Shown here: in pieces, positions 1 through 36,734 of the stretch
How positions within the stretch are numbered: position 1 is the first letter of the stretch
Layout: every line of letters begins with the position of its first letter
IMG/VR virus record: IMGVR_UViG_3300020045_005387
Coordinates: 1 to 36,734 of that record
Length of the DNA stretch: 36,734 nt
Source: a virus
Direction: 5' to 3' (one strand)
The notes under the pieces: generated by a model
The model's database searches: none
What the model saw: only the letters and a program-made list of their open reading frames with translations
Told to the model about the DNA's origin: nothing
Made by a program: the position numbers and the translations under genes

Positions 1-121
1 TGAAAAGCCAATATTTCAAATATTTGACGAAGAAGAAAAAAAATGGTATGATTTACACGACCAAAATCTATACAGAATTAAACCAAAGACAAACTACGAC
101 AAAGAAATTGAAGCTTTGCAA
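1..121. repeat. Terminal direct repeat, identical to 36614..36734. It is a circular-assembly overlap or terminal redundancy.
   Basis: Base-by-base comparison: tgaaaagccaatatttcaaatatttgacg...gaagctttgcaa occurs at both window ends. Confidence 0.95.
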
Positions 122-175
122 AATAAAGCTAAAGAAAATGGAATGAAAGTAATTATTAATTTTGAAAAGTTATGA
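2..175 (+). CDS. Hypothetical protein, 3' portion of the gene that wraps across the window ends (same gene as 36414..36734)
   Basis: The frame opened by ATG 36414 continues in phase through the repeat into 2..175 (EKPIFQIFDEEEKKWYDL...NFEKL*). Its stop overlaps the next start (ATGA at 172). Confidence 0.7.
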   Translation, partial: EKPIFQIFDEEEKKWYDLHDQNLYRIKPKTNYDKEIEALQNKAKENGMKVIINFEKL

Positions 176-381
176 TACAGAAATTACAAAATAGCGTAGA
201 CGTTACAGATTTAAGGATCACAATTTCAGATGACGATTTCTGGGACTATCACAAACAATTGACTGGATTCTATAAATCTAACTTTTTTTTAGTAACTTTG
301 TTTTCTAGAAAAGGTGTCGAAGGTATTAAAATATCCGATACAACTAAAGAAATTGAACAGTTTAAAGAGTTTATATTATGA
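172..381 (+). CDS. Hypothetical protein (69 aa)
   Basis: ORF track. Start and stop are coupled to neighbours by ATGA overlaps. Confidence 0.6.
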   Translation: MIQKLQNSVDVTDLRITISDDDFWDYHKQLTGFYKSNFFLVTLFSRKGVEGIKISDTTKEIEQFKEFIL

Positions 382-860
382 TTGAATTCCTTGCATTAAA
401 AGATTCTTTTTGGAGAAAAACAGCTTTTATAATATGCAAGGATAAAATGTTGTCAGATGATTTAGTAAATGATATGTATCTAAAACTGCATGATTGCAAC
501 AAAGAAATTAATGATTTTTATGTAATAAGAACGATTAGAAATCTTTTCTTAGATCATATAAAATCAAACAAAAATATTTCAATCGATAATTTTTATAATT
601 TAGCAGAAAATAATAATACATTTGAACCGACTGATTATGAGTTATCAATTATAGAAGATTGCGAAAAACTATCTTATTTACAAAATGGATTGTTAAAAGA
701 GTCTTATGACTTATCAGTTAGACAAATTTCAGAAAAGTATCAGCATATAAATTATGGTTTAATTCACAGAGAATTGGACAAAGCAAGAAAAACAATTTTA
801 GGAAACGATATTGATTTGTATTGCAATAGGAGATTAAAAAATAAGAATAAAAAAAAGTAA
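378..860 (+). CDS. Phage-encoded sigma-70 family (ECF-like) sigma factor
   Basis: A region-2-like segment (DLVNDMYLKLH...IRTIRNLFLDHIK) and a region-4 HTH-like segment (LSVRQISEKYQHINYGLIHRELDKARKTI) in a 160-aa protein. Confidence 0.6.
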   Translation: MIEFLALKDSFWRKTAFIICKDKMLSDDLVNDMYLKLHDCNKEINDFYVIRTIRNLFLDHIKSNKNISIDNFYNLAENNNTFEPTDYELSIIEDCEKLSYLQNGLLKESYDLSVRQISEKYQHINYGLIHRELDKARKTILGNDIDLYCNRRLKNKNKKK

Positions 861-872
861 AAATGAAAAATA

Positions 873-885
873 TTTTGTATATTTG
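873..885 (+). promoter_or_regulatory. Bacteroidetes-type promoter -7 box (TTTTGTATATTTG) upstream of the HNH and late genes
   Basis: TATATTTG matches the TAnnTTTG consensus. The same extended TTTTGTAnnTTTG occurs at 22484 and 31344. Confidence 0.55.
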
Positions 886-976
886 TGTTTGTAGAGTGGA
901 CGCTACAAATAAAGAAATTATAAAAATCCAATACAGATAGAGACGTCCACCTCTTGAAGTATTGGTTTTTACGTTT

Positions 977-1489
977 ATGGAAATTTGGAAAACAATTGAA
1001 GAATTTGAAGATTACCAAGTTAGTAATTTAGGAAATGTTAAGAGTTTGGAAAGGAAATATTTTATGAAAATGAATAATTCTTTTGCAATAAGTAAAGAAA
1101 GAATATTAAAAGCAGGAACAAATAAAGGTTATTACATAGTTGTTTTACAAAAAAATAGAATTAGAAAAACAAAATTAATTCATCAATTAGTAGCAATAGC
1201 ATTTTTAAATCATAAGCCTTCTCATCATAAATTAGTTGTAAATCATATTAATTTTGATAAAACCGATAACAGAGTAGAGAATTTAGAAATAGTTACTCAA
1301 AGAGAAAACGCTAATAGAAAACACATTAAAAGCAGTTCAAAATATACAGGTGTTTGTTGGAATAAACCAAATAAAAATTGGACAGCACAAATATCAATAA
1401 ATAGAAAAAAAATATATTTAGGAAGTTTTATAAATGAGCTAGAAGCACATAATGCATATTTATTAGCGAAATCAAAATTAATTAACTAA
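977..1489 (+). CDS. HNH homing endonuclease with NUMOD4-like N-terminus and AP2 DNA-binding C-terminus
   Basis: MEIWKTIEEFEDYQVSNLGNVKS (NUMOD4-like), VVNHINFDKTDNRVENLEIVTQRENANRK (HNH) and YTGVCWNKPNKNWTAQISINRKKIYLGSF (AP2). ATG 977 is preferred over the TTG at 962. Confidence 0.9.
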   Translation: MEIWKTIEEFEDYQVSNLGNVKSLERKYFMKMNNSFAISKERILKAGTNKGYYIVVLQKNRIRKTKLIHQLVAIAFLNHKPSHHKLVVNHINFDKTDNRVENLEIVTQRENANRKHIKSSSKYTGVCWNKPNKNWTAQISINRKKIYLGSFINELEAHNAYLLAKSKLIN

Positions 1490-1498
1490 TTTTACAAT

Positions 1499-1867
1499 AT
1501 GGCAAGAACAAAAAAAGATAAAGGATTAGGTGATACGGTTGAGCGCATAATAAAAGCAACTGGATTACAAATATTTGTTGAAGGTAAAGATTGCGGTTGC
1601 GAAGAAAGGAAAGAAAAGCTTAATGAGTTATTTCCGTATAGATTTAAGGCGCGATGTTTAACTGAAGATGAATATAATGGCTGGAAGGAATTTAAGGAAA
1701 TACGAACGCTTACAATAAGCCGAGAGCAAGTAAATTATGTTTGTGAGTTGTATGCGTCTGTTTTTAATAGACCAGTTTGGTTCCCATGTGCAAGCTGCAG
1801 TCCAAAGCCTTTAATTTCTATGATTGATAAATTAGATAAAGTTTATGAGAGTTATTTAATTAATTAA
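1499..1867 (+). CDS. Hypothetical Cys-rich protein (122 aa)
   Basis: ORF track. Contains CGC...C and CASC motifs. Confidence 0.6.
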   Translation: MARTKKDKGLGDTVERIIKATGLQIFVEGKDCGCEERKEKLNELFPYRFKARCLTEDEYNGWKEFKEIRTLTISREQVNYVCELYASVFNRPVWFPCASCSPKPLISMIDKLDKVYESYLIN

Positions 1868-1879
1868 TTTTTTTTAATT

Positions 1880-2152
1880 ATGGATAAAAGAAAAAACAAC
1901 GGTGGTCATTCAACAAACGGAGGACGTAAAAGCAAAGCAGAGGAGCAAAGTTTAATTGAAAAACTTACTCCATTAGAGCCTTTAGCCTTTAGGGCTTTAA
2001 ATGACGCTTTAAATGATGGAAAAGATTGGGCTGTTAAATTATTCTTTCAATATAATTTTGGTATGCCTAAACAGGTTATTGACCAAACAAACACACACAA
2101 CTTAAACAATTTCGATATTAAAGAGATGTTTCAAATTGATAAAGATAAATAA
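1880..2152 (+). CDS. Putative terminase small subunit
   Basis: Small basic protein immediately upstream of, and overlapping, the large terminase gene. The call rests on position and size. Confidence 0.45.
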   Translation: MDKRKNNGGHSTNGGRKSKAEEQSLIEKLTPLEPLAFRALNDALNDGKDWAVKLFFQYNFGMPKQVIDQTNTHNLNNFDIKEMFQIDKDK

Positions 2153-3332
2153 AAAATACAGTTTACTTGGTAGCGATAGTCGTTACTTTATTATCTCAGG
2201 AGGTAGGGGTTCAGGAAAGAGTTATTCTATTAACTCTTTTTTACTTTTGCTTACTTATGAAACTGGTCATACTATTCTTTTTACACGTTATACTTTAACA
2301 TCTGCACATATTTCAATCATTCCAGAATTTATTGATAAGATTGAAACGGCTGGACTACACAATGATTTCTATATTACTAAAGACGAAATTGTAAATACAA
2401 AGACAGGTTCAAAGATTTTGTTTCGTGGTATTAAAACCTCGATGGGAACACAGACGGCTAACTTAAAATCGCTGGCAGGAGTAACAACTTGGGTATTAGA
2501 TGAAGCAGAGGAATTGAATGATGAGGATATATTCGATAAGATTGATTATTCGATACGTCACAATGTTAAACAGAACAGGGTTATTCTTATTTTAAATCCA
2601 GCAACAAAAGAACACTTCATTTATAAACGTTTCTTTGAACAAAAAGAAGTACAGGGAGGAAGTACTTTGATTAAAAAAGATACCACCTTTATTCACTCAA
2701 GTTATTTAGATAACTATGAAAACCTTTCGCAGTCTTTTCTTGACCAAATAGAACTTATAAAAATAAATAATCCAAAGAAATACGAACACGTTATTCTTGG
2801 AGGGTGGCTAGACAAAGCTGAAGGAGTTGTATTTACTAACTGGAAGTACGGGACATTTAATCCTGATAACTTACAGACTTCATTTGGGCAGGATTATGGT
2901 TTTAGTATTGATCCTACTACATTGGTAGAGGTTGCAATTGATAGAAAGAAAAAGAAAATATATTTAAAAGAACATCTTTACAGGCCAAAACTTACCACTT
3001 CCGAAATAGCACACATAAACAAAACCATTTGTGGTAATAAATTAATAGTTGCCGATAGTGCGGAACCTAGATTAATTGATGAGTTGGTAAAACAAGGATG
3101 TAGAATTGTAGGAACAACCAAAGGAGCTGGATCTATTAGTGCGGGTATTGCGATAATGCAAGATTATGAGTTAATAGTTGAAGGTGAGAATATAGGCAAG
3201 GAATTAAATAATTATGTTTACACGGATAAAGGCAGCAAACTATTTTTGGATGCTTGGAATCATATTTTAGATGCAGCTCGTTATAACATATCTTATAATC
3301 TAACAGGAGGATTTAATCACGACATCCGATAA
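2136..3332 (+). CDS. terL: Terminase large subunit
   Basis: Walker A GGRGSGKS and Walker B VLDEAEE, followed by a C-terminal nuclease-like domain. The only in-frame start after the upstream stop at 2118 is TTG 2136. Confidence 0.95.
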   Translation: MIKINKKYSLLGSDSRYFIISGGRGSGKSYSINSFLLLLTYETGHTILFTRYTLTSAHISIIPEFIDKIETAGLHNDFYITKDEIVNTKTGSKILFRGIKTSMGTQTANLKSLAGVTTWVLDEAEELNDEDIFDKIDYSIRHNVKQNRVILILNPATKEHFIYKRFFEQKEVQGGSTLIKKDTTFIHSSYLDNYENLSQSFLDQIELIKINNPKKYEHVILGGWLDKAEGVVFTNWKYGTFNPDNLQTSFGQDYGFSIDPTTLVEVAIDRKKKKIYLKEHLYRPKLTTSEIAHINKTICGNKLIVADSAEPRLIDELVKQGCRIVGTTKGAGSISAGIAIMQDYELIVEGENIGKELNNYVYTDKGSKLFLDAWNHILDAARYNISYNLTGGFNHDIR

Positions 3333-3376
3333 TAACAATAATCAAAATAAATAGTTTAATATAAAACACATTTAAG

Positions 3377-4024
3377 ATGCGTATAGTACTTCCAGAATCA
3401 ATACAAGATATTACCTTGCATCAGTTTCAATTGTATAATGAACTATTGGAAAGAACTGACTTGGATGAATATAATTTCAACAAAAGGAAAATACAAATAT
3501 TTACAGGATTAGAACGAAATAAAATTGAATTAATAAGTGCAATTGATTACAAAGAGATAACAGAACAGATTGATATAGCATTAAACCAAACAGTAGAATT
3601 TAAACCTACTTTTTTTATAAAAGACGTTGAGTTTGGTTTCATTCCTAACTTGGATAAAATGACACAAGGGGAGTTTATAGATATTTCAAATTACGGGACA
3701 GACGTAAAAGAAATGCATAAACTAATGTCTGTTTTATTTAGACCGATTAAAAAGAAAGACTCTTTAGGTAATTACGAAATCATAAATTATCAAGGAACTA
3801 AACAATATGCCGACATAATGAAACACATGCCTTTGTCAATTGTAAATGGAGCACTGGTTTTTTTTTCGAGTTTAGCCAACGAGTTAGTGAATTATACAGC
3901 GAAATATATGGTGGGGGAACAAGTGAAGGGAAAAGCGCAGCAGACTACTTTGAAAAATGGGGATGGTATGCAACAATTGAAGAACTGGCTAAAGGTAAGA
4001 TTTGGAAAATTCAAACTATCTTAA
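3377..4024 (+). CDS. Putative tail assembly chaperone-like protein (zero-frame product, 215 aa)
   Basis: Contains the slippery heptamer G_GGA_AAA at 3928. The -1 frame stays open to 4128. Confidence 0.45.
   Translation: MRIVLPESIQDITLHQFQLYNELLERTDLDEYNFNKRKIQIFTGLERNKIELISAIDYKEITEQIDIALNQTVEFKPTFFIKDVEFGFIPNLDKMTQGEFIDISNYGTDVKEMHKLMSVLFRPIKKKDSLGNYEIINYQGTKQYADIMKHMPLSIVNGALVFFSSLANELVNYTAKYMVGEQVKGKAQQTTLKNGDGMQQLKNWLKVRFGKFKLS
3928..3934 (+). other. Candidate -1 programmed ribosomal frameshift site, GGGAAAA
   Basis: X_XXY_YYZ heptamer in the zero frame of 3377..4024. The -1 frame is open from 3802 to the stop at 4126..4128, about 109 codons in an AT-rich genome. Confidence 0.45.
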
Positions 4025-4124
4025 AAATGAATGTGCATGAAGTACATTTGTTTCTTTGTCACAAAATTGACAAGCAGAAATTAAAGCATAAAATAATGAC
4101 GCAATCTAATAATAGTATTGAATT

Positions 4125-4313
4125 ATGACAGATACAATAGAAAATGCAAAAGAGGAGTTTGTAAAATTACATTCTTCCTGTGGGTTAGAAATTACACATC
4201 TAGTAATAGATGACCGCATACAAAATGATATTGAAAATGTATCTTTTTGGAAGAAAGTAAAAGAATTTGCAAAAGCAGAAAAAAGCGAAATTAGAACAAC
4301 AGAATCAAAATGA
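4125..4313 (+). CDS. Hypothetical protein (62 aa)
   Basis: ORF track. Coupled to neighbours by ATGA overlaps. Confidence 0.55.
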   Translation: MTDTIENAKEEFVKLHSSCGLEITHLVIDDRIQNDIENVSFWKKVKEFAKAEKSEIRTTESK

Positions 4314-4765
4314 ACCAAATAACCACTCTTTACTCTTATCTTAAACAATTAGCGGAGGCTGATTCTTTGGTTAATTCCGTAATGAAAACACAGGGAATTG
4401 ATTTAAAGAAAGAGGTAATGTACCCACTGGTTAATATCAACATTGTATCAGGAGCATTTACTAACGGGCAAACAGTTCAACTAAATATTGAATTAGCTTG
4501 TTTTAATCAAAGAGATATAAATAAGGAAATTAATGTAGATGATTTCTGGGGACAAGATAATGAAGTCGATAATCATAATCTTTGCGTAGGAGTTCTTAAT
4601 CGTATGTGGTTAAAAATGTACATTGATTTTGAGGAGAACAACATAACATCAAGCGAAAACCCAACGTTTGAATTGGGCTCTTTTGAAGGGGCTAAATTAC
4701 TTGATGGAGCAAGATTGACTTTTGTTGTAGAGGTTCCAAACACAGAGTTATCCTTATGTCAGTAG
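4310..4765 (+). CDS. Hypothetical virion-module protein (151 aa)
   Basis: ORF track. Tightly packed within the structural operon. Confidence 0.6.
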   Translation: MNQITTLYSYLKQLAEADSLVNSVMKTQGIDLKKEVMYPLVNINIVSGAFTNGQTVQLNIELACFNQRDINKEINVDDFWGQDNEVDNHNLCVGVLNRMWLKMYIDFEENNITSSENPTFELGSFEGAKLLDGARLTFVVEVPNTELSLCQ

Positions 4766-5283
4766 TCGATGAGTTAAATAAATTTGGTGCTTATGTACAA
4801 CAACAAGCCAAAAGCAATCTTTCAAAAAAGAAAAAGAAAGACACGTCTAAACTTTACAACGGGATTAATTACAAGACAACCGAGACAAATGATGGCGCAA
4901 TATTAACTTTTGATTTTAAAGACGCAAACGATTATTGGGAGTTTGTAGATAAAGGAGTAAAAGGTGTTTCAAGTTCAGCGAAAGCACCTAACAGTCATTT
5001 TAAATTCGGAACAGGAACAGGTAAAAAAGGCGGTTTGACAAGTGGAATCAATGGTTGGGTTTCACGTAAACGGATTCAATTTAAAGATAGGAGGACTGGT
5101 CAATTTCTTTCGTATAAGTCAACCGCCTTTTTAATTATGAGAAGCATTTGGAATAAAGGATTAGAAACAACTAACTTTTTTACCAAACCATTTGAGGCAG
5201 CGTTTAAAAGATTACCTGATGATGTTTACGCTGCGTATGGTTTAGAAGTTGAAAAACAAATTAAAATAGCATTGAAATTATGA
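4756..5283 (+). CDS. Putative neck/tail component with an HK97 gp10-like motif
   Basis: DYWEFVDKGVKG resembles the YaxxvExGT motif of gp10-type proteins. Weak call. Confidence 0.35.
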   Translation: MSVVDELNKFGAYVQQQAKSNLSKKKKKDTSKLYNGINYKTTETNDGAILTFDFKDANDYWEFVDKGVKGVSSSAKAPNSHFKFGTGTGKKGGLTSGINGWVSRKRIQFKDRRTGQFLSYKSTAFLIMRSIWNKGLETTNFFTKPFEAAFKRLPDDVYAAYGLEVEKQIKIALKL

Positions 5284-6323
5284 TTAAATCATTGTCCCCA
5301 TATTACCTATACATTCCTTGGATTAGTCCTTTGACATCTACTATATCAACCGCTTACACTTTACGTGTATATGTTTGGGACGGGTTGAAGTTATCGCCTC
5401 CTGCTACAGCAAGTTATACAATGACAAAGCCTAACTTAGCTACATCATCAGGAACGGATAAAGTTGATATTTCACAATTGATAAACGACTATATAGATTT
5501 CGAACCAAACGGGAACAATCAAAGATGGGTTAAAACAACAGTTGTTTACACGACTACAGACGAAGATGATTTAGATGTCGTACAGCTGCCAGTTACTAAT
5601 TTAATGTTGCAAGGTTATGGAGGTGGACTGGATGGAGAAAATGCACAGCCACCAACGAATAAAATATTAATATCTGGCACTGATTTTAAAGTATTCAGAA
5701 ATGGATATTTTAATTTTCCTTTAATTATAAGCGAATCAGATACAGTTAGTGTAACTGTAAAATCTTATCCTGATTTAAACATAAACGACACCTATACTTA
5801 TTTGCCTACAACCAATAATGCTAACATAGTAAAAAATGTTTTGGTAGATTTGTCTTTAGCATTAGGGGACGAAGTTGTAGAGATTATTTATAATGAAGTT
5901 GTAGTGTCTTTATTAATAACAGATGAATGTAGATACGCACCAATTGATATTGCTTTTCAAAATAAAGAAGGAGCGTTACAGTTTGTTACTTTTTTTAAGG
6001 CTAAATCAGAATCTTTAACAGTTACAAATGAAGAATTTCAAAGCGATAGAGGGCAAGCGATTGACGGTAATCATCAAATGGTAACTTATAACGTAAACGG
6101 AAATTCTAAGCTTAAAATTAACTCAGGTTTTATAGATGAGTCAATGAATGAAACTATGAAGCAATTATTTTTAAGTGAAAGGATTTGGCAATTTGACGGT
6201 ACAAATTATATCCCTTTAAAGATTGGAAGTAAAACTTTGGAGTATAAAACACGAATGAAAGACAGGTTAATTAACTATGAAGTTGAATTTGATTATGCTT
6301 TTAACGAAATAAACAACCAGTAA
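5280..6323 (+). CDS. Putative tail structural protein (347 aa)
   Basis: Position immediately upstream of the 750-aa tail protein, with an overlapping start. Confidence 0.4.
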   Translation: MIKSLSPYYLYIPWISPLTSTISTAYTLRVYVWDGLKLSPPATASYTMTKPNLATSSGTDKVDISQLINDYIDFEPNGNNQRWVKTTVVYTTTDEDDLDVVQLPVTNLMLQGYGGGLDGENAQPPTNKILISGTDFKVFRNGYFNFPLIISESDTVSVTVKSYPDLNINDTYTYLPTTNNANIVKNVLVDLSLALGDEVVEIIYNEVVVSLLITDECRYAPIDIAFQNKEGALQFVTFFKAKSESLTVTNEEFQSDRGQAIDGNHQMVTYNVNGNSKLKINSGFIDESMNETMKQLFLSERIWQFDGTNYIPLKIGSKTLEYKTRMKDRLINYEVEFDYAFNEINNQ

Positions 6324-8575
6324 TGTTTGCAAGCTTATACATCGGTAATGACAAATTAGATTTATTCAAGGACGAATCCATTGAGTTGTCTTCAAGTGTT
6401 GCTAACATAAATGACATCACAAAGAACATGACTGACTATTCTAAGTCTTTTACTGTTCCGGCTACACATGCTAACAATATTATTTTTAAACATTATTATA
6501 ATGCTAATATTGACAATGCTTTTGACGCAAGGATTAAGCACTCAGGCAGAATTGAATTATACGGACTTCCTTTTAAGACAGGAAAATGGACTTTAAATAA
6601 AGTAAGTGTAAAGCAAGGCAAACCAAGTTCGTACACTATTAACTTTGTAGGTAACTTAGTTTCTCTTAAAGATAAATTAAAAAACTATGAATTAAAAGAC
6701 TTAGACCTTTCTGCCTACAATCACAATTACAACCCAACAAATGTAAAAACAGGATTAACTTCGTCTTTATTTAGTGGGGCAATAGTATATAATTTATTTG
6801 CTAAAAAACAATTGTATTATCGTTCTGGTAGTGAAAATATTAACACAGCAACACTTGCGAATATAGCTTATACGGGTGGGGCAAACACTGGAGTTAATTG
6901 GGATTTATTAAAACCTTCCATTCAATTGATTAAAATAATTGAAGCAATTGAAACAGATTTTAATATAACTTTTAGCCGTGATTTCTTTGGAACGTCTCAA
7001 TTTCAAAACCTATACCTATGGGCGAATAATTCAGCAACTCTAGTAAATAAAAATGAAGTAAGGATAGATTTTACAAACATTGGTACTATTGGAGCGAATG
7101 CGGGTACAATGGATTTAGTAGAAGATACTTTTACAGCAGGAGGAAAAAGGATTTACGGACTTGTTAGAATTACACCAAGTGCAGGCTATGAAAATGTTAC
7201 TTATAAAATCGAAAGAAAAATAGACGGTAATCCTTGGAATTCTTATTCAGATCTGGATGGTACCACAGAGACATATTATAAAATTGACAGGAATACAGGT
7301 AATAAACATTCTTGGTACGTTACATCAAATGAAGAATTTAAATTTACATCAAGGCTTACAATTGAATTTTTTTACGAATCTTATAATGGAGTTGCTGATT
7401 TTCCAGAGCAAACAATATCTGGGCAGTTAAATGTAGCAATGAACTTCCCCAAATTAAAACTGATTGACTTCTTAAATGGATTGTTTAAGATGTTTAAATT
7501 AGTTGTTATTGCGGATGATTATGACAATATTTATATAGATACATTTAACAATTATTATGCATCAGGAGGCGTTTATAATATATCAAAATATGTGAAGACA
7601 GATACATTAGATGTATCAAAGGGCAATCTTTTAAATGAAATTAACTTCTTGTTCAAAGAACCAAAGACTTTATTAAATAGTCAATTCAAAATAAATACAG
7701 GACAAGGTTATGGGGATGAATCTACTTTGCTTACAGATGACGGGACACCATCAGGGATACCATTAGAAGGGGAAAGTTTATCAATCGAAGTGCCATTTGA
7801 GCAAATAATATACGAAAGGTTAATAGATTTAAACGGTAACGCACTTACAAATATTATGTATGGTGGAATTTTTAACGACAAGATAGAACCAGTTAGCCCA
7901 GACGTTCATATATTTTATAATATTAATACAGCAATAGGTAGTAAAACAATAGGTTTTATTGATGATTTAGGAGTTAGAACGCAGTTAAGTGGAAACATAA
8001 ACACACCGTCTCACTCAGTAGACTTTACTTTGCCAGAGTACAATCTAAATTTCGGAATAGAAAATAATGAGTGGAATAATTCGGCAAGTGAAAACACATT
8101 ATATTTAAACTATTACAAGAATTATATAGAATCAATATTTAACATAAAGAGAAGAAGTTTTAGTTTAAAAGCTATTTTACCATTACGTATTTTATTGAAG
8201 CTGCAATTAAATGATGTACTTGAAATTAAGAATAACTTTTATAGGATTGACAATTATTCTTTAAATTTATTAGACAGAGAAATAACACTTAATCTTATAA
8301 ATTCATTCGACTCAGTACTTGGAGCAATGAGTACTTTAATAACCGCATTGTTTGCAGATAACACAGCGCAAGTGCAGTCTGTTTATGTTAACAATTTAGG
8401 AAATCCGTTGTTTGATGTTGATGGAGCTACTTGGCTGGAGTTGACATATGAGGGTAATAATGTATTCTATACTTTTTTAGAAAATACAACAGGATTAGAC
8501 AGAACTACAAATACAACTATTACAAACACGGAAACGTTAGAAGTAATTGAAATATTAGTAACACAATACGCTTAA
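6323..8575 (+). CDS. Putative tail tip/baseplate structural protein (750 aa)
   Basis: Large protein in the tail module. The N-terminus (LYIGNDKLDLFKDESIELSSSV...FTVPATHANN) is typical of tail-tip proteins. Confidence 0.45.
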   Translation: MFASLYIGNDKLDLFKDESIELSSSVANINDITKNMTDYSKSFTVPATHANNIIFKHYYNANIDNAFDARIKHSGRIELYGLPFKTGKWTLNKVSVKQGKPSSYTINFVGNLVSLKDKLKNYELKDLDLSAYNHNYNPTNVKTGLTSSLFSGAIVYNLFAKKQLYYRSGSENINTATLANIAYTGGANTGVNWDLLKPSIQLIKIIEAIETDFNITFSRDFFGTSQFQNLYLWANNSATLVNKNEVRIDFTNIGTIGANAGTMDLVEDTFTAGGKRIYGLVRITPSAGYENVTYKIERKIDGNPWNSYSDLDGTTETYYKIDRNTGNKHSWYVTSNEEFKFTSRLTIEFFYESYNGVADFPEQTISGQLNVAMNFPKLKLIDFLNGLFKMFKLVVIADDYDNIYIDTFNNYYASGGVYNISKYVKTDTLDVSKGNLLNEINFLFKEPKTLLNSQFKINTGQGYGDESTLLTDDGTPSGIPLEGESLSIEVPFEQIIYERLIDLNGNALTNIMYGGIFNDKIEPVSPDVHIFYNINTAIGSKTIGFIDDLGVRTQLSGNINTPSHSVDFTLPEYNLNFGIENNEWNNSASENTLYLNYYKNYIESIFNIKRRSFSLKAILPLRILLKLQLNDVLEIKNNFYRIDNYSLNLLDREITLNLINSFDSVLGAMSTLITALFADNTAQVQSVYVNNLGNPLFDVDGATWLELTYEGNNVFYTFLENTTGLDRTTNTTITNTETLEVIEILVTQYA

Positions 8576-8576
8576 T

Positions 8577-8705
8577 ATGATAGCCGATATAATAAAATTA
8601 CTGCAATCAAATCCATTTTATGGCGCTGGTAAATTTACAGAGATTGCAAAAGGACAAAACGAAATTGATAATTATTTTAGAAAAATATACAGGCTATGGC
8701 GATAG
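8577..8705 (+). CDS. Small hypothetical protein (42 aa)
   Basis: My own translation gives MIADIIKLLQSNPFYGAGKFTEIAKGQNEIDNYFRKIYRLWR. It fills the gap between neighbours and overlaps both junctions. Confidence 0.3.
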   Translation: MIADIIKLLQSNPFYGAGKFTEIAKGQNEIDNYFRKIYRLWR

Positions 8706-10387
8706 AAAAGCAGATTAACATCGTTGTTAAAGAGACAGGACTTGACCAAGTTCAGAAACAAGTAAACAAACTTGATTCCTCATTGGAAAATTTAAGCGAC
8801 ACCAATAAAGGGGTAACTAAATCTATGGGAGAAAGTTCGAATGCTGTATTGGACAATGGTGGAGCAATGGGGTTACTTAATGATGCCACAGGTGGATTAG
8901 CTATGACGGTTAAGGACGCAGTAGAAGCATCTGTTTTATTTACAAAATCGCAAAAGCTTAGTGCAACATGGCAGACTATTTACACAACTGTAATAGGAAC
9001 GTCTACAGGAGCTTTAAAAGCCTTTAGAATTGCTTTGGCTGCTACGGGGATAGGATTGATAGTTATTGGTTTAGGATTATTGATTGCAAATTTTGACAAG
9101 GTAAAGAAAGCTGTTTTGGCTTTTATTCCAGGACTTTCAATTGTTGGTGATATATTTACAAAATTAGTTCAAACGGTTACTGATTTTGTAGGAGTTACTT
9201 CAGATGCTTCCCGTGAGTTGGACAGATTAGGAAAACAAGCAGACAAAACTTTAGCAAAAAATAAATTTGCATTAGAAGCCTATGGTGATACTTATGACGA
9301 ATACACCAAAAGAAAAATAGAGGCAAATTCTAAATACGCCCAACACGTAAAAGACATAAATGAAGATGAAACGTTAAGCGAAAAACAAAAACTTGAAAGG
9401 TTAAAAATACTTCGTACAACTGCTAATAGAGAAATTGATAAAGCAGAAGCGGATAGGATTGCGGAAAGAAATAAAAAAGCTAAAGAGGCACAGGACAAGA
9501 TTGACGAACAAAATAAAGAAGCTGCTGACAAAGCTAAAGAAGCAAGAAAAAAAGCAGCGGAGGAAAGAGCTGCGGAAGAAAAAAAGATTGCAGACGAAAA
9601 ACTAGCAGCAGATTTAGAAAGCGCAAAAGAAGCTCTATCAATTGTTGACGAACTGAAAAAAAACGCAGAGACTCCAGCGCAAAAAGAACAAAGGGAGTTC
9701 GAAGAAAAGAAAGCTGTTTTAGAAGCTAATAATTTATCTACACAAGAACTTGAAAGACAGCATATAGAAGCTATGGCTGCCATTTCAGAAGAAGAGCGCA
9801 AGAATAAAGAAGCTGTTCAAAAAGATAAAGAAGCAAAAGATAAAGAGGCTGCTGAAAAAGAAATAGCAGAAGCGCAAGCCGTTGCTGATGCTAAATTAGC
9901 AATTCAAAATGGAACACTTGACACAGTAAGCGCAGGAATTGGTTTATTGAAAAGTTTAGGTGAAAAAAGTAAAGCTGTGCAAAAAGCTACATTGATTGCT
10001 GAAAACGCTGCAGGAATAGCCAAAACAATAATAAATACAGTTGCTGCAAACGCAAAATCAGTAGCAGCATCACCATTAACAGCTGGACAGCCTTGGGTAT
10101 CTTTAAACACAATAAGTGCAGGTATCGGAATAGCTTCGTCAATTGCAGCAACAGCGAAGGGATTATCTGCCTTAGGTGGAGGCGGAAGCGCAGGAGGTGG
10201 TTCATCTTTGCCGTCTGGTTCATCAGCACCAAGCGCGCCCTCTTTTAATTTAGTTCAAGGTACTAACTCAAATCAAATTGCATCATCGATAAATAATCAA
10301 CAACCTATCGAAGCTTTTGTAGTTTCTAAAAATGTTACCAGTGGACAAGAACTTGATAGAAACATTATAAAAAGTGCAAGTTTATAA
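8696..10387 (+). CDS. Tape-measure-like protein (563 aa)
   Basis: Hydrophobic segment ALAATGIGLIVIGLGLLIANF, a long K/E/A-rich coiled-coil centre and a Gly/Ser-rich C-terminus. Confidence 0.6.
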   Translation: MAIEKQINIVVKETGLDQVQKQVNKLDSSLENLSDTNKGVTKSMGESSNAVLDNGGAMGLLNDATGGLAMTVKDAVEASVLFTKSQKLSATWQTIYTTVIGTSTGALKAFRIALAATGIGLIVIGLGLLIANFDKVKKAVLAFIPGLSIVGDIFTKLVQTVTDFVGVTSDASRELDRLGKQADKTLAKNKFALEAYGDTYDEYTKRKIEANSKYAQHVKDINEDETLSEKQKLERLKILRTTANREIDKAEADRIAERNKKAKEAQDKIDEQNKEAADKAKEARKKAAEERAAEEKKIADEKLAADLESAKEALSIVDELKKNAETPAQKEQREFEEKKAVLEANNLSTQELERQHIEAMAAISEEERKNKEAVQKDKEAKDKEAAEKEIAEAQAVADAKLAIQNGTLDTVSAGIGLLKSLGEKSKAVQKATLIAENAAGIAKTIINTVAANAKSVAASPLTAGQPWVSLNTISAGIGIASSIAATAKGLSALGGGGSAGGGSSLPSGSSAPSAPSFNLVQGTNSNQIASSINNQQPIEAFVVSKNVTSGQELDRNIIKSASL

Positions 10388-10428
10388 CAAAAAGCAAGAT
10401 ACTAAGTTTAATCATTATAAATAATAAC

Positions 10429-11520
10429 ATGAAAACATATCAGGCTAAATACAACCCATTATTAAACAAAGGAGTTTACGGAATTTCTTTGGTTGAGAAT
10501 CCAGCAATGGAGGGTTTGTTTATTGCGCTTTCAAAAGATGAGGTTGTTCAATTCAAAACAGTTGATGAAGAACAACGGATTTTAATGGGTTTAGTTTTAG
10601 AACCTAACAAACCTATTTATAGAAATCAAAACGGGGAGGAGTTTAATATTGTTTTTAACGAACAAACCATTAAAGATTTGTCTTATGGTTTTTTTAAAAA
10701 TAACAGTCATTCAAATTCAACAATTGAACACGACATAGACCAAAACATTAAGGGCGTTACATTTACTGAAAGCTGGATAGTTGAAAATCCAACGAACGAC
10801 AAAAGCAACAACTTTGGTTTTAGTTATCCTAAAGGGTCATGGGTTGCGGTAATGAAAGTTGATAGCGATGAGGTTTGGAATGATTACGTTAAGACAGGTA
10901 AAGTTCAAGGCTTTTCAATTGATGCAATGCTTTCATTAGAAGAAGTAAATTTAAAATCAAATATAGAAATGAGTAATACAAACACGTTATTAGAAAAAAT
11001 TCTATTAGCACTTACTCCAACAAAGCAAACCGAGGTAAAACTTGGGTCAATGATGCTTGCGGACGGTAGTGTTAAGATTGAATTTGAAGGCGAAGAAATG
11101 AAAGTCGGTGACGCTATTTGGGTAGTTGCTGAAGATGGTACAAAAGTACCAGTGCCAGTAGGGGAACATCCATTAGAAGACGGAACTGTTTTAATCGTTA
11201 CAGTTGAGGGAGTTGTTGAAGAAATTAAACCTGCAGCAGAGCCAGCAAACGAAGAACCAGCCCCAGTAATTGAGGCAGGAGAAGACGGCAAAGTTTCAAA
11301 CGATGCCAAGATTGCAAGCGAAATAGAAAGCGCAATTAAATCGATTTTGATTAAATACACAGCACAAGAGCAAACAATTTCAGAATTGAAAGAGCAAATT
11401 GCTGAATTATCTAAACAACCAGCGAGTAAACCTATTCAAGGCACGCCAGTACAAGTAGATTTTTCAAAAATGACACCAAAAGAAAGAATTTTTAACACAA
11501 TCAATAAACACAAAAATTAA
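10429..11520 (+). CDS. Prohead protease (XkdF-like) fused to a scaffold-like C-terminal region
   Basis: An N-terminus of YGISLVENPAMEG type, an acidic Pro-rich linker and a C-terminal coiled coil. It lies directly upstream of the capsid gene. Confidence 0.65.
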   Translation: MKTYQAKYNPLLNKGVYGISLVENPAMEGLFIALSKDEVVQFKTVDEEQRILMGLVLEPNKPIYRNQNGEEFNIVFNEQTIKDLSYGFFKNNSHSNSTIEHDIDQNIKGVTFTESWIVENPTNDKSNNFGFSYPKGSWVAVMKVDSDEVWNDYVKTGKVQGFSIDAMLSLEEVNLKSNIEMSNTNTLLEKILLALTPTKQTEVKLGSMMLADGSVKIEFEGEEMKVGDAIWVVAEDGTKVPVPVGEHPLEDGTVLIVTVEGVVEEIKPAAEPANEEPAPVIEAGEDGKVSNDAKIASEIESAIKSILIKYTAQEQTISELKEQIAELSKQPASKPIQGTPVQVDFSKMTPKERIFNTINKHKN

Positions 11521-11522
11521 TT

Positions 11523-12434
11523 ATGGCAACTACAGTAACAGTAACTTCCAACTATGCAGGCAAAGAAGCTGGCGAAATAGTTGGACAAGCATTTAAAGAA
11601 GCGGATACAATTGCAAAAGGATTTGTAACCGTATTTCCAAACGTAAACTTTAAATTGAATTTGAGAAAAATTCTTTTGACAGGTGGTAAAAGAGAATACA
11701 CTTGTGGACACGTTCCAGCTGGTGCAATCACTTTGAGCGAAAAAGTTTTAGAACCTAAAAAATTCAAAGACGATTTCGAAATCTGTAAAGAAGACTTTAG
11801 AGCGCAATGGAGCGAAGACACAATGGGTGCAAGCGCACACAACGATAACGCACCTAAAGATATTATGGACGCAATCCTTGTTGAGAAACTAGGACAAACA
11901 GCAGAGGAATTAGACGATAACATTTGGAACGGTGACGGAACAAACGCAGACGAATTTGATGGTTTCTTGAAATTGTTCGCAGCTGATGCAACAGTTATTG
12001 ACGTTGATATTCCAGCAGCAACAACTGAATCAAATGTTGAAGCTCACTTGAAATTAGCCTTAAACGCTGTTCCAATTGAATTGAGAAGAAAAACGTTAAA
12101 AGTAGGTGTTTCTCCAGATATTTATCAAGCCTACAACTTCTTGTTGATTTCAAAAGGAATTTTGAATGGATTAGGAGGAGACTCAAATACAGCAATGAAA
12201 ATTGGTAAATATATGTTAGATGAAGTTAACGGGTTACCAACAAATACAATCGTAATTGCAGAGCCTAAAAACTTAATCTTTGGAACTGGATTGTTAGCAG
12301 ACCACAACGAAGTAAAAATGGTTGACCAAGACGATACATTATTGAATGGTAAAATCATCGGAACAATGGTTTACAATGCTGGTGTACAGTATTATAACGG
12401 TGCTGAAATAGTTTGGGCTAGAGAGATAGCATAG
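11523..12434 (+). CDS. Major capsid protein
   Basis: A 303-aa protein directly after the protease/scaffold gene and followed by a strong hairpin. Confidence 0.75.
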   Translation: MATTVTVTSNYAGKEAGEIVGQAFKEADTIAKGFVTVFPNVNFKLNLRKILLTGGKREYTCGHVPAGAITLSEKVLEPKKFKDDFEICKEDFRAQWSEDTMGASAHNDNAPKDIMDAILVEKLGQTAEELDDNIWNGDGTNADEFDGFLKLFAADATVIDVDIPAATTESNVEAHLKLALNAVPIELRRKTLKVGVSPDIYQAYNFLLISKGILNGLGGDSNTAMKIGKYMLDEVNGLPTNTIVIAEPKNLIFGTGLLADHNEVKMVDQDDTLLNGKIIGTMVYNAGVQYYNGAEIVWAREIA

Positions 12435-12448
12435 TTAAATTAGAAACA

Positions 12449-12470
12449 AAGGGGAGTTAGTTCTCCCCTT
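12449..12470 (+). terminator. Hairpin after the capsid gene (aaggggag-ttagtt-ctcccctt)
   Basis: Perfect 8-bp GC-rich stem. There is no T tract, so it may act as an attenuator or stabiliser. Confidence 0.6.
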
Positions 12471-12489
12471 AAATAATACATATATAATT

Positions 12490-12999
12490 ATGGCATGTGA
12501 TTTAACAGCAGGGAGAGAAAAAGCTTGTAAGCAAGGACTCGGAGGACTTGGCAAACTATACCTTTTTAATTTTTTAGAAAATCCATTTACGGTAGTGTCA
12601 GGGGTTGCAACAGCAATCAATCCTTTGCTTTTGGCAGCGTTTGAATATGAACTTGAAGGCGATGGAAACAATGTGTCAGAGTCTTTAGTTTCAGACAGAA
12701 ATTCTGGGACATCGGTAAACACCCAAACAAGTACTTTTGTATTAAAGAAAATTGACGCGACTACATCGGCTCAAATGAATCTACTTGCTTATGGTTTCCC
12801 CATGGCAGTAGTTAAAGATAGAAATGGAATTTACCACGCAATTGGAATTGATGATGGAATTGACTTTACCGTGGTACAATCCACTGGTGGAGCTAAAACA
12901 GAACTTAACGGATACACATTGACTGGCGTTTCTACAACGGGGAGTTTATCTCCTAAATTAGATTCGGCAACGGTTACAGCTTTTTTAGCTTTAGTTTAG
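12490..12999 (+). CDS. Abundant virion protein, putative major tail (tube) protein. Paralog of 15463..16038.
   Basis: Bracketed by hairpins at both ends. It shares RKxCKxx(L/I)GGLxK(L/V)(Y/W), D(R/N)NGIY and LNG(Y/F) motifs with the 191-aa ORF. Confidence 0.45.
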   Translation: MACDLTAGREKACKQGLGGLGKLYLFNFLENPFTVVSGVATAINPLLLAAFEYELEGDGNNVSESLVSDRNSGTSVNTQTSTFVLKKIDATTSAQMNLLAYGFPMAVVKDRNGIYHAIGIDDGIDFTVVQSTGGAKTELNGYTLTGVSTTGSLSPKLDSATVTAFLALV

Positions 13000-13022
13000 T
13001 TTTTTTTGGATTAGTATTAAAG

Positions 13023-13050
13023 CCGAATATAACAATATTCGGTTTTTTTT
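13023..13050 (+). terminator. Rho-independent terminator (ccgaatat-aaca-atattcgg followed by T8)
   Basis: Perfect 8-bp stem followed by tttttttt. Confidence 0.8.
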
Positions 13051-13060
13051 GTTTAATAGT

Positions 13061-13366
13061 ATGCTACATTTATTACCTATAAACACAACACATGAATTTA
13101 ATTTTATCCCTCGGTTTATTCCTAGTGATGAATTGACATTACAATTATATAACGAAACGACACAGCAATTTCAAAACGTAGATAATTTATATGTTTATGT
13201 TAATGGATTAGCCACAATTTCATTTGATTTGAATGTATTTGAAAATGATAAATTTCAAGTTAAAATATTACAAGGAGTTGACGTTATTTACAGAGATAAA
13301 ATTTTCGTAACCTCTCAAGACACACAAGAATTCAAAGCAACAAAAGACCATTACTATTATGAGTAA
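13061..13366 (+). CDS. Hypothetical protein (101 aa)
   Basis: ATG 13061 is preferred, because the TTG 13049 start in the ORF track lies inside the terminator T tract. Confidence 0.55.
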   Translation: MLHLLPINTTHEFNFIPRFIPSDELTLQLYNETTQQFQNVDNLYVYVNGLATISFDLNVFENDKFQVKILQGVDVIYRDKIFVTSQDTQEFKATKDHYYYE

Positions 13367-14978
13367 CGATGTAAGATTATTACAATTAAGCAATTATGTA
13401 CGCCCAAAATTAGAAGAAAACAAATCTAAGAACTGGGTTTTGAATGGTAAGAACAATTCGTTCTATCAATACATAATTGACCGCTTTAATGGCAGCCCAA
13501 CCAATGCAGCTATTATTGACAGTTATGCAAATCTTATTTATGGCAATGGATTACGGTCAAGAAATAACAATACAAATGCTTGGATAAACTTTGTTTCAAT
13601 TTTAAGACCTAAAGAAGTTCGTAAAATAGTTTCAGATTTTGAACTATTTGGAGAGGCATCATTTCAAGTTATTAAAGCAAAAGATAAAAAAAGTTTAGCA
13701 GCAATTTATCATATTCCTAAACAACAAGTTGTTCCAGCTTTAGAAAATGAAGACGGAATAATTGACACATATTGGCATTCTAAGGACTGGACTAATACGC
13801 AAAAATATCCACCAGTGCCTTATCCTGCGTTCGGTACTTCAAAAGAAGATATAGAGATTTATTGTATTAAACCATATAAAGCTGGTAAAAACTATTTTAG
13901 TGATCCAGATTATTTAAGTGCATTACCTTATGCTGAAATGGAAGAAGAACTTGCAAACTTCTATATAAATTCTATTAAGAAGGGATTAAGTGCGGGTTAC
14001 ATAATCAATGTTCCAGACGGAGGCACAATGACACCAGAGGAAAAAGATGAGTTTGAAAAGAAAATAAAAGCAAAGCTAACAGGTTCACCAAATGCAATGA
14101 GTTTTGTTTTATCATTTAATGGACGTGATGCTGAAATAACAATAATTCCTTTTCCTGTTAATGACGCACAGCATAAGCAATGGGAATATTTGACAGGCGA
14201 AAGCAGACAGCAAATAATGACAGGACACAAAGTTGTATCTCCTAAATTATTCGGTATTATGTCAGACGGTGGTTTTGGGAACAATGCCAACGAACTTGAC
14301 GAAGCTGAAGCACAGTTGATGAAAAGGGTAATACAACCAAAACAAACACCAATAACAGAAGCCCTTGAAGAAGTAATAAATTTCTATAATATAAATTTGG
14401 ATTTATACTTTGCTCCATTAACTGAACAAAAAACGGTTCAACTTCATTCACACGACGAAAAAAAAAAGATTGATTTAAGCGAGTACGGAGAAGATGAAAA
14501 TATTGATGAATATGAATTAATAGAAGTTAAGCCAGTTGATTATGAAGAAGAAAAGAGATTAGGTTTAATTGAATTTTCAACTGGTACAGCTAAGCCGTTA
14601 CAAAAGTCTAGGTATGATTTATTTGATACAATAACACGCTATAGGTATGCAGGAGACATGACAGGACAAAGGCAGTTTTGTAAAGACATGCTATCAGTTA
14701 AAAAGATATATAGAATTGAAGACATAGAAGCAATGAGTAGTTTGCCAGTAAACGCTGGATTTGGTCCAGAAGGAGCATCTACTTATGATATTTTAAAGTA
14801 TAAAGGAGGGGTTAATTGTCATCATTATTGGGAAAAACTTACCTATAAACGAAAAAATGAGAACGTAAAAGTTGACCCAAAGTCACCAGTTGCAATTGAT
14901 AAAAGTAATAAACAGCCAGCTAAAGGATTGGCAGGAATTGAACCAATAAATATGCCTAATAGAGGCGCATTAAACTAA
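13359..14978 (+). CDS. Putative portal protein with a C-terminal minor-head-protein-like extension
   Basis: 539 aa. The N-terminus (NWVLNGKNNSFYQYIIDRFNGSPTNAAIIDSYANLIYGNGL) is typical of portal families. The C-terminus carries GGVNCHHYWE. Confidence 0.55.
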   Translation: MSNDVRLLQLSNYVRPKLEENKSKNWVLNGKNNSFYQYIIDRFNGSPTNAAIIDSYANLIYGNGLRSRNNNTNAWINFVSILRPKEVRKIVSDFELFGEASFQVIKAKDKKSLAAIYHIPKQQVVPALENEDGIIDTYWHSKDWTNTQKYPPVPYPAFGTSKEDIEIYCIKPYKAGKNYFSDPDYLSALPYAEMEEELANFYINSIKKGLSAGYIINVPDGGTMTPEEKDEFEKKIKAKLTGSPNAMSFVLSFNGRDAEITIIPFPVNDAQHKQWEYLTGESRQQIMTGHKVVSPKLFGIMSDGGFGNNANELDEAEAQLMKRVIQPKQTPITEALEEVINFYNINLDLYFAPLTEQKTVQLHSHDEKKKIDLSEYGEDENIDEYELIEVKPVDYEEEKRLGLIEFSTGTAKPLQKSRYDLFDTITRYRYAGDMTGQRQFCKDMLSVKKIYRIEDIEAMSSLPVNAGFGPEGASTYDILKYKGGVNCHHYWEKLTYKRKNENVKVDPKSPVAIDKSNKQPAKGLAGIEPINMPNRGALN

Positions 14979-14983
14979 ACGAA

Positions 14984-15475
14984 ATGGCGGAGCTTTTATT
15001 CATAACCCCAGCAGAAATGACGTATTCCACTATTTTAAGTGGAAATACAGACACGGACAAGTATTTATTTTGTATTGCTGATGCTCAAATATCGGTAATC
15101 GAACCATTGTTAGGTTCAATATTGTATGATAAAATAAAAGCAGATAAAGAAGCAGATACATTAGCAGGCTTGTATTTGGAATTATATACAGATTTTATCA
15201 AACCAATCACGAAAAATGAAGCAGTAGCTCAATATATTGAAATAGCTTCTTATACGGTAGATAATGGTGGCGTGGTTAAACATACTGGTGATAAAATTGA
15301 AATAGTAAGTAAAGACGAGTGTCAATATTTAGCAGGCAAGTATCATAACTTAGCTCAAATGTATATTGGACGTTTTAATAAATGGATTTGTAAAAACCCA
15401 TTAACGGAATATCAACAATGTCAAGATGAGGTAGACGCTCAAAAAGTAAAAGTTTCTTTCGGATGGAAATTATAA
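14984..15475 (+). CDS. Hypothetical head-tail joining region protein (163 aa)
   Basis: ORF track and position. Confidence 0.5.
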   Translation: MAELLFITPAEMTYSTILSGNTDTDKYLFCIADAQISVIEPLLGSILYDKIKADKEADTLAGLYLELYTDFIKPITKNEAVAQYIEIASYTVDNGGVVKHTGDKIEIVSKDECQYLAGKYHNLAQMYIGRFNKWICKNPLTEYQQCQDEVDAQKVKVSFGWKL

Positions 15476-16038
15476 GCGGATATAACAGAAAATGTAAGGA
15501 CAGTATCGGAGGACTCCGTAAGGTTTGGATGTGTAAGTATGTTAAATATTCCAGAAGTCAAATAACAACAGACGGCAACATATTGACTTTGTTTCCTGAC
15601 ACATTTATATATTCGTTCCATAGTGTAGAAGCTTCGAACGCTTCTGAATCAATGGAGCAAGCAGAGGGGGGTAAATTTTTTAATCAAAGTATATCGCTAA
15701 CATTTCAAGGAGCAGACCCTAATGAGATTGAACTTTTACAAAATATAGATTTCAGAATTTTATATTTAGATAATAACGGAATTTATAAAGTTTTTGGTTT
15801 GTATAATGGCATGGAATCTGGCTCGATAACGTACGATACAGGAACTTCAAAAAATAGTTTGAACGGTTTTAAAATTACATTTACAGGTAAAGAACCTCAA
15901 GAATCTGTTTTTGTAGAGGATTTGCAAGCAGTTGGATTTATTGAAGAAGACACGGTAGTTGAGCATTATTTACTATTACAAAATTCAGACTTTTTTATGT
16001 TGGAAAATAACGATAATTTAATTTTACAAAATGGCTAA
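15463..16038 (+). CDS. Virion protein, paralog of 12490..12999
   Basis: Shared N-terminal Cys/GGL motif and the internal DNNGIYKVFG and SLNGFKITFTG motifs. Confidence 0.5.
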   Translation: MEIISGYNRKCKDSIGGLRKVWMCKYVKYSRSQITTDGNILTLFPDTFIYSFHSVEASNASESMEQAEGGKFFNQSISLTFQGADPNEIELLQNIDFRILYLDNNGIYKVFGLYNGMESGSITYDTGTSKNSLNGFKITFTGKEPQESVFVEDLQAVGFIEEDTVVEHYLLLQNSDFFMLENNDNLILQNG

Positions 16039-16432
16039 TAGAAAATTAACACTCCTCCCAGAGTTAACAACATTAGATGATAATGATTGGGGGTATGTTG
16101 TAGATATATCGGATACTTCTGAAAGTCCACAAGGTACAAGCAAGAAATTTAGAAAGTCTTCTTTATGGGATTACATAAGAGGAAAAACAGACGGGCGTTA
16201 TGGAACAGTCACCATAATATCGAATCAAAGATATTCAGCAGCAGGACAGGATTATATTTTGCCATTAGCAGGAGCAACAGCAACAATAGCTTATATAGAT
16301 GATTATCCTCAGCATTTAGAAGACCCTTCTTTTTTATCTGACTTAAACACATTTACGCAAACGGATGATACAATTACATTTAAACAAACAATAGAAACTA
16401 ATTCAATAATCAGAATATATTATTACAAATGA
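16031..16432 (+). CDS. Hypothetical protein (133 aa), possible fibre adaptor
   Basis: Position upstream of the large fibre gene, with overlapping starts. Confidence 0.45.
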   Translation: MANRKLTLLPELTTLDDNDWGYVVDISDTSESPQGTSKKFRKSSLWDYIRGKTDGRYGTVTIISNQRYSAAGQDYILPLAGATATIAYIDDYPQHLEDPSFLSDLNTFTQTDDTITFKQTIETNSIIRIYYYK

Positions 16433-18942
16433 AAAAACTAATTTTATTTTTGTTGTTGCCTATCTTGGCACTAGCTCAAAATCCTACTAACTTCCCATAT
16501 GGAATAAAAAACACAGGTGCTTCAACATCTAGTGCGCACACATACGTAGTATCGCAGGGGACAAATGGAGTTTACACAAAAACTGAATCCGTAATGAACC
16601 AAAACGCTAATAGTGGGATATTGTCAGGTGGAGGTTTATCAGTTAATGCAGACCCTACAAAGTATGACATAGTAGCAGGGGAAGGATATGTTTCAAATAC
16701 ATTGTCAGGAACTGTCAGCAAAGTAACTTGGGCAACTGCTACAGCACAGACTACACCGTATTTATTGACTGCCGTAGCTACTTATGTATTGAAAGACAAT
16801 ACAGGAGCTACCGTGCTTCAGACAACCGCGCCAACACCGCAACAATATCGAACACATATTTATTTAGGCAAGTTAGCGCATACAACTTTTACGACTATTT
16901 TGTTCGCAGTAAGTGAACCAAGTAGAATGTTTAATGTGTCTGGTGATTTACATGATTTAGTTTCCAGTTTTGGCTCTATAAACAGAAGTGGTAATACAAT
17001 TAGTCCGAACGGAGCTAACCTTCAAATAAACGTTTCTGCGGGTGAAACTTTACGCGAAGGGGCAAACTATTTAAGCAATAGAAATTCGCCTAATATCACA
17101 ACAGAGCCAGCCGTAAACGCGACAAGTTTTAGGAATAAATTTCGTAACGGCACGGGAGGTTGGAACGCGGTAAATACGAGTACTGTAGACCCAAATTATT
17201 ACGATGATGGAACTGGTATTTTAGCATTAGTACCTAATAATAAATTTACCATTAAAGTAGTTTATCGCTTTGGAGGGACAGGGACTATCCACATGGATTA
17301 CGGACAAGTTATTTATGACGACATGGATTCCGCTGATAGGGGAATTTCCGCAGCAGTATCTTCAGACCCTGATACAAGGAACTTTGCCAGCCGTATAGGT
17401 TGGATTATTGTAAAACAAGCAACTACCTCTCTACTAGATGATACAAAATATAAATTTGTACCAGCTGACAAAATAGGGGAAAGGTCAGCAGGAACATCTT
17501 CGCCAACTGACTTACAAGATGCATACAACAATAGCTTAACACCTCAAATAACAACCACTACAGATTTGGGCGCGGTTGATATCAAAAGAGGTTCAGCAGC
17601 AGACACAGACAAAGTTTTTCGTGTGCTTAACGGAGCAGGAACAGAAACATTTGGAGTTACAGGGGAGGGGAATGTTATGGCAGGAACTTACAATGGATAC
17701 ACGCCTGCGAATGATGCGAATGTTGTACATACAACAGGTAACGAAACTATAGCGGGGATTAAGACTTTTACAAACTCAGGAGCTACAAATATAAATGGTA
17801 TTTCATTAATTAACAACGGGACAACCAATACCTATTCTTTATTTACAGATAACAATAGTACTGGTATAGGGATATTAAGCAGAAACGACAACACAGGAAT
17901 AGGGCATCAAATAACAAATTCAAGCTCAGGATATGGAAATTTCACATATAACACAGCAGCTGGATATGGTTTCTGGATGGAAAACCAATCTACTGGTACG
18001 GGATTAGTATTAAACGGTCTTTCTGGGTCATCTGGTTTGTTGTTTGCGGGAAAAAACAACGGTACAAACACTTTTACGATAGATAAAACAGGTAACTTAA
18101 CAGCAGCGTCTTTTATAAAATCGGGCGGATTAAGTACTGAATACTTAAAAGCAGATGGTAGCGTTTCAACTTTAACAAATCCAGTTACAGGAACAGGAAC
18201 GACAAACTATTTACCGAAATTTACAGGGACTTCAACGGTTGGGAATAGTTTGATTTATGATGACGGTACAATGGTAGGAATAGGTCTTGCTATACCTAGC
18301 AATTTCTTACATATATTCGGATCAACATTGACTTTGACTAATGAAAACACTTACTCGGCTAAGTTTTCAAACGGGAATGTTGATAAAGGAGTAATATTAG
18401 GATATGACAACACTAATGATTTTGGCATAATATCAGCTGTTAACGCAGGAGTTGCTTGGAGACCTTTGCTGTTAAATCCTAATGGTGGTAATGTTCTTGT
18501 GGGAGGGTCTTTTCCAGACAACGGAGTTGATAAGTTGCAGGTTAACGGGAGTGCAATTGCTACATCTTGGAAAACATCAGGGGGTTCGGCTACTCAGTTA
18601 GTAAAAGGAGACGGTACACTTACAGTTGGTTACAAAGTTTACAAAGCACTATTAACACAAACAGGAACAGGCGCACCTACGGCAACTGTATTAGACAATA
18701 CTTTAGGGGGTACTGTTACTTTCACTTATAACGCAACAGGTTACTATGGCATTTCAAGAACGGGAGCGTTTACAGCTGGTAAAGTTATAGTGTTTATAAA
18801 CGGTAATCTAGCTACTACCGCAACCTTTGGGTGGTCAAGAGTTGACGCTAACACTTTAGAAATATCGTCATTTGATAATTCTGGAAGTGCTGCTAATGGC
18901 TTATTTACTAATGCCTCAATTTCTATTGAAGTCTATAACTAA
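16429..18942 (+). CDS. Tail fibre / receptor-binding protein with a signal-peptide-like N-terminus
   Basis: Contains the GNETIAGIKTFTN fibre motif, Gly/Thr/Asn-rich repeats and the N-terminus MKKLILFLLLPILALAQN. Confidence 0.7.
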   Translation: MKKLILFLLLPILALAQNPTNFPYGIKNTGASTSSAHTYVVSQGTNGVYTKTESVMNQNANSGILSGGGLSVNADPTKYDIVAGEGYVSNTLSGTVSKVTWATATAQTTPYLLTAVATYVLKDNTGATVLQTTAPTPQQYRTHIYLGKLAHTTFTTILFAVSEPSRMFNVSGDLHDLVSSFGSINRSGNTISPNGANLQINVSAGETLREGANYLSNRNSPNITTEPAVNATSFRNKFRNGTGGWNAVNTSTVDPNYYDDGTGILALVPNNKFTIKVVYRFGGTGTIHMDYGQVIYDDMDSADRGISAAVSSDPDTRNFASRIGWIIVKQATTSLLDDTKYKFVPADKIGERSAGTSSPTDLQDAYNNSLTPQITTTTDLGAVDIKRGSAADTDKVFRVLNGAGTETFGVTGEGNVMAGTYNGYTPANDANVVHTTGNETIAGIKTFTNSGATNINGISLINNGTTNTYSLFTDNNSTGIGILSRNDNTGIGHQITNSSSGYGNFTYNTAAGYGFWMENQSTGTGLVLNGLSGSSGLLFAGKNNGTNTFTIDKTGNLTAASFIKSGGLSTEYLKADGSVSTLTNPVTGTGTTNYLPKFTGTSTVGNSLIYDDGTMVGIGLAIPSNFLHIFGSTLTLTNENTYSAKFSNGNVDKGVILGYDNTNDFGIISAVNAGVAWRPLLLNPNGGNVLVGGSFPDNGVDKLQVNGSAIATSWKTSGGSATQLVKGDGTLTVGYKVYKALLTQTGTGAPTATVLDNTLGGTVTFTYNATGYYGISRTGAFTAGKVIVFINGNLATTATFGWSRVDANTLEISSFDNSGSAANGLFTNASISIEVYN

Positions 18943-18953
18943 ATATAAATAAA

Positions 18954-19199
18954 ATGATAAAAATTAAACCTACAATGGCAGGATTCCCACAAGTGGAATG
19001 CACCGAATTATTAATTACACCAATAATTAACAGCACAACCGATAAAAGCTGCAACACTTATTGGGAGTTAAGAACAGACAAACAAATTATCGCAAGCGGT
19101 AATTGTGCGATATCAGAGGAGGAATATGCGCTTTGGGATGCAACAAATGAAAGTTTGGAAAACATAGTATTAAACAAATTAAAATTAAATAGATTATGA
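18954..19199 (+). CDS. Hypothetical protein (81 aa)
   Basis: ORF track. Confidence 0.55.
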   Translation: MIKIKPTMAGFPQVECTELLITPIINSTTDKSCNTYWELRTDKQIIASGNCAISEEEYALWDATNESLENIVLNKLKLNRL

Positions 19200-19444
19200 A
19201 AACATCAAAATTTTTAAGCTTAAACGTTAGGGATATTTTAAAGGGGTTGCTAGTCGCAATCTTATCACCTGTATTTGTAATTATTCAACAATCTTTGGAA
19301 AATGGTATATTTACATTTGACTGGAAAATGATAGGACTGGCAGCTTTAGGTGGTGGATTAGCTTACATTACAAAAAACTTTTTTACTAAATCAGAAGAAG
19401 AAGTTCAATCAATAGGTACTCCAAATGTTCCTAAAAAAGGCTAA
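19196..19444 (+). CDS. Holin-like membrane protein (two TM segments, charged C-terminus)
   Basis: GLLVAILSPVFVIIQ and MIGLAALGGGLAYI, followed by the tail KSEEEVQS...PKKG. It lies upstream of the endolysin. Confidence 0.45.
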   Translation: MKTSKFLSLNVRDILKGLLVAILSPVFVIIQQSLENGIFTFDWKMIGLAALGGGLAYITKNFFTKSEEEVQSIGTPNVPKKG

Positions 19445-19751
19445 TAAATTAATAACTTATACTCCCATGCTTATCGTTTGGGAGTATATTTTTTTATTTA
19501 TAGTAAAAGATACGGATTGGTATGCTGATAATGCGCTATTATTAGATTCTATTGATAATTGGATAGTAGGTTTCGCGTTAATTCACTTTCTTGCTTTTAT
19601 TGAATTGTACAGCAAATTACAAATTTTATACTTTTTTTGTATTTTCTTAATCGTTCAATTGCAATTAGCTTATTATTTTATACCTCAAAATATTTATTAT
19701 TTACTATATTTGTTTATATTATCAGCCCCAATAATACGCACATTTATTTAA
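19425..19751 (+). CDS. Multi-pass membrane protein in the lysis cassette
   Basis: About three hydrophobic segments. ATG 19467 is an alternative start. Confidence 0.45.
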   Translation: MFLKKANKLITYTPMLIVWEYIFLFIVKDTDWYADNALLLDSIDNWIVGFALIHFLAFIELYSKLQILYFFCIFLIVQLQLAYYFIPQNIYYLLYLFILSAPIIRTFI

Positions 19752-19753
19752 TT

Positions 19754-20053
19754 ATGGAAGAAAACAAACTCATCATGGAAAAAGTAGACAGATTAGAGCA
19801 TCATTTTCGAGTTTACAAAGAAGATATGACCGATGTTAAGGATTCTATTAAGGATTTAAAGACAGCGATAATCGGCAATAATATTAACGGAAATAAAGGT
19901 TTTCTTCACCTGATAAACGAAATTGATAAAAAAGTCCAAACTTTGAGTGATGAAAATTTACTCCTAAAAGAAGATATGAAAACTGTTAAATGGGTAACGA
20001 GAGGTTTCATGACAGGATTAATAGGCTTTGTATTTTGGCTTTTTCAAAAATAA
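19754..20053 (+). CDS. Coiled-coil protein with a C-terminal TM anchor (XhlA-like architecture)
   Basis: MEENKLIMEKVDRLEHH...WVTRGFMTGLIGFVFWLFQK. ATG 19754 is preferred over the upstream extension that overlaps the previous gene. Confidence 0.45.
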   Translation: MEENKLIMEKVDRLEHHFRVYKEDMTDVKDSIKDLKTAIIGNNINGNKGFLHLINEIDKKVQTLSDENLLLKEDMKTVKWVTRGFMTGLIGFVFWLFQK

Positions 20054-20059
20054 TTAATT

Positions 20060-20509
20060 ATGAAATTAGACAATCACGGATATAAATTAATAACAGATTT
20101 TGAAGGGCTTTATTTAAAGCCTTACTTGTGCCCTGCTAAAATACCTACAATTGGATTTGGCAATACTTACTATCCTGACGGCACCAAGGTAAAAATGACG
20201 GATAAACAAATTACAGAAAAGCAAGCTTTTGAGATGTTCAAAGTGATAGCCGACAAATATGCTGTTAATGTTTCAAAATATATTAAAAAACCAATTACTC
20301 AAAATCAATTTAATGCTTTAGTTTCTTTTGCTTATAACGTTGGTATGGGTAACTTTTCAAAAAGCACTTTATTATTAAAAGTAAACAATGACCCTAACGA
20401 CGTTACTATCTCAAAAGAGTTTATGAAATGGAATAAGGCAGGAGGAAAAGTACTAAAAGGACTCACGAATAGAAGGAATTACGAAGCTAATATATATTTT
20501 ACTAAATAA
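20060..20509 (+). CDS. Endolysin, GH24 lysozyme
   Basis: The catalytic motif E-8aa-C-5aa-T (FEGLYLKPYLCPAKIPTIGFGNT) and NQFNALVSFAYNVG. Confidence 0.92.
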   Translation: MKLDNHGYKLITDFEGLYLKPYLCPAKIPTIGFGNTYYPDGTKVKMTDKQITEKQAFEMFKVIADKYAVNVSKYIKKPITQNQFNALVSFAYNVGMGNFSKSTLLLKVNNDPNDVTISKEFMKWNKAGGKVLKGLTNRRNYEANIYFTK

Positions 20510-20515
20510 AACAAC

Positions 20516-20818
20516 ATGATACCAACTTGGAACTTAAAACAACATATAAGAGGCAATACCTTAAACGCTAAAAATATTACTTTTCCTTTTGATGTTTCCG
20601 ATTGTAAAATTGAACTTCAATTTAGATTAGGCGTAAGTAGTGTAATTTTTTTCTGGTCTACAGAAAACAACACTTTTGAAAGGACTAGCGATTTTATTAT
20701 AAAAATGAAAAGCCGATTGTTAGACCAAAAACAAGGTAATTACTCTGCTTTTTTAAAAGTAACATTTCCAGACGGGACAGTTGAAACTTATTTAAAAGCT
20801 AATTTACAAATAATATGA
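20516..20818 (+). CDS. Hypothetical protein (100 aa)
   Basis: ORF track. Confidence 0.55.
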   Translation: MIPTWNLKQHIRGNTLNAKNITFPFDVSDCKIELQFRLGVSSVIFFWSTENNTFERTSDFIIKMKSRLLDQKQGNYSAFLKVTFPDGTVETYLKANLQII

Positions 20819-21057
20819 GCATAATAATTCAAGAAACTATATTAAGTCCTATTTTGCAAATTACAGACGATTCAAATGAGGTTGTTATTTCAATTGATGA
20901 AGTTATAAATAATATAGATTTGCAGGTACAGGATGTTGCTATTCCGGGACAAACAGGAAAATCGTTTTATTCTTTAGCAGTACAGGCAGGATTCAGAGGG
21001 ACACCTCAAGAATATTTAGAGACACAGAAAAACATAGACGGAGGATTAATCTATTAA
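20815..21057 (+). CDS. Hypothetical protein (80 aa)
   Basis: ORF track, with an overlapping start. Confidence 0.55.
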   Translation: MSIIIQETILSPILQITDDSNEVVISIDEVINNIDLQVQDVAIPGQTGKSFYSLAVQAGFRGTPQEYLETQKNIDGGLIY

Positions 21058-21069
21058 CATAAAAAATCA

Positions 21070-21513
21070 ATGGCAAATCAAATTTTAATCAAAGGTAAAA
21101 CAACTACAGGAGCGCCAAGTTTAGCGCAATTAAACATCAGAGAGATGTGTTTTGTTATTCCAGACAACGCATTTTATATTAAAAAAGATGCTGGCACAAT
21201 TGTCGGACCATTTGTGGTAGGTGGTGCAAGCGGGGATATGCTTAAAAGTATTTACGATACTGGAAATTTAGGCAGGGTAGACACCGCAAGTAACGCTTTA
21301 CAATTGGGAGGCGTGGCAGCTGCGAGTTACGCTACAAATGCGTCAGTTACATCAGCAATTAATGCTTTAATCAATTCAGCTCCTGGAGCGTTAGACACTT
21401 TGAATGAATTGGCTACAGCTTTAGGAAACGATCCAAGTTTTGCAAGTACAATAACAGCGGCTTTGGCTGCTAAATTAGATGCCAACTCAATAATAGACGG
21501 AGGTATATTTTAA
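21070..21513 (+). CDS. Tail-fibre-like protein (147 aa)
   Basis: Carries the widespread fibre motif SAPGALDTLNELATALGNDPSFAS. Its N-terminus resembles that of 21517..22146. Confidence 0.6.
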   Translation: MANQILIKGKTTTGAPSLAQLNIREMCFVIPDNAFYIKKDAGTIVGPFVVGGASGDMLKSIYDTGNLGRVDTASNALQLGGVAAASYATNASVTSAINALINSAPGALDTLNELATALGNDPSFASTITAALAAKLDANSIIDGGIF

Positions 21514-21516
21514 ATT

Positions 21517-22146
21517 ATGGCAAACATTGTCAAAATAAAAAATAGTGTAGATACAGGGGTAACACCTGCTGATTTAGTGCGTGGCGAAATAGCTATTAAT
21601 ATTAAAGATAAAAAGCTTTTTTATTTAGACGAATTAGATGCTTTGCAGACATTTGATTTAGTTCCAACAGTTGGGGCAATACAAAGAACTGTTTTATCTT
21701 TAGCTAGCAATTTTTCGTCTACATCTACAACAAGGGCAAATGTAACAGGAATGAGTTTTGCGGTAACTGCTGGCAAAAAATACTTAATAAATATATTAGG
21801 AGACCAACAAACAGCAGCCACAGCAACTGGGGGAAGTATAGGTTTTATTTTGTCTTCTGGAACTGGTAATATTAAAGGATTTGTAACTATGGCTATAGGT
21901 CAATCAGCAGCCGCAACAGACCAGACTATTACAATTAGAGCTATAAATTCTACAAATACAACAGCAGGTAGTTTTATAACTTCTACAGGAGTTTCTACAA
22001 TTAATTCACCTCATTATTTTTACGGAGAATTGATTTTTGAATGTATCACAAGTGGAGTCTTTCAAATGCAATACGCTACTGAAGTAGCTTCAAGTGCAGC
22101 TCAAATAAACGCAGGAAGTACCATGATAATTGAAACACTTAATTAA
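21517..22146 (+). CDS. Tail-fibre-like protein (209 aa) with a distinct C-terminal domain
   Basis: The N-terminus MANIVKIKNSVDTGVTPADLVRGEIAINIKDKKLFY parallels MANQILIKGKTTTGAPSLAQLNIREMCFVIPDNAFY. Confidence 0.5.
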   Translation: MANIVKIKNSVDTGVTPADLVRGEIAINIKDKKLFYLDELDALQTFDLVPTVGAIQRTVLSLASNFSSTSTTRANVTGMSFAVTAGKKYLINILGDQQTAATATGGSIGFILSSGTGNIKGFVTMAIGQSAAATDQTITIRAINSTNTTAGSFITSTGVSTINSPHYFYGELIFECITSGVFQMQYATEVASSAAQINAGSTMIIETLN

Positions 22147-22152
22147 AATAAA

Positions 22153-22344
22153 ATGGACCTCAAATACCTAATTCTATCAAATGCAGAGTGTATACGTGAA
22201 CAATTCGACACGGAAGAAGCGTTTATTGATTATTTAGGCATGGAATTTGTAGACTTACCATTATTACTAACAAAGTTTCTGGAAGCAGAAATGTATCATG
22301 AATGTGCAATAATTAAAAATTTAATAGATGAAAAAATTATTTAA
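22153..22344 (+). CDS. Hypothetical protein (63 aa), last gene of the late operon
   Basis: ORF track. Followed by a terminator. Confidence 0.55.
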   Translation: MDLKYLILSNAECIREQFDTEEAFIDYLGMEFVDLPLLLTKFLEAEMYHECAIIKNLIDEKII

Positions 22345-22397
22345 CTGGATTTCTTGGAAATTATATGAAGGGAAAAAATTAACACCTGCAGAATTTT

Positions 22398-22425
22398 AAA
22401 CCACTTTAATTAGTGGTTTTTTTAT
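22398..22425 (+). terminator. Rho-independent terminator ending the late operon
   Basis: aaaccact-ttaatt-agtggttt followed by tttttt. Confidence 0.8.
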
Positions 22426-22435
22426 ACTTACAAGT

Positions 22436-22496
22436 GTTAAATATATGTTAAAATGAAATAAAATAGTTTCTAATTATTATATGTTTTGTATATTTG
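22436..22496 (+). promoter_or_regulatory. Promoter module P1: tandem GTTAAA repeats plus the -7 box TATATTTG
   Basis: GTTAAA at 22436 and GTTAAAA at 22447 (11-bp phasing). TATATTTG at 22489 is exactly 42 bp after the second repeat. Confidence 0.65.
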
Positions 22497-22532
22497 AACT
22501 CAGATAAATTTTAATAGATAAAATAAACAAAA

Positions 22533-22739
22533 ATGAATAGTATAGTATTTGTATATTTTAAAGACGGAAAAATAAAAACCCTTGATGTTGAACATGGGAA
22601 ACCTGACCACGAAAAAATGATAAATGATGGTTGGAAACATACATCAACTGTAAATGCAAGTGTTTTTATAGAACAATTATTTAACGATGTACCCGATTGC
22701 GAGCTAAGGAAATCAATTCAGTCGTTAGTAATAATTTAG
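22533..22739 (+). CDS. Hypothetical protein (68 aa), first ORF of the cassette-like array
   Basis: ORF track. Confidence 0.6.
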   Translation: MNSIVFVYFKDGKIKTLDVEHGKPDHEKMINDGWKHTSTVNASVFIEQLFNDVPDCELRKSIQSLVII

Positions 22740-22749
22740 CAATTAGCGG

Positions 22750-22876
22750 TAACGTTTTGCGCATATATGATGTTGCGTAAAAATAAAACCGAATTTCCGA
22801 TTAATCACAGATTAAAACAAATACAAACCAATTTATAAATTGAGCCTAATCTAGCAATAGCATATATGCGCTGTTA
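22750..22876 (+). repeat. attC-like structured element A (127 nt)
   Basis: TAACG 22750, then arm GCGCATATATG 22759-22769 pairing with CATATATGCGC 22861-22871, TTGC/GCAA, and TGTTA 22872-22876. Confidence 0.75.
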
Positions 22877-22911
22877 GGGTGCGTAGTGGATAATTGAAAC
22901 AAAAATAACTT

Positions 22912-23184
22912 ATGGAAACATTTAATATTGATAATGAAATTTTATCAAAACTAAACGGTGTTAAAAATGAATGCTCTGATTATTTGGAAGAATTGAGAAA
23001 AAGAAAAACAATTATTCTAAACTTAAATAATGAAGAGAACAATTCTAAATCAGCCCTAGAGTTTAAAGAATGGAAAATTAAAAACTATAAAGAAATGGTT
23101 AAAAAAAGTGACGATAATTTATTTTCACGAAAAGGAGATCTTATTTTGCAACTAGAAGAATTATTAACTGATTTAAAAAAATAG
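22912..23184 (+). CDS. Hypothetical coiled-coil protein (90 aa)
   Basis: ORF track. Confidence 0.6.
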   Translation: METFNIDNEILSKLNGVKNECSDYLEELRKRKTIILNLNNEENNSKSALEFKEWKIKNYKEMVKKSDDNLFSRKGDLILQLEELLTDLKK

Positions 23185-23189
23185 AAATT

Positions 23190-23528
23190 ATGGGATGTTA
23201 TATTTATATTAACGAAAATGAACAAAAAAGCAAAAGAACTGTAGAAGACAAGGAATTGAATGAATTGCTTCAAGAAGCTCTTAAATACGATAAAACTATA
23301 ATGCTTTCGTCTTATTCTATTTATGAAAAGAAATCTTTATTTGACAAGAAAAAAGCAATTGTACATTACTCTTTATATCACGAGATTTTCAACAATAAAG
23401 GCGAATCTATGATGGAGGCAAGACAACAAATTTCAGGAAGTGGTAAAAAAGAGATTGTGTCTGCTTATTTATACGGAATTATTAACGGTGCAAATGTTGA
23501 TAAATTATCTTATGAAAACGAAATGTAG
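23190..23528 (+). CDS. Hypothetical protein (112 aa)
   Basis: ORF track. Confidence 0.6.
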   Translation: MGCYIYINENEQKSKRTVEDKELNELLQEALKYDKTIMLSSYSIYEKKSLFDKKKAIVHYSLYHEIFNNKGESMMEARQQISGSGKKEIVSAYLYGIINGANVDKLSYENEM

Positions 23529-23532
23529 CTGT

Positions 23533-23547
23533 TGTTATGCCTAGTAC
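23533..23547 (+). repeat. Orphan 3' half-site B (TGTTATGCCTAGTAC) with no convincing paired stem upstream
   Basis: It has the same TGTTA core and downstream TAGTACGG motif as the full elements. It is complementary to the 5' flank of element C. Confidence 0.55.
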
Positions 23548-23585
23548 GGAAAAAGTAAATATTAACTAAATAAATTATAAACAAA

Positions 23586-23861
23586 ATGAATGTATCAAAA
23601 GAAGTAGCTGGTTTACGTAAAATTTATGATAAACTACAAGCAAAGCTCGAAAAAGAACAAATAAGATTAGACCAGAGAGATCAATATTACGGTGAACGTT
23701 CTGAAAAATGGCAAGAAAGCAAAAAAGGATTAGACTATGAAGCTGATTCAAGTATTTTAGGAAATGATTTAGAAAACTTTGAACAGGAATTATCTAATCT
23801 TGATGACGTAATTACTGAAATTGCATCAATAGGAGAAAGTTCTTTTGATTCAATTTCGTAG
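23586..23861 (+). CDS. Hypothetical acidic coiled-coil protein (91 aa)
   Basis: ORF track. Confidence 0.6.
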   Translation: MNVSKEVAGLRKIYDKLQAKLEKEQIRLDQRDQYYGERSEKWQESKKGLDYEADSSILGNDLENFEQELSNLDDVITEIASIGESSFDSIS

Positions 23862-23870
23862 TATTAGGCA

Positions 23871-23996
23871 TAACGGTTCGCTAGTATGAAACGGGATGGA
23901 TTAGCAATCCTAGACCATCCCAAAGCGGAATCAAACCAAATACACACCAGTAATCAAATTAATCACCAATACCGTACTGTTTTATACTAGCTGTTA
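23871..23996 (+). repeat. attC-like structured element C (126 nt)
   Basis: TAACG 23871, then arm GCTAGTATGAAAC 23880-23892 pairing with GTTTTATACTAGC 23979-23991 (one G-T), and TGTTA 23992-23996. An inner hairpin is formed by gggatgg and ccatccc. Confidence 0.75.
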
Positions 23997-24030
23997 TAAG
24001 AAGTACGGATAATTAAATAAAAACGAAATT

Positions 24031-24231
24031 ATGGAAAGAGAAAATTATTTACTAAGCAAAATACCTAAAGGATTAGATTATGATTCTAAATACGGAGATA
24101 ATTTTAATAAATACGCTAGATATATGGGTAATGGTGTTTATTCTTGGAAAGGAATACACGCAACAGACACAAGAATATTGTTTTTAACAGGAGTTCTAAT
24201 TAGCGAAAAAGTTCATTTTAAGCAGGAATAG
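24031..24231 (+). CDS. Hypothetical protein (66 aa)
   Basis: ORF track. Confidence 0.6.
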   Translation: MERENYLLSKIPKGLDYDSKYGDNFNKYARYMGNGVYSWKGIHATDTRILFLTGVLISEKVHFKQE

Positions 24232-24242
24232 AGTATTACTTA

Positions 24243-24326
24243 TAACGGTTGCGCTTGGTGCAGGTTGCTAGCAGGGATTTGAACCGAAGAACAAAAGTTG
24301 TGGCAACTTGCTCCAAACGCTTGTTA
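24243..24326 (+). repeat. attC-like structured element D (84 nt)
   Basis: TAACG 24243, then arm 24251-24268 pairing with 24303-24320 (16 of 18 positions, including one G-T), and TGTTA 24322-24326. Confidence 0.75.
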
Positions 24327-24361
24327 GGGATATACCACGAATTACTAATCAATTAAAAATT

Positions 24362-24718
24362 ATGAAAATGAATAGAGTAATAAAATTCAGAGCATTTGAT
24401 AAATTAAACAATAAAATGTTTTTTTGGGAATTACCAAATTTTGATAGCAAACACGCATCACATTATGACAATTTGACGCAATTTACTGGCTTGGTTGATA
24501 GAAATGGAGTTGATATTTATGAAGGGGATATTTTGTGGAGATATGAATCTACTGGAGCAAAAATAAAATCATTTTGTGAAATTATTTATGATAAAGATAG
24601 ATTTATACCCAAGTGGATAACTATATCTTGGTTTAATGATTATCTAAGAAATCACGCAAAACACCTAAGTGTAATAGGTAATATTTATCAAAACCCTGAA
24701 TTATTATCCACAAACTAG
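24362..24718 (+). CDS. YopX family protein
   Basis: KFRAFDKLNNKMF...LTQFTGLVDRNGVDIYEGDIL...VIGNIYQNPELL. ATG 24362 is preferred, because the track start at 24308 lies inside element D. Confidence 0.85.
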   Translation: MKMNRVIKFRAFDKLNNKMFFWELPNFDSKHASHYDNLTQFTGLVDRNGVDIYEGDILWRYESTGAKIKSFCEIIYDKDRFIPKWITISWFNDYLRNHAKHLSVIGNIYQNPELLSTN

Positions 24719-24729
24719 GCGGTTATCCC

Positions 24730-24857
24730 TAACGGATGGTGCTTGTCTCAGTGGCTAAAATTCAAGACCCAAGCACAACCGATAAATCCTAATTAATCCC
24801 GCCAGCGGTTTTTCCGAAGGAAAAAACGATACAAGCCATTGATACAAGCACGTGTTA
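24730..24857 (+). repeat. attC-like structured element E (128 nt)
   Basis: TAACG 24730, then arm 24740-24756 pairing with 24834-24850 (16 of 17 positions, including one G-T), and TGTTA 24853-24857. An inner hairpin is tttttcc-gaa-ggaaaaa. Confidence 0.75.
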
Positions 24858-24903
24858 CCATCATACCACGTAACATATTTTTTAACTAATTAAATTATAA
24901 AAA

Positions 24904-25326
24904 ATGAAATTAAAGATTAAAAAAGAAGTTGAAGTAGAAATAAAAACACTTCACGTAAGAGCAGGAGTAAGATATTGGGAAGATGCAACAGTTGACGGAA
25001 TTGAAGACAATGACGGAAAATTAATTCCTTGCAGAGTTATCGATGAAGAAGATTGGCTTCCTGTAATAGAAATCGAAACGGGTAAAATTATCAACTGGAA
25101 ACAAGGAGTTACTGCTGATATTCATTATAAAGTTTGCGATGATGGAGATTATTATTTACTCGATGAAAATGACGACGAAGTGGTGCATTTAAACGGATAT
25201 GTTCCAAAAACTTTATGTCCTGAAGAAAATGGATATGGTGATTATATCATTATGAAAGTTGATGCAGAAGGACAAATTAATAATTGGAAATTTAACCTTT
25301 CAGATTTTACTGAAGACGAAGATTAA
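24904..25326 (+). CDS. Strongly acidic hypothetical protein (140 aa)
   Basis: ORF track. Asp/Glu-rich throughout and ends in TEDED. Confidence 0.65.
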   Translation: MKLKIKKEVEVEIKTLHVRAGVRYWEDATVDGIEDNDGKLIPCRVIDEEDWLPVIEIETGKIINWKQGVTADIHYKVCDDGDYYLLDENDDEVVHLNGYVPKTLCPEENGYGDYIIMKVDAEGQINNWKFNLSDFTEDED

Positions 25327-25348
25327 CCGCAATATTGGCGGTTGATGG

Positions 25349-25474
25349 TAACGTTATCAGGCTTGCAGAAGTGGCAAAAAAGCAAGCCTTAATTTTCGAT
25401 TTTACCAAAACATTATAGACACAAAAACAACTTTAAATTAAACCTGAACTTGCCATTTTTGCAAACCTGTGTTA
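25349..25474 (+). repeat. attC-like structured element F (126 nt)
   Basis: TAACG 25349, then arm 25359-25377 pairing with 25450-25468 (18 of 19 positions, including two G-T), and TGTTA 25470-25474. Confidence 0.75.
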
Positions 25475-25507
25475 GCATTAGTGCGGTTCTTTAAAACTGA
25501 ATTTATT

Positions 25508-25723
25508 ATGAGTGAAGAATTTATTAAAGAAGCTAAAAACTTCAAAAAACAAATGAAATGGTGTGCAATAATTTCTTGGTTCGCAACAGCCTTTTTAACA
25601 TATAAAGCATCTGATAAAATTGATGATTGGGGAATTATAATATTTGGAGCAATTGTTTTTACAATTATTTATTTCAATATGAGTAAAAATATAAGTTCTT
25701 ATGAAAACCAATCGCAGCATTGA
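25508..25723 (+). CDS. Small membrane protein (71 aa, two TM segments)
   Basis: MSEEFIKEAKNFKKQMKWCAIISWFATAFL...GIIIFGAIVFTIIYF. ATG 25508 is preferred, because the track start at 25469 lies inside element F. Confidence 0.6.
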   Translation: MSEEFIKEAKNFKKQMKWCAIISWFATAFLTYKASDKIDDWGIIIFGAIVFTIIYFNMSKNISSYENQSQH

Positions 25724-25726
25724 TGC

Positions 25727-25855
25727 TAACGATGGGTGATATAAGAGGATTTTCGGAATAATAAATCCCTATGCTACCCTCATGAATGTTGCTACCAAGT
25801 ACAAACAAATTTTTAAATTAATCACAATGCCGAAAATCGCTTATATCATGTGTTA
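25727..25855 (+). repeat. attC-like structured element G (129 nt)
   Basis: TAACG 25727, then arm 25737-25756 pairing with 25830-25848 (9 bp, a small internal loop, then 8 bp), and TGTTA 25851-25855. Confidence 0.75.
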
Positions 25856-25883
25856 GGGAATCGGCTTTATAACACCAAAAAAG

Positions 25884-26120
25884 ATGGACGAACAAATTAA
25901 ACAACAGTTAAGACAGAAAAAAATTAGGGAAATGAAAAACCCGGCTATCTTAATGAATGATATTGATTTTGAAAACTTTAAAAAAGAAGTTGAATCAAAA
26001 GTAGTTAATTTTAAAGTGGGCGAAAATCCAACTTATGAAGGTATTCCGATAAAAGTAAATGAATTTATAGAAAAGGGAAATATTATTGTTTACGACGATG
26101 TTGCGCAAGCTGTTCCCTAA
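25884..26120 (+). CDS. Hypothetical protein (78 aa)
   Basis: ORF track. Its stop codon is embedded in the half-site TTCCCTAAC. Confidence 0.6.
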   Translation: MDEQIKQQLRQKKIREMKNPAILMNDIDFENFKKEVESKVVNFKVGENPTYEGIPIKVNEFIEKGNIIVYDDVAQAVP

Positions 26121-26121
26121 C
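26113..26121 (+). repeat. Orphan 5' half-site H (TTCCCTAAC) overlapping the stop codon. It marks the array boundary.
   Basis: Perfect reverse complement of GTTAGGGAA at 25852-25860. I could find no stem or 3' TGTTA partner downstream. Confidence 0.5.
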
Positions 26122-26123
26122 TA

Positions 26124-26714
26124 ATGGCTAAGACTCATAAATGTATTACAATTATGAAAAAATACACTAAAACAAAGGTTATTCGCCTTTCAGAAACACA
26201 ACATAAAACTTTACAAAAAATGAAAGAATATAATATAGATGTTGGTCAATTCATAAGAAATGCAATAGCCGAAAAGATAAAAAGAGAACATTCAGAACTT
26301 ATACCAAAAGTTAAAAAAGCAATTTGTCCTTTTTTATTATTACTATTTATAAGCTGCGGACATCGCACAACAGAACTAAGAAAAGTGTCTATTCGTTCAG
26401 ATTCTTTATACATCGAAAACGAGCGTAAATTATCATCAAATTTACTTTTGAATGATATAGGTTCAATAATCCCTTTTGATAGCTCTAAGCCTATGCAAAT
26501 AAACGGTAATTGGTATTACAACGCTTCAATTAGTTATGACAGGTCACGCTTTGAAAACTTTGAGATAATCGATAAAGTTAAAAAAGTAGAAATAAAAAAA
26601 GAGGAACAAATTAAAGAAAAAACAACAGAGAAAACGGATAATACAATACTGTATTTAGGATTATTCTTTATAGTGTGTTTATTTGTGTTTTTATGGTTTA
26701 AATTAAAACGTTAA
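26124..26714 (+). CDS. Ribbon-helix-helix-like N-terminal domain fused to a membrane-spanning protein
   Basis: KVIRLSETQHKTLQKMKEYNIDVGQFIRNAIAEKIKRE (RHH pattern), an internal segment AICPFLLLLFISCG, and the C-terminal TM segment ILYLGLFFIVCLFVFLWF. Confidence 0.5.
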   Translation: MAKTHKCITIMKKYTKTKVIRLSETQHKTLQKMKEYNIDVGQFIRNAIAEKIKREHSELIPKVKKAICPFLLLLFISCGHRTTELRKVSIRSDSLYIENERKLSSNLLLNDIGSIIPFDSSKPMQINGNWYYNASISYDRSRFENFEIIDKVKKVEIKKEEQIKEKTTEKTDNTILYLGLFFIVCLFVFLWFKLKR

Positions 26715-26770
26715 ATTTATGTTAAAATGAAATTTATTTATTGCGTAATTGGATTTATAATGTATCTTTA
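26710..26770 (+). promoter_or_regulatory. Promoter module P4: tandem GTTAAA repeats plus a weaker -7 box TATCTTTA
   Basis: GTTAAA at 26710 and GTTAAAA at 26721. The box at 26763 is again exactly 42 bp downstream. Confidence 0.5.
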
Positions 26771-26879
26771 CACTATAGAAATAAATAAACATCATGAAAC
26801 TAAAAACACAAATCATAATAGGCTGTTTAATCGCAGCCTATTTACCAATCAGAATATTAATCTCAATATTATTTTAATC

Positions 26880-27077
26880 ATGGACGAGAAATTTGAAATT
26901 AATTACCACGGTTTAGAATTGACGGTAATAGGTAACTTTGAAGAACCAGACGACACAGTAGGCTATAAAGGTGGGTTTTCTTGTGAGTCTATAGAACTTA
27001 ACGACATCGATATCAAATGGATGCTTAAAGACTCAACAATTGAAGATATTAACGATATATGCGTACAGTTATGTTAG
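26880..27077 (+). CDS. Hypothetical acidic protein (65 aa)
   Basis: MDEKFEINYHGLELTVIGNFEEPDD... The upstream 51 codons of the track ORF overlap promoter module P4 and are probably not translated. Confidence 0.5.
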   Translation: MDEKFEINYHGLELTVIGNFEEPDDTVGYKGGFSCESIELNDIDIKWMLKDSTIEDINDICVQLC

Positions 27078-27238
27078 TATCAAGATTTAACATAAATGCC
27101 TATACTAAAGTTATAGTGGTTGATATATACAGGGGAATTAATGAGATGTGTTTTTTTGGATATTCAGATAAAGAAATCGCACTAAACAATATCACTTATT
27201 GCACTATCGGAATGTGGAAAATTAAAAAAATAAAATAA
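27071..27238 (+). CDS. Small hypothetical protein (55 aa)
   Basis: My own translation gives MLVSRFNINAYTKVIVVDIYRGINEMCFFGYSDKEIALNNITYCTIGMWKIKKIK. It fills an otherwise empty gap and overlaps the upstream stop. Confidence 0.4.
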   Translation: MLVSRFNINAYTKVIVVDIYRGINEMCFFGYSDKEIALNNITYCTIGMWKIKKIK

Positions 27239-27241
27239 ATT

Positions 27242-27469
27242 ATGGAAGAAAAATTCAATAAAATAAAACAACACGATGTATTTTTCGCTGAATTATCGGT
27301 GCATACACGTAAAGCAGTTAGCACAATAGCTGGTAAATGGTTCAACAAAAGAAAAGGCTTTAAAGTGCCTGAAAAGCATTTAAAAATAACCGATATAATT
27401 ATGGATAAATGTTTGAAGTTCGAACAAGAGGAACAAAAAGTTTTTGAAAAATATTTTATACCGAAATAA
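27242..27469 (+). CDS. Hypothetical protein (75 aa)
   Basis: ORF track. Confidence 0.6.
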   Translation: MEEKFNKIKQHDVFFAELSVHTRKAVSTIAGKWFNKRKGFKVPEKHLKITDIIMDKCLKFEQEEQKVFEKYFIPK

Positions 27470-27759
27470 TGAAAACACTTCTAAGAATTATAAAGTATCT
27501 AAATCATTTCACCAATGAAAGATTTACTCCAGAAATGGAAGCGGAACAGATTTTAAAATTTATGCTTTTAAAATCGAATACAAAGCACTCAATCGATGTG
27601 TTTACAGAATTAGAAAAGCAATTCAAAAAAGAAATGAGCAACAGGAGAGAAACGGCATACGAAAATTTAAGATTAATAAATACAAAGTTTCCTGTGGCTC
27701 CTAGTATTTTAGAAATGATAGTAAAAGACCCAATATTTGAACAACCTTTAAAAAATTAG
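27469..27759 (+). CDS. Hypothetical protein (96 aa)
   Basis: ORF track, with a TAATG-type junction. Confidence 0.6.
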   Translation: MKTLLRIIKYLNHFTNERFTPEMEAEQILKFMLLKSNTKHSIDVFTELEKQFKKEMSNRRETAYENLRLINTKFPVAPSILEMIVKDPIFEQPLKN

Positions 27760-27762
27760 ATT

Positions 27763-28323
27763 ATGATTGACAATTTAGAATTATGGAAAAAGGTAGAAAA
27801 GACAAATCCAAAATACACAAAAAAAGCAAATGTAAAAGGCAACTTAATAACTGCCATATCTCCACAATATCAAATTAAAAATGTAACTGAACAGTTCGGT
27901 TCTTATGGAAAAACTTGGGGGTTTAAATCGCTTGATTTTGATTATACTTTAACAGAAAGTTTAGGCTTGGTTGTTTTACACGCTATTTTTTTCTATCCAG
28001 AGGGTGAGTTTCCTATTAAAAACGCTCAATCTATTTTTATGGATAACGCAAGGACTAAAATTGATGATAACTTTGCTAAAAAATTAGAAACTGATACTTT
28101 GACAAAAGCAATATCAAAACTTGGTTTTAATGCTGACATTTTCATGGGATTATTTGATGATGTTAAATATCTGGCTGAGGTTACAAAAGAATTTTCTGAA
28201 CCAAAACCACTTGCAACGGAAGAAGTTTTGATTAAAGCTAAATCAGTTAATGCGACTATTGAACAGATAAAATCAAAATATACATTAACCCATGAACAAG
28301 AAAAAAGCTATGGAATCCAATAG
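27763..28323 (+). CDS. Putative Rad52/Sak-like single-strand annealing protein
   Basis: The N-terminal pattern WKKVEKTNPKYTKKANVKGNLITAISPQYQIKNVTEQFGSYGKTWGF resembles Rad52-family phage annealases. Confidence 0.45.
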   Translation: MIDNLELWKKVEKTNPKYTKKANVKGNLITAISPQYQIKNVTEQFGSYGKTWGFKSLDFDYTLTESLGLVVLHAIFFYPEGEFPIKNAQSIFMDNARTKIDDNFAKKLETDTLTKAISKLGFNADIFMGLFDDVKYLAEVTKEFSEPKPLATEEVLIKAKSVNATIEQIKSKYTLTHEQEKSYGIQ

Positions 28324-28549
28324 AGAGGTCTTTTTAAGAATGACCGAGGAACATTATTTAAGTGTGCCTCACGAAATAAGAGAATGTTTTTTGTCATCAA
28401 AAAGAGTTGACGAAGATAAAACAGATTGGCAGGAAAATATGAAAGACAAAACTTATTCTGATTTGTATAAAACTTTAAAAGAAACAAAGAAACATTTATC
28501 AGAACGAGAATATCAATTAAGAGAAGAACGAAGAAAAATTAACAAATAA
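28292..28549 (+). CDS. Hypothetical protein (85 aa; ATG 28310 is an alternative start)
   Basis: ORF track. Confidence 0.5.
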   Translation: MNKKKAMESNREVFLRMTEEHYLSVPHEIRECFLSSKRVDEDKTDWQENMKDKTYSDLYKTLKETKKHLSEREYQLREERRKINK

Positions 28550-28560
28550 ATATTAAAACT

Positions 28561-28857
28561 ATGGCATCATTATCGACAATTTACATTAAAAAAGAAACGT
28601 TAAAAACACTTTTAGACGTTGTTACAAAAAAAGACGAAAAAGGAATTGAAATAACCATTTCAATAAATGACGAATCGAATCAATTCAGTCAAAATTTATC
28701 ATCTTATGTTTCGCAAAGTAAAGAACAAAGAGAAGCGAAAAAAGATAAGTTTTATGTAGGCAACGGAAAAGTTTTTTGGACTGATGGAAAAATCAGCGTA
28801 GCAACCAAAAAAGAAGATGTTACTGTAAATGAACCTGAATCAGATTTACCCTTTTAA
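28561..28857 (+). CDS. Small SSB-like protein with an acidic DLPF C-terminal tip
   Basis: Ends in EPESDLPF, resembling the SSB C-terminal tail (D-I-P-F). It lies in the recombination module. Confidence 0.4.
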   Translation: MASLSTIYIKKETLKTLLDVVTKKDEKGIEITISINDESNQFSQNLSSYVSQSKEQREAKKDKFYVGNGKVFWTDGKISVATKKEDVTVNEPESDLPF

Positions 28858-28868
28858 TAGAATAATTC

Positions 28869-28894
28869 ACCCCTTAATAAAATAAGGGGTTTTT
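28869..28894 (+). terminator. Rho-independent terminator
   Basis: acccctta-ataaaa-taaggggt followed by tttt. Confidence 0.75.
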
Positions 28895-28955
28895 GTTAAA
28901 CTTATGTTAAAATGAAATAAATTAATTGCATTTCTAAATATATGTTGTAGATTTG
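28895..28955 (+). promoter_or_regulatory. Promoter module P2: tandem GTTAAA repeats plus the -7 box TAGATTTG
   Basis: GTTAAA at 28895 and GTTAAAA at 28906. TAGATTTG at 28948 is 42 bp downstream. The module is near-identical to P1 through ...TTTGAACTCA. Confidence 0.65.
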
Positions 28956-28983
28956 AACTCATATAACAATAAAAAAAAACGTG

Positions 28984-29178
28984 ATGAAAAAAATATATGA
29001 ACTATGCTTTTATTTTTTTGGATTATTATTTATGACTTCTATTGTTATAAATATTGGAATTAGATTTTGGAACGAAACACTTACTGAAACACAATTGTTT
29101 TTAAAGTTTTGGTATTTAATTCCGATAACATTAATCTTCGGTTTTTTATTTTTATTCTTTGGTAAAAAGGATTTCTAA
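28984..29178 (+). CDS. Small membrane protein (two TM segments)
   Basis: LCFYFFGLLFMTSIVINIGI and YLIPITLIFGFLFLFFG. Confidence 0.55.
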   Translation: MKKIYELCFYFFGLLFMTSIVINIGIRFWNETLTETQLFLKFWYLIPITLIFGFLFLFFGKKDF

Positions 29179-29282
29179 ATAATTACAGATACAAACTAAA
29201 TTAAAATCATGAAAACATTAAATAAAATTTGGGATTACATATCCTTTGAACTTTTCGGTAATCAAAAAAACATTTTTAAAAT

Positions 29283-29732
29283 ATGAATTTCTGGGACAAT
29301 AAACTAAATCCTATTACTATGTTACCATCAGGGAATACGGTAATATATCCTAAAAAACAAAATGTTAAATCTAAAGTTGATGAAAACATCTACATGCACT
29401 TCAAAGATTGCAGAGAATATTTAGGAATTGGAGCGAAAAAGATAAAATTAGAGGCTGATAAATTAGGAGAAAAATCTATATATACGCCCTCAGGTGTGTA
29501 CTACAAAAAATCAACAATTGAAGAAATTAAAAAGATAATTTCTGTAGTCGATAAAAAAGATTTGTCAGGTTATATAAGCAATAAAGAATTAATGACTATG
29601 TTTAATTTTTGCGCTTATAAGGCTTGTATTATTGGACAAGATTCTGGACTTAAAAAATACAATTTCGGAGGTAGAACAGTCTACTACGAAAAAGATAAAG
29701 CAATCGAAATATTTAGTAAATTTAAAAAGTAG
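29283..29732 (+). CDS. Putative DNA-binding protein with two excisionase/MerR-like winged-helix repeats
   Basis: Two similar segments: YMHFKDCREYLGIGAKKIKLEADKLGEKSIYTPSGVYYKKSTIEEI and YISNKELMTMFNF...GLKKYNFGGRTVYYEKDKAIEIF. Confidence 0.4.
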   Translation: MNFWDNKLNPITMLPSGNTVIYPKKQNVKSKVDENIYMHFKDCREYLGIGAKKIKLEADKLGEKSIYTPSGVYYKKSTIEEIKKIISVVDKKDLSGYISNKELMTMFNFCAYKACIIGQDSGLKKYNFGGRTVYYEKDKAIEIFSKFKK

Positions 29733-29736
29733 AATT

Positions 29737-30180
29737 ATGAAATTAATTGATATGACAGATTTTGTGTTGGAGCAAAGCGAAAAAATAGCTATAGATATAA
29801 CATTTATGGTATATTCAGAAATTATTATTAAATACGCAAACTTATTAAAACAACCCCTTGAAATCTGGATGTTTGTTCCTTGTGATGAATATGGGAATAT
29901 ATTAGAAAAACCTAAAAGTATAAAAGATAGTTTTAATATAAAATCAGGACACGGAGGTTTTTTTGACCAAAAATCTTTTTTAAATTATATGTTAAAATAT
30001 CAACAAGCAAAAGAAAGATGTTTGTTTGAGGGATTTGAAATAAAAAAAGACTCTCATAAATCAGTTACTAATGGTGTTATAAGTTTTTATTTTGGAGAAC
30101 CAAGAAAAGATACTGTAGAAAATTTATGTAAACAAAATTTACAACTAACACAAACAGCAATTAAACAATTAGGATTATGA
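29737..30180 (+). CDS. Hypothetical protein (147 aa)
   Basis: ATG 29737 is preferred, because the track extension overlaps the previous gene. Confidence 0.55.
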   Translation: MKLIDMTDFVLEQSEKIAIDITFMVYSEIIIKYANLLKQPLEIWMFVPCDEYGNILEKPKSIKDSFNIKSGHGGFFDQKSFLNYMLKYQQAKERCLFEGFEIKKDSHKSVTNGVISFYFGEPRKDTVENLCKQNLQLTQTAIKQLGL

Positions 30181-30347
30181 AATACACAAAACTAACAAAG
30201 GATGAATTTTATAAATTCAATGAAGACGAAATATTCAGACAAATAAACAATAAGATAAATAAATTAAAAGCAAGGCTTGAAAAAAGAAAAAAGTATTTAT
30301 TTAATAAAATTAAAGATGAAACAGATAAAAAAACAATCGTTTATTGA
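30177..30347 (+). CDS. Small hypothetical protein (56 aa)
   Basis: My own translation gives MKYTKLTKDEFYKFNEDEIFRQINNKINKLKARLEKRKKYLFNKIKDETDKKTIVY. It starts at an ATGA junction. Confidence 0.4.
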   Translation: MKYTKLTKDEFYKFNEDEIFRQINNKINKLKARLEKRKKYLFNKIKDETDKKTIVY

Positions 30348-30489
30348 AGATATAGTAAGTGCTATATTTGGATTTATATTTATAGTTATATTTTTTCCTA
30401 AAATAATTACCGCATTATTTATATGCATATACTTTCCAGTACACGTATCAATATCAGCATTTATCAGACGAATATTTAACAAGATATGA
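30316..30489 (+). CDS. Small membrane protein (57 aa)
   Basis: MKQIKKQSFIEDIVSAIFGFIFIVIFFPKIITALFICIYFPV. Confidence 0.45.
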   Translation: MKQIKKQSFIEDIVSAIFGFIFIVIFFPKIITALFICIYFPVHVSISAFIRRIFNKI

Positions 30490-30797
30490 AAACACTTTAT
30501 CAAATTTCTAAAGAACACGGAATACCAAAAAGAACTTTATGGTCACGTGCAAAAAGATTAAATGATATACAAAGAATAAGAGGAACTATCTTCTTAAACA
30601 TACATCAGGAGCGTGAAGTTTTGAAAAGCCAGCGCAAGTATCATTTCACAGAAAAGAAACCAAATAAGCTGCTTATATTCGATTTTAAACAGCAGAACCC
30701 TATGTTATGTGATGAAGAAATTGCGCAAATATTGGGGTTAGAAAGTATTAAAGTTGATAATTATATAATTCTTGAATCTAAAATGAATAAATTATGA
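30486..30797 (+). CDS. Putative HTH DNA-binding protein (103 aa)
   Basis: LYQISKEHGIPKRTLWSRAKRL helix-turn-helix pattern. Confidence 0.45.
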   Translation: MKTLYQISKEHGIPKRTLWSRAKRLNDIQRIRGTIFLNIHQEREVLKSQRKYHFTEKKPNKLLIFDFKQQNPMLCDEEIAQILGLESIKVDNYIILESKMNKL

Positions 30798-31039
30798 TAC
30801 AAAAAAAACTATCAAAAATTTTCGTACTTGTTGATTTACTTATACAGGAGATTGATGACCCAGTAAAGACACCTACCAAACAAACTAAAGAAATACAAGA
30901 CAAAGCTATGGAACTACAGGCATTATTAGAGCCTGTTTTAACTAAGTTCTACGACAATAAAGAAGTTAAACAAAGTACTTTTTTTATTACAATGCAAAAT
31001 AAATTTAATTATATTTTTAATAAAGAGTTTAAATTATGA
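30794..31039 (+). CDS. Hypothetical protein (81 aa)
   Basis: ORF track. Confidence 0.55.
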   Translation: MIQKKLSKIFVLVDLLIQEIDDPVKTPTKQTKEIQDKAMELQALLEPVLTKFYDNKEVKQSTFFITMQNKFNYIFNKEFKL

Positions 31040-31215
31040 CACCAAAAGAGAAAGCAGATGAATTATATTATAAATTCACATCATTTGCTCCACTTCATAA
31101 TGATAATAAACAATGCGCATTAATATCTGTTAATGAAATTATTATTCAATTAATCGAAGGTAGTTCTTTATGGATTTATTGGATTGATGTTAAACACGAA
31201 ATAGAAAAATTATGA
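31036..31215 (+). CDS. Small hypothetical protein (59 aa)
   Basis: My own translation gives MTPKEKADELYYKFTSFAPLHNDNKQCALISVNEIIIQLIEGSSLWIYWIDVKHEIEKL. ATGA junctions at both ends. Confidence 0.45.
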   Translation: MTPKEKADELYYKFTSFAPLHNDNKQCALISVNEIIIQLIEGSSLWIYWIDVKHEIEKL

Positions 31216-31334
31216 AAAAGCAATCAAATTTAGTAAGAATAAAAAGAGTACTAACGTTTTACGCTAAACGAGGCGTTAACTCAGAACGTGTAAATAAAAT
31301 TCACAGGAAAATTTTAACAAATTTATTTAGTTAA
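31212..31334 (+). CDS. Small basic hypothetical protein (40 aa)
   Basis: My own translation gives MKKQSNLVRIKRVLTFYAKRGVNSERVNKIHRKILTNLFS. Confidence 0.3.
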   Translation: MKKQSNLVRIKRVLTFYAKRGVNSERVNKIHRKILTNLFS

Positions 31335-31342
31335 AATTGAAA

Positions 31343-31356
31343 TAAGTTTTGTACGT
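31343..31356 (+). promoter_or_regulatory. Promoter -7 box GTTTTGTACGTTTG upstream of the primase gene
   Basis: TACGTTTG matches TAnnTTTG. It shares the GTTTTGTAnnTTTG context with P1. Confidence 0.5.
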
Positions 31357-31466
31357 TTGCTTTATAGTAATCTACCACTTACGATAAGATATTTTAGTGT
31401 AAAAACTAAACCGACAAATCCGTTAATAGTGTGGTAGCTGTTAGCGGATTTTGTCATTATAAAAAT

Positions 31467-33719
31467 ATGGAAAAGCATTATTTAAAAAAATTATCAGAAA
31501 TTGGATTTTCTATAATACCATGTGCGGAAAATAAAGCACCAATAGGAACTTGGAAAAAGTATCAAGAAGAGGCGAGAACTCCCGAACAGGTGGAGTTATT
31601 AAATAGTCCTAAATATGGAATCGTTACAGGTTTTAATAATTTAGAGGTTATAGATATTGATTGTAAAACTCTATCTACTTTAAAAGAACAAAAAGAGTTT
31701 TGGGACGAGTATTTAGGTTTTTTAAAGGACAATATAGATGATTTTGATAAAAAATTTGTTATAAAAAAGACCTTAAACAAAGGCTTTCATATTCTTTATC
31801 GATGTAAGTCATTAATAGGAAATACTAAGATAGCTAAATTAAAAGGAAGCTCAGAGGCTCTTATAGAAAGTAGGGGCTTGGGAGGTATGGTTATAGCGTA
31901 TGATGATACTTTGTCAACTATTAATTATCATGAGATACAAGAAATAACCCCAGAGGATAGAGAGATATTATGGAGTTGTTCACGAACTTATAATTATGTT
32001 GAGGACATTCCAATTGAACCTGTTAAATCAAAAACAGAATATCAGGAATCAGAAATCACCTGTTGGGATGATTATAATCAAAAGACAGATATTTTTGATG
32101 TTATAGGTTCAGATTTTAGCATTGTAGCAAATCATACAAAAAAATATGTTATTAAAAGGCATGGTTCAGCATCACCGCATTCAGGCTATGTTTACAAAGA
32201 TGATAATAGAATGTATTTGTTTAGTACAGGTACTATTTATCCGCATGAAAAACAAGTAACACCCTTCATAGCTTATACTTATAAATATCATCACGGTGAT
32301 TTTAGTGAATCAGCAAAAGACTTATATCAAAAAGGTTTTGGATCTAGGTTAAAATCAAAAATTAAAGAATTAAAAAAATCAATTGATACACAAGAAGAAA
32401 CTAAAATCAACATACAGGATTTAGTTTTTCCTATTGATATTTTTCCTTCAGACATTCAAAAATATTTAATTGAGTGCAATACTAAATTAGATAGTTCTGT
32501 TGAATATATGGGATGCTCTTTGCTGTGGCTTATATCTGTTTGTGTTGGAAATAGTATTGAGGTTGAAGTAAAAAAAGGATGGACAGAAAACTTAAGTGTT
32601 TGGATTTCAATTGTTGGAAAAGCTGGTTTAGGAAAAACGCCAAGTATTTCAAATATAGTATTTCCATTAACAAAAATTAATGCAAAAGAGATAAAGAAAT
32701 ACATTAAAGAATCAGAAAAATACGAACACTATATTAACCTGCCTAAAAAAGAAAAGGACGAACATAGCGAAGTGTTTAAACCAATTAAAACGCAATTTAT
32801 TGCCAACGATATAACCTTAGAAGCTTTGGTTGATTTACATCAAGAAAGCGATAATGCTGTTGGAGTATTTAAAGATGAGTTAGCGGGTTGGCTTAAAGAT
32901 ATGAATAAATATCGTGAGGGTTCAGATTTGGAGTTCTGGTTAAGTACATGGTCAGGCAAATCAGTAAATCTCAATCGTTTAACTAGAAAAGGCTCTTTTG
33001 TTGAAAAACCATTTATTCCAGTTCTTGGAGGAATCCAACCAAGTATTTTTAACACTTTTTATACAGATGAGAATAAAGATAATGGGTTCATGGACAGGAT
33101 GCTTTTATGTTATCCTGATTTAAAAATAGACCATTACAATGACAACGAAATTAGTGATGATATTCTAAAATGGTATAAAGAAATAGTTATTTCATTTTAT
33201 GATACAATTAAAAGTGTTATTAAAAGAGATGATGAAGGGGATATAACACCATTAACCGCTAAGTTTTCTGAAGATGCCAAAACAGAATGGAAAAGAATTT
33301 TTAATGAAATGACGGATATACAGAATAATGAAGAAGAAAACGAATATTTAAAATCAATGTTCCCTAAACAAAAATCTTATATCCCTCGTTTTGCTTGTTT
33401 AATACATGTTTTTGATGAGTTTTTTAGCGAAGGGGGTAATACTTTGCTTATTTCAAAAGAAAGTGTCTTAAAAGCTGAAAAACTAAGCAAATATTTTATT
33501 GCTACAGCTAAAAAGATAAAGGTTAATTCAGTTGATGTATCAAAATTAAAAAATACTATTACAGCCAACAAGGGGAAGAATGAAAAAGAAAAGCTTTTTG
33601 AGATATGGAAGTTAAATGATAAGTTCAATCGTTCCGAAACTGCTGAACTTTTAGGTATTTCAAAAAGAAGTGTTTTTAATTGGGTTAAAGAATTTGATAG
33701 TGCAAATGATAAAAAATAA
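31467..33719 (+). CDS. Bifunctional primase-polymerase / helicase-like replication protein
   Basis: A prim-pol-like N-terminus (GFSIIPCAENKAPIGTWKKYQ...VIDIDCK), Walker A GKAGLGKT in the C-terminal NTPase domain, and a terminal HTH (AELLGISKRSVFNWVKEF). Confidence 0.85.
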   Translation: MEKHYLKKLSEIGFSIIPCAENKAPIGTWKKYQEEARTPEQVELLNSPKYGIVTGFNNLEVIDIDCKTLSTLKEQKEFWDEYLGFLKDNIDDFDKKFVIKKTLNKGFHILYRCKSLIGNTKIAKLKGSSEALIESRGLGGMVIAYDDTLSTINYHEIQEITPEDREILWSCSRTYNYVEDIPIEPVKSKTEYQESEITCWDDYNQKTDIFDVIGSDFSIVANHTKKYVIKRHGSASPHSGYVYKDDNRMYLFSTGTIYPHEKQVTPFIAYTYKYHHGDFSESAKDLYQKGFGSRLKSKIKELKKSIDTQEETKINIQDLVFPIDIFPSDIQKYLIECNTKLDSSVEYMGCSLLWLISVCVGNSIEVEVKKGWTENLSVWISIVGKAGLGKTPSISNIVFPLTKINAKEIKKYIKESEKYEHYINLPKKEKDEHSEVFKPIKTQFIANDITLEALVDLHQESDNAVGVFKDELAGWLKDMNKYREGSDLEFWLSTWSGKSVNLNRLTRKGSFVEKPFIPVLGGIQPSIFNTFYTDENKDNGFMDRMLLCYPDLKIDHYNDNEISDDILKWYKEIVISFYDTIKSVIKRDDEGDITPLTAKFSEDAKTEWKRIFNEMTDIQNNEEENEYLKSMFPKQKSYIPRFACLIHVFDEFFSEGGNTLLISKESVLKAEKLSKYFIATAKKIKVNSVDVSKLKNTITANKGKNEKEKLFEIWKLNDKFNRSETAELLGISKRSVFNWVKEFDSANDKK

Positions 33720-33720
33720 A

Positions 33721-33954
33721 TGCACGGTGTGCACGCCACGTGCACGGTAAAATATCAACGTTTACAGGGGTTAACGACGAAAATCGTGCAAAATGCACGG
33801 TGCACGGTAAATAATAATAAAAAAAATAAATAAAAATAAATAAATATTTTATAATCCAACCGTGCAAAATGCACGATTTAGGCTGTTAGGGCGCATAAAC
33901 ATTGAAAAACAACCGTGCACCAACCGTGCAAAAACACTATGCACGAACCGTGCA
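33721..33954. promoter_or_regulatory. Putative replication origin: TGCACGGT/ACCGTGCA iterons, two CGTGCAAAATGCACG palindromes and an AT-only unwinding tract
   Basis: Forward 8-mers at 33721, 33741, 33794 and 33801, with a variant at 33730. Reverse 8-mers at 33859, 33912, 33923 and 33947. Palindromes at 33785-33799 and 33861-33875 flank the A/T-only run 33809-33857. Confidence 0.75.
33772..33888 (+). repeat. attC-like element O, enclosing the origin AT-rich core (117 nt)
   Basis: TAACG 33772, then arm AAATCGTGCA 33781-33790 pairing with TGCACGATTT 33870-33879, and TGTTAGGG from 33884. Same architecture as elements A-G. Confidence 0.5.
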
Positions 33955-33976
33955 AAAACAGCTAAAAATACTAAAT

Positions 33977-35206
33977 ATGAAAGAACTTAGACAATATCAG
34001 AAGGAAATAGCTATAAAAGCAGTAAACATATTAAATAATTTAAAAATAGTTTATTTAGCCTGCGAGGTTAGGACAGGAAAAACCCTTATGGCTTTAGAAA
34101 CAGCTAAACAATTTGGGGCAAAAAATGTTTTATTTGCAACTAAGAAAAAAGCAATTAAATCTATTTTAAACGATTATAATGATTTTGGATATACATTTGT
34201 ACTAACTGTTATAAATAATGAATCCTTACATACGATAGATGGTAAATTTGATTTATTAATATCTGACGAGCATCACAGAAACGGTGCTTTCCCAAAAACT
34301 AATAATTGCACTAAGTTAATTAAAGAAAAATATTCAAAATTACCTATGATTTTTTTAAGCGGGACACCTACTCCGGAATCATACTCGCAAATTTATCATC
34401 AATTTTGGTTATCTGACTATACACCATTCAAAAACTATGTTAATTTTTATAAATGGGCGAAAGACTTTGTAAATATTAAAAAAAAATATTTGGGTTATGC
34501 TGAGGTAAACGATTATTCTGATGCTAAACAAGAATTAATAAAAAAAGTAATTGATAAATATTTTATAACATTTACTCAAAAAGAAGCAGGTTTTACAACA
34601 TCTGTAAATGAAAATATATGTAATGTTGATATGTTACCTATAACCTACAAAATAGCTGACACTTTAAAAAAAGATAAAATATACACTGGTAAAAATGATT
34701 GTATTATAGCCGATACAGGGGCAAAGTTAATGAGTAAATTACATCAACTATATTCTGGAACTTGTATTTTAGAAAGTGGTATTTCAATTATAATTGATAA
34801 TTCAAAGTTACACTTTATAAAAGAAAAGTTTAAAAACAATAAGATAGCTATTTTTTATAAGTTCCAAGCAGAAAAAGAAATGATATATGATTTTTATAAA
34901 GAATCTGTTTGTTTTGATTTAGAAACTTTTGATAATAGCGATAAAAATATAGCTTTACAAATAGTGTCTGGACGTGAAGGAATAAGTTTGAAAAATGCTG
35001 AATATTTAATTTATTTAACTCCTGATTTTTCAGCTACATCTTATTGGCAATCGAGAGATAGGTTGACAACAATGGACAGAAAAGAAAACAATGTTTTTTG
35101 GATTTTTTCAAATGGAGGAATTGAGAAAAACATTTACAAAGCAATTCAAGCTAAAAAAAATTATACATTATCAATATTTAAAAAAGATTATGGCATTAGA
35201 AAGTAA
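33977..35206 (+). CDS. Superfamily 2 (SNF2/DEAD-like) DNA helicase
   Basis: Motif I EVRTGKT and motif II DEHH. ATG 33977 is preferred, because the track start TTG 33902 lies in the iteron region. Confidence 0.8.
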   Translation: MKELRQYQKEIAIKAVNILNNLKIVYLACEVRTGKTLMALETAKQFGAKNVLFATKKKAIKSILNDYNDFGYTFVLTVINNESLHTIDGKFDLLISDEHHRNGAFPKTNNCTKLIKEKYSKLPMIFLSGTPTPESYSQIYHQFWLSDYTPFKNYVNFYKWAKDFVNIKKKYLGYAEVNDYSDAKQELIKKVIDKYFITFTQKEAGFTTSVNENICNVDMLPITYKIADTLKKDKIYTGKNDCIIADTGAKLMSKLHQLYSGTCILESGISIIIDNSKLHFIKEKFKNNKIAIFYKFQAEKEMIYDFYKESVCFDLETFDNSDKNIALQIVSGREGISLKNAEYLIYLTPDFSATSYWQSRDRLTTMDRKENNVFWIFSNGGIEKNIYKAIQAKKNYTLSIFKKDYGIRK

Positions 35207-35468
35207 AATACAAAGTAAGATTATAAAATATGCTGAGTTAAAAGGATGGTTATATATTAAGATAATTAAAGCGTCTGAATCTGGGCACGCTGATATATTA
35301 TTTTTTAAATCAGGGAAAACTTTATTTTGCGAAATAAAAAATGATATAGGTATTCAATCGGAATTGCAAAAATATAGAGAAAAACAATTTAAAAATGAAG
35401 GATTCAATTACTACATAGTTAGAAGTTTAGAAGAATTTAAAACAATAATAGAAAATGAAAAAACCTAA
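35190..35468 (+). CDS. VRR-NUC domain nuclease
   Basis: GHADILFFKSGKTLFCEIKNDIGIQSELQKYREKQFKNEGFNYYIV matches the VRR-NUC D...E.K pattern. ATG 35190. Confidence 0.8.
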   Translation: MALESKIQSKIIKYAELKGWLYIKIIKASESGHADILFFKSGKTLFCEIKNDIGIQSELQKYREKQFKNEGFNYYIVRSLEEFKTIIENEKT

Positions 35469-35589
35469 ACAACCAACAATCGACGAAATAATAAAAGAAC
35501 GTAATCAGTTGTATGTAACTGGAACAAATCCAAACAGATTAAAAGAACTGATAGAAAAGATTGATTATTTCTTTTTTGGAATATGTTAA
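35455..35589 (+). CDS. Small hypothetical protein (44 aa)
   Basis: My own translation gives MKKPKQPTIDEIIKERNQLYVTGTNPNRLKELIEKIDYFFFGIC. Confidence 0.35.
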   Translation: MKKPKQPTIDEIIKERNQLYVTGTNPNRLKELIEKIDYFFFGIC

Positions 35590-35645
35590 AATTATGTTAA
35601 AACGAAATTAATGTATTGCGGAACTAAATTAGTGTCGTATATTTG
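35585..35645 (+). promoter_or_regulatory. Promoter module P3: tandem GTTAAA repeats plus the -7 box TATATTTG
   Basis: GTTAAA at 35585 and GTTAAAA at 35596. TATATTTG at 35638 is 42 bp downstream. Confidence 0.65.
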
Positions 35646-35695
35646 TATAAGAGTTAAGGAAGTGATTTACACGGCAAACTCAAAAACCAACCACT

Positions 35696-35968
35696 ATGAC
35701 AAATTCAATTAAAAATATCGTTTTAGAGTCTATATTTCAAGCAAGATGTGAGGCTAGTTCATTTGATAGAGCTATGACTTTAGCTGATGTAAAAGCTGAA
35801 ATTGCTATAATCGTTGATACAATTACTTTTGATACGGTAGTTGCTAAAAATATGTTTATGGGTTTCATTGAAACTGAATTACAAAAAGTTGCAGCTTATT
35901 TGTATCCTGCAAAAATGCAAATGGATAAAAATGGTAACTATACGTCCAACTCTAAACTTTGGGCGTAA
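35696..35968 (+). CDS. Hypothetical protein (90 aa)
   Basis: ORF track. Confidence 0.6.
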   Translation: MTNSIKNIVLESIFQARCEASSFDRAMTLADVKAEIAIIVDTITFDTVVAKNMFMGFIETELQKVAAYLYPAKMQMDKNGNYTSNSKLWA

Positions 35969-36120
35969 TGGAGTACGCTATTGAAGTCTTAGAAAAGGAA
36001 ATTTATTTAATTGAAAAATGTTTATCTGATTGGGAATTAAACCAATATAGAGAAGCAAGAATTCAAAGAGAAATTAAATTAAATCAGCTAAAACAAGCTG
36101 TTAGAGAATTGAAATCATGA
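35968..36120 (+). CDS. Small coiled-coil hypothetical protein (50 aa)
   Basis: My own translation gives MEYAIEVLEKEIYLIEKCLSDWELNQYREARIQREIKLNQLKQAVRELKS. TAATG junction. Confidence 0.45.
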   Translation: MEYAIEVLEKEIYLIEKCLSDWELNQYREARIQREIKLNQLKQAVRELKS

Positions 36121-36161
36121 TAGAATAAAAGATATAAATATTAATTAAAAACTAAATAATT

Positions 36162-36368
36162 ATGTTTTGGAAAATAGAATCTAAAAGAGAATTTAAAACA
36201 ATGTTACGAATTTTGAAAGACGCTGAAAATTATGATAATATTAATGATATTGAAGTTAGAAATGTATTACTAACTACTTTATGCGAACACATAGAAATAT
36301 TTAAAATTAAAAATCAAGCAAAAACACGTATAGTTGATGGGGGAAGTTCTTTTGAAACTTTAAAGTAG
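36162..36368 (+). CDS. Hypothetical protein (68 aa)
   Basis: ORF track. Confidence 0.6.
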   Translation: MFWKIESKREFKTMLRILKDAENYDNINDIEVRNVLLTTLCEHIEIFKIKNQAKTRIVDGGSSFETLK

Positions 36369-36413
36369 CATTGTGTACAACTAATATTTAAGAATTACAA
36401 ATATATTACACCT

Positions 36414-36734
36414 ATGAAAACACCAACATTAGAAGAGCTTAAAGAGTATTTTAAAGATGCTGAAATTGTAAGAGAATCAACTTTTAAAGGAAGGTATTTT
36501 AAAATAAATTTGGATGAAGTTGAAGAAACTGCACTTGGTAATTGGATTCAAGATGATTACTATTTATACAATAAAGGTATTGGTTTTGCTGAAATTATAT
36601 CTTATAAAGAAGTTGAAAAGCCAATATTTCAAATATTTGACGAAGAAGAAAAAAAATGGTATGATTTACACGACCAAAATCTATACAGAATTAAACCAAA
36701 GACAAACTACGACAAAGAAATTGAAGCTTTGCAA
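36414..36734 (+). CDS. Hypothetical protein, 5' portion of the gene that wraps across the window ends (continues at 122..175)
   Basis: ATG 36414 (MKTPTLEELKEYFKDAEIV...) is open to the window end and stays in phase with 2..175. Confidence 0.7.
   Translation, partial: MKTPTLEELKEYFKDAEIVRESTFKGRYFKINLDEVEETALGNWIQDDYYLYNKGIGFAEIISYKEVEKPIFQIFDEEEKKWYDLHDQNLYRIKPKTNYDKEIEALQ
36614..36734. repeat. Second copy of the 121-bp terminal repeat
   Basis: Identical to 1..121. An ORF reads continuously through the junction. Confidence 0.95.

Follow-up and report, generated by a model that had tools for sequence, protein, structure and literature searches.

The window, i.e., the whole stretch of DNA analyzed (36,734 nt; IMG/VR record IMGVR_UViG_3300020045_005387), encoded six attC-like elements within 3.1 kb at the start of an early or accessory operon of the phage. 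The elements lay between the stop codon of one gene and the next start, which follows about 35 nt downstream. The features of the region were as follows:

22398–22419, + strand: intrinsic terminator preceding the promoter module
22398–22500, + strand: terminator and promoter module with a Bacteroidetes-type −7 box (TATATTTG), start of the array-bearing operon
22533–22739, + strand: operon gene 1 (68 aa), outside the variable part; synteny with the related phage L245 extends to 22741
22750–22876, + strand: attC-like element A, 127 nt, read as the bottom strand; covariance model R2 99.2 bits, E 3.5e-17, and fold
22912–23861, + strand: cassette 1 cargo, three small ORFs with no assigned function (22912–23184, 23190–23528, 23586–23861)
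23528–23549, + strand: relic 3' end of a lost (seventh) element, GCTGTTGTTATGCCTAGTACGG, to be compared with ..GCTGTTATAAGAAGTACGG past element C; read directly from the sequence
23871–23996, + strand: attC-like element C, 126 nt; R2 73.5 bits, E 2.8e-12
24031–24231, + strand: cassette 2 cargo, 66-aa ORF with no assigned function
24243–24326, + strand: attC-like element D, 84-nt short variant with a small loop; R2 40.5 bits, E 5.4e-06
24362–24718, + strand: cassette 3 cargo, YopX-family protein (Pfam PF09643, E 3.2e-23)
24730–24857, + strand: attC-like element E, 128 nt; R2 45.4 bits, E 6.3e-07
24904–25326, + strand: cassette 4 cargo, 140-aa ORF with no assigned function
25349–25474, + strand: attC-like element F, 126 nt; R2 106.6 bits, E 1.3e-18
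25508–25723, + strand: cassette 5 cargo, 71-aa membrane-like protein; the same element and ORF form the first cassette of L245
25727–25855, + strand: attC-like element G, 129 nt; R2 73.1 bits, E 3.3e-12
25884–26120, + strand: cassette 6 cargo, 78-aa ORF with no assigned function
26118–26121, + strand: terminal TAAC half-site closing the array, no hairpin behind it, CCCTAAC/TAATGGC (here and below, a slash marks the junction)

The initial annotation had described six elements with TAACG...TGTTA ends, five of them 126–129 nt long; all were found at these positions with these ends, and their lengths from A to G were 127, 126, 84, 128, 126, and 129 nt. The proposed long-range stem was also present, beginning 3–5 nt past TAACG and stopping 0–2 nt short of TGTTA in each copy. 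Covariance model R2 was trained on 42 elements from other phages only, with neither window sequence nor any homologue of element F among them. Run on the window with filters off and on both strands, it matched exactly the six elements, each of them on the + strand, with E values from 1e-18 to 5e-6; the best match after them in the whole window had E = 0.44. Since a model built from other phages matched exactly these six, chance does not account for them, and they are confirmed as genuine. Element D was additionally recovered at 41 bits by covariance model R1, from whose training set it was absent. The bare pattern TAACG-N90-120-TGTTA was only mildly enriched (9 observed vs. 3.7 expected). A look-alike at 33772–33888 was rejected as a family member (7.7 bits), and no Rfam family had a match anywhere in the whole window at its gathering score. 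Family members are mostly 124–130 nt long with short variants of 65–95 nt; the window copies span 84–129 nt.

Covariation was analyzed in 48 phage elements that had been pre-selected by requiring a stem of 11 bp or more and were aligned with MAFFT by sequence only. TAACG and TGTTA were invariant in all 48 and paired with each other by 5 bp, including G.T. Double compensatory changes occurred in 14 of 20 pairs; paired cells made up 93.3%, against 64.2% after shuffling and 36–47% with slid partners, and double-change cells numbered 270 vs. 87 in shuffles. The pre-filter makes these statistics partly circular, whereas the R2 matches in the window are free of this caveat. Such strong stem covariation bears out the earlier claim that selection acts on structure rather than sequence. 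The stems were not, however, fully unrelated between copies as had been stated: their pairing covaries, but they follow the consensus ..GCTTnnnGnnG.. / ..CnnnnAAAC.. of the family, in which non-Watson–Crick positions are conserved. Likewise, the interior described as variable contained the conserved motifs AAATACAAA and TTAAATTAATCAC, and the unpaired 5' spacer, although present, was a one-sided bulge (in the family mostly 3–6 nt past TAAC on the 5' side and 0–3 nt ahead of GTTA). The non-Watson–Crick positions were C.A at 5 and G.T at 11 and 14, and the viral set and the two bacterial subsets agreed in them. Conserved extrahelical (bulged) stem bases were absent from the aligned elements, which had the C.A and G.T positions instead.

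Folded as single-stranded DNA, the + strand was at least as stable as the − strand in all six elements, the margin being only 0.3–2.6 kcal/mol. The strand reading TAACG to TGTTA thus folds better than its complement, and it also folds well as RNA (z from −1.8 to −3.9). Each G.T on this strand would be an A.C on the other, and these features are proposed to make the opposite strand fold poorly. The conserved C.A mismatch and G.T wobbles thus apparently carry the information for strand choice.

Good RNA folding could also mean that the elements act in the polycistronic early mRNA, as RNase III-type sites such as those of T7, stabilizers, or translational insulators, the link with gene turnover being secondary. 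Their invariable sense orientation in phages (98% of coding bases of phage cassette genes lie on the TAACG-to-TGTTA strand) and their placement between a stop codon and the next start would fit such a role, and they are not terminators: no terminator-like hairpin with a T-run was found inside them. In bacterial arrays, however, the strand carrying the signature is antisense to the genes, making selection through mRNA impossible there; the strand asymmetry is tied to DNA rather than to transcription. The mRNA explanation also leaves the TAAC junctions, the attI-like junction, and the recombinase described below without a cause, and no Rfam family corresponds to the elements. We consider it very unlikely as the primary function. 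In the phage, the elements may nevertheless also act as RNA, and such a second function could account for the inverted orientation of the phage genes.

Cassette content was compared among related phages. Among Flavobacterium Muminvirus genomes with 99.9% identity, each of the approximately nine indel or replacement end-points fell within TAACG(TT). The shared sequence at these junctions was only 5–8 nt, and the adjoining stems were unrelated. The gp008 cassette was present in mumin6-1 and missing from mumin6-3, cassettes were swapped in mymlan and tooticki with end-points in TAACG(TT), and filifjonk carried two insertions, one of them at a hairpin-less TTATAAC/TACAAT site, an analogue of the terminal half-site of the window. 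Another analogue, ..AAC/TCACAAATA, adjoins the bacterial recombinase. Element F was 88.5% identical to an element of the Muminviruses, the identity beginning at TAACG. L245 was 95% identical to the window on both sides of the array and carried a different, seven-element array between window positions 22742 and 26138. One cassette, element F with its ORF (about 88% identical), was common to both, being the fifth in the window and the first in L245, and its similarity stopped at the next TAACG. The Muminvirus junctions, the F cassette, and the bacterial boundary all placed the crossover in or at TAAC with a resolution of 4–8 nt. Judged from these comparisons, cassette turnover in phages is real. 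At the outer edges of the array, divergence from L245 set in about 10 nt ahead of the first TAACG and ended about 20 nt past the last TAAC; unlike the internal junctions, these boundaries were not exactly at the core.

We failed to find a tyrosine recombinase in the window, either by Pfam/PHROG searches of most ORFs of at least 75 aa or by a phmmer search of the six-frame translation with the bacterial recombinase as query. An exonuclease was encoded by this phage and by the Muminviruses, so homology-driven exchange is possible. The elements might accordingly be hot spots for general or homologous recombination acting on short homology without a dedicated site-specific enzyme, and both the sequence motifs common to them and the inexact outer edges relative to L245 agree with this. 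A precedent is provided by the PeSL modules of T4-type phages, promoter/terminator composites recombining via sequence homology (PMC2839356, PMC4122927); in hyperplastic regions, these repeated stem-loop modules likewise lie on either side of small accessory genes, and they bound gene indels between close relatives. However, 5–8 nt of identity, always TAACG(TT), next to unrelated stems in otherwise 99.9% identical genomes is too little for homologous exchange. Unlike PeSL, the elements have only TAACG/TGTTA in common at the junctions, covarying stems, a recombinase-linked bacterial counterpart, and no T-run hairpin. Their conserved structure and mismatch positions, together with the strand asymmetry, indicate that the site is recognized in folded form, and in bacteria the same sites adjoin both an attI-like junction and a tyrosine recombinase. 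Homologous recombination as the sole agent is therefore unlikely.

A pattern scan yielded 118 loci, nearly all in Bacteroidota genomes and some with arrays; the family is present throughout Bacteroidota chromosomes and in other phages. In a recombinase-first search with the phage-derived model, arrays directly adjoined the recombinase at loci L276 (9 matches), L278 (3), L281 (3), L277 (94.5 bits), and L271. Genes of the bacterial arrays had the canonical integron orientation in 79% of coding bases. The L276 array had phage-type orientation and phage-like cargo. Four samples shared the same recombinase and right flank and differed in cargo, which included restriction-modification, CBASS-like, and GmrSD genes; the boundary between conserved and variable sequence was exactly ..AAC/TCACAAATATACGAAG, and the attI-like junction reads ..AAC/TCACAAATA... 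The array-linked enzyme was an Xer-like tyrosine recombinase most similar to XerA (5hxy, E 3e-46). It scored on NCBIfam NF040815 ("site-specific tyrosine recombinase/integron integrase") and was below the cut-off of TIGR02249; its alignment with VchIntIA fell into two pieces, skipping approximately residues 203–243, the IntI-specific segment. Almost no cargo was common to the sampled phage and bacterial arrays.

Identical elements were present in different bacterial genera. Together with the inverted ends and the 88.5% identity of element F between unrelated phages whose flanking genes differ, this would be expected of MITE-like non-autonomous transposons, or of ends for an HUH/IS200-type single-strand transposase, spreading through intergenic regions. 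Against such an origin, target-site duplications were absent, the moving unit takes in the downstream gene or genes, and the arrays are regular and co-oriented. No transposase was found in the window (Pfam/PHROG, most ORFs of at least 75 aa), and the bacterial neighbor enzyme is a tyrosine recombinase. We regard this explanation as extremely improbable.

The six elements are thus very probably site-specific recombination sites of the attC type, belonging to a class specific to Bacteroidota, and divide the start of the operon into six mobile cassettes. This reading is based on observed family membership, covarying structure, strand asymmetry, TAAC junctions, array hypervariability, and co-location with the recombinase and the attI-like junction. 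The parallel with attC drawn in the initial annotation, including the similarity in size of five of the six copies to Vibrio VCRs, holds for the ends, R helix, L stem, loop, and better-folding strand, and extends to the TAAC junctions and the bacterial recombinase with its attI-like junction. In the paradigm site attC(aadA7), the bottom strand has the same ends (CTAACG...TTGTTAG; Qi et al. 2023, Table S3). As in integron attC sites, AAC...GTT core pairing forms the R box, the L stem is conserved in structure and variable in sequence, the loop is variable, and lengths lie within 57–141 nt; the bottom strand folds better, arrays are co-oriented, and the crossover lies in the core (G/TT, which is AA/C on the bottom strand). 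The bacterial loci add the attI-like junction, a divergent tyrosine recombinase, and defense-gene cargo.

A cassette would consist of G, a bulge of 3–5 nt, stem, loop, stem, TGTTA, a leader of about 35 nt, the ORF or ORFs, and a closing ..TAAC. When single-stranded, the + strand (the attC bottom strand) is predicted to fold into a hairpin in which the R box arises by pairing of TAACG with TGTTA, followed by the one-sided bulge and a stem with the conserved C.A mismatch and two G.T wobbles. A tyrosine recombinase would cut within TAAC and exchange strands with a second element of this kind, a bare TAAC, or an attI-like site, so that cassettes would be excised, inserted, or swapped. The phage encodes no such enzyme; the integron-like Xer-type recombinase of the host, which adjoins arrays of the same family in Bacteroidota chromosomes, is the likely catalyst. 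Both the action of this recombinase on phage DNA and the single-stranded state of the substrate are inferred.

Several differences from integrons count against the attC reading. The spacer is a one-sided bulge here and is unpaired on both sides in integron attC; extrahelical bases are absent; the phage has no integrase, and the recombinase linked to the bacterial arrays does not contain the IntI-specific domain. In classical cassettes the ORF precedes its attC; the window + strand corresponds to the attC bottom strand, so the phage cassettes have the opposite orientation. Further points against it are the outer array edges lying off the core relative to L245, the scarcity of cargo shared between phage and bacterial arrays, and the result for P12002L_attC1 given below. 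Relative to Xer/dif (pdif modules), the recombinase is closest to archaeal XerA; dif, however, is a double-stranded site of about 28 bp with no long hairpin, unlike the hairpins of 84–129 nt arranged here in arrays.

Clusters of attC sites in virulent phages have already been reported (2023), and the array of the window is a further variant of them. Qi et al. 2023 (PMC9892861) predicted such clusters, with few sites, including that of Polaribacter phage P12002L. Its P12002L_attC1 is the only family member tested experimentally and the sole site without verified IntI1 recombinants. R2 found five members in P12002L, compared with two sites called in that study. This phage is also lytic with a host from Flavobacteriia, its sites lie between a methyltransferase and small genes, and P12002L_attC1 (TAACG-GCTAC-stem-AT-TGTTA) has the architecture of the window elements; the methyltransferase is close to that of the Muminviruses located 3' of the element F homologue. 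In contrast to the present data, no Flavobacterium phage was listed in that study, and neither cassette turnover nor inverted orientation nor a Bacteroidota recombinase partner was reported. If the sites are taken to be attC, the CALIN definition of a cluster without integrase (at least two attC sites close together and no integrase nearby) applies, as the complete phage genome has six such sites and no integrase.

Integrons are usually regarded as bacterial, mostly proteobacterial, devices. According to IntegronFinder 2.0, they are almost absent from Bacteroidetes, with one complete integron in Salinibacter. It is conceivable, and we propose it tentatively as slightly short of an even chance, that Bacteroidota carry a widespread integron-like system largely missed by current tools, in which an Xer-like integrase lacks the IntI-specific domain, attC strand choice relies on the one-sided bulge and the C.A/G.T positions, and lytic phages keep reverse-oriented cassettes of methyltransferases and small early genes and borrow the host recombinase to swap counter-defense genes. 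Within this proposal, the phages may even enter a host attI as a giant cassette, an idea prompted by the orientation and cargo of the L276 array.

On the main reading, the accessory-gene region of a lytic Flavobacterium-type phage is organized by integron-like recombination logic, and matching chromosomal platforms in hosts hold restriction-modification and other defense genes. If true, this would account for the precise exchange of small phage early genes and methyltransferases and would provide a natural attC/integrase variant without the supposed essentials of strand selection, namely extrahelical bases and the IntI I2 domain. One site-specific system would then be a common currency for both sides of the phage–host arms race in a major phylum.

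The array of six TAACG...TGTTA elements (A, C, D, E, F and G; 22750–25855) is carried by a complete phage genome of ~36.6 kb, circularly permuted or terminally redundant, since positions 1–130 and 36605–36734 of the window have the same sequence. The G+C content was ~31%, every gene was encoded on the + strand, and the closest matches in GenBank DNA were Flavobacterium and Polaribacter phages. In addition to tail genes, the following genes were identified:

962–1489, +, free-standing HNH homing endonuclease (NUMOD4 + HNH_3 + AP2)
2136, +, terminase
13359, +, portal
27763–28323, +, exonuclease
31431, +, primase-helicase
33902, +, helicase

The array is located at the start of an operon delimited by intrinsic terminators at 22398–22419 and 28869–28890, with a Bacteroidetes-type promoter module after the first of them. 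A regulatory module of ~60 nt, ATGTTAAAATGAAATAAA...TATATTTG/TAGATTTG, was present in three copies (22420–22500, 28895–28975 and 35590–35665); copies 1 and 2 follow scan-called intrinsic terminators, while the third region (35469–35695) was read by eye only. With a -7 box of the Bacteroidetes type, these modules resemble a family of promoters/operators specific to the phage. HNH/NUMOD4 endonucleases were also encoded in Muminvirus (Flavobacterium) and Polaribacter phages bearing the same arrays, which may be coincidence.

The initial annotation had described the six elements as sharing conserved ends and covarying long-range stems; both ends and stems were confirmed in the sequence at all six places. 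Further copies came from contigs of IMG/VR and from Muminvirus phages in GenBank; a first pattern scan of viral sequences gave mostly chance matches, so that a stem filter was required. In a MAFFT alignment of 48 elements, the consensus comprised an invariant R helix of 5 bp (TAACG/TGTTA), a bulge of ~5 nt confined to the 5' side, and a stem of ~15 bp. Compensatory double changes were found in 14 of 20 pairs, and 93.3% of cells were paired, against 64.2% in shuffled alignments and 36–47% when partners were slid, figures that are somewhat inflated because the elements had passed the stem filter beforehand. An unbiased check of the window elements was provided by R2, a covariance model trained exclusively on 42 elements from other phages: with filters off, it recovered exactly the six elements of the array, all on the + strand, with scores of 106.6 to 40.5 bits (E from 1e-18 to 5e-6; next match, E = 0.44). 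No match to Rfam at the gathering score or in a tRNA scan was obtained over the whole window.

A candidate seventh copy at 33772–33888 shares the ends of the family and has an inverted repeat of 22 bp, but was rejected at a model score of 7.7 bits. The surrounding region (33720–33901), located between the primase-helicase and helicase genes, contained GTGCACGG iterons and a 45-nt A/T tract within the inverted repeat, and is therefore probably an origin-like region, i.e., a replication origin, and not a family member. The segment 31269–31445, starting with TAACGTTTT, gave no model match. A weak match at 8516–8547 (- strand, E = 0.44), within an ORF of 750 aa, resembles an "empty" site, ATTACTTCTAACGTTTCC^GTGTTTGTAATAGT (^, junction). 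Between two ORFs of the first cassette (an element with its downstream ORFs), a relic element 3' end (GCTGTTGTTATGCCTAGTACGG) was found at 23528–23549, which suggests that two cassettes were fused once a site was lost.

At 99.9% identity, Muminvirus genomes were still distinguished by genes that had been inserted, deleted or replaced, and all junctions examined lay within the TAACG(TT) core. Phage mumin6-1 reads ..GCGGTTAACG^TTTGGTGGC..[element + gp008]..GCATAACG^TTATCAGGC.., and mumin6-3 reads ..GCGGTTAACG^TTATCAGGC... The replacements in mymlan and tooticki had both ends in this core, as did the two insertions in filifjonk, one of them at a terminal site lacking a hairpin, TTATAAC^TACAATATT. 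The mobile unit is thus [G..hairpin..TGTTA - ORF(s) - ..TAAC].

The viral contig L245, a relative of the window phage, was 95% identical to the window up to 22741 and again from ~26139, and carried seven elements between these flanks with genes differing from those of the window. The only common cassette, element F with a 71-aa ORF, was fifth in the window and first in L245, and its similarity ended at the next TAACG; the outer edges of the window array, compared with L245, were fuzzy by 10–20 nt. Element F was also 88.5% identical to a Muminvirus element, with unrelated neighbouring genes. An upstream gene as the common unit was rejected: the protein encoded upstream of F is unrelated to its Muminvirus counterpart, and therefore the element itself is what the two phages have in common.

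We failed to find in the window an integrase, transposase or other recombinase gene; the search returned only the HNH homing endonuclease, exonuclease, primase-helicase and helicase. Spread as a MITE or by HUH enzymes is scarcely credible, as neither duplications nor a transposase were present.

The bottom strand of attC(aadA7) reads CTAACG...TTGTTAG (Qi et al. 2023, PMC9892861), and by these matching ends the + strand of the window corresponds to the recombinogenic strand. Stem-pair scoring treated G.T and A.C equally. Fixed non-Watson–Crick positions (C.A at stem position 5, G.T at stem positions 11 and 14) were identical in the phage set and both bacterial subsets; folding of the opposite strand would turn the wobbles at 11 and 14 into A.C mismatches. 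When both strands were folded as ssDNA, as had been proposed in the annotation, the + strand was in none of the six elements less stable than the - strand, its advantage being 0.3–2.6 kcal/mol. In phage arrays 98% of coding bases lay on the TAACG->TGTTA strand, whereas in bacterial arrays 79% lay opposite to it. The asymmetry is thus tied to the strand of DNA and not to the transcript, evidence in favour of single-stranded DNA as the substrate. A role of the hairpins in RNA processing or stabilisation would suit the strictly sense orientation of the phage elements, possibly as a second function; this role is very unlikely as the explanation of the array, since it accounts neither for the antisense bacterial arrays nor for the junction positions.

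In the study of Qi et al. 2023 (PMC9892861), 17 phages among 10,705 genomes were reported to have attC clusters, with no Flavobacterium phage in the list. Polaribacter phage P12002L was included with two sites; one of these, attC1, has the same architecture as the window elements and, alone among the sites tested, yielded no verified recombinants with IntI1. Our model detected five members in P12002L, all on the gene strand. Integrons are almost absent from Bacteroidetes according to IntegronFinder 2.0, and literature searches for such a Bacteroidota integron or for intergenic repeats of Flavobacterium phages, covering a minority of subscription journals, returned nothing beyond Qi et al. 2023 and papers on integrons in general. 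By apparent mechanism and most defining features, the window array belongs to the attC/cassette kind. It differs from the classical one in its one-sided spacer, the lack of extrahelical bases, the inverted phage cassettes, and the recombinase linked to bacterial arrays, which has no IntI domain.

Beyond phages, a pattern scan of GTDB genomes, seeded by a single 5'-arm subfamily (GCTTTGCGAGG), yielded 118 loci, almost all in Bacteroidota (including Flavobacterium, Riemerella, Empedobacter, Chitinophagaceae, Saprospiraceae, Sphingobacteriia and Bacteroidales), some with arrays. Elements of 126 nt, including 14 nt after TGTTA, were identical among L128/L135/L162 and among L130/L138/L144, from Aureispira and Halpernia, and Riemerella, Empedobacter and Bergeyella. 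Among the commonest neighbours in this sample were efflux, ABC-F and phosphotransferase-like genes. These observations indicate that such cassettes, possibly with resistance genes as cargo, have recently spread horizontally.

A tyrosine recombinase was found at only 4 of the 118 loci (8-kb windows), and its association with arrays became clear only with the recombinase as the starting point. Its best NCBIfam matches were "integron integrase" TIGR02249 (two stretches, below cut-off) and XerA NF040815; it aligned with VchIntIA (2a3v) but skipped approximately residues 203–243, the IntI-specific segment. On contigs of its homologues (12 places for five proteins, a small number), the phage-derived model placed arrays immediately beside the gene.

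Sites adjoining the recombinase gene on bacterial contigs
L276: 9 model matches, array
L278: 3 model matches, array
L281 (Niabella): 3 model matches, array
L277: model match of 94.5 bits
L271: sites on both sides of an R-M cassette

The identical recombinase P0213 occurred in four samples with a constant right flank and different left-flank cargo (CBASS-like genes, GmrSD, AlwI R-M, methyltransferases, or none); the boundary was exactly ..(T/C)AAC^TCACAAATATACGAAGTT.., ~160 nt upstream of the gene; this is the attI-like junction (..AAC^TCACAAATATACGAAG..). The locus is thus built as an integron platform is, with integrase, attI and cassettes. The arrays of L277, L278 and L271 carried restriction-modification systems, GmrSD, a CBASS-like SMODS/ThiF/JAB set and an Erm-like rRNA methylase, so that such platforms store defence and resistance genes, as do Vibrio superintegrons. 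Homology-driven, PeSL-like shuffling (PMC2839356, PMC4122927) would suit a phage without a recombinase gene, but it is improbable given junction identity of just 5–8 nt, covarying stems and recombinase-linked bacterial arrays.

Except for YopX, no function was assigned by search to the cassette proteins of the window, most of which are small; several DNA methyltransferases were encoded in the cargo of Muminvirus, P12002L and L245. The recognisable cargo is counter-defence-like. In the first sample, phage and bacterial cargo resembled each other only weakly, through methyltransferases; later, two 40% matches were obtained in L276 (ERZ27275353 k141_1295917), one to a Muminvirus methyltransferase and one to a phage-array ORF. 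There, nine attC sites (5392–9625) in the phage-type orientation, unusual for a bacterial array, adjoin a chromosomal Xer-like recombinase, with a DnaG-like primase upstream, an arrangement that may stem from exchange of cassettes between phage and host or from integration of a phage-like element at attI. The reading with most support is that the window elements are attC-type sites at which a tyrosine recombinase acting in trans, most plausibly an integron-like enzyme of the host, would recombine DNA within TAAC; that this enzyme would act on phage DNA is suggested by the family of sites in common, by where the junctions lie and by the platform anatomy in bacteria.

Follow-up and report, generated by a model that had tools for sequence, protein, structure and literature searches.

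At the attP site of CTXφ, the host XerCD recombinase acts on a hairpin folded from one phage strand, and the single-strand exchange is resolved by replication. IS200/IS605 and REP/RAYT elements also depend on a strand-specific hairpin, with insertion 3' of a fixed tetranucleotide and an end set by pairing at the hairpin foot. In T4-type phages, PeSLs are mobile regulatory cassettes (Arbiol et al. 2010, PMC2839356; Comeau et al. 2014, PMC4122927) for which mini-circles have been proposed and detected. CALINs, arrays of at least two integron attC sites within a few kilobases and no integrase nearby, were reported in virulent and temperate phages in 2023 (Qi et al., PMC9892861), a report that the original prediction for the DNA analyzed here, which knew of no such array in a lytic-looking phage, had not taken into account. 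According to the accessible parts of that paper, canonical attC models were used and gave two sites in a Polaribacter phage, and junctions formed by IntI1 were verified for phage sites, with P12002L_attC1 the exception among six.

We analyzed a window of 36,734 nt, positions 1 to 36,734 of IMG/VR virus record IMGVR_UViG_3300020045_005387. Between 22.7 and 26.1 kb, six hairpin elements of ~126 nt with invariant ends (5'-TAACG…TGTTA-3') alternate with small ORFs (Table 1), which places six sites within 3.1 kb with no integrase, the layout of a CALIN if the sites count as attC. A search of the window with covariance model R1 gave exactly seven stand-out matches, all on the + strand, the next best having an E value of 0.77. 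In our interpretation, the region from 22.75 to 26.12 kb is probably an array of integron-like cassettes that lacks an integrase, from a family specific to Bacteroidota.

Table 1. Elements, ORF units and neighboring features of the putative cassette array, numbered from the first nucleotide of the window
Feature	Position	Strand	Basis or content	Extension beyond core (nt)
E1, first of array	22750..22876	+	R1 102.6 bits; fold; TAACG…TGTTA	
Degenerate unit	22873..23537	+	Sequence; two ORFs (22912-23184, 23190-23528)	
ORF unit, bracketed	23534..23874	+	GTTATGCCTA (23534-23543) … ORF 23586-23861 … TAGGCATAAC (23865-23874)	6, then G·T, then TAC
E2	23871..23996	+	R1 77.9 bits; fold z = -2.65	
ORF unit, bracketed	23993..24246	+	GTTATAAG … ORF 24031-24231 … CTTATAAC	4
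E3, short 84-nt variant	24243..24326	+	R1 36.5 bits, E 2.9e-5	
ORF unit, bracketed	24323..24733	+	GTTAGGGATA … YopX-family ORF 24362-24718 (Pfam YopX match, 1.8e-23) … TATCCCTAAC	6
E4	24730..24857	+	R1 50.3 bits; fold z = -3.1	
ORF unit, bracketed	24854..25352	+	GTTACCATCA … ORF 24904-25326 … TGATGGTAAC	6
E5	25349..25474	+	R1 103.6 bits	
ORF unit, bracketed	25471..25730	+	GTTAGCAT … ORF 25508-25723 … ATGCTAAC	4
E6	25727..25855	+	R1 71.7 bits	
Last ORF unit	25852..26121	+	GTTAGGGAA … ORF 25884-26120 … TTCCCTAAC	5
RHH-like gene	26124..26714	+	At the array's downstream end in many phages	
E7, probable solo element	33772..33888	+	TAACG…TGTTA; 10+8 bp arms; fold z = -3.1	

The box GGGTGC on the 3' side of E1 has no partner (GCACCCTAAC is absent from the window), and the degenerate unit that follows ends in an orphan TGTTA (23533-23537) with no hairpin, as 23483-23537 gives only a 10.4-bit R1 match. 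From its sequence, we read this unit as an apparent fusion following loss of one element. Because two window junctions (23533 and 22873) are degenerate, part of the array may be fossil. Six bracketed units had been predicted, and their complementarity stands, but two are incomplete: GTTA 23534 has no upstream hairpin and TAAC 26118 no following hairpin. This terminal TAAC (26118-26121) adjoins a ribbon-helix-helix (RHH)-like gene and occupies the position that in bacterial arrays is the integrase-proximal, attI-like end. Within the array, E3 is 86% identical to L010 9464-9593, and E5 shares 89% identity with an element of unrelated Muminvirus phages (megablast) and 75% with one from a Flavobacteriaceae chromosome (L125 3556-3684). 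E7 lies between a primase/DUF3987 gene and an SNF2 helicase gene; its R1 match (21.6 bits, E 0.027) is that of a sequence that is itself a seed of R1, and no partner box was found for it in the window.

Site anatomy could be observed directly. Median length was 126 nt (interquartile range 125-127) in the elements measured. Read 5' to 3', the element strand opens with TAAC, a G and ~4 unpaired nt, continues through a covarying stem of ~20 bp and a large loop rich in A/T, and closes with the 3' arm, 1-2 nt and GTTA, which makes the unpaired spacer asymmetric (5 nt versus 1-2 nt). Across 39 elements, 91.5% of stem cells pair, compared with 35-49% when partners are slid, and the stem covariation score of 0.60 (0.08-0.12 for slid partners) was reached by none of 500 shuffles. 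Conserved G·T mismatches occupy positions where clear extrahelical bases would stand in a canonical attC. As predicted, the two flanks of a single element do not match each other (0-3 nt in 61 elements).

The flanks are instead complementary across the ORF, between a box after one GTTA and a box' before the next TAAC, with a T-rich tract 3' of the box. All six complementary pairs of the original prediction were located where it had placed them, the first being complementary at 13 of 14 positions with a G opposite T as its sole mismatch, and its spacing figures were about right, although one leader of 48 nt exceeds its 46-nt maximum. Complementarity extends past the 4-nt GTTA/TAAC cores in each pair (Table 1) and exceeds chance. 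Only 0.41% of 984 background GTTA…TAAC pairs, 100-1100 nt apart and outside the array, reach at least 4 nt, and 2 of 42 non-cognate pairs inside it reach 4 nt, versus all four pairs whose ends are fixed independently by flanking elements (E2-E3, E3-E4, E4-E5 and E5-E6; P ~2.7e-10). Neighboring elements reach 4-6 nt in 30/41 pairs at phage loci and 72/95 at bacterial loci, and the extension is never longer than 6 nt (44 phage and 95 bacterial neighbor pairs). At position 7, a G on the GTTA side faces a T on the TAAC side (14/18 phage and 42/44 bacterial pairs), and ~3 further base pairs follow.

Boxes are not free in sequence (consensus K-S-N-G-Y-W), and their covariation is also directly visible. 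Homologous ORFs in different phages carry different 6-nt boxes, each pair mutually compensated, such as GGAGCA/TGCTCC in L004 versus AGCACA/TGTGCT in L005 (95% amino-acid identity). The L003 homologue of ORF 25508-25723 has the compensated pair TGGTTA/TAACCA where the window box is GCATTA, and homologous ORFs of L003 and L010 have TGGGCA and TCGCCA, respectively. As in integron cassettes, the bases that start a unit after crossover are complementary to the inverse core of its own site. The far-side complementarity is the cassette's own split R-box, and the behavior of the units is that of integron-type cassettes whose recombination sites are hairpins with a TAAC/GTTA core, both as originally predicted.

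The same elements are arrayed in more than 100 Bacteroidota genome contigs; a pattern scan matched more than 120 contigs, overwhelmingly Bacteroidota, and its first 80 loci contained 141 R1 matches. ORFs are sense to the element strand in phages (42/43) and antisense in bacteria (71/94). The bacterial layout is the canonical ORF-then-attC geometry, and phage ORFs are inverted relative to the site. These orientations bear on whether the elements are RNA-level intercistronic hairpins, involved in processing, stability or termination, with flank pairing forming a panhandle round each cistron. Phage elements do lie between ORFs of one operon on the sense strand, with conserved G·U-compatible wobbles and the T-rich tract 3' of the box. 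However, in transcripts of the antisense bacterial ORFs the conserved G·T would become a C·A mismatch while polarity and architecture are unchanged, Rfam 15 gave no match in 22.4-26.2 kb except a chance hit to a snoRNA model whose E value was above threshold, terminator signal is absent (2 intrinsic terminator-like sites versus 1.3 expected, none inside an element), and an RNA role does not predict gain and loss of units at TAAC. We consider this explanation very improbable. Since polarity and the G·T are kept with both sense and antisense ORFs, the elements probably act at the DNA rather than the RNA level.

Bacterial arrays often adjoin a dedicated recombinase, a direct observation at the loci themselves. 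An Xer/IntI-like recombinase was present in at least 10 of the 120 8-kb blocks. It is a tyrosine-type protein of ~550 aa with HARP, SAM_4 and Phage_integrase domains (HARP above the Pfam threshold in 3/4 homologues), co-directional with the cassettes, with an attI-like junction downstream of its gene; an SSB gene adjoins it in 3/4 loci. In each of three integrase loci picked without regard to elements (L173, L174 and L175), an antisense element immediately follows the first gene downstream. L173, L174 and L058 have a bracketed first cassette, and no partner box was found in L175. Clear cases of the HARP-integrase occur in Cytophagales, Sphingobacteriales, Chitinophagales and Saprospiraceae, and a Flavobacteriales MAG has a broken copy. 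Cargo of the bacterial arrays includes restriction-modification, toxin-antitoxin, OLD ATPase and erythromycin esterase genes.

The nearest solved structure to this recombinase is VchIntIA (E 4e-37), to which it aligns in two pieces, with 35 residues where VchIntIA (IntI4) has 77, indicating that the IntI-specific insertion is missing. It falls below the cut-offs of both integron-integrase models (209 bits versus 265 bits for TIGR02249). These differences count against the sites being canonical attC sites of an ordinary CALIN, with cassettes moved by the standard IntI of some host. The AAC/GTT core, imperfect hairpin, split R-box and array organization would fit such sites, and HattCI detected the family member P12002L_attC1 in the phage screen (PMC9892861). 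Yet that member is the one tested phage site lacking a verified IntI1 attI1/attC junction, that screen covered 10,705 phage genomes and the accessible parts of the paper mention no Flavobacterium phage, and the IntegronFinder 2.0 paper found almost no integrons in Bacteroidetes. The asymmetric spacer and a box that departs from RRRY also argue against ordinary attC sites, which we regard as quite improbable here. A canonical integron was rejected, as the phage array has no intI and the bacterial recombinase no IntI-specific additional domain.

The complete 36.6-kb phage genome yielded no recombinase of any kind, and none is common to the three array-carrying phage groups. Lacking a HARP–Xer/IntI-like enzyme, the phage array is integrase-less, and we assume that it is probably served in trans by a host enzyme.

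Variation of arrays among relatives was observed directly. L003, a 95%-identical relative, has only one cassette in common with the window and 4.3 kb of other cassettes. Among Muminvirus strains with 99.8-100% identical flanks, mumin6-4 differs by one unit and filifjonk by three, and units are replaced in tooticki and mymlan. In these four strain-level events (insertion, deletion and replacement), all 8 junctions are at TAAC, either the one at an element's 5' end or the terminal one, and none at TGTTA; starts of shared blocks among relatives likewise cluster at TAAC offset 0. Each phage ORF therefore travels with its upstream element. The original prediction was right that relatives vary by whole units at the cores, but it had placed the boundaries, and the crossover on the ORF-sense strand, in TGTTA. 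On the complementary strand, the unit reads TTA-N6…N6'-TAAC-hairpin-G with junctions G|TTA, so the proposed crossover chemistry may still hold, and the integron-like interpretation as a whole is partly supported.

Insertion always 3' of a fixed tetranucleotide could also suggest a MITE-like element or an HUH/Y1 enzyme that transposes single strands under hairpin guidance, in the style of IS200/IS605 or REP-RAYT, with units inserting 3' of TAAC and the GTTA-box guiding the distal end. Definition of that end by pairing to the hairpin-foot sequence resembles the pairing of guide and cleavage site in IS608. No HUH/Y1 transposase domain was found in window ORFs or in array-flanking genes of the bacterial loci examined, however, and the arrays are tandem and adjoin a tyrosine recombinase, which leaves this mechanism hardly credible.

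A further alternative follows the proposal made for T4-type PeSLs: homologous or microhomology recombination of the ordinary kind would shuffle regulatory hairpin cassettes with no dedicated site-specific recombinase, and the conserved TAACG(TT), TGTTA and frames would be mere short homologies for phage recombination functions. The phage has no recombinase and encodes an exonuclease, a VRR-NUC-like nuclease and an HNH endonuclease. Because the strain-level junctions have 7 nt (TAACGTT) in common, co-infecting phages would produce these same junctions if they exchanged DNA by homology or microhomology. Reassortment also occurs at several points: the frame GTTAGGGAATCGGCTTT…AAGCTGTTCCCTAAC encloses five unrelated ORFs behind different elements, and box' 5' of E1 differs between the window and L003 although the adjoining sequence is 95% identical. 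Exchange at TAAC alone does not explain these patterns, so frames, hairpin bodies and ORFs must also reassort otherwise. Like PeSLs, the array sits at the start of the early operon in a plastic region (PMC2839356). However, a PeSL combines a strong sigma-70-type early promoter with a terminator stem-loop, a pattern that the region does not show; sigma-70-type promoters were not enriched (11 versus 22.8±5.9 expected, Bacteroidota promoter types being outside the scan), nor were intrinsic terminators. Such shuffling also leaves unexplained the cassette-specific 6-bp complementarity with its compensated changes and fixed G·T, the strand polarity independent of gene direction, and the bacterial link to a tyrosine recombinase. 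We therefore view it as unlikely.

Under the preferred reading of an integron-like array, the recombination site would be the ~126-nt imperfect hairpin on one defined strand, and the mobile unit is the stretch between consecutive TAACs. Along the element strand, its order is hairpin body, TGTTA, 6-nt box, G, cargo ORF, T, box' and TAA|C. In a circular or single-stranded unit, box'-TAAC and GTTA-box could close a 14-bp stem at the hairpin foot (4 + 6 bp, G·T, then 3 bp), a putative counterpart of the attC R-box that would set the unit end. Exchange would take place within TAAC of the folded strand (the complement reading G|TTA), probably as a single-strand exchange by a host HARP–SAM_4–Phage_integrase tyrosine recombinase of the family flanking bacterial arrays. 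This would involve folding of single-stranded DNA, presumably a circular intermediate, and, if the array is still active, present-day recombination by that enzyme. With phage cargo ORFs flipped, each is read along the early operon direction with its own site upstream.

Several known systems share parts of this organization. The proposal resembles CTXφ/XerCD in having a host Xer-type tyrosine recombinase act on a folded single-stranded phage substrate, and the layout of conserved arm, 6-bp variable center and conserved arm recalls a dif-type core site; CTXφ, however, puts a whole phage into dif, whereas here many tandem sites exchange single genes. Whereas IS200/IS605 and REP/RAYT elements occur as dispersed copies, the sites here lie in tandem within cassette arrays, and the enzyme linked to them is of the tyrosine recombinase type. 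In PeSLs, too, repeated stem-loops separate small accessory ORFs within the plastic early region of virulent phages, with insertions, deletions and replacements between close relatives ending at the motifs. They differ as promoter-plus-terminator motifs acting through homologous recombination, with no cassette-specific flank complementarity, fixed crossover tetranucleotide or bacterial counterpart with a recombinase. Phage CALINs (PMC9892861) are likewise integrase-less attC-type arrays, often around DNA methyltransferase genes, and P12002L_attC1 (…TAACGGCTACGGCTAAACGG…CCGTTTTAGCCATTGTTA…) of Polaribacter phage P12002L, with TAACG…TGTTA ends, is a short member of the present family. The accessible parts of that paper describe no separate family, 6-bp box rule, arrays of 6-13 sites, flipped ORFs or cognate recombinase.

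Similarities to integrons are the most extensive. In both, small genes that mostly lack promoters follow one another in tandem, each paired with an imperfect hairpin; both also have a conserved AAC/GTT core with polarity held by one strand; a cassette's own core remainder at its far end, complementary to the inverse core; and unrelated cargo behind near-identical site ends. Site length is uniform within a lineage, as in the ~123-126-nt Vibrio cholerae repeats of sedentary chromosomal integrons, and genes for restriction-modification, toxin-antitoxin, defence and resistance abound in integron cargo as they do in that of the bacterial arrays here. In contrast to the RYYYAAC/GTTRRRY of integron attC, the sites here have a TAACG/TGTTA core plus a 6-bp box, fixed G·T and 3 bp (14-bp R stem), and the ~5/5-nt unpaired central spacer of canonical attC is replaced by an asymmetric one. 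Unlike IntI, the linked recombinase has an N-terminal HARP-like extension, no IntI insertion and a co-directional orientation with the cassettes, and, unlike in integrons, phage ORFs are inverted relative to the site with no integrase. The site family, its integrase and the flipped phage orientation appear to be undescribed so far, and these comparisons point to a little-recognized gene-swapping system common to Bacteroidota and their viruses.

Small open reading frames (ORFs) on the plus strand alternate, between 22.4 and 26.2 kb of the window, with stretches of 84–129 nt that start with TAACG and end with TGTTA. The original prediction held that the sequence after one TGTTA is the reverse complement of the sequence before the next TAAC, across the intervening ORF. 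All six of its complementary pairs were found at the coordinates it quoted, with perfect complementarity past the 4-nt cores of 6, 4, 6, 6, 4, and 5 nt. Among 984 comparably spaced GTTA…TAAC pairs outside the array, 0.41% reached 4 nt, compared with all four of the window pairs that have independently fixed ends (chance ~2.7e-10); since both ends of these four are set by flanking elements, no choice of site is involved. The two flanks of one element had been described as not matching, and the matching run was only 0–3 nt in 61 elements. The complementarity is confirmed. We discarded the possibility that it is an automatic by-product of target duplication or hairpin opening, as the repeats are inverted, lie 250–1000 bp apart, and are not around the same element.

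The bracketing rule is general across phages and sharper than first described. Across 41 neighboring element pairs in approximately 20 phage loci, complementarity extended 6 nt in 21 pairs, 5 nt in seven, and 4 nt in two, with a maximum of 6; zero extensions mostly reflected an intervening element overlooked by the detector. Position 7 carries G on the GTTA side and T on the TAAC side, followed by about three further pairs, so the two ends of a cassette read GTTA-[6-nt box]-G-… and …-T-[box']-TAAC, where box' is the reverse complement of the box. Homologous ORFs in phage loci L004 and L005 (95% amino acid identity) have boxes GGAGCA/TGCTCC and AGCACA/TGTGCT, respectively. The window ORF at 25508-25723 has the box GCATTA versus TGGTTA for its homolog in the IMG/VR contig L003, each compensated, and homologous ORFs of L003 and locus L010 have TGGGCA versus TCGCCA, also compensated. 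These comparisons indicate that the pairing of box with box', rather than their sequence, is what is kept among homologous ORFs.

The elements separating the ORFs share a common build, consisting of TAAC, a G and about four unpaired nt, an imperfect stem of ~20 bp, a large A/T-rich loop, the 3' arm, 1–2 nt, and GTTA. They were found by heuristic search, after which a covariance model, R1, was built from 39 copies. Element length has a median of 126 nt (interquartile range 125–127). Only TAACG and TGTTA are invariant, and the stem is free in sequence yet paired: stem cells were paired in 91.5% of cases versus 35–49% with slid partners, and the covariation score was 0.60, reached by none of 500 shuffles, versus ~0.1. 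R1 found seven elements in the window, all on the plus strand, with six in the array (E1–E6) and one alone (E7); the next match had an E value of 0.77. We found no partner for the E7 box, GGGCGC, and this element could be a relic, or else a point of entry within the replication module. An Rfam scan of the whole window returned nothing relevant. In some units, including several with methyltransferases and the one with gp008, the ORF has its start within the hairpin loop and continues across the 3' arm and TGTTA (e.g., M-x-DKVELKDET…), making these sites partly coding. TGTTA also occurs in the XerD arm in Escherichia coli, a possible analogy with dif/Xer.

Comparison with relatives revealed turnover of units with boundaries at TAAC. 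The window has an exact direct repeat of 121 nt at its ends and is therefore a circularly closed, complete phage genome of ~36.6 kb. Outside array-related matches, megablast found no near relative among GenBank phages, and matches to other GenBank phages were limited to E5 and the RHH gene region. The contig L003/L019 is ~95% identical to the window on both sides of the array, and collinearity ends 6 nt before the first TAAC. The two arrays have one unit in common; five window units are absent from L003, which instead contains 4.3 kb of other units, methyltransferases among them, all bracketed likewise. One element of Muminvirus, phages of Baltic Flavobacterium that are unrelated to the window, is 89% identical to E5; these phages have 13 elements in a leftward early operon, and F. 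psychrophilum phage 6H has seven. Among Muminvirus strains with flanks of 99.8–100% identity, mumin6-4 is missing one unit (hairpin plus gp008), leaving the junction …AGCGGT|TAACGTT|ATCAGG…, filifjonk has three additional units inserted at TAACGTT, and tooticki and mymlan have replaced units with TAAC at both bounds, including the terminal TAAC of the array. At all eight Muminvirus junctions, box' was kept with the upstream ORF and the hairpin moved with the downstream ORF, so the phage unit is hairpin, TGTTA, box, ORF, box', and TAA|C. Starts of blocks shared between loci likewise cluster at TAAC offset 0, and on the complementary strand the TAA|C junction of the unit is G|TTA. The proposed crossover within TGTTA is not borne out, as the Muminvirus junctions lie on the TAAC side; with the comparison of the window and L003, they led us to drop the view that an ORF owns its downstream element. 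What stands of the integron-like interpretation is the kind of system, and what falls is the crossover side and the assignment of sites to ORFs.

TAACGTT junctions could also arise by microhomology, in a manner resembling the promoter-early stem-loop (PeSL) cassettes of T4-type phages. Microhomology would yield such junctions equally well, so a PeSL-like explanation retains some weight, although sigma-70-type promoters and intrinsic terminators were not enriched in the array region. In our interpretation, a virulent-type phage here carries an array of integron-like cassettes but no integrase, and the cassettes belong to a non-canonical family specific to Bacteroidota.

Some reassortment takes other routes. 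The frame GTTAGGGAATCGGCTTT…AAGCTGTTCCCTAAC (GGGAAT frame) encloses five unrelated ORFs behind different hairpins, and four of these ORFs end in …QAVP-stop, encoded by AAGCTGTTCCCTAAC, with the TAA of TAAC as stop codon. This ending hints at how new ORFs fuse into existing frames. The 6 nt before the first TAAC are TAGCGG in the window (22744-22749) versus TGCATA in L003 (5260-5265), next to an ORF that is 95% identical, and neither has a partner box. Boxes also follow a loose consensus. The shared frame, the differing box' before E1, and this consensus together suggest that hairpin bodies, frames, and ORFs reassort by means other than TAAC crossover as well. Two window junctions are degenerate: TGTTA at 23533 is an orphan, and the box of E1 lacks a partner. 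In phage 6H, one 256-nt unit is present twice, with no differences between the copies; two oppositely oriented genes separate them, and the second copy lies behind a 5'-truncated hairpin.

The terminator-like hairpin and promoter-like sites upstream of the window array fit a position at the head of an early operon. In many phages that otherwise differ (L004-L018 and L045), an RHH-like module of ~70 amino acids (phrog_25647) always comes directly after the final TAAC of the array; the window version has a membrane-like part fused at its C terminus. Elsewhere in the window, a homing-endonuclease-like gene has a 40%-identical homolog in Muminvirus, gp034.

Coordinates of features in the window and in fetched phage and bacterial loci
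Feature	Locus	Position	Strand	Context
Direct repeat	window	1-121; 36614-36734		genome ends
Sigma-70-region-2-like ORF	window	378-860		adjoins homing-endonuclease-like gene
NUMOD4–HNH_3–AP2 homing-endonuclease-like gene	window	962-1489		upstream of terminase
Terminator-like hairpin	window	22398-22419		directly upstream of array
Promoter-like sites	window	22427-22480		between terminator-like hairpin and array
QAVP-stop ending	window	26107-26121		conserved frame
QAVP-stop ending	L014	~7460-7483		conserved frame
QAVP-stop ending	L009	~9140-9163		conserved frame
QAVP-stop ending	L005		-	conserved frame
RHH-like gene	window	26124-26714	+	directly after last TAAC of array
RHH-like module	L045	9114-9251		just past last TAAC of array
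E7 solo hairpin	window	33772-33888	+	between primase/DUF3987 gene (31431-33719) and SNF2-type helicase gene (33902-35206)
Partly coding sites	L003	5644-5769; 7880-8000		
Partly coding sites	L001	3495-3623; 4895-5014		
Repeated 256-nt unit	phage 6H (L047)	9370-9634; 11754-12018	-	
SSB gene	L174	9604-9945		directly adjoins integrase
SSB gene	L175	9570-9917		directly adjoins integrase
SSB gene	L058	3933-4280		directly adjoins integrase

Bacterial chromosomes contain arrays of the same element. A scan of one genome per species with the pattern TAACGTT-N5-7-CTTGGCGAAGT matched at least 120 contigs, overwhelmingly Bacteroidota among the matches listed; these included isolates of Flavobacterium, Chryseobacterium, Kaistella, Pedobacter, Arundinibacter, Emticicia, and Arcicella, many metagenome-assembled genomes (MAGs) of Chitinophagaceae and Saprospiraceae, and some Ignavibacteria. 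In the first 80 of the at least 120 bacterial blocks, R1 gave 141 matches, with up to eight elements per 8 kb, many within contigs of 0.3–5 Mb. Good R1 matches also occurred in contigs binned outside Bacteroidota (L128, L166, L081, and L066, from MAGs labeled Paceibacteria, Saccharibacteria, and Gammaproteobacteria), which may reflect mis-binning or genuine spread past the phylum. Complementarity extended 4–6 nt, and never further, in 72 of 95 bacterial neighbor pairs, and position 7 was G·T in 42 of 44. ORFs between elements were antisense to the element strand in 71 of 94 bacterial cases versus 1 of 43 in phages, and the bacterial unit in ORF sense reads TTA-N6, ORF, N6'-TAAC, hairpin, G. 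Gene direction makes no difference to element polarity or to where G·T lies, so the feature acts at the DNA level and not as RNA; an RNA panhandle was rejected given the antisense bacterial ORFs. Bacterial cargo included an OLD-family ATPase, an erythromycin esterase, a flavin monooxygenase, a C5 methyltransferase, MmeI and NotI restriction-modification systems, and toxin-antitoxin pairs. A search of the window cargo ORFs against the bacterial array loci found no cargo in common.

Bacterial arrays are linked to a tyrosine recombinase. In Arundinibacter roseus, a 558-amino-acid enzyme is encoded 1.8 kb from the array, and its best family matches were an archaeal XerA/integron-integrase model and an integron-integrase model, both slightly below their cut-offs and higher than XerC and XerD. 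Its top match among solved structures was VchIntIA (E 4e-37). The alignment is split, with 35 residues versus 77 in IntI4, which indicates that the IntI-specific insertion is missing. Homologs were found in at least 10 of 120 element-selected 8-kb blocks, and more than 2650 homologs of ~540–570 amino acids carry no annotation beyond XerD or site-specific integrase; in three of four homologs tested, the N-terminal half has HARP repeats that score above the Pfam threshold. When three integrase loci (L173, L174, and L175) were fetched irrespective of elements, an R1 element lay on the antisense strand directly past the first downstream gene in all three. In L173, L174, and the Arundinibacter locus L058, bracketing of the first cassette begins at a junction 100–450 nt downstream of the integrase, and in L058 the core itself covaries (GTTG with CAAC); in L175, no partner for the first cassette was found. 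A short SSB gene directly adjoins the integrase in three of four loci. The integrase position in bacteria corresponds to the array end held in phages by the conserved RHH-like gene. Searches of GenBank phages and IMG/VR with the full-length HARP-integrase gave catalytic-core matches only, plus one viral contig with a short homolog. Pfam and PHROG searches of ~50 window ORFs found no integrase, serine recombinase, or HUH enzyme, and a shared-protein comparison of three array-bearing phage groups found no enzyme in common.

Alongside the observed anatomy of sites and units, covariation of stem and box, TAAC junctions, unit turnover among relatives, and association of arrays with a recombinase, we propose a mechanism in which one strand would fold and, in a circular or single-stranded unit, box'-TAAC would pair with GTTA-box to close a 14-bp foot. 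One strand would be swapped at TAA|C by a host HARP–Xer/IntI-like enzyme, and replication would finish the event, as in integrons. As the phage encodes no such enzyme, it would depend on its host, on the assumption that Flavobacterium hosts have a HARP-integrase. We give even odds to a broader interpretation, that a widespread integron-like system in Bacteroidota, possibly also in Ignavibacteria, has been largely missed by standard integron tools, and that virulent Flavobacterium phages tap its pool. Such a system would span Flavobacteriales, Chitinophagales, Cytophagales, Sphingobacteriales, and Saprospirales, and would comprise a HARP–Xer/IntI-like integrase of ~550 amino acids, often with an SSB gene as neighbor, an attI-like junction downstream of the integrase, and ~126-nt TAACG…TGTTA sites in arrays, with the 6-bp box addressing each cassette. 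At the start of the early operon, phages would maintain arrays that lack an integrase and have their ORFs flipped, and would use the host enzyme during infection to swap methyltransferases and other small early genes.

Clusters of attC sites lacking an integrase (CALINs) were reported in virulent phages in 2023 (PMC9892861). In that report, P12002L_attC1 of Polaribacter phage P12002L, which has TAACG…TGTTA ends, was the sole tested site without a verified IntI1 junction. The related phage P12002S contains 55-nt versions of the element. Our literature search, which covered Flavobacterium phages and Bacteroidota with most subscription journals outside it, found no description of the element family, box rule, integrase, or phage arrays. 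Integrons are regarded as a bacterial device, and the IntegronFinder 2.0 paper describes them as next to absent from Bacteroidetes. If the broader interpretation is true, cassette-based gene capture would reach a major phylum as well as lytic viruses, through a separate family of sites that has its own recombinase, is common in Bacteroidota chromosomes, and occurs in several unrelated Flavobacterium phage groups. This would also supply a concrete mechanism by which aquatic phages rapidly turn over small early and anti-restriction genes (methyltransferases), and a path for genes to flow between phage and host. The compensated 6-bp box, fixed G·T, and exact TAAC junction yield directly testable predictions for recombinase biochemistry, and the covariance model allows annotation of arrays now left as "intergenic" DNA and "XerD". 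Compared with integron cassettes, the bacterial unit is arranged in exactly the same way, and the strand that folds is the bottom one.
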